A stretch of DNA of 64,000 nt from Penicillus capitatus. Lineage: Eukaryota; Plantae; Chlorophyta. The stretch covers positions 2,159,288-2,223,287 of the forward strand of contig OZ287695.1 of the NCBI GenBank assembly GCA_965649825.1, read 5' to 3'. The position numbers and the translations under genes were made by a program. The notes beneath the pieces are model-generated. The model ran no database searches. It worked only from the letters and a program-made list of their open reading frames with translations, and had not been told where the DNA came from. Positions 1-64,000 of the stretch are shown in pieces; the stretch's first letter is position 1; each line of letters opens with the position of its first letter.

Positions 1-284
1 TGTGGATGGATCGAGATAATGATATGCAACGTCTGACAGAAGTCTAGCACTGGTGCACGTCATATTCATGAACCCACGCCACAAAGCGCTCTGGAACGAC
101 GGATTTTATACAAAAACGGGAAGTATTAAGCGTACGCCTAACGACAAGATCACTCATCGGCTATACAGTTCATTCCCGACGAATGCACAGAAGAGTAATG
201 CGATGTGTCCGGCCATTGCTTCCTGCAAATACATCCCACGGACAGAAGCGGCATCCAAACGATGTGTTGTGCACGGCCAGAGCT

Positions 285-3200
285 TTATTTTTTGAAGAGG
301 AGAGATTCTGACGTGGTCTTGTGACGGAGATCCGTCCAGATCAAGTGGCTCTCGGTATGCAGCCAGAGTAACGATGCTTTGAACTGATGGATTTGGCAAT
401 GGACGTAGTACTTTACTGGCAGCTCTTCTCTTCTGGGTGTGCGATAGTAGAGGCCTCGTTTTAAGACGTTCACCATCCAACGGTCAAAGAACTTCCTCTG
501 TAAGAAGTATGCATTCTTTGAAAGATACCGACGGAATAGACGTGTGAGCTTTGCCACTTTTCGCGCTTGTCTTCGCTGATACATCAATCGAAGGCTTCTG
601 CAATTCAGGACGAGTCTGTTGCCCAGGACGGCGGCGAATGAGGAGCACTGAACACAGAGCATGCCAATTCCGATTTTGTCGCGGAAGTCTTCGTCTGAGG
701 TTGGACCCAAAAGCAGCAGAGCGGCCAAAGCAAAGAAAGTGATATCGGAAACCTCTTCCGAAAGAGAAATGGCCATCTCCAGACGCGTGTGATAAGGACG
801 TGCCACACGCAGTACGATCATCAACAAGAGGACGGCAAAGAGGAGGAAGATGATTTGTGCCAGACAGTCGTCGGCATTGCCAACTCCTGCCACCAGTACA
901 GCAAAGAGCAGAATTTTCATCAGCTGCAGAAAACGGGTCAAGATCTGTAGGTGATGTCGGAAAAGAGTGAATCCAGGAATTCTGAAAGGTGTTCCTGGAA
1001 CGGTGATGCCTTTCCAGCTGAACAGTGGCCTAATGCGCAGAGGGACAGCCTTCCCCCTGTCCATCTTGCCGTTTCTGATCGCATACGTTGGCTCCCTACT
1101 CACACGATCGCCTCATAACAGACTGCAACTGTCCAATAACCTACCTGAAAAGAACAGGCAGTCCTCGGTAGTCTTCAAAGAGGTAACCATATCGCACGAT
1201 GAAGAGTGGCTGATGGCAAGGCGAAACCCTCCACTTCCCTGTTATCTGAGGACTGCCCACGACAAGCGAAAACACACCCATGTCAAAGAGATCTCTGATA
1301 ACTCTCCAGGCAGAGATGCGTGGTCTCTTCACAGCATTCGCCTTGACAAGCTCCTGATACTCAATCTCGCTACGGTCTTCGTCCGAAGACTCCGTCTCCG
1401 ACAACATCAGATAATCAAAACCCATGTCCATCAAACACTGCACGAACACACTCGTGTCTATTCTGTCAGAGATCGGACGCTAGAGGACACCCACCTCGTT
1501 GTTGATGTACTTCAGTCGAGCGGCTGTCTCGTAGAAGGGGTCTGGGATGAGGACAGAGATGCCCAGCTGATCATCGATAAATTGGTGATGTCCTGTGATC
1601 TGTGATTGGGATCTCTGAGTTCTCAACGTTCTGTGGAGTTTGGTTGCGACGATGGCCGATCTGCGAGACTTCGTTCTTTCAGTGCCATGGAGAAGGGCAG
1701 GGAGATTTGAAGAGCTCTGGTCGGACGAGTGTTCAGAAATTCTGGAAAGGCGCCGTCTCTCGTACTCGTCGATTCTGTCTCCTGTGATGTGTGCGTCGGC
1801 GACATCTCTATAGCCAAGCTTGGAGGTCTCCTTTTCGAGCCTGTCTTCTCTCCATAGCTGCGATTCCCATGCCGATTCGGGGATGGCACTGCACTCCGTG
1901 GACCACTGTGCTGTCCATTCTGGCTTCACTGGAGGCGCTAGGAGACGCTCTTCCATATGCGCTTCACTCTGCCCCGGGTTCCTCTGCCGATAAGCTTTGA
2001 GAATATCTTGTCGCGTTCGCGATACCGTCCCTTTCAGTCCATCACTCAAACGCAATTCCGGAAAATCTTCGTAGGTCGGTGAGGCATGAAACGCTCGGAC
2101 AAGAGACAGAGAAGCCTCCAGAAAAGGCCGATGCGTGGCGATCGCCGCAATGTTGTTGCATGTCTCCCTCTGAAAACGCGTAGACACTCCATACTTCGTT
2201 TGCCTCGGTGCTTTTCTTCTCATCGGATTTGAAAAGATGTTCTGCAAGCCTAGAATACGCCGTTCGTTATCAGGAGATGTCCGAGAGTGGGTACCTGATT
2301 CCTGAATGCAGTCTGCCAGAGTTTTCATTTCGACCTTCGTCACACTGGGCAATTCTGGTCCGTTTGATATAAATTCAATGTTGTTGATGCTGGATCCCAC
2401 AGAGACTTCGGGGAGAGGTCTAAACTCGGGCGCTTCATTCCAATGGCTCTGACCACCGCTCACGAACTCTCCTGACGGATGCTGGGTTGCTCCTAACGAC
2501 TCCCAACCGTAACAGAGATTCTGTAACATACGATTATTCAGTCCCGATGATGTACTGGGCTCTGATGCGTGCGAGTTCATGGACGTCTGCAACGATAGAG
2601 GATGATCCATGGGCTCATGCTCCAGAGGACTCAATGGCCGAATCTCTCCGTATGAGGCTTCATCTTCACTGCTCATCGCTGCAGGAACGAAAGGTCGAGG
2701 GCGTTTGTTGGGGTCATACTGCAGATTGCCTCCTGTTAAGTACAGGTCATCCGTTGACGGGCCGGTATACGGTGCCTCATTTCTGCGGACCAGTTTTTCA
2801 TCTTGGCGTTCAGCTTGTTGATCGAAAGCTCCGTTTAGGAAATAGACAGCTGGCTCGACTCTTTCTGATTTCTTCATCATTCGATTGCGTTGCCACTCGT
2901 TTTTGAGTTGGACGATTGTTCTCTGTGGCATGACGCTCGTGTCCACGATAAAATTGGCATATCGATCCTTGGGGTGTTTGGAGTAGAAGAACTTCCACAT
3001 CAAAGAGAGATGCCAAGCAATCATACTTCCTGGCAGCATCACGAGCAGCCATGTTCCAACGAGAGCATCCCCTAGAGACACGCCCGTTATGGAAGGGGAT
3101 CTGAAGGCAGGGGGCGGGTGTACATCTTTTGCCTCTGAGAAGCCCCGCGCTAGCAACAGTTATGGCTGGTATCCCCCAATAGCAGAATGCGATTTCTAGT

Positions 3201-5287
3201 CGTGGAAAAGTGAGAAGATAAGGAACACGCAGTTTTTTCCAAATACAAAAGCCAATAATCGAAGAGTGCATGAGCAAAAGGAAAAGAAGAAGGAGTGGGA
3301 CCCAGAAGAAAACACGCGAGAGCAAAACATAAGCGCCTTCCATGGTCTTCAGATACTCCTTTCTCTAAGCACACATGTCCATGGAACCATACACTCACGC
3401 AGTAGATCAAACGCACTTCCACGTCTCCTTGGGGGTCATCTCTCCTCGGTACCTGCATTTAGCAGCAATCGATGGGCTCAGTTGTTGCATTGGCTGACAA
3501 AGAATGCTGCTTACCAAGCGTTCAAAGGGCGAGGGAAAATCAAACATCGCCCAGGTTAACTGATCGGCGAACTGGGCATACTCTTCCGGCATCTGGGCGA
3601 TGGCGATGTGACCCGTCAGGTATAGCTTCTGAAGGAGATTCAACAAAAAGAAAGGAATGCTATTCCCGCCGCCCTGCATCGCACTGGAGCTACCTATTAT
3701 CCAAAAATCAAACGTCGGCTATCAGGCCATCAAAGCGCATCACCTGAAGACGCTACAATTGTCCCCCCTGCTGATATCGATACAACATGGCCTATAATCA
3801 ATCCAAGTTTCCTCTCTTTCTCTTTCCTCCTCTGTCTCAGAAAAAAGACCGAACGAGCTCCTTTAGGCCAAGCTGCTTGCATCGTATGGTTTACCGTACC
3901 AGTGGCTCCTCACGGCGAATAAGTCTGTGATGCCTCTGAGTTGCTGGGCGACCGATGGTCGGTCGGTATGGGAAAGTGAAGAGCAGTCGGTCTTCGTTTG
4001 CGTTCCCTGCCAGATCGACAATGTTTTCACTCTTGAGCTGAATGTCGACATCTTCTTGTTTCGTCGTATTGAAATCGATCTTCAAAAGCAGCTGGTTCCC
4101 CATAACCTGCCACGCTCTGTTTTTTCCTCCTTGAACCTGAACACGATTCCCTGTCGTTACCGAGAGGCAGTTGACATCTGTACTGACCTGTATGGCACTA
4201 CTAATGGACTCAAGTTTGCTGATTGGTGCACACTGTCTGCTATACGTTAGAAGTGCATCGACTGTATAGTTGGAGGTGATGGACGAATTGAAATTTCCAG
4301 CCGTGCATTTAAGCTTATCGAATGTCGAACGCAATATCACTGGCTCACTTGGCTGAATGTTCATCAACATGTAATCGTCGACCCGTGTCTTTTCAAATGG
4401 AAGACGCGTCATCGATACCTGGCAACACAGCATCGTCAGAACATGCTCAACACAGCATACATGCAAGTCACTGTGGGGTTTGTGTGATCGACGAGGATGG
4501 TGAGATTTGCAGTCTGATTATGGGAAGTGGCTTGCACGAGAAGGGGACTGCCTTCCGCGGTCTCCAACATAAAATCAATCAAGATATGGTGTGGAGATCG
4601 CCTTCGGACGATTTCTTCTTGAATCATGTTGGAGAGATCGGCATCTGAATTGGCGAAAACCTAAACACTTTGGCATCAGGAGACGGGATGGTATGCTCTG
4701 GTATGTGGGAACCCACTCGAATCGTCGTTTCGTCATCGATGGACACAAAGCTCATGTTGGCATCGATCCAACTCATGATCAATCGCATTCGTGTGGCATT
4801 GGTTCGCACAAGGAGATGATTATCACATGGCAGGCGAATCTGTTGATTGTTCTTGGATGCACAAACAAACAAATGAAATGCTGCGTGGCCTGGAAAGAGC
4901 TCTCCAGTATCCTGTACAGTCATGGCCTTCAGAATATGAGCATCTCAGATTTGTGACGGACCACGTTTTCAATAACGGTCGATTCGAAGTCGGGTGCGAT
5001 ATACAGAACCGGAAACGAACAGTTCACGTTGTTTACTGATGCGATGATAATAGCTAAACAGTCAGCAGTATGGGTCAGTCCAAATCGGGTGTCGTTGTGC
5101 GTGCTACCAAACAGAATCCACACAACTTCGGATGCACCCACGAAGATTGAGCTTCGACCGCGACACATGGCGTCAGAGACGCGTCTAATCGTATTCTGCT
5201 AAAGTTCTTTCCGCTATGGTTTAATAACGTGAAAGGGACGGCGTTCTTTGTTCTGATGGTAACTTTAGCACATCTGCATTCAGCCAT
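285..5287 (-). CDS. Multi-exon membrane protein: N-terminal extracellular region with a bacterial Ig-like fold plus a multi-pass TM bundle, similar to plant At3g48200-type proteins; 5' end uncertain
   Basis: Exon ORFs at 4929-5168, 4624-4923, 3891-4466 (Ig-like end motif VDLAGNANEDRLLF), 3407-3679, 2810-3343 (LLTFPRLEIAFCYWGIPAITVASAGLLRG), 1480-3156, 1141-1449 (GKWRV..LFIVRYGYLFEDYRGLP) and 285-1103 (hydrophobic helices). The motifs recall the plant family's FPRFEI and FEDLRGPP segments; recalled, not searched. Confidence 0.7.
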
Positions 5288-5509
5288 GCATCATTCTGGC
5301 ACTCAAAGGGCCGATTCTCCCAGTCTACAACATTGTCGATTGCCCGAGACATGTCAGCCAGGTAATGGTGTATCCGCGGGAATCCATGGACCAGCAAGCG
5401 GCTTCCCGACGGTTGGAGGCATCTATGGAAGCAGTCATTCCTGACCGCTTATTTTCCCTCTCTTCGTCTGAGGTTTGCTGACCCGTGTGTCAACCCACAT
5501 AGCTGCATC

Positions 5510-5518
5510 TTAGGGTTT
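5510..5518 (-). promoter_or_regulatory. Telo-box (AAACCCTAA) in the divergent promoter upstream of PUR-alpha
   Basis: Exact TTAGGGTTT at 5510-5518, about 330 bp upstream of the PURA ATG. Function is not demonstrated. Confidence 0.35.
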
Positions 5519-5851
5519 GGGGTAAAAGGGCGGATCAAGGAGCTGAGAGCGGTCTTACGTGAGAGGGGTCCATTCAGCGACACGTTCGCGGGGTACCCTC
5601 TTTGTACGTGCAGGTGAAGTACATGACAGGCCTATTAGGCGTAGCCGTCCGTATAAGACAGGTGAGCATAGCCGTTTATTTCATCATTTGACTCTTGATA
5701 GTCGCTGGCGTTGTTCTGTCGACGGAATCAACACTGTTTATTGCGGGCTGGACTGTCGGCGCGTTCGTTTTCAAGAATAAAGATTCATTACAGGGAAGCT
5801 CAACCCTCCTTGGACACCCCACTCAATCCAGTTGGTCTTCTAAAGTCAAGA

Positions 5852-7058
5852 ATGACAAACACCACGGATGACGGGCTTCGCGGAGATAAGGAACTCTGCT
5901 CAGAGACTTTGAGAGTAAGCAAAAACAACGTGGCGATACGGCGTGGATTTCAATCCATTCGACATTTTTGCCGACCCTCGCAAACGCACTAACCGCACGG
6001 CGTTCGACACGGGAAGCGGCTGAGACTCTGTGCTGTCGTGTCTAGGTCGAGAGTAAACTGTTTTACTTGGACCTCAAAGAGAATACTCGTGGACGTTACC
6101 TTAAGATTTCTGAAAAAGGCCAAAATCGCGAGAGGTCCACCATCATCGTGCCCTCGGCGGGAATCCAATGGTTCGTAGAGCTGTTTCACTATTTCTCTGG
6201 TGGAACGAACGAACAAAGGTATCGCGCCGCGAACATCCTGTTGTGCCTCGTTCGATGATTGTTCGTATGTTTGTGCAGCCCGACGGTCAGTAAAGAACTG
6301 CCTATCGAAAACAAGGTCTTCTTTTTCGATGTTGGGGAGAATCCAAGAGGTCGTTTCTTACGCGTGTCTGAAAGTGGCGCTGGGTAAGTACGGACGGCGC
6401 ATATCGCCATTCGTTGACGGCGCGATGCGGATGGTAGGCCACGCGGACGGAGCTCACTGATAATCCCGTCAGGAGGTGCGGGTGTGACTGGATGGGCGAA
6501 TTTCCGCGACACGTTGTCTCGCATATACGCTGCCGAAGCCAATCTTTCTGGCGAAGCAGTGAATCCTGTCGCATCCAGTCAAGGAACAGAGGTACAGCCA
6601 CCATTCCATCATCATCGTCCTTACCCTAGCAACAACAATACACGGGGGATCCATCCAACATAACCTTCTGCTTGTCTGACAGCTGTCTGTTGGGGGGACT
6701 CAGAGAGTCGTCGGACCTGGTCCTGCTCCACCTGCTCTCGTATCCGCCGAGAATGGATCTCAAATCCTTCGCGTGGGCCAGAAACGCTTCTTCCTCGACC
6801 CTGGCACCAATCACAGAGGCCAGTTTGTGCGCATCACTGAGGTAAGCCCTTGTGTAGCACAGGTTGGATGCTGATCTCGATGTCTGTCTGTTCTAGGCCA
6901 TTGGGCCAGATCGCAACTCAATCATTGTGCCGTGTCAAGCTATCCCCGAATTTCAAGAAGCCGTGCGACTTGTTTTCGAGGGTTTGAAATTGTCCGACAC
7001 AACAGACACCAGACCTGTGCCGGCTCCTGCCAACACAGGCGCTGCTTCTCAGGCTTAG
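5852..7058 (+). CDS. PURA1: PUR-alpha family ssDNA/RNA-binding transcription factor (three PUR repeats), spliced
   Basis: Exon 1 MTNTTDDGLRGDKELCSETLR (GT at 5915) joins VESKLFYLDLKENTRGRYLKISEK. Repeat 2 is KVFFFDVGENPRGRFLRVSE and repeat 3 is FFLDPGTNHRGQFVRITE. TAG at 7056-7058. Confidence 0.95.
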
Positions 7059-8543
7059 TTGTTCCTCTGCTTATAAACGCCGTCGGTTCTGCCTTCTGTT
7101 GACGCGCGTTGCTTAGTTGGACTCGTTCGTTCGCTCGTTCCTCAGTTTTAGGTCTTCCCTTGGTTGTTGTTGTACTTAGGCTTCCCCTGTGTTCGGCATG
7201 AGAATTATTTTATTTTGCTTTTGACTCGCCCAGCTATAACCCATGATGATTATACAATCCCCAACGAATCCCACAATTGCTCGAACACAAGCGGCATCTT
7301 TCTAATAAAGAGACCAATCCTGTGCTTTCGGAACACAAATGCTGGTCAATGATGTGACACAGTCACATCAGGCATCCAGAGTCGATCTTGGTGGGTAAAT
7401 ATCCTTTTCTCTCAAGTTTTAGAATGGCATGCAAGACAGCTGTCCTTTATGCAAGGCAGTTAGCCTTACCTTCTGCTGTGCAAAAGGATCAACTGATTCC
7501 GGGTTCGGCCATTGTCTTTGGACGAGGGTTTCTTAATTCATCGTTCCCGTGTGCATGGTTTCATATAACCTTGTTTTAGAATTAAGATGAAATAGCTTGT
7601 TGTTCGTAGCTTTGTTGTATTTGAACGTTACAAAGCATACCATAAAACGACGACCCATTTTGCCCGGGAACAAGGTTTCTGAGAAATAGCATGTCTATCT
7701 CTCATTCAAGATTGTCGGTGCGCACTTCAGGGCATTGGCGAACACCCTCAAAGTCAACAGCGTCGATTCAAAGCTTCTAGTTTAGATCGAGCAGCATTGT
7801 TTTTGCTCATTTGGCTGCTGCAAAGATGGATCTTTACAACATTCATGGACTGATTGGCAAGTGATGTGTCTTTCTCTTTAAAGTATGAATCTCAAGAAAG
7901 AGGTTGGTGTCATGTGAAGGTGTAGCTCCTCGAACATGTCTTCTTAGAACTGCTCACGTGTGATCCATTCTTCATTCATATATCCTGTTTGTCTCAACGT
8001 CCGTCCTTTTGTACGGGTCATATGGATAAGGATTTTTGGATGAAACTGGGAGCCGTTGTTTCGAGAGGACTGGTTCTAGCGGAGAGCAAGACTTTGGATG
8101 CGTCTCTACTGTTCATTTGCCACTGACAGTTCTCCTTTGGGATGAATCAGACTCGAAATTAAAATAAAGACGTAACCAAGAGAGCAGCTTCACCTGCGAT
8201 CCGCCGATAGCGCGAACTCGACAACCGCGTCCTCACGCCATCCATCACACAAAACCACCATTTCTTCACACAAACGTCAACCGATGACAAATGGAAGTTG
8301 TTGGCAATAACTGTCGTCGAACAGAAACAGGTAGAGAGATAGATGTCCTCTTTTACTCCTGTTCGGAGACAACGAGCGTTTACGGATTCCATTTCAAAAC
8401 AGCCAGGTTGGAGAATGCTTTCATTGAATCCAATATAAAAATGGTTTGCTATCTGACTGAACGTGCTGCTTGCTATACGGTGCCTTCACACAATCCCATG
8501 CTTGATCGCCGCTGCATCAGAACCCTCGTCTTAGCGATGCGTC

Positions 8544-9729
8544 TCATGCGGGATGTGGCCCCATTCGACGTGGGGAGGGGTGAGGGTATTCAGACAAATG
8601 TCCGGCGCCATGATACGTCGATGTGGTTATGGAAGTGGCCGCATAACTACCCTTCTCTCCTGCTGCATGTGCTTCGGCCGCTGCTGCCGTTTTGGTGCCA
8701 ACCGCAGACGACTCGGTATGTGTCGACATCCTTGCCTTTCCAGGTCCGACGGTTGTCACAGATGAGAAAGTCTGCTGTCCAGTAGCGGGATCTACACGCA
8801 GTCACGCACTCCATACATGAGTGACCTCACTCAATCACACGAAGCGAAGGGGAACCTGTCTGGACAACCGTCGTCGAAACATGATATCCCTTATCCGCAC
8901 TGCACACCGCTTCTCCCGAAAACTTCGTATGCGACGTCCATTTGTGTGCGACTTCGGGAATGGTCGCAAATTCAATAGGCTTGCACCTGCACATCACACC
9001 ACTCGATCAGCTCAGCGATCTGTTGTCGGATCAAAGAGATCACTCTCCGCCGAAGAACATCGACGACACGTCACACGAAGCAGATTCGTCGGCATAGACA
9101 TTTCCGAAAAACGCAACGCTGCCGCTGATCTCTTTGTCTGGACTTCCTGTGATGAAGACACTCGATTGTCCACCCACTGTGACGATCGCCTTCTTCTGGA
9201 TCCCCTTCGTTACCACCTTGGAGAATCCATCGGCATGGATGGTCGCTTTTCCAATCGTCCCCTCGACGGCCACCGTACTACCGGAGAACGTCTCAATCGA
9301 CACATCGTCCAACGAAACGCCGTCTGCTCGGATGCCCCCTGCCGATGCTTCCAGTACAATGCTCTTCGCGCTGAATCCCGACTCCACGAGCAAGGCAGCG
9401 ATGCCATGATTTCCCACGGATTTCAGTTTATCGGCGGGCAGAGTGACGATGATGTGCGCCGGGTCATCGACATCGAGGTCGCCACTCAGCGACAGATAGA
9501 GGACGCCGTCTGTAACGTCATACTGGATGGCTTTGGTGACGTGTTGTTCGGCTTTGATGTAGATGCTATAGTCAAACTTGTCCTCGCTCGATGTCGGCCG
9601 AACCGATACGGCGAGCGGAATGCAGACGATGACCTTGGTGAAGGGCGGCAACTCTGCATTAATGGTTTTGCCGAATGCGACGGCGATCGATAAGGAGAGC
9701 AGAAGATTCAAAAGCAAAAAGCGGCTCAT
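8544..9729 (-). CDS. Secreted DUF2807 (head GIN / autotransporter adhesin-like beta-helix) protein with Ser/Thr/Ala-rich C-terminal exons
   Basis: ATG at 9729 begins a signal peptide (MSRFLLLNLLLSLSIAVAFG), followed by a GIN-like beta-repeat pattern (LPPFTKVIVC..IKAEQHVTKAIQYDVTDGVLYL). The first exon to ~9045 appears to splice (GT/AG) to CKPIEFATIPE and to the ORF ending at 8544. Confidence 0.75.
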
Positions 9730-9794
9730 GGTGTACGCAAAGCAGTCTATGCGCTGCAAACGCCGAATACGTTGATGTGTTGACAAGAGGGTTC

Positions 9795-9813
9795 GTTTGT
9801 TTGTTTGTTTGTT
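9795..9813. repeat. (GTTT)n microsatellite inside a 93-bp bidirectional promoter
   Basis: GTTTGTTTGTTTGTTTGTT lies between ATG 9729(-) and ATG 9823(+). Confidence 0.9.
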
Positions 9814-9822
9814 CTGGGTGAC

Positions 9823-10710
9823 ATGAAAATGTCGCAATGTCCATTCGCTACGGGCGAAAGTATCCGTCTGGCCTGCCGCAGCGGAGAATTTACGGAGAGC
9901 ACGGCTGGACATGCTCCTGGTTATGAACAGGCGAACTTGACTGTCTTGCCCAAAGAACTTGCGGATTCCTTCGTCGTTTACTGCGAGAGGTCATGCTTAC
10001 ACTGGGGATACGGATAGGAGACAGAGAGCGTCTGGTGTGTAGGAATCCACAACCATGTCCTCTTCTTTATGCGACCAATCCGGGAGATCCTTCACCAGCA
10101 GGGTTGGCAAGGGACAGTGATGTCCGGTCAGATCTTCCGAGATATCTGGTGCGCAATGGCGATGAGACATTAGAAACGAAGGAGATCACGAAGTGGTGGA
10201 ATCATGATTCCGTCGCCTTGTTTCTTGGATGTTCTTTTGGCTTCGAGGTCGCACCCGCAATGACTTCTGCCTCTCTAAGCCATGTGGTATCAGGATGCAT
10301 TGAAGGCGGAAGGGATTCCGATGCGTCATATAGAGAAAGGAGTGACGGTGCCGATGTACATCACCGATCGTCTAACAGTGCCATCTGGACCTTTCCATGG
10401 ACCTCTTGTCGTTTCTATGCGTCCAATAGACGCTTCTCTCGTGCAGAAGACAATCGACATCACTCGGCAGTATCCTAGGGCACATGGAGCTCCTGTTCAC
10501 TGGGGAGACCCCTCTGTTCTTGGGATCAAGGATTTAAGTCGACCAGATTTTGGAGACAGTGTTGTTGTGCTCGAAAACGAAGAGCCTGTGTTTTGGGCTT
10601 GCGGTGTAACGGCCCAGATGGCTTTGCAGAATGCTGGAGTAGAACAGTGGATCAGCCATGTTCCTGGCTGTATGTTCGTTACAGATCTGCCATCCAAAGC
10701 CGCTTCATAA
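9823..10710 (+). CDS. DUF1445 / D-glutamate cyclase-family putative hydro-lyase (YcsI-like), 3 exons
   Basis: Motifs TAGHAPGYEQANL, CERNPQPCPLL, DVRSDLPRY, LFLGCSFGFE, VPMYIT, GPLVVSMRP, AHGAPVHWGDPSVLGIKDLSRPDFGD, PVFWACGVT and SHVPGCMFVTD. Confidence 0.92.
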
Positions 10711-12899
10711 GAGGCAGATCATGATTTATCCATGCCAGGCTTATGATAGCTGATACTTTTGCCCACCATGAACACATTTGGCGAATAGGATTCTTGTGCC
10801 GTTCGGCCTAGTGTGTTGTGCTACGAGGCTTCAATCAAAGGATCATTTGCGTTTGTCTTTGTTCAGGTGCGCTCTCTTGGTTTTCATCACTCTCTCCTAG
10901 TGAATGTATCCCAGAACTCTTATAAAACCAGCTAACGATTTGACATGTCTAAGAGAGATTGCTTTCAGTAAATGAATGCTCTTCTATGAGCAATGCGTTC
11001 TCATTTGAGTGAATGAAGAAGACAGCGATCAAGTGATCCACGAATAGCCTCGGTAAGGAACAGCAATGAGGATGAAAAGTTGAGATCTAAGGAATGATTA
11101 GGTAGACCGCTGCAGTGTTGCTGAATGTACATGGCGGTCATGAGCAACCGTCATCTCACGTGTGCAAAGATCCACGATCAAAGTAGCCATGGAGAATCAG
11201 GAACACTCGCACAATCGTGGCGATTAGATAAGCAGTTGGCATGACACAAGAAGCTTCACAGAAACTTCTAGCCTGCCACTATGGAGTGGGTATGAAACAA
11301 ATGCACACGCGTTTAATGACGACATTCTGTCCATTACGATCAACTGCGTTTCTCTTTCCCGTCCTTAAGATTGGTTAACACGATGAACGACGGTCGACAC
11401 CAATCTCTGTTCGCAGCTCAATGCGCGACCATCGGTGCAAACGGCAGTGCAGATGAGCAATGCATCCGAAATGATCCGTCGCGGACGCATTCAGATACTT
11501 CATTCCTGAACCCGCCAAAAGTTGCCCTAGGTCGATCGCTTGTAGACGTTTGAAGGTGTTCGTCGCCGTTTTCGTCGAGTCGCTGATAAAGGGATCCCTC
11601 TAACGGTTGCATCGACTAACGGCTTTCTACTGGAAGATGACGACACAGAGTGATCGACCGCGTGTCCGCCGCTCGATGCGCCGATCGGATCTCTCCGAGC
11701 AATTGCCGTTGGAAGAAACGGTCACGTGTCGTAAAAAGTACAGTCGGCGCACAAGTGTATTGGGCGTCATTGCCGAACGGGTCAGCCGTTTTATCGATCT
11801 ATGATCAAGATCGTGCGTCTCGCATTTGGTGCGTGGAGTGGATAAACCGATTCACGAGGCTGAATAATTCTGTCCATATCTAGGCAATTTCTACGAGGAC
11901 GACCCTCACTCGATAGAATCGTACACATCTCAATCCATTGAGCCAATTGACTGTCCGATCCAAGACGAGACAGAAGTAGAAACGCATGTCATGAAAGCCG
12001 AAAAGGACAATGCAGACACACCGTATGCATTTGGAGGCTGTACAAGGAAGATGCGATTGTTATCTGTGAGACATGGCTGTCGACAAGGCAGTCATGTTAG
12101 GGGAAGAAGATCCTACAAGGGTGATGAAGAGAGAGACGCCTGCGCGTGTTGCAAACGATCGAGCAGTCTATGCAGCCTGTCGCGTCAATACCTGATAGCT
12201 TTCCTCTGTCATGCCGGTCTAATATCTGTCGATCAAACGATGGATGGCAGATGCCTCAGCTACTGTACAGATGTAGAACACGTGTCCGTCATCCGTGCAT
12301 TGGACTTAGGCCGTCAATCCATCAAATCCTTCACTTCTAGTCACCGTGCATGGATGGCGCTGTCCCTATTGCAGGGCAATATCGTTGGTTGGTTGGTCGG
12401 TTGTTCACGAATGCCAGCCAATAGAACAAAGGTCCATGGATAGGAGCTCTCTGTTGTGTTTCTATCAACTGTGCCTGTCGGTCAATTGAGACAAAGGATT
12501 TGATGGGCTAATGGATATATGATTTTTAGTACGGTGTTCATCTAGGCTAGCGTACATTGTTGTGCTGAGATGTAGCAGGGTCAGCCTGCCCCTTACGTTC
12601 GCAAAGCTTTATGAGAATCGGCTATATGTTTCCACATGTCTCCTTTATTGTGGAACCCGCTCTGCTTGCTTTATTTAAACGTGTTCTACACAAGTTGAGC
12701 AAAACAAGCGGAAACGCTCATAACTCTTCACTGATACCGTGCATGCATGGCACAGTGTGGAGCTTATTCATAGGTTCCTATTTGGTGAAAGGAGCGCATC
12801 AAGCTTGTTTTGAGAAGTTCTTGCAGATTTGGATACCCCCACTGCCTATGAGTAGTGAAGGTGTATTTGTATATAAAACACCGGTGACTGTAGAACGTC

Positions 12900-13340
12900 A
12901 TTTCAACGGACATTCTCGCTATGCAAAATCGAGAAGAGAAACCCATCCCGGAGAGGAAAGGCGAGAAGTACAAACATCGAAAACGGTTTGGATGCTTCGT
13001 ATGCAAAAGTCGTCAAGGGATTCATCAGCAAAGGCTTTGCGAAAGTAACTGCTTGTATGAAGCCACCCATTCGCAATGAGACCATCCGCGATGATCGTCC
13101 CAAGTATAGCAGGCATCCAAAACCCAGTGAGAGTTGATCAGTGTTCTCCAAACTTGAGTAGCATCGACACAATAATACATATACAATCACTCATGTAAAC
13201 TATGGACTCATAAACTGATCTGATCGAACTGATGCAAATAATATTATGGCTCAGAGAGCAAACAACGGCGCATGATAAAGACAATGCACAAGAGGACATA
13301 AGAGACGACGGATCAATGAGAAATAAACATAACATATGCT
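12900..13340 (-). pseudogene. Possible decayed fragment of a multi-pass membrane protein (TRP-like C-terminal bundle)
   Basis: Hydrophobic pieces spread over shifting frames (HWVLDACYTWDDHRGW, then SLRMGGFIQAVTFAKPLL, then FPLRDGFLFS), with stops; AT-richer than neighbouring genes. Weak. Confidence 0.3.
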
Positions 13341-13549
13341 TCTAGGGCACCATCCGGCACAGTCACCTAGAACTATTGGCCTTATCTCAATTTCAATACC
13401 CAATGCCAGAAAAGCTATGCTGAAATCGATAGAAAGACTCGGTAGTCGATTTGATTCGAATGAAACATTCTATGAGTCCATGAGTTTCTCTAGCTGTCGG
13501 CCTAATCTACTAAACATCATGAGTGGTGGCAGCTCCAGGTGGTGGTGGT

Positions 13550-15374
13550 TCAGTTGGTTGCCCCAATGGGCCTCTGTTCAGGTGCAGCATCTTGGCGACC
13601 ACGTCTAGGGCGACGCGGGCGTGGACGCCACTCGTCTGTCACTACGACATGCTCTTCAATGCGGATTTCGGCATCAATCGCCTTCTGCATGTCTCTTGCT
13701 GTCGTATAACACACACAGGCGTAGCAATTGTTCTGACCCGTAAAAACGCTAAACACAGACAGAACACATGATGAGTGAGCCAGTGGATATCCGACAGGCA
13801 ACGCACCGGATTGGCTCGTCTTCTGCCAAAGCTCCGTATTGGGAGAATACTTCTGTGACCTTTTCGACGGTGATTCCAAGAGGAAGTCTACACAGGCAGG
13901 CAGGAATGACATCAATACTGGATCATATCGATCCACAACGCCGATGGCATTACTTGCAGGCAAACACGCGAAACTGCTCGCTCGATGCAGTCTGTGTGTC
14001 GGTGATAAGTCTTCTGGGAGAAGATCTGATGGATCGTGGCTGTTGTGGATATTCATCGAGGTATGGCACAAGCCGTTCACCCGTTAAAGGGGAAGCCAAA
14101 CATCCAGGAGCGGACAACGGACTTGTACAACGGCGGGAAAAGGGATTCGGGTGGTTCATGAATCCACTAGGAAGCTGTACCATTCTAGGTCTATCTTTTG
14201 CCGGAATGCATCCCTAACAAACACAACGGCGCAGTCCATATCACCACGGACGCCATAGAGCAGCCCTCACTTTGATGTTTCTCGTTGTGAGGTCGATTGA
14301 ACTGATTTGCTGTCCATCGGGTGCTGCTGGATAACGCATGCCAAATGCAATATCGTAACTGACATCCTTTTTCTCCATCGTTCCGTCAACAAAGCCTGTC
14401 GTCAATCAAGCACGCGTGGATTCTGGCCATCAGAGGCAGTGGCTGTCTCTTACTTATCGTGGGCTGCGTTTTGTCACGGTTCGATGTAATCGATGGCGTC
14501 CCGCTTCCGGTATCGATCGTTGAGACGCGCACGTGGTGTGCTGCTTGCGTTTCTTCTTCGCAGATTGCTCGTGGCAACTCATGTCTGAATTTTCCATTCG
14601 TTGGGTCCTGGGCAGCAATGGCTACTGTCGACTCGGCAATGATCTCGGCGTTGCGAGCCGGCTGCGTCAATAGACTGCAATGTCGGGATCCCTTATCCGC
14701 TTTTGGAAACATAAGCACTGTGTCTGTCTTAATGTAATAACCATCACTCTGTCTGGACAGTATGAGAGCCTGTGTAAAGGCCCTGTCTCCCGAATGCGGC
14801 TGAACGAGACATTCACAAGGAATCAGTCTTTATGCGGTTTCTGTGTACATGGATGGGGATACTTTGACAGACATGCGTCCAGAGATGAGTAAGCTGATGC
14901 AGCCACCCGAGGAAGGCTGCGGTGTGCAGTTGCTAACGGTAATCGTCACCTCTTCGTAAAGAGAGCGCAGCAACTCCTGTACCGTCTACACGTCCCGTCG
15001 TCAGGTCGCATCACCTCACGACCAGAGCGAAGCCTTACTGCCACGTTTTCAGCTTTCGTTGTCAATGGCTGCCCATCTTCCTTCACTTGACAGACGACAA
15101 CAGTGGAGTCCGAACCGTAGAACTGAAAGAGATAGCTTGCATAATTGTTAAGTACGCGATAGTAGAGGGCAACAAACTTCCGTGCAACCTAGCGAGAAAG
15201 AAAATGTTGAGCGGGCTCGTGTACTATACTAACGGTTATGGCGTCGCAAGGGGCGCAGCCAAGAGACGGTCCCGGAATATCCGATGCGGAAATTCTCGAA
15301 AAAATCTTCGCATGTCGGTTCTCTACCTGCTGAACATACTGCCCGGGGGCGGAGTTCGATTCGGCTGAGTGCAT
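13550..15374 (-). CDS. G3BP: G3BP-like protein (N-terminal NTF2 domain, low-complexity linker, RRM, basic tail), about 8 exons
   Basis: The spliced reading gives VARKFVALYYRVLNNYASYLFQFYGSDS...SLLISGRMSVKPHSGDRAFTQALILSRQSDGYYIKTDTVLMF (NTF2) and LPLGITVEKVTEVFSQYGAL...NCYACVCYTTARDMQKAIDAEIRIEEHVVVTDEWRPR (RRM). It is mostly invisible in the ORF track because of short exons. Confidence 0.85.
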
Positions 15375-15722
15375 CGGAGTTCAGTCCGTTAGATATTCTC
15401 AGAGTGAAAACAGCCAAAGAACGCACGCCGCACAGGAAGACCGTCGCAAAAACTCAGTCGACAGCACGAAAGTTGAACAACCTCAAACAAAGCCAGGAAC
15501 TTATCGTCTGAGTCGTTTGGCTAAAAACATAAAGGATGCGAATGTCGTGAATCGCCCGGCTTATAAAATCGAGTGAACGGTCCGGACCTTCGACAAAACT
15601 GTTTTGAATCAATTCAAGCCGTCCAGACGTAACCTTCCAGTCGTTTGAACGACGGATGGTTCTGTATTGGCTCGTCATGTGGCCTTCTCGATGTGACACT
15701 TTCAAAGGGCTCCGAGAGCCAC

Positions 15723-17061
15723 ATGCTACGCAACAGTGCCGCTCGAGCTGCACCACTGCTTTGCATATTCAGGCAAACTCGACGAGATTTCAAAGTAAAC
15801 CGCCATGCGGCTGAAGGAGAGCGCGATAGACTGTTAGGCTGCTCTGCCACGCGCCAAGGATTCAGGCGAAGAACTGACGCCGACGTCTTTGGCTCGAAGC
15901 ATCGCTGAGGAGACAAAACAGTTTGCACGAAAGGCTGAACATCTACAGAGACTCCCCTTTCGTCGCTATGTCCATCGCCGAATGGTAAATGACGCGGAAG
16001 ATCTTTGCGAGTTCTTGGTGGCACGGTTGGCAAATCAGTCTGAGATCACCACAGCTCCAGTCGTGGGTGCCATTGCTCACAGTCTCTCACTCATCCAGGC
16101 AGACATCCATCCATCCAAGTCCCATAGATAATTCTCACACTTTGTTTGGCTCTTAAGGACACACTGTGGAATAGCAGACGGACCCCATACCACCATAAAG
16201 CCCTGGTGACCCATCTCTGGGAGAGGGCAGAAGCGAATGTCTCTGAAATGACAGCCACGGATGTGGGAAGCATGCTCTATGCTTTCTATGCGTTTCGCGA
16301 TGTCCTCTCAACGATTCATTCACCGTCTGAAAAGACAGGTGTTGATGGGACAGGTGCGAATGGAAAACAGGAGCATCATCTTCCGCTGGTTCAAAAATTG
16401 GTCGAGAGATTCCTTGCGGATATAGAAATGGGAACGAGCCAAGATGCCTTGTCGGTGCTCATGGGCATGGCCGTCGTTCCCTATACTCCACCAGACATCA
16501 CACAACGGCTCATCACGCATCACATCCTTCCACAGATTCCCATCGCCGACCACGAGATCCTCAGTCACATCGCCTGGGCCACAGGTCATGTCAAACCACC
16601 CAACGTCGCCAAAGTACGAGATCGTGTGTGGGGAGGATAACACCGATGGAGAATTCTTAATTCAGGTCATGGACCCTCTCGTCAAGCGATTTGTGGGTCT
16701 CCGTAGAGAAGAGTATGCATTGATGCCCGTCGAGACGTTTGCCAATCTCTTGAGTGGCCTGGCCATGGTGCATCATCCTCAGGGCCGGCCTCTCGCCTCT
16801 CTTCTCATTCGGTTCATCGATCGAGCAGGATCGATTGAATGGAGACCGAGAACGATCGTTCGTTTGGCGTACGGCGTTTCGCGATTCGATGCACACACAC
16901 CATTTTTTGTCGGAAAAATTTTGCGAGAAACGATTAGAAGTGGCAGATTCTTTTCTCTGCCAGAAGTCCAACAATTTAAAGAGACCATCGACGAAATGAA
17001 TGTCGAACCGGCAGACCAAATCTGGGAAAGTCTGGCACAGGCACATCCCTTTGCTGTTTAA
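15723..17061 (+). CDS. Organelle-targeted helical-repeat protein (OPR/HPR/FAST-like), likely RNA-binding
   Basis: N-terminus [24 protein letters not shown] resembles a mitochondrial presequence. Degenerate repeats include [50 protein letters not shown] and [16 protein letters not shown] introns join ORFs 15889, 16146 and 16444. Confidence 0.6.
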
Positions 17062-17838
17062 TCGCTTTTCACGACCTTCCCTTCGAAAGAGGCGTTGGTT
17101 GCCATAATGATCCCCACAATCACACCGAACAGACCCAGAGCACTGCCAAAGATCTCAATGACCAAGATCTTGACAAAGAGTGTCGCATTCTGTGCATCGG
17201 AGAGCGCTGCACTGCTGCCCACGATGCCAACGCACAAACTAACAACCAACAACGTCATCATCCAACATCTGTCACATCAGGGATCAAGGGACGTACCCGC
17301 AGACCAAATTGGCGAATCCTGTTGTGACGCCTGCGGCAAAGTAGGCATAGCCAGCATACATGTTCTTCTGGGAGTATTTTCCATCGTCTGTCTCGGGGCC
17401 GACCTCTTCGATTTTGGTGCTCAGAATAATGGCGACAATTACACCATAGATAGCCACCGCCTCGCAGAAAATAACACTGATCAGATTTTTGGAAGTGATA
17501 CGGGGCGTTCGAATGGCTGCGCCTAGAAGACTGGATCCCGTGATAAAGATACCCCTATCCAACCAAACCTCACCACTAGGCACGACGTATCGCGAATAGA
17601 GCCCTTACCAGGCGGCTCCAAGAATAGACAGGCCAACAGCCACGGCGATCCCAGTATAGGTCCAGTAGTACGGCGAGACATAGCGAAAAAGCAAGCCGCC
17701 GTACTCCCAGTCGATAAACTTGTCATCATCTCCAATTTTCGTGAGAAACACAAAGAAGGCGATGCATGTGGAGGAGAGGATAGAGAGTCCCAAGGTGGGA
17801 CCCGTCAGCAAGTTGTCGCTCTTGGCCTCGGATGACAT
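17058..17838 (-). CDS. VHA-c'': V-type H+-ATPase V0 proteolipid subunit c'' (Vma16/ATP6V0B), 3 exons
   Basis: [52 protein letters not shown] and [25 protein letters not shown], with an extra N-terminal TM helix. Confidence 0.96.
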
Positions 17839-17898
17839 GACGATAGCGAAGACGATGCGAACGGCGCAGAGACAAAAGGGACAACCTCATACGTCACA

Positions 17899-20198
17899 TC
17901 ACAGTTTGGCCCCTTGACGTCGACGGCGCACTTCCAAGTGGATGAGCAGTGTTGTAATGTCAGCAGGATTAACGCCGCCAATCATGGACGCCTGGCCAAT
18001 GGTTTTGGGCCGAATGCGCTGTAAATGCTCGCGCGCTTCTAAGGAGAGCTTATGGATCGAAGGGTAATCGATATCATGAGGAATCTCCAGTTGACCTCTG
18101 GCTCTGACATATTCAACCTGACGCTCCTGTCGACGAATGAACCCCTCATACTTGATCCCAATCTCAACACTCTCTTCCTCCATTTTGGTCAGGGACTGAA
18201 AGGGGCAGTCGTCAAAAAACGGCATCAGAGAATGGGCGCACATGATCTGGCGGGATAAGGTTGTGCGTGTGGAGGATGTCGTAGTGAACATGTGGTCGCT
18301 TCAATAGATCTCTGAGCGTTAGATGCGATCCAATATTGTGCCCATTACGACGGATTGCATCGACACAGACAGGATCCGATGGATCACAACGAATCTGGCC
18401 CAGACGCTCTGTCTCCTTCTCCATACGCGCCTATACACACATCCGTTGTGTGCATGAGTCATTGACGTTATCCTCCTCCTTTACCTGTTTCTCTTCAAAG
18501 TGCTGCCATTGGTGGTCTGAGACGAGGCCGATGTCGCGGCCAATGGGAGTGAGTCTTTGATCAGCGTTGTCTGCTCGCAGCAGCAGTCGATATTCTGATC
18601 GGCTCGTGAGCATGCGATAGGGCTCCCTCAGATCTTTGGTCGCCAGATCGTCGATCAGCGTTCCGATGTAACTGGATTCTCTGGAAAGAGTGAGAAGCTG
18701 TTGATTGTGGACATAACGAGCGGCATTGATCCCCGATATCAGACCTTGAGCCGCCGCCTCTTCATAACCGGTGGTTCCATTGATCTGTCCACTGAAGAAG
18801 AGTCCGCCGAATTTCTTCGTCTGCAGTGTCCCTTCACACTGATATGCAGGAAGGTAGTCATACTCCACTGCATAGGCAGGACGCAGCATCTTGACCTAGA
18901 GAACACAGGACAGTGCCCGTCTTTCATCATGCGTCCTCACCTCTTCGAGACCTGTCAAGGACTGGAGCATGGCTCGTTGCATGGATTCCGGCAGTCCTGT
19001 GGAGAAACCCTGCACATAGAGCTCTGGATTCATGCGACTCTCGGGCTCCAGGAAAATCTAGGACATGTCTCGCATCTCTGCTCCCGTGCAGATGTCTTTT
19101 CATCCCACCTGATGGCTCTGTTTGTCACTGAATCGCACAATCTTGTCTTCGATCGATGGACAATACCGTGGGCCCTTTGAATCGATCCAACCGCCGTACA
19201 TTGGACTCTTGTCCAGATTATCGCGAATGAGTTGATGAGTGATGGCATTCGTGCGTGTCAGGTAACAGCAGAGCTGTTCGCGTGGAACATGGACACTCGA
19301 ATCGTAGCTGAACCAACGCTCATCCTCATCCCCTAACTCAACATCCACACAGTGGACACAGACAAGAGGGAGAGTACCTGGTTGAGGTTCGAGCTTCGCA
19401 AAATCGACGGTGCGGGCATCGACACGTGCCGGTGTGCCAGTTTTGAGCCGATCGGTTTCGAATCCCAATTCCCTCAGCTGGTCCGAGAGTCCATGAGATG
19501 GAGACTCTCCAGCCCGCCCAGCAGGCAGCGATTTCTGTCCCACCCAGATGATACCATCCATAAACGTTCCGGTCGTCAAAACGACGCTCCGACTTGAGAA
19601 CGTCATCCCAAAGAACGTCCGGACACCACGGATCACATCGTTGGCATCGAAGAGAAGTTCTGTCACCATACCTTCTCGGATATCCAAATTCTGTTGCTGC
19701 TCTAGGACGCGTTTCATGAGATGTGAGTATTCGATCTTGTCGGTCTGAGCACGGAGAGCCCAGACGGCCGGTCCCTTGGAACGGTTGAGGACGCGTTTGT
19801 GTAAGTAACATCGATCGGCCATCTTGCCCATCTCTCCTCCCAACGCATCGACCTCGAAGACCAGCTGACTTTTGGCAGGACCACCGATGGCAGGGTTGCA
19901 TGGCTAGGAGCTGAGTTGGCAGAGAACTGGGACAGCTAGAGGAGGATCACACCTGCCAGGCAATTTTGTCGAGTGTGAGTGTCAGAAGCAGTGTCTGGCA
20001 TCCAAGACGCGCCGAAGCGAGAGCTGCTTCACATCCAGCATGTCCAGCACCGACGACCACGACATCATAAGCGTGCTGGTCTCTTTCACACGCTCTGGTA
20101 GCGACTGGGCGTTTCGACAGACGTCTTCTTTTTGGCAGCCCTCGAGAAGCGACCGATCTCAGCGGTGTCCATAGGGATCTGCTAGACAGCGTCAGCAT
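17899..20198 (-). CDS. mnmG: tRNA uridine-5-carboxymethylaminomethyl modification enzyme MnmG/GidA, organelle-targeted, multi-exon
   Basis: [106 protein letters not shown] and [22 protein letters not shown]. Confidence 0.97.
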
Positions 20199-20500
20199 TG
20201 TACGACATAAAGAGAGGGGATATGATCATCATGACGAGATTAATGGACTGATGCGATGCTGTCGCGATCGAGACGCATGTTGCGTACCTCGGTGATCGAA
20301 TCGTTCTCGGATCGTTCGTTTTGGACGCGACGAGTCGAGTCGTTACGTTGCTCCCTTCCTTCACAGATTTGATCCATCCGACACCTCTTCCAAGAAGAGA
20401 AACACATTTTGCGCCGCAAACAGAGATCCATCAGGTGGGGATCACATCTCGACTGGCCAAATGCCGAGGGTGGTGGACGGAACGCACGAACACGACGGCA

Positions 20501-22273
20501 ATGCTTTGTGCCGTCCAGGACGAGATGGCCGACGTTGGAACCACGAATGGCGTCGACGACGGCACCAGCGAAACGATGAAGAAATCGCAATCTACGCCGC
20601 CTCGTGGTCGAGTCGTCTCTTAATACCGATCCCCGATTGGTAACGTGCGTTTAGGACTGGAATGCGATGCGTCGTCTGAGGCGTCTGAAAAATATGCGCC
20701 GTTCTATGGGGATGTCTATGGTCCTGCCTTCTTCGGACCGCTAATCAGCTTCAACAGCTTTCATGGAATGCCTTTTGCATCCGACAATCCAGATGCCGTT
20801 TCCGCCATGGCATCGCCTCTTCTGTCCGCGCGACGCGGTTTCTATCAAGCTGTCCCGACGGAAGAGACATCCCTTCGAGGAAGAGAGCGACGCAAACAGC
20901 AGACGCGGCAGGATGTCGCTGCCGATGCTTCGCGTCCTTTTCATTACATGTCAGCTGTCTGCGGTGCGGCATTCCCCGGTGCAGAAGTGGATCTCTTTAC
21001 CAATCCCTTTCAACGTCCTGTCGATCGCACACCAACGGCCTGCACTTCTGCGACGGCAGCGCCAGGGAGCTATGGTGACGCAATGCTGCATTCGGACGTT
21101 TCCGAATTGCTCCAGCAGTTGCTCTCCGAAGATTTCTACCCTGCCACTGCCGAAACACTCGAATCTGAAAAGCGCGGTGCGGAGGATGGAGTGGAGAGCA
21201 GAGCCAGAGCTGTCACATCACATACGCGGCAGAGACTGGAGCGAAAGATTTCGGGAAGAACAGTGAACAGACAGCGCGAGACGCGCCTAACGCATTCGGA
21301 CGACATGAAGGACTGTATCGCCGTTCTCGCACCGCAGATGAAACGAAAACGCGTAACGCGAGAAGGCGCTTATAAGCGAAAGAAAAACAACACCGTGCAC
21401 GAAGGGCGTTCTTCGCGATTTCGCGGCGTCACGAAACATCGACGCAGCGGTCGTTGGGAGGCACACATCTGGATCAAAGAGATGGGCAGACAGGTCTATC
21501 TAGGAGGCTACGAGAAAGAGGAACACGCTGCCGAGGCCTATGACGTCGCTGCGATCAAGAGCAAAGGCGACAAAGTGAAAACGAACTTCGACATTTCGAA
21601 GTACACGGATCTACGTACGGTTATGGACTCCATTACGATGGACGAGCTGGTCATGATCGTCCGACGACAAAGTCAAGGGTTCTCCCGTGGGACATCGGTA
21701 TTCCGTGGCGTGACACATCATCCGAGTGGCCGTTGGGAAGCACGAATAGGCATACCAGGTGAGCTTGTCCTCACAGAGACGTCTTAACGCATGATCGTCT
21801 CAGGAAGCAAACATATCTACCTGGGTCTGTATAATGATGAGTTCGAGGCGGCGAAGTGGTATGATCGAGCGCTGGTGCGGTTGCGAGGATCGTCCGCCGC
21901 GACGAACTTCTTGCTGTCGAATTATCAAGAGGAGCTGTCTGAATATCACGAAGTGCAGCAAGCCATCATGCAACGTCCCCTTTCGCCGTGCCGCCCGTGC
22001 GAGACCGAGATGTTCTGTGTAGTAGGGGACACGTACGGCCTCGAGGAGCCCAAAATGTCGGGACCGTTTGAAAACTGGGTAAAGTATGGACGCAAAGGCG
22101 GCGCCGCTTCGATAAAGACCTGTCCGTCGGATGTGCATGAGAGAGGGGCCGAAGCCGACACAGAGAAGCTGCAAGAGAAAAAGCACCTCGTCTCGCAACT
22201 CATCATGCGTGCCTTGACAGAAAGCCACGAGACATGTGATGTGACATCTCAGCCATCTGACCCATCCCAATGA
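20501..22273 (+). CDS. Double AP2-domain transcription factor (AP2/ANT/WRINKLED1-like)
   Basis: SSRFRGVTKHRRSGRWEAHIW..RQVYLGGYEKEEHAAEAYDVAAIK, linker RRQSQGFSRGTSVFRGVT, and a second domain ARIGIPG|SKHIYLGLYNDEFEAAKWYDRAL split by an intron. The first exon from ATG 20501 is inferred (phase-1 splice to GACTGGAA at ~20651). Confidence 0.9.
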
Positions 22274-22484
22274 CCTCGCCTCTCTCACTTTTCTCAAATC
22301 CGAGACGCCGTTTGCGTCCGGAGCACAGATGGCGACGAAAACGGACTGTCTCTGATCGTATGTATGTATGTGTTTGAATACGGTTGTCTGTCAAAGAAAG
22401 GCACGTAAATGCTGATGTGACGTGAGGTGACGAATGTCTCTGATATCGCACGACGGTCGACGCTACCTCTCTGTTTCGTTCGAC

Positions 22485-25400
22485 ATGTCAGACGCAGCAC
22501 GTACGTTTCACTACGCCGAAGTAATCGCCACGATCTCCTTCTACCGCAGCCCGACGCCTCCCATGCATCATTTAGGAGTATCCCATCGCAGCTTTAGAAG
22601 ATGACTGCAAATTGCTTGCGTCGTTGTTGGACGACTGTCTGCGCATGGAAATAGGCAAAGAGCAATTCCACGATGTGAATGCGGCGCCGTCACCGTCATA
22701 CCATCTGACGCATATCTTTCTAGGTGGAGCTCTTGCGTGGCTTAGCTTCGTCGACTTCGATGCTTGTTCAAAAGAATGACCTTGTTTGGCACATACCTCA
22801 AAAAGAGTGATTCTATTCGTGGCTTTGTTGCAGGAGAGTGCTCAGTTTCTGTCTGCAAAACTGATTCAGTTGATTCGTTCGATGCCTTTGGAGCGATCTC
22901 TTCCCGTGGCCCGTGCTTGTGGACATTACCTCAATCTCACCGGCATTGCTGAAATGCACCACCGGTAGGACACACATCTCAGTCAATCTCACTCTTTTAT
23001 CTAAGCAAGCGAGGGCGTGATGCAATAGTGCTCGTCAGGTCCGTACCTCTGGCTTAGGAAAGCAGTCCTTCGATCATGTCTTTGCACATCTTCTCTCTCA
23101 AGGCATCACTCCAAAGCAACTCTACGAAGCTGTCTGCCAACATGTGCACAGAAGAACACTTCCGCAGCGTTCTGTCTTTACATGTTCTATTCTTTAGAAT
23201 GTGGAAATGGTATTGACAGCGCATCCGACACAGATTGTCCGTCGTAGTCTTCAATACAAGCTGGCCAAGATTGCGGTTCTTCTGGAAGAGAATGACAGGT
23301 GAAATGCCATGCGTTCTGCAGATTCTGAACGGGTTTCGAGTTCAGGTCGGATTTGACAGTGAAGAGGAAAGAGTCTGTGTTGGAGGATCTGGTGCGAGAA
23401 GTGACGGCACTGTGGCAAACACAGGAATTCAGAGCAAAGCCGCCGACACCCATCGATGGTCACACTTTTTTCAGGTCATATCATCCATCTCATTCTTTTT
23501 TCAGAGGCGCGGGGTGGATTGCACATCGTGGAGCAATCTCTATGGAATGCAATTCCTTCTTATGTCCGAACTTTGGATGCCAGTCTCAAAAAGGCAACAG
23601 GTGTGACATACACTTTTTCTGAGAGGAGTCGTTACGAAAAGTGTGATGTGGATTAGGCAGGGAACTGCCAGTCGATGCGCAGGTTGTGAGTTTTGGATCG
23701 TGGATGGGCGGCGATCGTGAAGCGCATCCAGCTGTCACGGCTGAAGTGACGCGACGTGTGGCTTACATTTCCCGCTGGATCGCAGCCGATCTCTACGTGA
23801 GAGAAATCGATGCGTTGCGTTTCGAAGTACAGAGATCGAACATCCAGATCTCCTCTGAGCCTATCTAACACATGCCTCTTACAGTTGTCGATGAATCGTT
23901 GCAATGACGTGGTGTGGAAGATGGTGCGCAAAATTGCAGAGGAGAGTCACATAGATATCCACGATGTCGGATGGGCAGATGGTCACGATTTGGCCAATTA
24001 TTCATCCGAAGAAACGCACGGCCGTACGTTCTTCCCCGAAGGTCCGCTGCAAAATCGCATCATAGACGATGAGAAGAAGTGTGATGCCCTAGTGAGGCGC
24101 ACGTCTTCGGAGCATATTACACTTCCGTGCGAAATGCCTATTCTGCTTGGACTAGAAAACAGACCTCATCCATCCGAGCCAGCCACGGACCCACGATCTG
24201 TCGTCTCTGTGGATCATGGAAGTCATGACAGCTCTTCGGTGTTGATCAGTGTAATGCGTGTTGTTCTCGATGGTGTGATACCTAAGACGTGGTCTACAGG
24301 ATGCCTCGTCATCATCCGGATCCCCAGAACAGGATGTGTCGCCTCTTGGCAGTGCTAAGAAACAAGTGTCCAGAAAAGCCGCCGCCAAAACGGAGAATCT
24401 GCACAAAATTGATGACATGCTTAGTCCGATTCAAACATCTTCCTTGCATGAAGGCTCTCATCCGTATCGCCTGGTCTTGGGCGATGTCCGTCGCAGACTC
24501 ATCGAGACGAAGTGTCGCATGAAAGCATTGCTGGCAGGCAGTCACATCGATATCGAGAATCCAGACATGTCAGCACAGGAGCTCCGAGACACACTCCTGG
24601 CCATCTACACGTCTCTCAAGCAGAGTGGAGCTGGAGTGATTGCCGATGGTCCATTGCTGGATGTCATCCGTCGTGTGAACTGCTTTGGACTGTGCCTGAT
24701 GAAAATGGATATTCGTCAAGAAGCTGAGACGCATGTCGAGGCAATGAATGAAATCACAAAGTACCTCAAAATGGGATCGTACGATGCATGGACGGAAGAA
24801 GAGCGCCTCCGTTTCCTGGTAGCCCTCTCTCCTGCTTTTCGAATCTGATCTTTCTGATCCCTTGTCGGATTTTAGACGGCAGAGCTCGAAGGCAATCGTC
24901 CACTCATCCTTGAAGAGATGCTGGAATCGGCGACGTCTAAAGAACTGCTGGAGACGTTTCTGGTGGCGGCTGAGTTAGGTAGTAATGTATTAGATGCCTG
25001 CCATACCAATTATTGATGTGGTTATGCACGTATCTAGGTCCATCTTACTTGGGAGCTTACGTCATTAGTAAACCGAAGGCCCCGAGCGACATCCTTTTGG
25101 TGGAGCTCTTTCAGAGAGAGGCAGCGTTTATTGTTGCACGCCGACAAGGAAATGCCCCAAAGCTGCACCATCTCATTCCTGTGGTGCCTATGTTCGAAAC
25201 ACTGGAAGGCCTTAAAGAAGCTTCTGTCATGATGCGACATCTCTTCAAGAATGTCTGGTATCGTCAGCACATCAGGTACCTGTCGCTTTCGTCTTGGAGG
25301 ATGGCGACAAGACAGTTGTGTCTAGAACGATGCACGGGGATACGCAGCAGATCGTGTTAGGTTACAGTGACAGTGGCAGGGATGCTTGTCGGCTGAGTGT

Positions 25401-26486
25401 GACCTGGGCGCTGTACAAATGTCAGGAGGAGCTTGTGGCGCTGTACAAAGAGCAGGATGTTGCATTGACAGTGTTGTATGGAAGAGGAGGCTGTATGGGC
25501 CGTGGAGGCGGTGATCCATTGTGGCTTGCTGTCCAATCTCAACCACCCGGTGCGCTGAATGGTCGTCTCAGGATGATCGAACAGGTCAGAAAGAACACAC
25601 GAGAGATATGCGCATGAATTCGTGCTGGTTCAGGGCGAGATGGTGCAGGCCAAGTTCGGTGTGCCCACTGTGGCCGAGGAGCAGTTGGAAACGTGTGCCA
25701 GTGCCTTGCTAATGGCAACCTTGTCGCCAGCCAAGACGTCCAAAAACGAAGGCTGGGTGAATTTGATGGAATCGATGAGTGTCGATTCTCGTTCAGCATA
25801 TCTAGCCGTGATTGAACATCCTAAATTTGAAGACTACTTTCTTCACGTGACTCCAGAATTGGAGCTCTCAACCATGATCACACGAATGGATCAACATGAT
25901 CAACCCCGTTGCGAAACAAACATCGAAATCAACAAGCAAGCACCGTGCCTTATGTGATGTGACTAGGAAGCAGGTATGGCGTAGGACAATTCCTTGGATT
26001 TTTTCATGGACGCAGACGCGCCATGTCTTTCCCTCCTGGCTTGGATTCGGCAATGCCTTGCAGAATGCCATTGAAGGAGGGAATCTGTTGGTTCTTCGAG
26101 ATATGTACAACGAATGGCCCCTTTTTCATTCCATGGTCGATTTGATCGAAATGATCCTTGCGAAAGTGGATACCAGAATCGCTGCCGTCTACGACGCAGC
26201 TTTCGTGACAGATCCAGAGGAAGAGGCCATCGGCCATGCGATCTGTCAAAGCTATAAGACAACAACAGAGGCTGTGCTCAGAGTCACGGGACATGCCCGT
26301 CTCTGCGATCATAATCCACTGCTGAGACACCTCCTGTCTCTCAGAAGCCCATTTCTGGACCCCATCAATATTTTGCAGGTCCAGATTCTCAAGGAGCTCC
26401 GATCGAAGCCAAAAGATAAATCGTTAAAGGATGCTTTGACGATCACCATTAATGGCATTGCTGCTGGAATGCGTAACACAGGATAG
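22485..26486 (+). CDS. PPC: Bacterial-type phosphoenolpyruvate carboxylase (BTPC), strongly divergent at several catalytic motifs
   Basis: N-terminus [87 protein letters not shown], and the C-terminal GMRNTG signature of the bacterial type. Many introns. Confidence 0.93.
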
Positions 26487-26518
26487 ACATTGTCGTTCAT
26501 CTGTCCAAGATGGATGTC

Positions 26519-28437
26519 CTACGTGTTGACGCTCTGTGAGGGCAGCAGAGGTTTTAATCCAGCCATGACATCTGATTTTGTTTGGACGGCTGAGTTCTGA
26601 ATTAGCTTCTCGATCAGCTGCGCGATTTCGCGATCGCTCGCTTGTGGATGCCACTCTCTGTCCACAATGCGTCGCGCCTGTCCCATCTTCAAAGATGCTT
26701 CGAATCCACTCTGGTATGCCAAGAAGAGTCGGCTGACCCAGTCCTGTGTACCCGGACTCCCGTCTCGATGCAGGATGTGCAACATCAGGTTCAATCCCAG
26801 TCGAACCGTCGGCTGCAATGCACGTGTCCGTTCGATGTCCCGATCCGTTTCGAGCGGCCAAACGCGAGGCAGGATGCTGAAGAGCTTGGAGTCTCTCACG
26901 AGTTCCAGTGCCTTGGTGATGAGATCTCTGTTGTCCAGCATCGCGACAGGATCTTCGAAGGCACTCCGTGGCATGGTGTTCGGAACGGGAGATGTGACTT
27001 TCGAGAGAAACACCAGCTGAGCATTGACCAGTGCAAGATCCATGTCCATCGGAACAGCACTTGTGCACAGTCGCTCGATCCGATAAGGAAGCATGATCTG
27101 CATCGACTCCACAAATGCCTCGGATTTGAGTCGAAACGACATGTTCGAGCGAAACTCGCTGTGCAGTGACATGAGATCGAAGAGGATCACTTGGATCTCA
27201 CGGGGTTCATCTGTGACGCTCAGATGATTGCTGAGAATCGATGTCGTCGTTGTGCCGTGCAGGAGGATCTCGTTGCTGACAGTGGATCTGAAATTCGACG
27301 ATTCTGGCAGATGCAGAACGAGGAGCAGCACGCCACGCAGGACACCAAAGACATGCATCCTCAAGATCTCATCCATTCTGTGATCGAGAAGTGTGACCAA
27401 CTTGAGTGACTGCCGAACGACATCCATATTACGAAGCATCTCTGCATAACATGTGTCACGGAGACAGGCATACAGGAAGGAAAAGAGCACCTTCGATAAA
27501 GAACGATGAGGCCTGCACTTCTTCCTTGAGTTTCTCGAAGATCGTGCGAATCATGAAACAGAGAGCGCTGTTTGTGGTTTCGCATTCTTGAAGATGAAAG
27601 GAGTTAGCCGCCATCTGCACAAACACACAGTCCGATCTCATCCTCTACATCTCCTCGCAGCGAATACAGTGTTTACCTGAAGGGCGATGCTGGCCAGTCC
27701 ATGGAAAACACCCAGTGCGTGGCGGCAGCTTGAGTGGAATAGAGCACTGTGCTGCACGATTGAATGCTTGATAAAGAGTGCCATGGCCATTGCCAGCCGT
27801 TGGACTTCGTGGATCTCGGCTTCCGTTTCGAAGCCTGATTGCATGGCCGATTGAAGTCGCTCCAGATCGTGCAGCATAGCAGAGGCGGCATTCTCTGGAA
27901 AGAAACTGGAAAAGATCTGCAGCAAAACGTTTCGCTGCGGATCCGAACGGCCATCGATGTTCCCGAGACAGCGAGAGAGAACACTATAGACATTGGCTCG
28001 GTAGGACCAGTAAGAGACGCCCTGTGTGTGCTGCTCGACATCATATGTCACATCATTGGCCGTAATGGCTGCTCGAAAGAGACTCTGACACAGTTGGCCG
28101 CCTTCTTCGATGACCCGATTCAACTCCTGAGCAAAATGCCCGTGATGTGACAGCTGGTGGAGTGTCTGCAAGGCATCGCGATACACGCCAGGCTGCGTCA
28201 TCGCAAAGCGCGAAATCGACAGCGTGTTTACGATCCCGTCCAGCAAATCGCCTTCGCGACGCGCATCCTGACGAGGGAAGCCCAAGAGATCAGAGGCAAA
28301 CTGGGGCGCCGAACTTGCGAGGACGTCGTTTACAAATCGCAGCACGGCCTGAGCAGGCGTCCCTTCACCTACAATCGATCTTCGTACGTTATTTGGGCAT
28401 TGCTCTGTCGTCGCTTACGACGTGAAGTGCGTCGCAT
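26519..28437 (-). CDS. Alpha-helical protein of ~580 aa resembling the middle/C-terminal part of nucleoporin Nup205 (truncated paralog)
   Basis: Exons at ~28437-28419, 28360-27697, 27635-27494 and 27447-26519 with GT-AG joins. Segments SDLLGFP..LLDGIVNTL..YRDALQTLHQLS, FRLKSEAFVESM, LVNAQLVFLSKV and LQPTVRLGLNL recall Nup205 blocks in the right order; recalled, not searched. Confidence 0.55.
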
Positions 28438-28539
28438 TTTTCTGTCAATTGCTCGATACACGTCGTTCGTCGTACATCAGCGTCATGGCGGTGCGTTTGG
28501 CGCCTTGTTGGTGCGTTCGTTGGTGGCACGATGGATGTA

Positions 28540-29170
28540 GGGTATCAATCGACTCGGCAAAGCTCCTCCCAAGCCAGGAACGTTGCGACCACCCGACCCC
28601 AACAAATATCGAACGGTCGATATGTTCTCCGAAGATATTGAAGGCGACGCAGACTATCTCAAAATGGTCCAAGACGTACGCGCAGATCTCTCGTCATGGA
28701 GTGAACGCCAAGTACATGTGGATGTTGTTCTGTAGATTGAAGATTTGCAGCAGCAACAGGGATGGCTCTTCGGTCGAGGGGCCTTTGACAAAGGAGATTT
28801 GCTGTACTTAAGGGACGAGGCACAGAAACAGCGTCATGCAGAACTGGAGCTGCGCGATCAGGAACTCAGTCAGTTTGCCGCGCTCAGGGCAAAGATGGAT
28901 CGGCAGGAGAAGAAGCGAAAAGATACGGGAGACGTCACATCATCTCTTGCATCGGGTCGATCGACCAGACGATCCCAGACGAAAATCCTCTCCTCTATGA
29001 TCAAAGTCAAGCCCAAGATCCAACCCAAAGGCAAGAAACGGCGAAAGGAGGACAGCACTGAGGCACCACCGTCGGATAAGGCCAAGAAGACGTCGCTTGT
29101 AGGCAAGTCGACATCGACTGGTTCGCCGTCCTGTGTAGATGATGTGACAGCTCGCGTATCCGATGGATGA
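28540..29170 (+). CDS. Small basic nuclear protein, possibly FAM192A/Fyv6 (NIP30/PSME3IP1)-like; start uncertain
   Basis: Spliced reading ..PDPNKYRTVDMFSEDIEGDADYLKMVQD|IEDLQQQQGWLFGRGAFDKGDLLYLRDEAQKQRHAELELRDQELSQFAALR..SSMIKVKPK. The FDxxDLxYL..EL..F pattern and the IKVKP tail resemble this family. Confidence 0.45.
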
Positions 29171-29241
29171 TGTTCGCGAAAAGGTCGATATGTATTCACG
29201 ATATATGCAATTTGAAATCCACTCAGAATGTCGTTTCTGTA

Positions 29242-29630
29242 TCAGAAAAAGACTTCTTCATCATCTTTGGCCTCTTCGACAAACCTGAAGCCCCATCCTT
29301 GATTAACGTTTTAAGTGCACTGGCCTCCTTTTCATCGATCTTCAAGACGTTTTGCATATCTTTGGCCATTGCCTCGTCTCTTGTTTTTCAGAAGTAGACT
29401 GCAAAGAGATCAAGCACTTCATCTCGTCGATCCCATATCCCATTGCCGTTCTCTGCCTTGCTGTTGCTACTGCCCATCAAGACCTTGGAGCAGACCAAGG
29501 GATTGTTCACATCAGCAACCAACGGGCTTTCTTCGTCCTTCGATTCACATTGATCGTACCATTCGATTGCCTACTGTACTGTAGGCCTCGACATGTCACG
29601 TTCGGCGTCATCGTTGGCCAGATTGACAGA
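29242..29630 (-). pseudogene. TIC110: Pseudogene fragment of the C-terminus of the chloroplast inner-envelope translocon Tic110
   Basis: Reads TVQ*AIEWYDQ..VADVNNPLVCSKVL..IWDRRDEVLDLFAVYF*KTRDEAMAKDMQNVLKIDEKEASALKTLIKDG, then a 1-nt frameshift to GFRFVEEAKDDEEVFF*. This parallels the Tic110 end (LNDLLAC..W...EELxDLxxIY..LQYLLGI..A.AL....EExxFVF). Two nonsense codons and one frameshift. Confidence 0.6.
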
Positions 29631-29789
29631 TGAAGAGAGCCAAACCGAGTTGTTACAAGAGAGACAAAAGGTCAGACAAAACTGTGAGTTCTAGACCCCA
29701 TATCTCGTTCGCGTGATGTAATGGACGTGACGTGAACGAAGGAGCTCAATAACAACCTTTCTTTCCAGAATGTGTTCGATTGTTTTCTT

Positions 29790-30313
29790 CACGCATGAGA
29801 TCAAGTAAAGGATGTACTTGTAGATATCAAAATCTGCAAAGAGTAAGAAAGTAAAGAAACCAGAGTGTCAGGTCGGTGCTTTGAAGAGTGGAATCTCCCG
29901 AAGACATGATCTTGGTGCAGCTTTGAAGGCAAGCGAGGAGAAAAGTTTCCCCTCGAAAGGCACGCTCTCCTTCGCGATTTTCAAGCAGATCTGAGAGAGT
30001 TTGTCCAAAACCGTCTTCTCTTCAAAGAAGAACTGTATCTCTTCCAGCGTCATCGTCAATTATTCCTAGAATGCACAAAACGCTGCTAGTTGTGAACGCA
30101 GTGGAAAGGTACTTACCTTTATTATAGCCGCGACGTGTTTTGGGTGCTGCTCCTTGTCATCGATGCAAAGCTGGCCAAACTGGCTGACGATGGCAGCGTC
30201 GAGCTCGTCCTACACAGCGAATCTTCTCGACAGTCAGCAGGAAAGTGTAAGACCTTGTGGGAGGACGGCGCAAAGGCCGAGGGAGGATCGGACGGAGTCT
30301 CGCGCCTTTCCAT
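29790..30313 (-). pseudogene. Short or decayed spliced ORF starting inside the repeat copy
   Basis: MERRETPSDPPSAFAPSSHK|DELDAAIVSQFGQLCIDDKEQHPKHVAAIIK|E*LTMTLEEIQFFFEEKTVLDKLSQ, with good splice sites (AAG|gtaagt...ttctag) but a TAA immediately after intron 2. Confidence 0.4.
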
Positions 30314-30899
30314 ATTCACAAATGAAGGTTACTTTGCAAAACGTAGTTTATTATCTCATACGGACAGCGACATGAACCGTCGAGTTCCATCGCCACTAAA
30401 CTTCAAGACGGAACTCCTTGCAACGACTCCTCTAAGCACCGCGTGGGGAATAACACACAAGTCTGCCCGATCCCGCAAGATAACGACCAAGCATGGCAGA
30501 ACGCAAGCGAAAGATGTGCAATATGCGCGTCTGTCCTTTTGGCTATCAGCTGTATGCCTCTCAGCGTGACGCTCAATAACTTATTGACACAAAGACCAAC
30601 TGAGGCTTCTTCCGTATGTGACAACTGACAGACAGGCAGTTAAGTTCTCTTCTTTTTTCAATGCCTGAGTTTTATTACATACAGACCACAGATCGTTTGA
30701 ACCAGCGGGTCGGTATTGAATGAGCAATTAAGCCGAAACCTCGCGAAGGCCCTGTTGCAAGCTTTACATTTTCCTGAGAGCAAGTGCACGGCTCTCAGTG
30801 CCATTTTTCATCGACGCAAAAGACTGATTACGGGATTTCCCGATAATGTCGGTAGCTTTGCACAAAGACTGTTTCTGCCACTCTATTAGACTATACTAG
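30238..30899 (+). repeat. Dispersed repeat, copy 1 (core 30361-30899; diverged extension to 30238)
   Basis: Reverse complement of 51255-51964. By eye the core is roughly 90-95% identical (identical stretch CTATCAGCTGTATGCCTCTCAGCGTGACGCTCAAT). No TIR, poly(A) tail or transposase recognised. Confidence 0.95.
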
Positions 30900-31340
30900 G
30901 TACCGGGAATTTAGATCTTTCTGCATAAGCAAACATTGAACACCATGCTTTCTAAATAATATACTCCATTCATGTGCAAATGTTCAGTCGGGAAAAGGGG
31001 GAACACATGTGTTCGGCCCATCCAGATAGATGTCGTACGTAACACCGCAGCAAACAATTTTCAAACCCATGTTACACAATGTGAAAGCTCGTCCCAACAA
31101 CGCACATTTTTCATAGAAGTCTAAGAAAAAAGTGACGTCGGCCACGGAAATCATTCCAATATGCAAAACATCTGAATTCAGCCAGATTTGACAAGTTGGT
31201 GTTTAAGGCAAACCGCATCGTTTTCTTATTCTTCGGAAAGACGGAAGAGAAGTGGGGGTGCAAGGTGCGACACTGTATTCGGAAGAAGACTGATCTCTTA
31301 TGAACGGACACTATTGGATAGAATGATGGGCTTCCAGAGA

Positions 31341-34300
31341 CTAAAGGACCCGATCTTTGTGCTTCTTGAGTTCTGCAATTTGAAGCAAGCCTGGGTACAT
31401 CTGCTCCAAAACGCCATGTATTTTTGACAGCAGTTGCTTGATGTCTTCGTTTGACTGCTCACAGACTGTGCGGCTAGTTTTGTTGCCATGGAGAAACAAT
31501 GTTCTTTTTCTCGTCCATCTCCGCTCAGCAGATATCGTCATTGCCGTGCGCATCGATCGCAGAGCAATTTCTCTCAAAACGCAATCACTCTGACGACTCC
31601 AGAACACATTCGTGAGCATTGTTAGATCCGCGGTTCGAAGAGCACGACGTAGACGATCATCCGTTTCTGGAGATACAATTATGTGTGCTATGATATCTTC
31701 CATGCTTTCTGGCACGGTAGATTCAGCATCGTTGCCTTGTTCTATGACTTCTGAAGGTATGTCGCCAGTCAGAATTCGACGCTCACGTTCAAGAAGCTCC
31801 AATTGAGATTCCATTTTGTTTGCGTCTTTGCCTATGATTGTCCTTAAGCGTGGTGCTGCCACTTGCCGCACGACTCGGATTTCACCTCTACAGCCATTTT
31901 CCAATATCCTTGTTAAATCTTCCACCAGTTCGCCTGAAGAAGCAACGAGGACTCGTGCCGTGTTTTCCATTGCACGTGCTCCGGCTTCATCCGCATGCAT
32001 TGCTTGCTTTTTCAAAGTTTCAGCGACCCACTCTCTGTATCCCGGAATACGTGCAATGATTTGAATGAGATACTGAAAAGACGCATCGAATAGAAGAGTG
32101 TCATGCCCTTCTGTTTTTGTTATCGAGGCAACCAGGTCTGGGAAGGCATCAAGCACGTTGGAGATTTTTCCAAGCTGACTCGACAACACTTCTCTCATGT
32201 CTGCATTCTTGTAATGATTTGCGATCAATGATCGGAGAGACTCCAGCAGACTATTGACGATCTCGTTCTCTTTCAAGGCATCGATCAAAGACGGATCCAA
32301 AGACGACAACACAGCATTCAGCACTTGCAATTTTGTGAACAGATGCTGTATCCCAGTAACATCCAACACAGGAGCTCTGTCGATATGCTCAATCAATGCA
32401 GGGAATTGATGGTAGTCTCTGTCCTGAAAGAACTCTTCCGTCATGAAGCGAATTGCATTCCTCTGTCGCTGAAGGTATTTGCCTTCTGTCAAGAACTCTT
32501 TAACTCGGTTGTATCTCCCGCTGTCCGCTCCTGGATTTTTGAATGCTTTTGCCAGATAACGACCAGCAAAGAACTCTTGAAAGACTGGATGCAGGAAGCG
32601 ATAGTCCTTGCTTCCCATTTGTTTTACCAGGAATCCGCAATTCGCCAAGATCCATTCCTCCATCGACTTCGATGCTTTATCAATATCCTTCTTCTGGACA
32701 AGACTGTTGCCATCTTTGAGTGTCGCGAAAGCAATTTCTGACAGAACGTCGAATATCCCAGGTGGTGGTTTGCTGCGGAGTTTTTCGCTGGATTCTGCAA
32801 AATGTTTCCACATATGGCGCGCCACCATGTCATACAGATTCCACAAACTCTTTGTCAATTCGTTCTTTCTTGGCACCTGCTTTGGATCTTTCCATAGGAG
32901 GCAAAGAATATTCGCAATCACTGGAACATGTGCTGGCTCCCAAAGAGAAGGATTGGGGTACAACAACTTGACTAAACGAGGCCCATCGTTACCGATTTCT
33001 GAGTAGATAAATCGGAGAAACTGCAAATCATTGAATCCAGGGCACTCCACTGTGAGATCGACTTGATGTTGCACTTCATGCAAATTGCAGGGGCGACTAG
33101 TCAGCAGCAATTTACAACTGCGTCTGAATGCTGATGACAGCAAATGTTTGGCAAGGGTATTTCTTTCCTCTAATCCATCAAAAATGAGGAGAGTCTTTGG
33201 AGATTCCAGAGTGTCTTGAATCTGTGTCAGCAGGGGATTTGAATGCGAGTCTTCACTGTTGAACATCAATTTTGCGATCACCCTTTCCAGATTTCTGGTA
33301 CCCCAGTATTCGGATGGGTTGAAGATCTCTCCACCCGTCAATTTCTTTATAGAGATAATGTAAACGGTTTCGAATTCACGCCAACGGTTGCCGTGTGCCC
33401 ACTGGCAGGCAATGGTCTTAGTGAGGCACGTCTTTCCAGCTCCCGGGATTCCAATCAACAGCACACTTTTGACTTCACTTGGCTCTGCGTCAGGATCCAG
33501 TACTCGGTCCCGAAAGAGATCTCCCAAACGAACAGACTCTCCCGTTGGATACTGCGTTAGGTGATTGAATGTCGTGTGATGTTCATCGGTATCTTCTGCA
33601 TTGGTGTCATGAACGACATTCGCCTCTCCATCAGCAGCTCTTTTGGGGATCATAGTGCTGTACTCCATTTTCTTGACCCTCCTCTTCTGTTCATGCCGAG
33701 CATGAGAGAAAGCGACCTTTATGCAGAATAAAGATGTGTTTCATAGAGTAGTGCTCACTGCAGGATGTTCACCTCGGAAAAACTCTTGTCTTTGTACCTT
33801 GACTTCAATCCCTCGATGTTGTCATCCATATCCTGCACTGTCAGAACAAGTCCTACCTTCTTTCCCACCTCGCGAAAAAGGCAATCTCCAGTATCATCAG
33901 ATTGCTGTTGATGAGAGCTCAGTTTTTCTTCCAACGTTTTGCCGTCCAACCATTTATCAATCTGTTTCGTTCTGGGATCTTCGTCTGTCATTTCATTGAA
34001 AAGACTTTGCAGTTTCTCGCCGATCCGCTTTCGATGCTCTTCAAGTCGACAAGACGTATGGACTGCCTCTAGAAAGATCTCAAATATGTCCGAATCCTTA
34101 ATTATAGCCTCCTTGGACATGTCCAACAACTTAGTGACCGAATCTTCACGGACCTCTACTGTCTCAGATTCGTGAGCAAGGTGACTCAAAACTCCGATGT
34201 GACCAAACTGAAAGGCTTTTCGGTCTTCTTCATTCTGGCATCCTTCGAGGAACTTGATGGCAATGACATAGCCAGCTTGATAGTACGACAAGTCAATGTC

Positions 34301-35257
34301 CTCCTCAAGAGCTTTTGAGGTGTAGTTGACAAGTCTTTGCGTAGGCCAATACCATGCTTCTTCTTGGATGGTCTCAGGATCATCAGCACTGTTCACTCTC
34401 CTGACTCTACGTGCGGACGCCGCTGTGTCAGTTTCGATATCTAGTGCTCTGCGAAATCCCTGGAAACAGTAAAAGGGACCGAGAACGACGTCTCCCACGA
34501 TGGTACACCAGGTTTTTTTCCTTGGAAAGAACCTCATGTTGTTTATACGTCGAATGTCTTGTTCGACGATCTTCATGTAGTACCAAGATCGGTAACAGTT
34601 ATCGGAATTCTTGATCTCCTCACATTTCTCCCGTAAGATAATTCCATTGTGGAACTTCGTCGGATCGACCTCCTCGGACCTACAGGACGAGTAGAGGAGT
34701 TCCAGCGTCGAGTGGAGTGTGTGAAAGATGTCTCCATTCCACTGAAATTCTTTGTTCGTTATTCTCAGCTCGGCTGGGATACATTGGATGAGCTTGTGTG
34801 CCAAGTCGTGAAGCTCGAACGGCGCCTCCTCAAGGATATAATGAGCGACGTTGTTCTGAGCTTGGCCGATGGCCTTTGCATAAGCATTGGTGTTCGCGTT
34901 TTGCGCATCCTCTGGGGAAAGGATCGCCGCGAACGTGCTGAGAACTTTCTGGTGAAAAATTTGACATTCCCGTTGTGCCGTATATGGGATCTTCGTTCTT
35001 GACAGTTCTGCATACTCACGAACGACGTCTGGTGCCACTCCTTGTCCCGCCTTTCCGGCAAGGACTTCGTGATAGCGGTCGAGCCATCGACGGAATAGAG
35101 CCTTCTCTTTGGCGTCCGTCGTCGTGTTATGCGCTTCGACGAGTGCTCTCGTGCTGTGAATGCCTTTGGATTTTGCAAGTCGGCGAACGGTTTTTTCTTC
35201 GCTCTCTTTGACGTCCGAACTAGCGCTCTTTGGGAGTGTTCTTTCTTGTGCCGCCAT
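31341..35257 (-). CDS. NLR-like STAND NTPase: ~500-aa N-terminal helical domain, NACHT domain, degenerate HEAT/helical C-terminus (~1,290 aa, 2 coding exons)
   Basis: Exon 35257-33775 splices (GAG|gtgaac..ataaag|GTC) in frame to 33718-31341. Walker A is GIPGAGKT, Walker B is LLIFDGLEE, sensor is LLTSRP, and the winged-helix motif is YRFLHPVFQEFFAGRYLA. Confidence 0.92.
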
Positions 35258-36029
35258 ATTATTCACTGCACAAAACGATGAGATACGTCAGTTAGTTACG
35301 ACTTGATGAGGCGACATCGAGAGACGTAACACCGTCACGAGTGATTTCCCTTTATATTGAAAATGCCTCATCTCGACCGTATGACAGCAAGTAGGAGAGA
35401 GGACTATGTCTGGAGTATCTGAGTTCTGTGGGGTGCGCCTCAAGGCAGGAGCCATGAGTGCAAGATTCCACATTGTCGGCGTTACCTGCAGAATGACACC
35501 GGATTTGGCCTGCTGTCGCCAGAGGATGCTGACTAATAACGATTTGTTGGAGACTGCTGCAAGAGAGAGATTTTTGACAGTACACTGCCAGAGAGAGAAA
35601 GGAGAGGTGCATCCTGTGGCTTCTTCATTTATGCCCATCTCAATCCATCGCCTATTGAAGTTCTGCTTCTTTTTCGATTCTTCAATGTTCTGTTGGCTTC
35701 TCTCTTTCACCAACAGTTTGAAAAGAACAATGGACTGCCAGACCAGATCTCAAATGCATGGACAGGGCGAATAAGGTGCGGCAGAGATTTAGTGAAAGGT
35801 GTCTATCATCCAACCCCAATTTGAATGAATGATCCATATTCGCCGCTTAGCACTAGTTTCGCACCTCCGCCCCTGCCCTTTCCTTATTTACTCACTTAAA
35901 TGCCAGGATGGGTCTTATCAGGACTTGTCAATGTCATGTCATGTCGCGTCGTGGAATGGCCACAGAAACGATGTTTTCAATCGAACCATCGAGATAATCT
36001 GCCTCGCCGTGTTACAGCGTTTTCTCAGG

Positions 36030-37190
36030 ATGGCGAAACGTGCTCTGCTTGTGGGTTGTAATTACCCGGGAACAAAGGCTGAGTTACGTGGCTGTGTCAA
36101 TGATGTCTTTAATATGAAAGCACTCTATGAGGAGTGCTTTGATGTGCATGACTTTACCATCCTCGTCGACACTGACGAAAACTATCTCCAGCCAACAGGG
36201 CGTCAGATCAAAGACTCTTTGCGCGAACTCGTTGAGAAAACGAAGCCTGGGGATGTCCTCGTGATGCATTTTAGTGGACACGGTACTCAAGTTCCTTCGG
36301 ACGATCCGGATGAGGAAGACATGAAAGACGAGGCTCTCGTGCCAACAGATATGAACCTTCTTTTGGACGATGATTTACGTGATATCGTCAAGCAATTACC
36401 AGAAGATACATACTTCACCTTTGTGAGTGATTGCTGTCATAGCGGAGGACTTCTCGATCACCGAGAAATCCAAATTACTGGACCAAAAGACAAGAAAGCT
36501 GTTCCCCAGTTTGACACACCTTCTATCCTTTCCGTGTTCGGCCTCCGAGAGAAAGGAGCGCCTCCGGAAGGTGTCAAGAATCGTTCCTTGCCCGCAGATC
36601 AGCTCATGTCATTGCTTGGCGGGAAGGCAGGAGATGTAGTGGACAATAAGAACGTGCGAAAAGTACTGGACAGCCTGTTTGGCAAAGATGCTAGCAAGCG
36701 AATTCGAAAGTATGTTTCCGCAGTTCAGACAGTAGTGGGCGTAGCAACCAAATCAGCTGGGTGCATTTCTCGTTTCTTTTCTTATCTGGGGCTATTTCCG
36801 AAACCAGCTGCTACTGCCGCTGCTGAACCTAGCTCCACCGTTTCTTCTGCTCCACCCCTAGCAGCTTTGAAGCCAGGACACAAACCACCACCTGACAGCC
36901 AGTTGAACGAAGATGTCGGTGTATTGATCACTGGATGTCAATCACACGAGACAAGTGCAGATGCGTGTCCTGAAAACAATCCATCAAGCGCCTATGGTGC
37001 ATTGAGCCATTCTATACAGACGGTCGTACGTGCACATCGCAGAAAGACGAAGAAGGGGGAAATGTCCAACAAGGATCTCGTTTTTGCTGTACGCAGTCTT
37101 CTGGCCGAGGGATTCTATGGACAGAACCCATGCTTGGAATGCAGTCAACAAAATGCAGATCGTGCATTCATCACAGGCAACAAAATCTGA
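36030..37190 (+). CDS. Type II metacaspase, intronless, 386 aa, catalytic dyad intact
   Basis: MAKRALLVGCNYPGTKAELRGCVNDV, HFSGHGTQ (His), SDCCHSGGL (Cys), long linker with KNRSLP, and p10 GVLITGCQSHETSAD..AYGALS. Confidence 0.97.
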   Translation: MAKRALLVGCNYPGTKAELRGCVNDVFNMKALYEECFDVHDFTILVDTDENYLQPTGRQIKDSLRELVEKTKPGDVLVMHFSGHGTQVPSDDPDEEDMKDEALVPTDMNLLLDDDLRDIVKQLPEDTYFTFVSDCCHSGGLLDHREIQITGPKDKKAVPQFDTPSILSVFGLREKGAPPEGVKNRSLPADQLMSLLGGKAGDVVDNKNVRKVLDSLFGKDASKRIRKYVSAVQTVVGVATKSAGCISRFFSYLGLFPKPAATAAAEPSSTVSSAPPLAALKPGHKPPPDSQLNEDVGVLITGCQSHETSADACPENNPSSAYGALSHSIQTVVRAHRRKTKKGEMSNKDLVFAVRSLLAEGFYGQNPCLECSQQNADRAFITGNKI

Positions 37191-37362
37191 AGAAGAAAGC
37201 ATTTCAAAACAGGACAGTTTGTGGTCGTGCCAGAAAACGTTATGGCTTATTTTCCTTGATGCTGTCTGTTTGTCAACAATCGTCATTATATTTTAATGAA
37301 ATTATTGGTGCATGAGAGTATCGTGTTGACCTTCCAGCAACCCCCGTGCCTCTTATTTGAAG

Positions 37363-38658
37363 ATGACGTTTCTGACGCTTCAGGTAGGACAGTGTGGAAA
37401 CCAGTTGGGTCCAGCGCTGTTTGATATTCTGTCTTCCGAGTATAGCCACATCGATGGATCCTTCTACGATACCCTCCCATGGAATCCTTTCTTTCGAATG
37501 CCATCCAGAAAGAGAGGAGAGCAGCAGAACAGTGCCATTGCTCGAAGTCTGCTTATAGATATGGAACCCGGTGTGGTGCAACGAACATACTCTCAGGCAC
37601 AGAAAAGTGCTCGTGGATGGACATACAGTCGATGCAACTGCTATGTTCAGCAGAGTGGTTCCGGAAACAATTGGGCAATGGGTTATCACGAATACGGCCC
37701 GAAGATTAAGGAGGTCATTGTGGAAAGCATTCGGAAGGAACAGGAGATCAGCGATGTTTTCAGCGGCTTCCTTGTCCTGCAGAGCGTGGCTGGTGGAACT
37801 GGATCTGGATTGGGTGCTTATTTGACGGCAGAGCTTGGAGATGCGTTTCCGAAATCCTTTCTTCTAAACTATTGCATTTGGCCATACCGACTAGGAGAGG
37901 TCATCGTGCAGAGTTACAATGCCGTCTTGACACTGGCGCATATCATGGATTCTTCTCACGGGATCTTTCTGGCAGAAAATGACACGCTGAGCGAGATATG
38001 CCAAACAATGCATTCCTCAAGACGACCGAGATTCGAAGAAATGAATGAGGTTGCTATGCACGGACTGTCAGGGGCGCTGCTGCCTTCTAAGATGAGACCC
38101 ATCCAAGGTCAGCATTCGGCGAAGCATTTTCCGGGCAGTTGGACACGAGTTGTTGCCGATATCTTGTCTGTGGTCTGTCCGCATTCACAGCAGAAATTGC
38201 TGAAGTGCCTCTCTGTCCCTCAAATCGGATCGACTTCGATGGATTATGCCTCCATCGACTGGAATGCTCAGATCAGACACATGTTGAAGCTTGTACAGCC
38301 GAAGAAGTTCGACAAGCGATGCTCACAGTCCTTTGCGCACTTTCTCACGCTGAGAGGACGGAAGAGTCTATGTCCAAGTGTCCAAGTCTTTGAGGAAGAA
38401 TCTCTGTACGTCTATGGTCGGACGCGACTAGGTGTCGCATACAGTCCAGTTCCCTTCCGCGGATTCGAGTCTTCCCTCTCACTCATCACGAATGGACAGG
38501 ACAGCATCCTTCCCGTCGTAGATGCCGCATCAAAAGCCAAGCAAATGTATCGATCGAAGGCGTTTTTGCATCCTTATCTCACATATGGTCTCGATCGTCC
38601 GTCCTTTGAGCAAGCTTTTCATTTCGTTGATGATCAGGTCATCTCTCACTATCGCTGA
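37363..38658 (+). CDS. TUBD1: Delta-tubulin (UNI3/TUBD1), intronless
   Basis: LQVGQCGNQLG, ARSLLIDMEPGVV, QQSGSGNNWAMG, QSVAGGTGSGLG and WPYRLGEVIVQSYNAVLTL, which are delta-type rather than alpha, beta or gamma signatures. Confidence 0.92.
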   Translation: MTFLTLQVGQCGNQLGPALFDILSSEYSHIDGSFYDTLPWNPFFRMPSRKRGEQQNSAIARSLLIDMEPGVVQRTYSQAQKSARGWTYSRCNCYVQQSGSGNNWAMGYHEYGPKIKEVIVESIRKEQEISDVFSGFLVLQSVAGGTGSGLGAYLTAELGDAFPKSFLLNYCIWPYRLGEVIVQSYNAVLTLAHIMDSSHGIFLAENDTLSEICQTMHSSRRPRFEEMNEVAMHGLSGALLPSKMRPIQGQHSAKHFPGSWTRVVADILSVVCPHSQQKLLKCLSVPQIGSTSMDYASIDWNAQIRHMLKLVQPKKFDKRCSQSFAHFLTLRGRKSLCPSVQVFEEESLYVYGRTRLGVAYSPVPFRGFESSLSLITNGQDSILPVVDAASKAKQMYRSKAFLHPYLTYGLDRPSFEQAFHFVDDQVISHYR

Positions 38659-38715
38659 GTTAAGAGTTCATTCGAATTGACGATCGACATCGCGTCCTCT
38701 GATTGTCTCGCCGCC

Positions 38716-40909
38716 ATGAGTGCGATGGCCGAACAGACAACGGACGAAGTGCCTCTTGCATTTCCATCCATTTTCAGCGCGAAGTCAGGCGATTCAGGTT
38801 ACGAGTGACGAGAAGGCAGCGTCGAACGTCACAGCCGCGCCTTATTCCGCATCTTTTCGTCGCGTATTGATTGCATCCATACTCGAAAGTGAAGACGGCG
38901 GAAAATCGCTGGTACAGATCACTTGTTGCCTCGGACCTGGCCTCTCAGACAGACCTTTAGGCAGGGTCGACGTTAGTGGTGGGTGGCTGGGTCAAGACTG
39001 GCAGAGATGCAGGAGCAGGCGAATGGTGTTTCGTTGAGCTCAATGACGGCACGTGCTTCGACAGCCTCCAGGTCTTACACTCTCCTAGATTCCTCACGGA
39101 ATGTGTCATTTAGATTATTATTCCTAAAGAAGTAGCCGAAGATGCAGGTGGACTTGGAAAAGTGACGCCCACTGGAACCAGTCTTCTGGTCGAGGGCCAT
39201 TTGGAAGAAACACCCGAAGGCAAGAAGCAAGTAGCCTGTCCGTCTGAGGCGATGAGATTTTGAGGCTTCTCTGTTTCAGGTTGTCGAATTGAAAGGAACA
39301 AAGATCTTGCATCTCGGTGTGTGTGACCCTGCTGTCTATCCCATTGCCAAGAAGAAGACATCTTTTGAGTTCCTAAGGGAGAAGATGCATCTGAGAATCC
39401 GAACGAACACGATGGCCTCCATCTGCCGCATACGCAATGCGTTGTCCTTTGCTACCCATCAATTCTTTCAGCAAAATGGATTTCAGTATGTGCATACGCC
39501 CATTATCACGGCAAATGATTGTGAGGGCGCCGGAGAGATGTTTGAAGTCAGTACCCTGTTAAGCAAAGCCCAGAAACGTTTGTCTGAGCCGACGGTGACG
39601 CAAGAAGATATCGCGGCTCTCCAGACCCAAATTGCTGAACAAGGCACTGCCGTCAAAGATGCCAAGACAGTAGGCCGCTTCCCATACATCTCCATTTCTT
39701 GATAACAGATTAGGCTGCGGGCGAAGAAAAAGGGAACGAAGAACTAAAAAAGAAATCAGATGAGGAGATCGAGAAGCTGTTGAAGCTCAAGAAGGATCTA
39801 GAAACTGCCAATGACAAGTAGCTGCTCGACATTCAGTTAAGATTGTGACGACACGTGAAAACGGTGTGATGTAGAATACGTTGCATTGGAGGGTTTGCTC
39901 GTCTGGAAAATGGAGGTCTCGATTATACGGAAGATTTCTTTGGCAAACCAGCCTTTCTGACTGTCTCTGGGCAACTTCAGGGAGAGTACTATGCTTGTGG
40001 CATGTCCAATATCTACACGTTTGGGCCGACATTCCGTGCTGAACTCTCGCACACGTCACGTCATCTAGCAGAATTCTGGATGATTGAACCCGAAATGGCA
40101 TTTTGTACTTTGGAAGATGACATGCAATGCGCCGAAGACTACGTTCGCTTCTGTTGCAGATATCTGCTGACAAACTGCAAATCGGATATGGACTTCATCT
40201 GCAAGTTCATTGACAGCGAAGCCAAAGATCGACTACAGAAAGTCGCCACCAGTCAATTCAAAAGGGTATCCTACACAGAGTGCGTCGACATCTTGGAAGA
40301 TGCGATCAAAAACAAAAAGAAGAAATTCAAGGAGATGGTGAGATGATGTTAAATGGCGGTCGGGATAGGAAGCAGCCTGCTGTGTTAGGTAACATGGGGC
40401 AGCGATCTGCAGAGTGAACACGAGCGATATATTACAGAAGATGTGTTTCAGATGCCTGTCATTGTCTACAACTATCCTAAAGAGATCAAAGCTTTCTACA
40501 TGAAGCTCAATCCAGACAACAAGACAGTGGCCGCAATGGATGTTCTTGTGCCAAAAGTCGGGGAGCTCATCGGAGGTTCGCAGCGAGAGGATGATTATGA
40601 AGTGCGTATCCTTGTCGATTGGCACAACTGGCTAGAGAGCACTGCGGTATGGTGAAGGTATTGAGATCTCGAATCATCGAATGTGGAATGGAACCGGAGG
40701 CATATGAGGGATATCTTGATCTGCGACGATTCGGTGTGTCTTTCGAGGCCTCCTCGTCTATCTGAGACGTGTATGTGTATGACTTAGGTTCGGTGCCGCA
40801 TTCAGGATTTGGTTTAGGATTTGAGCGTCTGATTCTGTTTGCGACCGGGATAAACAACATCCGAGATGTCATTCCTTTCCCTCGTTACCCTGGAAATGCA
40901 AATTTCTGA
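38716..40909 (+). CDS. asnS: Asparagine--tRNA ligase, plant cytosolic type with helical insertion, multi-exon
   Basis: [109 protein letters not shown] and [12 protein letters not shown]. Confidence 0.97.
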
Positions 40910-41040
40910 GAGACGCTTTCTCGCGAGCAATCTGAGTTTCTGTGGGGTGACTGTGAAGATCACTTCTCTTTAATGCATTCAAACAGACGCATTGACAACG
41001 TGTTCTGAAACTGCGTCGTCATCGCGTCAAATCGATCGTC

Positions 41041-43111
41041 ATGTCTGATACCTCCTGCTGCTTCACGAACGAGGATGTATGCCAGGTGCCGCGTGGCGAT
41101 GCTTGTGCTCGTTGTTGACGACAAGCATACAGGCAATTGTACGAGAATACCTGCGGTCGACAGGATGTGAGGAAACACTGCGATCGTTCAAACGCGAGAA
41201 AGATCGTTCGGCATGCAACATCACACGACGTTCCGTTCTGTTTGGAGCTCTGCATCTCGATCCAACAGAAATGGAAAAGCGACAGAATCGAAAGGAGAGA
41301 TCTTCTGTGTTAGACGTACTGGTCGCACGACAGCGCCGACAGAAGCATGCGAAGGTGGAAAGCGATGAATCCGACGGCGATTCCTCGTGGCGCATCGGCA
41401 CAGATGCCCCAGCGGAGAAAAAGCCTTACAGTGCTACTCGTCACGACGACAGTCGACCATTCTCAGCTTCAACGAAAGAATCGCTGCACGCAGACAGCAG
41501 CAGCATATCGTTTCAGGAAGTGCCGACCGAGAGTCGCTCGAGTTCCTCGAGTTCTACATCTTCCACTTTCGCTGCAATACGTGAGCAGCTCAAGAAACGC
41601 ATTTCCGTCTTGGAGGATGATAAGCCAGATGTCGCTGAGGAGGCTTCTTTCTTACACGCACCGACGCCGCTGCCAACCAAAGGCACACTCAAGACTACAT
41701 CTGAAGATGTCCCCACTGCACTCTCTCGGTAACCCTCCCTTAACACATCAATGTTTTTAACGTCTGCTCACCTCTCGCAGCGACTCTTTGCTGTCGGTGA
41801 CAGAAATAGAAAACCTAAACTGTCTGCTATGGGGATCGGCGACGACGCAGCTGTCGTCGTGGAAACAAGGATTCTTTTTCAACACGCGACCAGGATTAGA
41901 ATTTGGGCTGGCCCAAAAACATGGAGGACCGTGCGGCGTCTTGGCAGCCACCCAAGCCCATCTCATTGCGGAGTCGATGCAGAAAGTAATACTCTGTCGA
42001 TCAGACATCATTCCCACAGCTGAATTGTCAGCCTGACAACGGAAAGGTCTTCTGGTCGTTCGACTTCAGCGATACCAACACTCAAGACAGCAGACTCATC
42101 GACGCCCTTGTGTCGATCCTCTGGCAAGCGTCAGACAGAGATTGTATTGAGTTGGTGTCCTCTGTCAAGCCAAGCACGCGCGATGTCGACTACGAAGATC
42201 TTATGCAGACCATCGAAAAGCGAACAATGCCTAGAGAGGCATCCTGCATCAAAGTACGAGCAAAGTGAGAGCATAGGCCTATGCCATTGTGGAATCGAAG
42301 AGACTGTTTTGCTACGATAGGACGTCCTTTGCGAGATATTGCCACAGTATAAAGAAGAAGACGGTTGGGGACTCGTTCTATTTCTTCTGTCCCTCTTGCT
42401 GACCAAAGGACTGAATCAAGTATATACGTTCCTTGATCAACGGCACACTTTTTGACAGAGAATCGAATCAGATCAGGGAGGAGATGGACGATTTGGAGAT
42501 GTCTCTCATTGGCGAACACGCTTACTGCAGCCAAGAACTCGTGAATCTTCTCCTCACGGGCAAAGCAGTGACCAATGTCTTCGATGGAAACAAGTCCTTC
42601 GGCGATCTGGACGCGGCCGATTGCTATCTTCTCAAAGGCATCCCAAAAACATCTAGGCTTGGCCTCCTGACTCTTCTCGAGTGGAATGGGTACAAAACTC
42701 ACTTGGCGAAGTCTGTTGCACTGTTGTCTTCTATGCGTTTAGGTATGTTGAAGTGGGGCGACACTTGAAATGTCCTGAGTTCCCTGTTTGGGTCGTCTGT
42801 GCAGAATCGCATTTCACAGTGCTCTTCGCAGACAAGGTAGAGGATATAAGGATGGATCGACCCTTTCAACTCATTCACTATGATGGACTGTCTTCTCAGA
42901 CGGAACCACAAAGGTGATGCCTCTTCATTCTATCCACTGCATACGCACGTGCTACGGTAGACTGCTCGTTTCGAAATGCCCTTGGGGTGGCCTGAGATCA
43001 AGGATTGCTCTGCGTCATGTTCTAGAGAGTGAGGTCTCGGTCCTCGAACGAGTTATCCAAACAAAATGGCCCACGGCCACAGTGATTTGCACTTCGGGTC
43101 ATACACTCTAA
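41041..43111 (+). CDS. MINDY4: MINDY-family deubiquitinase (MINDY4/FAM188B-like: LisH-like N-terminus plus DUF4205)
   Basis: AIVREYLRSTGCEETLRSF (LisH-like), catalytic QKHGGPCGVLAATQA, CSQELVNLLLTGKAVTNVFD, PVWVVCAESHFTVLF, and C-terminal LERVIQTKW. Confidence 0.9.
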
Positions 43112-43212
43112 ACATAACAGAGCAGCTCTTATGAGTCTGTATTAAAAACCTTCCTGTACAAAACAGTTGTTATGCCATTCGGCTCACAATCAGCGTCTAG
43201 TATAATGCTGTC

Positions 43213-43890
43213 TTAAGATTCTGGAGCCCAATCGGGTGGAGGAATCCTCTTCAGCACAAAATACTCCCCTCCCTCCACCAGCTGTCTCGGCGGCTCACCT
43301 ACACGAAAGACATGTTTCTTTCCCTCTCATGAATACAAAGACAAGGACGGCACCTTCACGAATGATACCCCATGTGATGATGCAATCATCTTCTGGATCT
43401 GGCACACCCACGATTCGGTCCTCGTATATGGATGGCACTTCAACTGGCTTCTCGACAGTCCCAAATGGTGCGCTTAGCCTATACGCATAAGGTCATCCAT
43501 CGGATCTCCGATACATATGTGTGACCATTCTTCTTCAAGGATGTTAATGTTTTTGAGTTTTGCTTCGAGTTCGGCACTGTTCTCGAAAGGAGGTCTCAGA
43601 GAATGGCGACAGCAGCATGACTACCGTTCGAGGCCCGTGGCGTGACCCAAGGGATCTTCTGCGACCGTTTCTTTTCCTGGCTCCTCTGTCGGTGTGGCTG
43701 TAGTGGCACTCCAATGACGCAACTGTCCTTGTAGAACAGCGCCGAGTCTCTGAGAGCGACAAAAGAACGCGTTGAACAGAACATTGATCTGAAAGCAGAG
43801 GAGAACTTGTAGAGCAGGGATCGCTTCAGCGTATCCTTGGACACCCGCTGCCTGTTTTGCGGAGCGGAAAATTGAAAGGAGCTTCGACAT
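43213..43890 (-). CDS. COX5B: Cytochrome c oxidase subunit 5b (chlorophyte type), spliced from 4-5 exons
   Basis: Presequence, then EDPLGHATGLER|AELEAKLKNINILEEEW|LSAPFGTVEKPVEVPSIYEDRIVGVPDPEDDCIITWGIIRE|GEPPRQLVEGGEYFVLKRI, with canonical GT-AG joins. Confidence 0.9.
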
Positions 43891-44092
43891 CGACAGGCGC
43901 TTGTCAAACTTCAGAACGCCGACAATTCAACCAATCATCGATCAAATGTACATTATCATCTTCACGGCAAACTTCCAACAAGGATTCACAGCCTAGTGGC
44001 GGTTGGATGGATAAAAGCATAGCAAAGGTTTCTTTTTGCTTTCCTGCATCGAGAAACAAACACACAACTCAGAGATGTCACCGATTTTTGCC

Positions 44093-44903
44093 ATGTCCGT
44101 CGTGAAATGTCTGCTGCTTCTCTGCATGACAACGGCCTTAGCGCGCCCTGGTAAGTGAGTAGACTTGCTGATGACCCTGCCTTTGCGACTGCCGTCTTTT
44201 TCCTCCAATCTGTTAACAAAAGACAATGACGGTTTGACACGGTTTACGCCCTTTAGATGAAGACGGTCCCACAAGAAGCAACCCCAGTCATTCTGCCGGG
44301 CAACTCACCACCGAACAAATCAAAGAGAGAGTTTCAAAAGTCCAAAAACCGGACGTTTTAAAAGGCGACAAGTCAAACGCCGATGCTTTTGCAATGGAAT
44401 CCATGGTCGCCGTCGAGGAGGATCTCGAAGAAGCCACTCCTGACGACGACATTGGTTTTGAGAAAGCCGGACTCTCCACCAAGAGATCTTTCTCAAAACA
44501 TCAACGAGACAACGACTCACCTGAACCATCCCCTCTTTCTCCTTCACCCAAGACGGACTCTGTCATTTCGTCATCCCCGATCGTCATCGAACCCACCATG
44601 CCACTGCACGAGCGACCGAGACATTCTCTCCCTGAAGAGCCGAAGATTGAGATCATGCATACCCAAAGTGTAGACGAAGATATGGAGCAAGAGACCACCA
44701 ATTCTGAAGATGTGACAACAACGATGACGGTATCAAAGTCAAGGAACTCAACAAGTCATGCCGTTGTGGCCACACTACTGACGCTCGGCACGGTTTTGTT
44801 TGCTTCTGTGACAGCGCTTTATGTTTACCGCCTCTGGTACCGGATGCAGATGAGAAGATATCGTGGTTGGCGACCTTATGAATTTGAACTGACGGATATG
44901 TGA
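44093..44903 (+). CDS. Type I membrane protein: signal peptide, acidic Ser/Thr/Pro-rich ectodomain, one TM helix, short tail
   Basis: MSVVKCLLLLCMTTALARP|gtaagt..ttag|DEDG; TM AVVATLLTLGTVLFASVTALYVY followed by a basic stop-transfer and YEFELTDM*. Confidence 0.8.
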
Positions 44904-45013
44904 GTAAAGGAAGCCTCGTTCTGCTTTCCGCGGAAACCGACCCTTCGGCAACACGGACACAATGTGCGCTTCCGCGGTCACGATCACTGTCGTACAAAAA
45001 AGGTTCTGTCTTC

Positions 45014-45883
45014 ATGCAACGGACTCTCGCGTGGCATCCTGCTACACGCCACACGGCGTCTCGGCAAAACCAGACATGGAGAATTGGAGCAAAGCCTGGA
45101 TCGAGGCTACAGCCTCGGGATCGCCGGGAACGAGACACGGTGTTCTCGCCTCCGTTTCCAGAAATGGTGAAGCCCGGACAGCGCCCCGAGGATATTGTCG
45201 GGATTAAACAGCTTATCGACGCTGCGGACCTCGTGATCGAACCAGAAAAGGAACGGATTCTTCTGGACGGTCCACTTCCAGGCAGCTTCCGCCCCTTCTC
45301 CTTCCACGAATCCGTTGACATCTATGTCGCCCAGAACGACGCAGGACAGTTAAATCTGGCACAGACTTATCTCTACGATCGAGATGCGCAGGCGTATGCG
45401 AAACCGTGTTGCGATGAAAATGTACCAGACGCCTTTCAGCACTATCAGGTGTTGCCGTGGGACACCTGGATTTCGGCAGAAACCCCCGATACGGAAGAGG
45501 AGGAACAGCATCAGTTGCACAAAGTCTTCTTTGTAAGGCAGACACCTCTGCATGGGGGCCGTTCGTCGCCACGCATGCATTTTGAGGAAGTCTACTGCAT
45601 TGATGGCAACGACAGATCTGTCGAGAAATCACAAGTTCAAGACTTGAGAGATGACAGCACGATCGATCCAGTGCTCTCCATACGCGATGGCGAACTTATG
45701 ATCCAAGACACACGAGATTGTCCAACCATGGAGGGGTATGCACAGATCTATGATATTCTGGAGACCCTTGAAGATTACATGGCGACCCAAAAGGAACTCA
45801 AGGACGATGAAGTGGCGTTCGAGGAAGAAATCGATTCATACATTGACGAACAACCAGATATACCCGATTCTGATATGCTGTAA
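45014..45883 (+). CDS. PTAC6: Plastid-targeted protein, probable homolog of PEP-associated pTAC6/PAP8
   Basis: Transit-like N-terminus. QLHKVFFVR, MHFEEVYCIDGNDRSVEKSQV and PVLSIRDG parallel land-plant pTAC6 EISKVFLTK, LDLEEIYVIDSKTKSITRARV and DLLVIRDNG in order and spacing; from memory. Confidence 0.6.
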   Translation: MQRTLAWHPATRHTASRQNQTWRIGAKPGSRLQPRDRRERDTVFSPPFPEMVKPGQRPEDIVGIKQLIDAADLVIEPEKERILLDGPLPGSFRPFSFHESVDIYVAQNDAGQLNLAQTYLYDRDAQAYAKPCCDENVPDAFQHYQVLPWDTWISAETPDTEEEEQHQLHKVFFVRQTPLHGGRSSPRMHFEEVYCIDGNDRSVEKSQVQDLRDDSTIDPVLSIRDGELMIQDTRDCPTMEGYAQIYDILETLEDYMATQKELKDDEVAFEEEIDSYIDEQPDIPDSDML

Positions 45884-46904
45884 TCTATCGAGCGTCATGT
45901 TGATGTGACATCTAGACATTCGCAAACGCAAATGGGATAAGCGTTTTATCAAGATCCTATATCCTTCCAAACTTCATGGAAATGTAGAAACGCATGATCG
46001 GGGCTACGTCTCGATTGTCAGTAAATTCATCGTCTCCGCGTTTTCTGGAAAGATGGTTTGGTTTTGAGATTGACAATCGCTTTTTGATGTGACGTCTGTG
46101 TCGTCTGAAGTGGATGCTTGGCAAGAAAGTGGACGAGGCGGAGGCTACATTATTCGGCAGCGAGCATTGGTTTATGAGATATGCTTCCTTACGAAGTTCG
46201 TCCATGGCGCTGTGATGTGACCGGGCCTGCGTGCTTTCCACGTTCTGTCGTACGAAGACACCCTTTGTCTTTACTCCTGCGATCATCGTCGTTTTGAACT
46301 GTGCGAGACGTTTCGTCCTACGTCGCCTCACATCGTTGCACAAATAACATGAAGAAGTGGGTCGATATAACACGAAACCGCGTGAGTGCTTTCGGCTTTC
46401 GAAACCCTCTGCGTTCAAACGGTACTCCTCCCTAGCGCCGCCCCCGAGTGCTCTACCTTGTTCGCAGAGGACGACCGCGAAGATGTCGTTGAAGACGAGA
46501 TTTCGGCGTCCGCCGGCGAAGATAGGCAGACGGTAAGCGAACGAACGTCGTACGCGTCATCTCGCCTGGCTCAGTGTTGCCAGCTGAAGTGCACATTTTG
46601 CTGCGCGGAAAAATCGGCCACTAGCTGTTGGTACGTTCGCTTGCAACTCATACGCACTTCATAGTTCTATCACTCTCCAGAGTCACTTCTTTCCGATTCT
46701 TCTGCGCAAGTACTCTCGTTCCGAATCGGCCGCGTCCAAGCGCGTGTCTCGTTCGCGTTTCAATCGTTCTCTGCAAGAGTCACTATCTTGACAGTCTTCC
46801 TAGGACGCTTACTTTCCTCGCGACTTCTACATTTAGACTGACTTGCATATTCCTGTCAGGTGCCGAATTTCGTCGAAGCAACCATCAAAAAGAAAGAACT
46901 AAAA

Positions 46905-49900
46905 ATGGAAGAAAAATCCTCACAAGAGCTGTCTCATAAACTTAGCGAATCTTTCACATCCGCATCTGCTGACAATATCACGTACCTGAATCGTCTCTCC
47001 CTTTCCACTAGTGCTCTACGGTGCATTTCAGGTCGGAAGTTATGAGCGACGGGAAGACCACATCTGTCGAAGGGAATAATGTTCATGATGTCCAGCGATC
47101 CTCTGATGATTATGATCCTTTGGGAGTTCGGGGTGCAAATGAAGTCCAACGTTTAAAAGATCAAGTGTTACAGTGCACGCAAGAACTGGTAGCTTCGCAA
47201 CACCATGCAGCAGAACTGGAGAAGGAACTGTCTGCATCGAGAGACTTGGCCAGTCAACTTCAAGAATCTCGAGATGCTGCCGAAGATTTAGAAATGCAAC
47301 TGCAATCGGTTAAAGATGAGTTTCAGCGTTTTAGGAAAGAGTCCGAGTCAAACCTTCGAGAAGCTGAAGAGAAGGTTGCTTTTTTAACTCAACAACTGCA
47401 GCACCAGACAAAATCTGAGAGGCACAGTCATTCAAGATCACTATCGGAGCACCTGTCCGACCAGACAGTGGTGCCTCGACTGTCTCACGGGAATTCGTTG
47501 GAATGCGAAGCACAATTCGCAGAAATTGATGGCAGTATTGTTGGTTCTGATGCTGCACCGGGCGAAATGGATGACAATCATGCAAAGATTCGCCAGTTGA
47601 TTCAGTCTCTTAGGGTGATGGGAGCAAAGCATCAGGATCTTCAGAGACGCCTTGCCGAGGCACAAGACGAAAGAGACTACTTGAAGTCTGTCATGGAAGA
47701 TCTGCAGAAACAGGTGGATGCCTCGTCACCTGAAGTCTCGGCTCAGTTGAGGACGACACTGCAAGGAATGGAGATGGAGATTGCACGATTGGAAGAAGAG
47801 AATGATGTACTGAGGAGCAAGATCTGTGACCAACATCAAATGGATATGGATGAGATGCATGCATCGGAGGAGACTTTGTTTACAAAAGAGAGCTTGGCGT
47901 TTGATGTCCTGAACCACAAGATTGTGGAAGAGGGTGCCTCAGACGTCAGTGAGGAATTGGTGGACTATTCGTTGGAGATCATGGGTGAAATGGCGAATGC
48001 TGCAGCAGACTTGGAAGTTGGCATCTCGATGAGCTATGTCCAGTATGCTGGTCTATTGGCAGCGATTCAGAAAGCGATCAAGCAACTCGAGACTTCAAAA
48101 GACTCGTTTTCAGAATCCACTGCCTCATTCAGATTCCTTGACAAGACCCTGAGCAAAACACTGTCTATCTCTCGCTTCCGTGTTCGGCCGCCAGTTGGAG
48201 AAGGGGAAAAACGGCTGGACTCTTTGCTGGTTATGATTAAGGAGAAAGAGAGTGGGTTGAAGTTCATGGAGCAGATGATTACGGATCTGAGAGTTGAAAT
48301 GAAGGGGCATCAATCGATATCACTACAACAAGAGGTGCAGTTGGAATATCTCAAGCAACAGCTGTCGAGTTCGGACAAGGTTATCAGTTTGACGTGGGAA
48401 ATGGAAAACTTGAAGAAATCCTTGGAAGAGAGTCAGAGAGAGCTGAAAGCGCAACGAGATCTCAATGATCAACAGCAGCAAGAGCTCACAATACAGTGGC
48501 AATCGAAACAGCAGGCAGTGGCAGAGACGCTCTCACAGAATCACCGTGTCTTCTCTTTCTCTCAGCAACTCGAACATGTGGTTGAGGCAAATGAAGCATT
48601 GGAATCTGAGAAGCTGGAATTGGAAGAGGCTCTGGAACAGGCACGTGTTGAGGCTGAGGAGATCAGAGAAGAGCGAGATCTCAAGATCCAAGAACTCCAT
48701 CAAACAATGACATCCGTGAGAGCCGAGGGAAGAAACCGGGGCAAAGGGAGCAACGTGCTGACGGTGATAGACTGCCAAGATATCATGGCATCGTTGAGCA
48801 GCTTGCTCACATTGATTGAAGACACCAAGAAGATCTCAGATACGGATATTGTTGCTTCAAAGTCATCACTGCAGAAACTGGTTTTGAGTCTCAACGTGCA
48901 ATGTACCGATTGGAAGGCATCATTTTTGACACAAGATGCAGAATCCGTTGAGCTGAAGAAACAAGTGACGGAACTCACCGAGAAACTATCACTGTCAGAA
49001 GCAAGGCGCATGCGAGCTGAACAGGAGAAGAAAGGAGTTCAGGAAATTCTTTCTCTGACATCGGAGACGACCAGCACAGAGATCCTAAAGTTGCAGACAC
49101 AGCTTTCAGAAGTGACTGGAAGATTCGAAAAGGAGCAGAAGAGAGCAGAGCAAGCCTCTTCCTCTGCAGAGAAGCAGCTTTCGGATCTGACCACCCAGTT
49201 GAAACGGACAGCGGCATCTTTAGAGATTTTGAAGAAAGAATCAACGGAAGAGATTCGGTCACTCAAAGAGAAGTTGAACACTGCCAATAAGGTGCATCGA
49301 AAACTAGGACTGCTGTGGAGAAACTGTGGCTTGCAGGAGAATGTAAATCTGGAAACACGCATGCAAAGTTATAAAGATGTGATCTCTGGACTCAATCGAG
49401 ATCTATCGTCAACGGACGGAAAGCTAAAGGATCTAAATAAGGTTGTGGAGCAGAACACCAGTGCTTATAGAGTGGAGAAGGAACGGGTAGAGGAATTGGA
49501 ACAAGCACTCCATCGCTGCAAACAGGAGCTAGAGGAACGGACCGAGGAAAGATCTGAGCTTCAAGAACGGTGTCTGCAGTTGGAATCCCTCAAGGAGTCT
49601 TTGGATGTGTTGTCCACTGAAAAATTTCAAATCGCAGAGCAATTCACCGAGATACAAACATCTCATGAAGAGCTTCGCAATAAACATGACATGAATCTTG
49701 AGCATCTTGAAGCCATGAAGACCGAACAAGAAAGATGGCGTCAGGAACGACGACGATTCGAAGAGCAATTGCTGGAAGAACAGCAAAACCTCATCGACGC
49801 CCGAACAAAATGGGAAGCAGAGATCACAGCCATCGCTGAGACAGACGTCGCACGCAACCGATGGCCACCTGCTGTTCTTGCCATTGTTCAGAAATGGTTT

Positions 49901-50929
49901 CCTTATGCTCTGTTCTGTTTTCCTTCTCAAACATTGATTTTCTGTTCAGCGAGGAATTTTTATTGGATGCAGCAACAAAAGAGAATGAGTCGAAAGTTGA
50001 AGAAATGCAGTTGTTGCTAGAAGAGAGTGAAGCACGTGCTAAAACGGTGGAGGCTTCCCGTGACGAAGAGCTTGTGGAGTGCGCAGAAGAGATCCGTTCG
50101 CTGCAGGACACCATCGAGAAACTCCAGCAAGAAATGAAGGAGAGAGAGTCGGCTTTGCAACAGGACATTGCAGATGTTCGTGGTCGGAGAGAAAAAGAAA
50201 CGACAGAGTTAGAAGAGCAGCTGACAAATACTCGTGCTTTATACTCCACCTTGCAAGAAGATGCCGAACAAACGGAGCATAAATTGAAAGAGCTGTTGGA
50301 TCAGAAGGACTTCCAGGTGTTGTCTGCTGACATCTTTATTTAAAGGTGACGGGTTTTTGGCCTTTTAGTTAAGCGAGACACAGTCTAAGGCACGAGAGAT
50401 GATGAAAGAGAAGGATGAAGAAATTGAGATGCTGAAGCAGAATCAAATGCAGCGGCATCTTTCACCAGACGACATTTCTGAAGATGATCCATCAAAAGCA
50501 GTTGTCGAGAAACTGCAGTCCGACGTCCAGTTTTTGCGTCATCTAGTAAGCCTTGACTCTCTTCTATGCTTTGCTCATTGAATGCTGCAGGTCTTGGATT
50601 TGACATCCAGTCTCGAACAAAGCGAACGTACACACGAACTGCGAGATCAAGCAGATCAAGTGATCAAAGATGAACTGTGCTCTTATGAGCGATCCAAGAA
50701 AAGAGAGAGACTGGACTTGGATTACGTAAAGAACGTTCTTGTGAACGCCTTTGAAAAGGGAACACTGCCAAAGACGAGTCCAATGTTCATGGTCTTGGCA
50801 CGGCTGTTCGAATTCAGCCCTGAAGAAATGGAGAGAATAAGAAGAGCAGAGAAAACGCATACACCATCAAATTCATCGTCATCCTTCAAATCGACTGGAT
50901 CGATTTTCTCTGCATGGACACGCTCGTGA
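46905..50929 (+). CDS. Long coiled-coil golgin with a C-terminal GRIP-like domain
   Basis: A 999-aa E/Q/K/L-rich heptad ORF plus downstream exons, ending LDLDYVKNVLVNAF..VLARLFEFSPEEMERI (GRIP consensus). Confidence 0.88.
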
Positions 50930-51254
50930 TGCAAGTTCAGAAGAGACATGGAATCACTCACTGTATATGTATTGCACAGTTCATGATATGTTGCACAATT
51001 TTAGATATGTAAGACGGAGGGACGCTGAAACTCAGTCCCAAGATTGTTATCTCGACAGGGACAACAACAATCGACACCTTACATGAAAGTAGTCAGATTG
51101 ACGAACAGGGACACACAGGGGTCATGTCAGATACAGTGCCGGATCCATGTACAAGTTCTTCACTTCGAGGTTAGTAAAAGCTGATGAACAGAGCACAGAC
51201 CAGATCTTTGACACAGTGTTATTCATTGAAGGATGATAATTGATAGACTAAACA

Positions 51255-51964
51255 CCAGTATGGTCTAATAGAGTGGCAGAAACAGTCTTTGTGCAAAGCT
51301 ATCGACATTATCGGGAAATCCCGTAATCAGTCTTTTGCGTCGATGAAAAATGGCACTGAGAGCAGTGTACTTGCTCTCAGGAAAATGTAAAGCTTGCAAC
51401 AGGGCCTTCGCGAGGTTTCGGCTTAATTGCTCATTCAATACCGACCGCTGGTTCAAACGATCTGTGGTCTGCATGTAATAAAACTCAGAGCATTAAAAAA
51501 GAAGAGAACTTAACTGCATGTCTCTCAGTTGTCACATACGGAAGAAGCCTCAGTTGGTCTTTGTGTCAATAAACCATTGAGCGTCACGCTGAGAGGCATA
51601 CAGCTGATAGCCAAAAAGTCAGACACGCATATTGCACATCTTTCGCTTGCGTTCTGCGATGCTTGGTCGTTATCTTGCGAGATCGGGCAGACTTGTGTGT
51701 TACGTCCTACGTGGTGCTTAGAGGAGTCATCGCCAAGGAGTTCCGTCTTGAAGTTTAGTGGAGATGGAACTCGACGGTTCATGTCGCTGTCCGCATGGGG
51801 TTGCAATTACGTTTCGCAAATCAGCGTTCGCGTTTCACAAAGCAGCGTTATGGAAAGCCACGCGTTCCAGTCAGAACGTCCGTCGGCCGAAGGAGGTTCG
51901 TCCTGCTACGTTGAACTTCCCTCGGCCTTTGCGACGTTCTACCAAACCGTCGGATACTTTCCTG
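51255..51964 (-). repeat. Dispersed repeat, copy 2 (inverted relative to copy 1)
   Basis: Reverse complement of 30238-30899. The ORF track shows near-identical translations (30443+ versus 51525-, and 30403- versus 51529+). Confidence 0.95.
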
Positions 51965-52398
51965 TTGGCGCTCGACCGAATGCCAGTACTCACCTGGAAA
52001 CGTATTCTGATCATTCCAAGCCTCTAAGTCCAGTGCTCGAGACTCTGTTCTTTTAAAACTTGTGTTCTGTAGGCATCGAGCGTGCGAGTGACAAGTACAA
52101 GCCTACCTTACAGAATGCAATCGAAACGTACCGACAATGTGCATCGGAGAAGAGATATTCTAAGAGAGCTCGGGTGCATTTTGAAAAGGACGCGAAAGAC
52201 AAGGAAATGTCATGGAAGGACTGCGTCTCCGCAATTGAGAGTGCATTCGCTGTGCTGCTAGGCCACATTCCGGCAGCAGCGTCGCAGAAGGACATCCAGG
52301 ACCATGAGAAAGAAGCAGTCGCGGAAAAGCTGGCCATCTACATTTCATCTCTGGAGACGATGATACAAGAGTTTACTAAGAAAAAGGATAGTCGTTAA
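51850..52398 (+). CDS. Small two-exon orphan protein whose first exon lies in the repeat edge
   Basis: MESHAFQSERPSAEGGSSCYVELPSAFATFYQTVGYFP..SKPL|gtccag..ctgtag|SIERASDKYKPTLQNAIETYRQC..EKLAIYISSLETMIQEF. The phase-1 splice is consistent and the second exon is helical. Confidence 0.5.
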
Positions 52399-52759
52399 AC
52401 GCTAGTGACGATTCGAGAAGTGATCTTTTGCTATCGGATAATCTCGCAGACCATCGAGCGTGGCTCTTTCTTTGGCACAATATTAAGGTTCATTTTACAG
52501 CCACGTTACCATGCATGTCCTGTCTGTCTCGCGTTGGACTTCAATTGGCTGTCTGTTGGTGTGACATTTTTTGGCATTTACTACAGATGAATGGGCGGCG
52601 TACTGCATGTTTGATGGTTCGGTTGGAAAGCTCGATTTCCGAAACAGTTTTCTTTGATCTGCTGAAGCAAAGGTGTTTGGCGCATCGGTAAGGGATTCCG
52701 TTTTGAGTGAGACTCTCTAAGTGGGTAGTCTTCGTGACCGGTATGTGAGATCTCGTCAT

Positions 52760-53870
52760 AAACTCGAACATCAAAGGTACACTGCTATTGTTCTCTGACG
52801 AGCTCTATCGAAGGCACAGCATGGAGACAGTCTGATGCCAGTCGATTTCATTCCGATGCGGTGCGAGAAAGAAACACGTGACATAGACGAAGAAATGTCA
52901 TCTTAAGATACGCCTGCCGTGTTTCCTGCCCTACTAGGACAAACATTGTCAAGAGAATTGAGCACATTCATGTATTCAAACTCGCCATCCATCTCATAAA
53001 ACACCATTGGGTCTTTTCTTGCGATGGAGGAGCAATTAATATGGCCAGTGCTTAAATCTCGAGCCAAGATGGCCCCTCCGGCAATCCCTGCTGTGTTATC
53101 TTTAAAATCAGTTCCAGCCAATGACACAAATGTACAGTTTCCATAGGGAACTGTACAGTTTGTGATTTTACCTTTGCCCGTGACATGAAGTCCGCCGCCG
53201 ATCTCTGCTGGGTTGTTGTAAAAGTACAGCCTTCAAACTGAAAGGCCAAAGATCGAGTACTGTCTGAAGAGAGCACAGCAGCCCATCATGCATTGTATGC
53301 CGTGTTGGTCTCAAAGGTGCGTGCATTCATAGCGAAGACCAGAGGATGCATGTGCAGCATGGAGACCACCATCATCACCTGCTTGACAACCAGCAACATG
53401 TAATTCTCTGGCCAGGAGACTGGACTGAATAAGAATAATAGCACCAGATACCAATCTCGCCTGTGCGTTGAAGATTGAGAAATTCTGCATAATAAGACTG
53501 CTGCGAGATGTTCCCCACACAGAACCAGCGAATCGAGTAGCTCAGGCTGAGAATGATGAGGAATCAATGGCCCAGAAGTCTGGCTTTTTGCACCTGTATG
53601 TCTCCATGAATCACAGCTTCGTTTCCTCGCATGTCAGTCAACATTGGAGATTGTCAGACTGGAATTGTCAGCAGCAGAAAAAGCTCCACGGAATGACGAT
53701 GCGCTCGGATAGCTGAATACTTCGGGTTGCGTTGAACAGCATCACATCGCCTGACTCTGTACAGTTGATGGTGATCTGAAGGTTCTTTAGCTAACAAGCG
53801 GCATCATCCACGATCCATGTTCGCGTAGCGGCATCCATGTGTTGACGCGCTTTGGCCTCTGCTCCAGTAA
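52760..53870 (-). pseudogene. Decayed polymorphic-membrane-protein (FxxN/GGAI beta-helix repeat) surface-protein fragment
   Basis: RTFETNTAYNA*WAAV, FEGCTFT then a frameshift to NNPAEIGGGLHV, FKDNTAGIAGGAILARD and AGNTAGVS*DD: repeated FxxNxA..GGA motifs broken by stops and frameshifts. Confidence 0.65.
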
Positions 53871-54846
53871 ACAAACATAGTCTGCGGCAAGACGGGCATC
53901 TTCGTCACCTTCGTAATGAGGCGGCCATTATCTGATGATGTTTGTCGAAGTCGTGCTTTAGAAGACTCTTGCAGCACATCCCGACGGCGTGGCTCCTATA
54001 TCCGCACCGAATAGTCACGCCAAACAACGGCAACCACTGTTACCCGCGAACTTCGAGTTTGCTGCACGCGATGGAAGTATCCTGATTTGTCTCTGTCTAT
54101 GGATCCTAGGTATACCGGACGTTCGAATTGGCGCTCCGATGAACGTTGGAGATTGAAAATTGGTTGCGATATGTAGCTACATTTAAATCCGTCATGGTAT
54201 TGCCAATGTACCTCTTCGTCGATTGTTAACATTCAATGGCGTGCCCAAAGTGAAGCACAGGATGCTAAGAAAGAGAAGAAACTCCGAAGCATGTTCAAGA
54301 GATTTTATCCCGAGACGTTTCCTTTGAAACAGATAGTCGATACGAGTAGATGCACGATCCTTGTTCGTGTCAGCAACACGAGGAATATCGTCTGCTCTGA
54401 ACGTCAGTTATCTACGACTGGTACATGAGACAGATGTTATAGATTACATCACCAAGAGCAAAGAACACGAGCCGTCCAAGGTACGGCTTGCTCCATAAAC
54501 AGCGGTTTACAGAATCTCTGATACGTGCTGGTACCGAAGAGCGCAAGAAGTGCAGAATGTTTTCTGAATTCAAGGACACGTTGCCCGTGTCTGTAAAGCG
54601 TGTTGCAATGCTGTTGTGGGGATCAGGTATCCTTACGCCGAGTTGCGTAAACGGGCGTTCTCTCAGTTTCCAATACGATTACGTAATCATGTGTTACGGG
54701 CCCGAGACCTCGATAAATGCTTCAGCGACTTACCTGATCGCAGTGGAGGTTACTTTTTAACAGACTTTCGTGAAGACGCGCCCATATTGCCTCGAGCGAA
54801 TCTGCTTTGACCGGAACGCACCTCGTCTCGCTTTCTTGGCCGAATC

Positions 54847-57186
54847 ATGGCAATGACGAGCAAGAGGTCGTCCATGCGCCAAGACGGTGTCCGCGGACTC
54901 TCGCAAAGCGGAATGCCCATTACCTTCAGGGTACCTGCTTTGAATTGCGACTTGGCACACGAAAGAGCATTCTGTAACCTCCTTGCAGGATCTCTCCTAC
55001 TCTGTTCCCTCGAACAAGGACGGAAAGGAAATCTACTTGCTGAGACAACTCCATGGATACTTCAAACCAGCCGAGATGTCAGCACTGGTATGTTTGCCTG
55101 TCTGTACTCTAAGATGACAGAGAGCGAGTCGCTGTCATTTGTTTGTGCGTAGATGGGACCAAGTGGATCAGGAAAGACGACCTTGTTGGATGTTCTTGCT
55201 GGAAGAAAGACACAGGGCACCATCAGTGGAGAGATCGCCTTCTCTAATCATCCTCCCACAAGAATGTTTCTGAGACGCTATACTGGTTATGTGGAACAGT
55301 TCGATACACTTTTGGGCATGCTGACAGTGAAGGAAATGTTGATGTACACGGCAGAACTGAAGGTGCACATGACGACACATCTCTGCATTGCCTGCCTCTT
55401 ATTATTCACCTTGCGATCAGAGACCTGTGTGGGAATCCCTCGAAAGCAAGGAGATCGAAGTAGACAGATTGATTGAAAAGCTGGCGCTGGAGCCATGCAA
55501 GTCAACACGGATTGGTGATTCCTTGAACAGAGGCATTTCTGGCGGACAAGTATTGCATTTTTGTATGAGATAATGTCAAAAACTGTGAGAGTTGTGCTAG
55601 GCCAAGAGAGTGAACATTGGGATTGCTCTCATCTCTGATCCGAGAGTGTTGTTCTTGGACGAGCCGACGTCTGGATTAGATTCCTATACGGCTAACGAAG
55701 TGATGACAGTTGTAAAGGGTCTGGTGGCAGATGGCACTACGATCTGTGCCACGATCCATTCACCATCACCTCTGGCTTTTGCTTTGTTCGATCGTGTCAT
55801 TCTATTGCTGAGAGGGAATCTTGTCTTCTTCGGAAAGCGAGGTCTGAGCCACTCTATGTCTCTATTTATAAATCACATGGGCTGTGTGCAGAGGAGGCTG
55901 TTCCTTATTTTGAGGCGCTGTCGACGGAAAGCTCATCCGAGTCCTACAACGAAGCCGAATGGCTCACAGATGTGGTTGTGAAAGCAGACCGGGACCAACG
56001 TGCTGTTGAATTTGCTGAACAATTCTCCAATTCCGAACTAAGCATAGTAACCATCCTACAGAGTCGACAAATCTTTGCCAGCGCTCCAATGCTCAGATGT
56101 TGGGTAAAGACTTAAGGAGATTGACTGAAGATACGATCAAAGTGTCGAAGGAAACCATGGATCAGCTTCTCGTGAAGAGAGAGACCGTTACGCCCTTCTG
56201 GTGGGCCATCCGCGTCTTCCTTAAAGTAAAATCTTATTGAGTGCAGCAGTTGATGTGATCATCTTTTCCTGTGGCTTTCAGTATCGCTCTAAGAAGAATT
56301 TCATCGATCCAGCGTACTTGGGCCCCAGAGTCGGCGACAAGCTCGTCTTCTCTTTTCTAATCGCGACGCTTTATTGGGACATCGGCGACGATTTCACTGC
56401 CGAAAATCATTACAATATCGCATCCTTGCTGTTCATGTGGTGCACTCTTCCCGCTTTCGGGGCGAGTAGTTATGTACCATCCATCGTCCTAGGTAATGCC
56501 CATTTTCTGTTCCTGCTGGATCTCATCGTGCTCTTGTTCTGCAGACAGAGTGCTGTTTTACCGAGAAAGGAATGATGGATTGTATAGAGTCATTACCTAC
56601 CTGGTGGCGAAGATGATCGACGAGATCGTGGTTTCCTTCGTAGCCAGTTTGATTTTCGGCGCTGTCGTCTACCTGGCGACAAATCTCCAATGCTCCTTCT
56701 TCATCTTCTGGATCATCTACTTCGGAACCCTGTCGAATGGAATCGGTAATCACCCTGTCTAGACAGATGCCTGTCTCTTACGCATTGTGTGCTCGTTGTG
56801 CAGTACTGGCGTATTTCATTGGAGCTCTGTCGCCAAACATGGACGTTGCAAATGCCGCTGTTCCTGCTTACGTTGTGACACTGTTGTTTTTCACAGGATT
56901 GTTTATTCGTTTTCACGAAATCCCTAACTATTGGTACTGGTATTCCAAGATCGATTTTCTGAGATACTCCTGGGGCGCATTGATGGTTAGTCAGTTCGAA
57001 GCCAACAATGGAACATCTAGAACATATCTACCACAACCCGATGGTACATCCATCCCTATTTTGGAGTTTTATGATCTGGATGATAAAGATGAAGCATTCT
57101 ATGTCGGTTGGCTGTTTGCTTTCTATGCTGGATTTTTCCTTGCTGCTTTCCTGGCAATGTCATTCATTAAGCACCAGCGTCGGTAA
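54847..57186 (+). CDS. Half-size ABCG (White-family) transporter, NBD then TMD, multi-exon
   Basis: MGPSGSGKTTLLDVLAGRKT, GYVEQFD, signature NRGISGGQ, Walker B LFLDEPTSGLDS, TIHSP, and TMD FYRERNDGLYR..WYWYSKIDFLRYSWGALMVSQF. Confidence 0.96.
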
Positions 57187-57650
57187 ATGACTTCAACATA
57201 CAAAATGTCTCCCCGTCCTCTCTGAAGACTCTTTGTCAAGTGAAACTGATCTCGACATACCTCATTTGTTCGATTAGAGATGTTTTGGCATGTTCGGCTA
57301 AAGAACCTGTTTTGCGATACTCGGTGACAAAAAATAACTGCTTGGCACTCGATGACATCTGATGGAATGTTAGCATTGTCGATTTGTCCTTTGGTATAAG
57401 CGTCCCCCATTTTTGTCCCTTACGTTGATGACGATTGTGGTATTGTCTGTTGATTTGTTCATTCTCCACATGTAATGCATCATCGGGTTGCTCGATTTTC
57501 TTGTCGTTTCTGTGAATCTGCTAATCTAGTAGAGATGGAATCGAGATGTCCATCTCACCTTTTGTTTTGCTAATAGCATTGGGTCAACTCTGAATGTTAT
57601 CGACAGCTGGGATGCCAGACTACGACAGATAGAACAACAGAGATGTTGAT

Positions 57651-58685
57651 TCAGGGATCCGTCAAGAACACTCGAAGGAAGTCTTCATACGTCAGTTCCC
57701 AGTTCTCCACGTCGAAACCTTTTTCGTTGCGCCACTGCCGATCCAACCTTTTTATTTCGGTCATTGTATAGCCGTACTCGGATGTCAAAATTCTCTAACA
57801 GCATAGACTCCGCGACAAGTGTGTAATGAGGGGCCTCTTCCCTACCTGAACATGTACCCAACGCACGGATGCAGACTTTGTCAAATGGTGTTCGTAAAAG
57901 GACTTCAGGGGAGACATCTCTCTATCCTTCAGTGGTTGCAGACTGAGGACTCTTCGCACCATTCGATCCCAAGCCGAGAGCCATGGAGGCTTGTGTACAA
58001 GATTCTTGTTCAACTCCTCCAACGATGCCCACTGAGGTGGACAATACGGTTTCTCCATATTTGGAGGAAAATCCTTCCAATAGCCGCAGAACTGTAAGCA
58101 TCTTAAACGCTCCTGGATCAGAAGTGAAGAAAGCTCCATTAGATCTAAACATCGACTTACAAGGCGCTTTGCTGTCCACGATCGTGACTCCATCCTTTCA
58201 GATGTGCTCAGACTACGGTCACCGGCATCAGATTTGCCAAGAGCGATAGAACTATCCTCTCCCATATAATCAAACTCTATTGTCGGAGTAGCAGAGCCAG
58301 TCAAAAGAACCGCCCACATATTCGCATTCTCCTGTATCTGGAAGAATTTTGGATTGATATCTGTAGAGGGAAGGCACGAGATACATGCCTGTTTTCTGCT
58401 CCCAGACAGACGAAGGTTCCAAATCCTTGACAATCCATCCGTCTCGTGATCATGGACTGCTTGATTCAGCAGTCTTCTCGCCACCTTTTCATGAGAGGGA
58501 TAGGTGAGATCCAAGAAGAAATGCATGGTCGAATGCTTGAGATCAACGCAGACATCTGGACCGAGTCGCCACATCCAACAGGACTGTTCAAAATAGCACA
58601 GGGCGTAGCCCAATCTCCATCTCTCCTTGACATCCAGGACACGTGGAAACAGCACGACGGCTGCCTCGACACGGTCTGGGCTCGC
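57651..58685 (-). CDS. Unknown protein with an RVEAxxxLFxRVxD...RLG...LDL repeat-type domain and an EF-hand-like C-terminal exon; no clear 5' exon
   Basis: Acceptor catccag| precedes ASPDRVEAAVVLFPRVLDVKE..RLG..FFLDLTYPSHEKVARRLL. Last exon (gtaggg..gttag) reads RILTSEYGYTMTEIKRLD..LTYEDFLRVFLTDP*. Confidence 0.55.
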
Positions 58686-58731
58686 CTGGATGACATCAAA
58701 AGGTCAGTCGAGATGTAAACATTGATCGAAG

Positions 58732-59575
58732 ATGTCGTCTAAATCGGTTTGTTCTGCGACGGCAACCAACAGAACATGGGCACACGCATCGCCGACGTCG
58801 ACGCGCGCATCGCCCACGACACGCGGACGAGTGAACCGACGTGTCGCATCCAGCCACCACTCCACAAGTTTCTTCGGAACGCCGGTGTCGGCAGCATCGA
58901 ACGTACCAACTGCCAGTCCATTCCAGATCAGCACCACCATCGTGGCACGTGAAGTCCAGGTGACGCATAACAAGCCTTCAGTCAGTCTTGTGTCAACAGT
59001 CAACGATCCAGGTCGACGTCGACAAGCCGCTGGGATTGAATTTGGGGCAATCCAAAGCGAGCGGAGGTGGTCTGTTGGTAAAGGGAGCAAAGGGTAATGC
59101 TGCGAGAGCAGGCATCAAACCTGGCGACACCATCATTTACACCTCTTCCTATTTCGGTGATGAGCTGTGGCCTGCTGACAAACTGTCATTCGCTCAGATT
59201 GCTATTCAAAGAGCGCCCTCTCCTGTCACACTCGTCTATATTCGTGGCGAGAATACATCCATTGATGTAAAGCGCCTCGGCAAGAGAGCAGCGCCGCCTA
59301 GGTTTGGTCGGACGCTGACTCCCAAACAGAAAGAGCAAGCAACACACATCTGTGTCGACTGTGGATATATCTATTGTGATCCAACACCATTTGAGAATCT
59401 GGATCCGGATTATCGATGTCCACAATGCCGAGCCCCAAAGAAGCGCTTTGCAAGATATGATCCAGAAACGGGCAAGCAGATCGGTGGCGTCAGTGGAACA
59501 GTGGGCACCATTGCCACCGTGATTGGTGGACTGGTCGGTGTGGGCATTCTGGGATACATTGGCACACAGCTCTAG
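58732..59575 (+). CDS. ENH1: Plastid PDZ-like plus rubredoxin protein with a C-terminal TM anchor (ENH1-like)
   Basis: Ser/Thr-rich transit exon joined to [32 protein letters not shown]; [24 protein letters not shown] (CxxC...CxxC); [16 protein letters not shown]. Confidence 0.92.
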
Positions 59576-60575
59576 GGATGTATGCGCCGCACAGACGGAT
59601 GGATAATCGATTTTGAGTTTTTGAAATTCTTTGTTACCTGGAAAGATTGAATGATGTTGACTGCCTGTTCGGATGTCACACAGATGCGAGAGATGTTACT
59701 CTTCAGCAATGCCATCTCTGCCAGCAACATCTCTCCTGTTTTCCACACATGAAAACCCTTTGGGTGCGATGCCAACATCCAAGGCGCTGTTTGAAACGCG
59801 TCGTCAGTCAGACTCATAATCCTTTCAAGGGCTTCGTCGAGATTCTCTTGTGTAACCTTAGTTTCCCCATCATGGGGGGACATCTCTTGAATACGACGCG
59901 CATTGGACTCGGCATCAAGTCCTTTTTGACAGGCAAGGTATTCCTCATACTCCTGGTGAAACCACAGAAGACTCCGTGCATTATTCGAATCCAGGAAGCG
60001 GGACGCCTTATGTCGTTTCTCTCTGTAGCCTTCGACATTGGCAATGGTCTGGTCGAGTCGGGATTGAGTGTCTACGTCAAGTACCGTCTCCGATGCGTCG
60101 TCCTCGAGTGCCATGGTCATTTGAGCCATCAAGGACGTCGGCGACATTGGCTTCTGCTTGTCAGATGCGCAGTGGATGCACACATCTGGACGGCAACGTC
60201 GATGTGTGGTACAACATCTCCCATACGCTGTCCCTTCTTTCCCACATTTCTAACCAACCACCGCATCTCCGACGTCCGAGAGAAAAGCTGGCACACCAGA
60301 AGAGCGTTCCGCAGTAGAGCAGCTTTACGCGCTCCTTCTTTTCCCAGTCTCTGTTGGTGCGCAACCGTTTGAATATGCCTAACGGTAACATCAACAACAC
60401 ATAAACCAACAGGGTTCACGCAGTCGACTTTAGCGAGAAAGGAGACGCCAGATCCTGCCATGCAAACGAGTGCCGGCACACTCATGACTCTCTCGGAAAT
60501 GCGTTGCAGGTCCTTCTGTCCTTCACTGAACTTCGCACGTTCCATCGTGTCGGTTAGAAACATTCGGCCAGACAT
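59572..60575 (-). CDS. Hypothetical spliced protein with a Cys/His cluster followed by a helical region
   Basis: ORF 60129-60581 splices (CTG|gtgtgc..ggttag|AAA) into ORF 59572-60183, giving [49 protein letters not shown]. Confidence 0.55.
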
Positions 60576-60758
60576 GTCCACGACTCTCAGTGAAGTTCAC
60601 AGTACGTTGCCAAAACCGAGGTGACTCAGCTGTCTGTTGGGATGATGATTTTTGCTTTTCTCATCTCACTCCTGCAGGTGTCGCCCAAAAATTCAAGGCG
60701 ACAAACACCTCACTTCTTGCAATTTCTTCCGGTTCTTCCTTTTCATGGTTAGCCAGAC

Positions 60759-62359
60759 ATGATTCGGAGACACGTGTTCTTGCTCATACTATTTGGATGC
60801 TTCATTGGATGGCTCTTTCTTGCAGTGCCGGGATACTGTGGTGCGTCCTGATACCTGTTTAGTCTGGAAGATACTGACCGATTCTCCCTTTCTCTTCAGT
60901 AGATTTGTCTGCGAACGCTCGGGGTAGGGATACGGTGCGGACTCTGTTAGAACGGCATTCCAACCGCTCTCTGCGGCAAAGTCCTCAGTCCATCGTCATC
61001 ACCTCTGTAAGTCCAACGCTTCTTTTGCCACGTTTCTTCGTTTGGAACGGCATCGCTGCCGACAGCTCCACATCTGTGTTTTTATCATTTTTACGTAAGA
61101 GTGACCATTTGTGCTGGACAGGGCCTTTCTGAAAATGACATTGTCAGCAAGAACGATTTTCCGATCAACTTTCGTGTCCCAGAAGACAAAGACACAGAAT
61201 GCCTTCTGCAACAAAAAACCCAAACCGTGAAAGACTGGTTCCGTTGCACATCACCCCTTGACTTGAATGACGAGATTCAAGAAGAGGGTCAATATACATT
61301 ACGCATACGCGTGCGATGCCTTCCCTCTGCCAAGATACGATTCAAATAGTGTGACTGCAGATTTTGAGTGATCCAGCGACAGCCGAGCAGTCCGAAGCAG
61401 TGGTCACTTTCTATATGGATCTAACAGAGCCCGACACGAATATCACAGACTGGAGTTACAATCCCGAAGATCCACAGGATTACAACTTCGAATTTGTTGG
61501 GATGGGTGACGACATTGCTTCGTTCGAATGTGACCTCGACTACTCTGAAGAATGGGAAAGGTGTCAGAGCCCAAAGAAATACATTGTATGCATCGATATC
61601 TCTTCCTTTGCTGACAGTGTGTTTGTTTCCCAGAGCTTGGCATACGGGTTACATGCGTTTAGAGTGAGGGCAGTAGATTCTGCAGGAAACTGGGATTCGA
61701 CTCCGGCGGAAGCGGAGTTCGTGATCGCGAAGCCTTTTTCGCCTTCTCCTTCTGTTTCTGCCAGACCGCGACCGCCAAAACCGAAAGAGTCGCCCAGAAA
61801 AGAGAGTGGCAAAGATGATGGAGAAAGAGAACTGCCAGTTTCATCGCACCCGCCTCGACGTCCATCTCGAGAGCGGCGCCCTCCTCCAGCATCTCCCGAG
61901 TCTCCATCGCCGTCACTGCAGCCATCTCCAGAAACTCGAGTAAATATTATTCCTCCAGAAAAGTCCGTTGCTCCGAGTCCCGAAGCGTCGCATTCGCCTT
62001 CTCCGAGCTTCAAGGTGGTTCATTCTCCTCATCCTTCGCCTGCAAAGAAGGAAATCACGATGCCGGCGAGTTTATCCCCGGAACTGGATGAGAACTCCGT
62101 GCCAGCTCCCGATGAAAAGCATGTCAACATGTCAGATGCGCCAACGGAAGACACTGGGGAGCGAAAAGGCGGCATTCAACAGTTCACCTCCGATTCATCG
62201 GCAGAGCTGATCATAATTTGTACCGTCGTTGTTGTTGCGATCTTAGCGATTGGTATTGTCGTGCTTTGTCGTTCCAAAGGAAAGGAAGGATCCTTTTGCA
62301 ATTTCCAAATCCAATGCTGCTGTCCAAGCACGACAGGAGTCAATCTGGGCAGAGATTGA
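60759..62359 (+). CDS. Type I surface protein: signal peptide, two bacterial-style Ig/FnIII-like domains, Pro/Ser-rich stalk, TM helix, Cys-rich tail
   Basis: MIRRHVFLLILFGCFIGWLFLAVPGYC; FECDLDYSEEWERCQSPKKY|SLAYGLHAFRVRAVDSAGNWDSTPA; PS-rich stalk; TM LIIICTVVVVAILAIGIVVL; tail QCCCP. Confidence 0.8.
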
Positions 62360-62777
62360 TGGAATGTGTATTCTTAAGTGTTCTCAACTTCCGATGGATC
62401 TGTTTGTGGTGACACGGAAGATAGAGTTAATTGGATCAAGAAGACGCCTGCAAAAATCCTCGTCCATATCCCTGTTATAGACGGCTCGATTTCATAGCTG
62501 CTTGTGCAATCCCTTATTCGGGTGGTTTGGTGATGGATGCCGGCACAATGATCAGACAAGAGTGAGAGGGGCAGTTGCTGGCACCAGATCTGCTTTACAT
62601 TCATACCGCCGTAGATACCCAGCACGGCCGCCGTACTCGCTGTGACATCTCAGTTCCCTGTCTTAGGAGATCGAATGACGTATGAGGAGAATGTAATTAC
62701 ACATAAATAGAGAATTCACTCGCAAACGAGTGTTCAATCTCTTGCCGTCTTCATGACAATCAGACACATACATCTTC

Positions 62778-63384
62778 TCATTTCTTCTTTCTTGAAGAGG
62801 CAAGAATCTTTGTGACAGCTGAGACGCCTTCTTTGAGCGCCCACGTTCCAACAGGCACTGCCATTTTGGCTGCCTCTTGACCTGGAGATCAAAACACAAC
62901 TGACTCTGCTATGTTTGATCGATGCTGATCTTTGACCGGCTTTGAGAGTGACTTTTGCAGCTGTGCGTACACTGGCAGCTGTGCCTTTTCCGATGGGACT
63001 GTTCGAGATTCTCCATAGTGTTTCGGTCGCTGCATTTGGGTTCTTTTCCATATCATTTAACATCTGATCCGTCGTAGTTAACATCCAATCCACAGGATTC
63101 TCTTCGAAGTTCTTGACGCCAATGTCCTCTTCCTCAGCTTCATTCTGCTCTGTCTCTTTCCTCTCGATCGAATCTGACAACTACAGGGCCACAGATGAAC
63201 TTCACGATTTACTGATGGAAATGAACGGGAGACCAGATTCTCTTCCTCGAGTTGCAGGAAGTAAGCAGGGGAGTGCACGACGGGAACGGCAGTTGGCTCG
63301 ACGGCAGACTTGCGCGTCGGCGGGATATCCACGATAACAAAAGGACCCGATGCTTCAGGCGCTGCACGGCGACATCTTTTCATC
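62778..63384 (-). CDS. Small conserved-looking algal protein of unknown function; start uncertain
   Basis: FEENPVDWML..ATETLWRISNSPIGKGTAASVRTAAKVTLKAG|QEAAKMAVPVGTWALKEGVSAVTKILASSRKKK*, joined via a GT-AG intron. Confidence 0.6.
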
Positions 63385-63550
63385 GATTCGGGCAATAGAT
63401 TAACGTCGGAACGCACTTGCCTGAGAACGGACGATCATGCGACGCCGAAAGGGAGCGGATAGCCGCACCGCTGTTCTCCCCGAAGCAAGCAGCATGGCGA
63501 ATGGCACCTCACAAGTCCGTCAATCCATCTTCGCCATCAAATGGCATCCA

Positions 63551-64000
63551 TTAATTCGATGGTTGTTTTTCAAGCAACTGATTCAGCAGTCCATCGCAAG
63601 CATCGGTCAAGAGGTCGAGCACGATATCAAAGCCTTTCTCGCCTCCATAATATGGATCTGGCACTTCGCCGCGCGACCGAGACTTGGGATCTGAGCAGTA
63701 GTCACTCATCAGGACGATCTTGTCCATGGCTTCCATCAGAGAAGCATCCTTCTCTGACCAGTGGCGAATGGCTGTTCGCATTTCACCGACATTATTGGAA
63801 TCCATCGCCACAAAGAGATCAAAGGTTTTCAGATCAGAAGGGTTCAGTGGACGTGAGCGTGATGTCAGATGAATCCCTCTTTGACTTGCTAAGCAGCAGA
63901 GAATGCGATAGAGATGATCATTGAGTTCTTATCGGTAACCTGCTCGTTGCATACGCCCGTCTGCTGGATCGCCTTCGTGATAGGACCAACCGTCTGCAGT
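63551..64000 (-). CDS. Low-molecular-weight protein tyrosine phosphatase, 5'-partial (continues beyond the window)
   Basis: YHEGDPADGRMQRAA|SQRGIHLTSRSRPLNPSDLKTFDLFVAMDSNN..EVPDPYYGGEKGFDIVLDLLTDACDGLL (DPYY acid loop). The P-loop lies outside the window. Confidence 0.93.

Follow-up and report, generated by a model that had tools for sequence, protein, structure and literature searches.

The window, that is, the whole 64,000-nt stretch of Penicillus capitatus DNA that was analysed, contains one PEP carboxylase (PEPC) locus, a gene resembling bacterial-type PEPC (BTPC) at 22485-26486 on the forward strand. In the splice model (Table 1) it comprises 17 exons, 16 introns of 46-64 nt and 1052 codons closed by a TAG stop; the spliced coding sequence has no internal stops, and projection of the window exon model onto the syntenic locus of a sister species (L002) likewise gave an in-frame, stop-free coding sequence. 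The Pfam PEPcase profile (PF00311) matched all of the ORF pieces over 23686-26486, collinearly and across profile positions 241-919, with E values of 1e-14 to 3e-59 for the six pieces, and the N-terminal exons aligned to residues 6-296 of E. coli PEPC. A sequence-only reading of the region had put the gene at 23700-26000; PEPcase matches do occupy that interval, but the gene itself begins further upstream, at 22485.

Table 1. Coordinates (window positions) of the exons, the two unusual introns and the diagnostic protein segments of the BTPC-like gene. A slash marks an exon junction.
Feature	Position	Strand	Remarks
Exons 1-6	22485-22520, 22576-22674, 22724-22783, 22834-22964, 23029-23143, 23198-23298	+	manual splice model
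Exons 7-12	23346-23458, 23505-23600, 23657-23826, 23885-24041, 24093-24250, 24300-24818	+	manual splice model
Exons 13-17	24876-24978, 25038-25275, 25326-25584, 25634-25935, 25985-26486	+	manual splice model
TAHPT	23216-23230	+	H138 equivalent kept; alignment to 1FIY
GDREAHP	23710-23730	+	for invariant GDRDGNP; D254E, G255A, N256H; N258A next
Linker	23909-24452	+	candidate counterpart of the ~10-kDa BTPC disordered region; weak conservation; contains intron 24042-24092
In-frame intron	24042-24092	+	51 nt, GT-AG, stop-free, readily mistaken for coding
MDIRQEA	24705-24725	+	R396 equivalent kept in window, Cys in relative L008; alignment, relatives
YVISM to YVISK, 11-residue segment	25058-25090	+	invariant Met to Lys in whole clade
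E506 segment, 13 residues	25175-25213	+	E506 kept; L504M, D510G; conserved Arg of LRVVP lost
D543 segment, 15 residues	25345-25389	+	D543 kept; M538V, K546R, G549C
Gly-rich catalytic loop segment, 16 residues	25471-25518	+	F578L, H579Y (VLYGRGG); R581, R587 kept
Replacement loop, 21 residues + (K)	25871-25935	+	LNIGSRPxKRR...L in canonical PEPCs; R699, K702, R703, R704 absent
GC-AG intron	25936-25984	+	49 nt, GCAAGC...GCGTAG, phase 2 in Lys codon AA/G
Last exon	25985-26486	+	opens in Lys codon; bears K773, R832, N881 equivalents, RNTG end, stop

Two of the introns are easily missed, one because it is in frame and the other, with GC-AG borders, because it looks like a frameshift, and either would make automatic annotation call the gene broken. 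A 49-nt GT-AG homologue of the in-frame intron has to be removed to hold the frame in both haplotigs of the sister species (L002 and L004), and a 2-nt indel between the window and its relatives falls inside this intron. The GC-AG intron accounts for an apparent frameshift at a lost loop and for a TGA at 25955. At the same position L002 has a GC-AG intron of 49 nt, L003 a GC-AG intron of 48 nt and L008 a GT-AG intron of 48 nt that carries an in-frame stop, and in L007 the intron is precisely absent (...ATC AAG AGC ATC CCT TGG). The sequence-only reading had described the frame as preserved, which is so in that no stops are left after splicing, but only once the introns at 24042-24092 and 25936-25984 have been taken out.

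Other accounts of the frame breaks were considered and rejected. A 31-nt GT-AG mini-intron at 25954-25984 is kept in L002, but it lies about 4 SD below the gene's other introns in length, and it gave way to the 49-nt GC-AG model, the junction of which (..INK/TIPW) fits the intron-less L007 (..TIK SIPW) and which also agrees with the GT-AG intron of L008. A +1 ribosomal frameshift at ATG-TGA-T, an idea prompted by a like break (GTG-TGA-T) in exon 10 of L002, was discarded because the L002 break sits inside a 49-nt GT-AG intron. An assembly error in that exon was ruled out, as the second haplotig is identical there (L004 differs from L002 by 22 SNPs and no indels over 4.3 kb).

The gene falls within the chlorophyte BTPC (Ppc2/PPC4) lineage and is sister to the BTPC of Bryopsis. 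Bryopsis BTPC is its closest named relative (approximately 50% identity over full coverage), the top hits were all of the PPC4/Ppc2 type, and the N-terminus (26 residues read) is collinear with the BTPC of Bryopsis sp. KO-2023 (BSKO_03957). In the tree, the window sequence and L002 formed a pair that, together with L003, was sister to Bryopsis BTPC with an SH-aLRT of 100 within chlorophyte Ppc2-type sequences, and QNTG-type and bacterial PEPCs were placed outside this group; the path from the node shared with Bryopsis amounted to ~1.0-1.1 changes/site in the clade versus 0.37 for Bryopsis. For delta-tubulin, too, the nearest named relative is Bryopsis, at 38% identity, and synteny with the Bryopsis BTPC locus was looked for and none was found. 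Two fragments considered as candidate canonical PEPCs, P0123 (Cymbomonas) and P0395 (ENA ERZ26858540), derive from other samples and were set aside.

BTPCs are distinguished by a C-terminal (R/K)NTG, by the lack of an acid-base-XX-SIDAQLR seryl phosphorylation motif and by a disordered insertion of ~10 kDa after ELSM (PMC5854131). The window protein ends in RNTG (26466-26483), its N-terminus is without the SIDAQLR phosphorylation motif, and ELSMNRCND is followed by ~150 residues to which nothing corresponds in the structures of the E. coli enzyme or of PTPCs. This linker showed a dN/dS of 0.29 against L002, compared with 0.06-0.10 in its flanks.

Residues were numbered as in the E. coli enzyme by HMMER alignment to 1FIY, which places H138, W248, R396, E506, D543, R581, R587 and K620 among those retained in the window, both metal-ligand positions (Glu506 and Asp543) included; the sequence-only reading had named H138, R396, E506, D543, R581 and R587, and the alignment bears it out. 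It had also listed K773, R832 and N881, which we assign by motif in EMILAKVD, SLRSPF and MRNTG. The Asp/malate-site residues R587, K773, R832 and N881 and the E433/R438 interface pair appear to be kept, interface and inhibitor-site conservation being judged here from a few residues. The barrel scaffold and the BTPC linker likewise appear to be kept in the window protein.

The Mg2+ of PEPC is coordinated by a Glu and an Asp, and carboxyphosphate is deprotonated by a conserved His that sits on a flexible loop (PMC10176493). Residues of importance to catalysis include H138, H579 and R587 (PMC11832675). The motif changes that had been picked out from the sequence of the window gene (GDREAHP, K546R, VLYGRGG, GRGGGDP, YVISK and absence of the GSRPxKR loop) were all found again, and they go far beyond chance. 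Sixty-six of the 336 columns that are near-invariant, i.e., at least 95% conserved among 120 BTPCs, are changed in the window, and the median BTPC is changed at 2. The Gly-rich loop has one extra residue between its second GRGG and the following Pro, a spacing that is 1 residue in 182 of 182 other PEPCs, and the GRGGGDP state occurs in 0 of 182. Among 193 other full-length PEPCs, His was found at H579 in 184 of 185, Lys at K546 in 177 of 177 and GSRP in 192 of 193; the substitutions of the window type, whose presence in active PEPCs had been put forward as a counter-argument, were absent from all 193. Two residues of the hydrophobic pocket, L504 and M538, are substituted too.

The replacement loop that stands where GSRPxKRR would be expected shows a frame-2 coding signature against L002, with mostly synonymous changes, and is homologous in L003, L007 and L008. 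R396, R699 and R713 are said to have been assigned by Kai et al. in 2003 to binding of the PEP phosphate, and GSRPxKRR to have been described as a mobile loop. R713 (RTIPW) had been thought to be kept; however, the AGG at this position consists of the AG acceptor of the intron and the first base of the exon, and the spliced codon (AA/G) encodes Lys rather than Arg. Because R699 has gone with the loop and the R713 position is Lys, the PEP site is not intact. Of the metal, PEP and inhibitor sites, all earlier taken to be intact, E506 and D543 and the inhibitor-site motifs are present in the window, but the PEP site is not preserved.

The altered motifs recur throughout a clade that is sister to Bryopsis and counts at least five sequences (the window and four relatives). 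H579Y, R713K, the extra residue of the Gly-rich loop and the loss of the mobile loop with R699, K702, R703 and R704 are clade-wide; D254E is also common to all members, and the other GDRDGNP changes differ by lineage. Four clade members each deviate at 66-78 of the 336 columns, all four deviate at 45 of these, and at 26 they carry an identical derived residue, with Y579, C549, the Lys of YVISK, E254, I611 and A603 among those in active-site motifs. Further essential residues have been replaced independently by lineage, namely E506K (a GAA-to-AAA change) in the two haplotigs of the sister species, R396C in L008 (both checked at the DNA level) and K546R or K546Y, the latter in L003 together with S544L, R253K and G588K. 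The proposal that bicarbonate handling alone was altered is too narrow, since the PEP-phosphate ligands, L504 and M538 are also hit and the sisters have E506K and R396C. Given H579Y, K546R, R713K, the loss of the R699/R703/R704 loop, the altered GDRDGNP and the GRGG-loop insertion, the window protein is best described as a divergent descendant of BTPC and not a typical member.

The gene is intact and under strong purifying selection. Against the syntenic sister species L002, dN/dS over the whole coding sequence was 0.122 (bootstrap 0.094-0.152; dS = 0.43), far from the value of about 1 suggested beforehand as the mark of a young pseudogene. Sequence identity was 88% in exons and 76% in introns, indels not divisible by three were confined to introns, neither sequence contained a stop, and each of the 16 splice-site pairs (GT/GC-AG) was kept in L002. 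The last exon gave a dN/dS of 0.13 against L002 and, across five species, a dN of ~0.2 with saturated dS, no indels and no stops.

On balance we favour the view that the locus is a functional gene, kept by selection, for a BTPC-derived PEPC pseudoenzyme that is probably no longer a competent PEP carboxylase. Because catalytic residues have been lost and yet the gene is strongly conserved in related algae, survival in a non-catalytic capacity, regulatory or scaffold, would be the most likely outcome, and because PEP ligands and pocket residues are lost, along with E506 and R396 in the sisters, the changes indicate that catalysis itself has been lost, and not that the use of HCO3- has been specifically altered. 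Carboxylation may have been lost in the clade ancestor, after which the catalytic positions would have drifted while the protein was retained for some non-catalytic task. Of such tasks, the most plausible would be that of a regulatory or scaffold subunit in a Class-2-type hetero-oligomer with plant-type PEPC; a metabolite-binding protein would be an alternative. Class-2 complexes are built from BTPC and PTPC, and binding of BTPC makes the catalytic PTPC less sensitive to malate (PMC5854131; PMC3010082).

It is unlikely, in our judgement, that the protein still works as a PEP carboxylase whose kinetics are unusual (e.g., a raised Km for HCO3- or PEP and altered effector sensitivity), with Lys in place of R713 and the new loop acting as the lid. 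H138, R396, E506, D543, R581, R587 and K620 are all kept in the window, R713K is a conservative change, and an enzyme would likewise show strong purifying selection. E. coli PEPC mutated at H579 retains partial activity, so that residual or altered catalysis is possible in this species. K546R alone is tolerated in plant PEPC, in which the equivalent K-to-R change chiefly raised Km(HCO3-) and affected Vmax little (PMC4085955). However, R699 and the R703/R704 lid are missing in all clade members, H579Y and the Gly-rich-loop insertion are fixed, these states are seen in 0 of 193 other PEPCs, and the E506K of the sister and the R396C of a relative, under the same constraint, are hard to square with selection for carboxylation.

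There is also only a small chance that the barrel now carries out a different reaction on PEP or a related acid, e.g., bicarbonate-independent PEP hydrolysis or a phosphatase reaction, as the sequence-only reading had suggested. Mutants of E. coli PEPC are known to hydrolyse PEP as a side reaction, and the 26 identical derived residues, several of them in active-site motifs, argue for new constraints rather than mere decay. A user of PEP, however, needs metal ligands and phosphate-binding Arg, and it is exactly these that vary (E506K, R396C, loss of R699), nor is any new conserved, catalytic-looking motif evident. That the gene is a BTPC copy in decay, frameshifted at the loop, is very improbable: the naive reading does shift frame between 25877 and 25985, with the TGA at 25955, and many invariant residues are replaced, but the same layout is found in L002 without indels, both flanks have a dN/dS of ~0.13, the break coincides with an intron whose position is conserved (four species have it, with GC-AG or GT-AG borders, and a fifth lacks it precisely), the window and L002 ORFs are complete and stop-free once spliced, exons are conserved above introns with all splice-site pairs kept, and neutral drift that changed 20% of the invariant residues would by rough estimate have left about ten stops and many frameshifts. 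The sequence-only reading had inferred that selection maintains the gene, as a pseudo- or neo-enzyme, and that it is not in decay; the low dN/dS, the retained splice sites and the clade-wide motifs uphold that view.

The reading that we favour, a conserved BTPC-derived pseudoenzyme, would set the clade apart from its best-known relatives. Like Chlamydomonas Ppc2, castor RcPPC4 and AtPPC4, and Bryopsis BSKO_03957, the window protein has a full PEPcase domain, the RNTG end, no SIDAQLR motif, a long and weakly conserved linker past ELSM and many exons. Those BTPCs, however, keep all of the catalytic residues and serve as catalytic and regulatory subunits, whereas the window clade has H579Y, R713K, the GRGG insertion and no GSRPxKRR, and further differs in GDREAHP, in the loss of E506, R396 or K546 according to lineage and in a branch about three times that of Bryopsis. 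Compared with E. coli PEPC (1FIY, 1JQN, 1QB4) and plant PTPCs (1JQO, 3ZGE, 5FDN), which could be aligned in the catalytic regions (E ~1e-131; residues 17-314 and 481-881 in the spliced N-terminal query, and the last exon as well), H138, R396, E506, D543, R581 and R587 are preserved together with the residues of the Asp/malate site; identity nevertheless does not exceed ~40%, R699, K702, R703 and R704 are absent, R713 is Lys, H579 is Tyr, L504 and M538 are changed and the BTPC linker is extra. The pattern, with the scaffold selected, the catalytic residues free to vary and the ligand or regulatory site kept, resembles that of pseudokinases and iRhoms, which regulate active paralogues; unlike in those proteins, the regulatory-subunit role of the window protein is one that we infer.

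In Class-2 PEPC complexes, BTPC is described as a subunit that serves catalysis as well as regulation, and these functions have been hard to tell apart. A literature search on this question found no PEPC pseudoenzyme, and we put it at about an even chance that this Bryopsis-related lineage has possibly the first natural one, a catalytically dead protein that would have been retained over tens of millions of years for no other role than regulatory or scaffold partner, or metabolite sensor. If so, a non-catalytic role alone can sustain a BTPC gene, and the protein would be a natural separation-of-function version of the BTPC subunit, with the clade offering ready-made sequences for testing the non-catalytic role of BTPC. 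The clade would also bear on carbon metabolism in siphonous and Bryopsis-related algae, in some of which PEPCK-based carboxylation has been reported.

The subject gene is eukaryotic, intron-rich and the only PEPC locus in the 64-kb window, and all ORF pieces between 23686 and 26486 matched the Pfam PEPcase profile (PF00311) collinearly. Three-frame reading with inspection of GT-AG pairs gave an initial splice model of 14 short introns (46-64 nt), with N-terminal exons from the ATG at 22485. In a database search the best named homologue was BSKO_03957 of Bryopsis sp. KO-2023 (50% identity over full coverage), with which the window N-terminus is collinear, and the top matches were all bacterial-type PEPCs (BTPCs), namely plant PPC4 and algal Ppc2/PEPC2. 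The window protein branches inside the BTPC clade and carries both the C-terminal and the N-terminal features that define BTPCs, together with a linker that would correspond to their disordered region. Described BTPCs, however, have a complete catalytic residue set in common (PMC5854131), whereas the window protein does not; it is therefore filed as a divergent descendant of BTPC and not as a typical member.

Near the 3' end the reading frame shifts from 2 (ELELSTM) to 0 (TIPWIF), with a TGA at 25955 in between. A search of the last-exon ORF against 1.84 billion representative proteins returned the close relatives P0121 (89%) and P0122 (72%), whose contigs were retrieved as L002, a 265-kb ENA contig that is the syntenic locus of a sister species, and L003, a Logan contig; L007 and L008 were added by further homologue search. 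L002 aligned end to end with window 22300-26600 at 85% nucleotide identity and without an indel at the frame break, so an assembly error was rejected. Excision of the 49-nt GC-AG segment at this point yields ...NIEINK|TIPWIF, in agreement with ...PETIK SIPWIF in L007, where the intron is precisely absent (~250; ...ACA ATC AAG AGC ATC CCT TGG), and every clade member thus has Lys at the R713 position. The Arg of RTIPW, which the sequence-only reading had listed as retained R713, is made up of the acceptor AG and one exon base. Among close relatives this one intron position occurs in three states, GC-AG (window, L002 and L003), GT-AG (L008) and absent (L007), and offers a small natural series in which the donor site changes and the intron is lost or gained.

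A second apparent frameshift, a 2-nt gap confined to L002 in the initially modelled exon 10, falls within a 49-nt GT-AG segment whose 51-nt window counterpart is in-frame and stop-free. With both introns excised, the window ORF comprises 1052 codons and that of L002 is in-frame with no stops. The window intron is detectable only through the sister species, where its length is 49 nt, and further hidden introns may lie in the poorly conserved linker of the gene and in neighbouring genes. The 8-mer TGTGATGT, with an in-frame TGA, occurs at both apparent breaks; +1 frameshifting, which it suggested, was rejected because both breaks are intronic, and its presence at both is probably coincidence.

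Alignment to PDB 1FIY with HMMER, from which the E. coli numbering was taken, placed H138, W248, R396, E506, D543, R581, R587 and K620 as retained in the window protein. K773 (EMILAKVD), R832 (LRSPF), N881 (MRNTG) and the E433/R438 pair (AELEGNRPL) were retained by motif, under numbers that we take to be those of E. coli. The R396 and R713 equivalents of Flaveria PEPC are reportedly essential, and R699, R703 and R704 presumably sit on a mobile lid. In PEPC a single Glu and a single Asp hold Mg2+, and carboxyphosphate is deprotonated by a conserved His located on a flexible loop (PMC10176493); H138, H579 and R587 are important in catalysis (PMC11832675), and when the K546 equivalent is replaced by Arg or Thr, Km(HCO3-) rises by as much as 9-fold while Vmax changes little (PMC4085955). 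Changed in the window are D254E/G255A/N256H/N258A, the Met of YVISM (to Lys), L504M, D510G, M538V, K546R, G549C, F578L/H579Y, S603A and T611I, one residue is added after the second GRGG, and the NIGSRPxRR loop is lost, with unrelated sequence in its place. The motif changes noted earlier by eye (GDREAHP, K546R, H579Y, GRGGGDP, YVISK and the missing GSRP loop) were thus all documented by alignment. Divergence on this scale is quantitatively exceptional: of the 336 columns with a conservation of at least 95% across 120 BTPCs, 66 differ in the window, against 2 in the median homologue and 18 in Bryopsis, and the window state at H579, K546, the GSRP loop and the GRGG-to-Pro spacing occurred in none of the motif-matched sequences among 193 full-length PEPCs pooled from two homologue searches.

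A maximum-likelihood tree placed (window, L002) and L003 as sister to Bryopsis BTPC within the chlorophyte BTPCs (SH-aLRT 100), with path lengths from the shared node of ~1.0-1.1 changes per site for the clade versus 0.37 for Bryopsis. All clade members have D254E, the Lys of YVISK, D510G, G549C, H579Y, the additional Gly-loop residue, S603A, T611I and R713K, and all have lost the R699/K702/R703/R704 loop. Each member deviates at 66-78 of the near-invariant columns; 45 deviate in all four members, 26 of them with an identical derived residue. Beyond this common set, replacements of essential residues differ by lineage: the metal ligand E506 is Lys in L002 and L004 (GAA to AAA in both haplotigs); L008 has R396 to Cys and S542 to Cys; the window and L002 have K546 to Arg and Arg to Pro in the DGRLLD and LRVVP motifs; L003 has K546 to Tyr, S544L, R253K and G588K; and M538V is confined to the window. 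L002 and L004, contigs of ENA ERZ26696514 at 157x and 162x from the same sample, differ by 22 SNPs (0.5% divergence) and no indels, and probably represent either the two haplotypes of a diploid alga or a pair of very close strains.

Between the window and L002, identity was 88% in exons and 76% in introns, all GT/GC-AG pairs were kept, and every non-triplet indel, including the reassigned 2-nt gap, was intronic or outside exons. Whole-CDS dN/dS (Nei-Gojobori) was 0.122 (bootstrap 0.094-0.152; dS 0.43), with values of 0.055 in the N-terminal third, 0.098 in residues 481-883, 0.131 in the last exon, 0.13 in the replacement loop and 0.29 in the linker. This is far from the value of about 1 against which the sequence-only reading had set its view of a selected gene, and that view held. 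Across five species the last exon had no indels and no stops (dN ~0.2, dS saturated). Given this constraint and the intact last exon, a pseudogene is ruled out over practically the whole period since the split of these species.

Gene order is conserved between the window and L002 (V-ATPase proteolipid, GidA/MnmG, AP2, PEPC and then, in L002, a Tic110-like gene). The STAND NTPase, 503-aa ORF and metacaspase could be an algal immune or cell-death gene neighbourhood. Relatives of the delta-tubulin, at 89% (L002 contig), 57%, 54% and 48% (Logan assemblies) and 38% (Bryopsis), indicate that this organism is surrounded by several species not yet sequenced or described. ORFs of the window matched ERZ25074695 ctg340427, a metagenome-assembled ENA contig, and Bryopsis is the closest relative with a name.

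Features of the window and of related loci (window positions unless a locus is named)
Feature	Position	Strand	Remarks
Conserved gene order	17050-22273; L002 1100-6100
V-ATPase proteolipid (ATP-synt_C)	within 17050-22273		first in conserved order
GidA/MnmG tRNA-modification gene		-	N-terminus transit-peptide-like
AP2 transcription factor	20645-22273	+	two-domain, plant-type; immediately upstream of PEPC gene
BTPC-like gene	22485-26486	+
PEPcase match	23686-26486	+	profile positions 241-919
GDREAHP	23710-23730	+
In-frame intron	24042-24092	+
GC-AG intron	25936-25984; L002 9966-10014	+	49 nt in the window and in L002; GCAAGC...YAG
Same codon position, L003	~10290-10340		48-nt GC-AG segment, polypyrimidine tract
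Same codon position, L008	~3541-3588		48-nt GT-AG intron, in-frame stop
8-mer at apparent breaks	25949-25962; L002 8110-8120
Tic110-like gene	L002, further downstream of PEPC
STAND NTPase ORF	31341-33668	-	775 aa, single exon; NACHT/NB-ARC domain, E 2e-13
503-aa ORF	33755-35266	-	adjoins STAND NTPase ORF; no Pfam match
Metacaspase (Peptidase_C14)	35829-37190	opposite to the two preceding ORFs
Delta-tubulin	37357-38658	+	intron-less; own copy in protein collection
999-aa coiled-coil-like ORF	47021-50020	+	no Pfam match
Pro/Ser-rich ORF	61364-62359	+	C-terminal hydrophobic segment; no Pfam match

Catalytic positions would have been lost first in common and would afterwards have drifted independently in each lineage, and such losses on a strongly constrained scaffold read as the signature of a pseudoenzyme; a search of open-access papers found no PEPC pseudoenzyme. 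The alternatives are that some carboxylase activity persists in this one species, or that the protein has a new chemistry; the window copy keeps H138, R396, R581 and R587 as well as both metal ligands. Both alternatives are less likely because equally constrained sister lineages lack E506 or R396. The window protein has kept the BTPC linker, the RNTG end, the E433/R438 interface pair and all four Asp/malate-site residues (R587, K773, R832 and N881), features that fit a protein still folding, oligomerising and binding effectors. Since known BTPCs join plant-type PEPC in malate-desensitised Class-2 complexes (PMC5854131), the most economical role for this protein would be that of a non-catalytic regulatory subunit.
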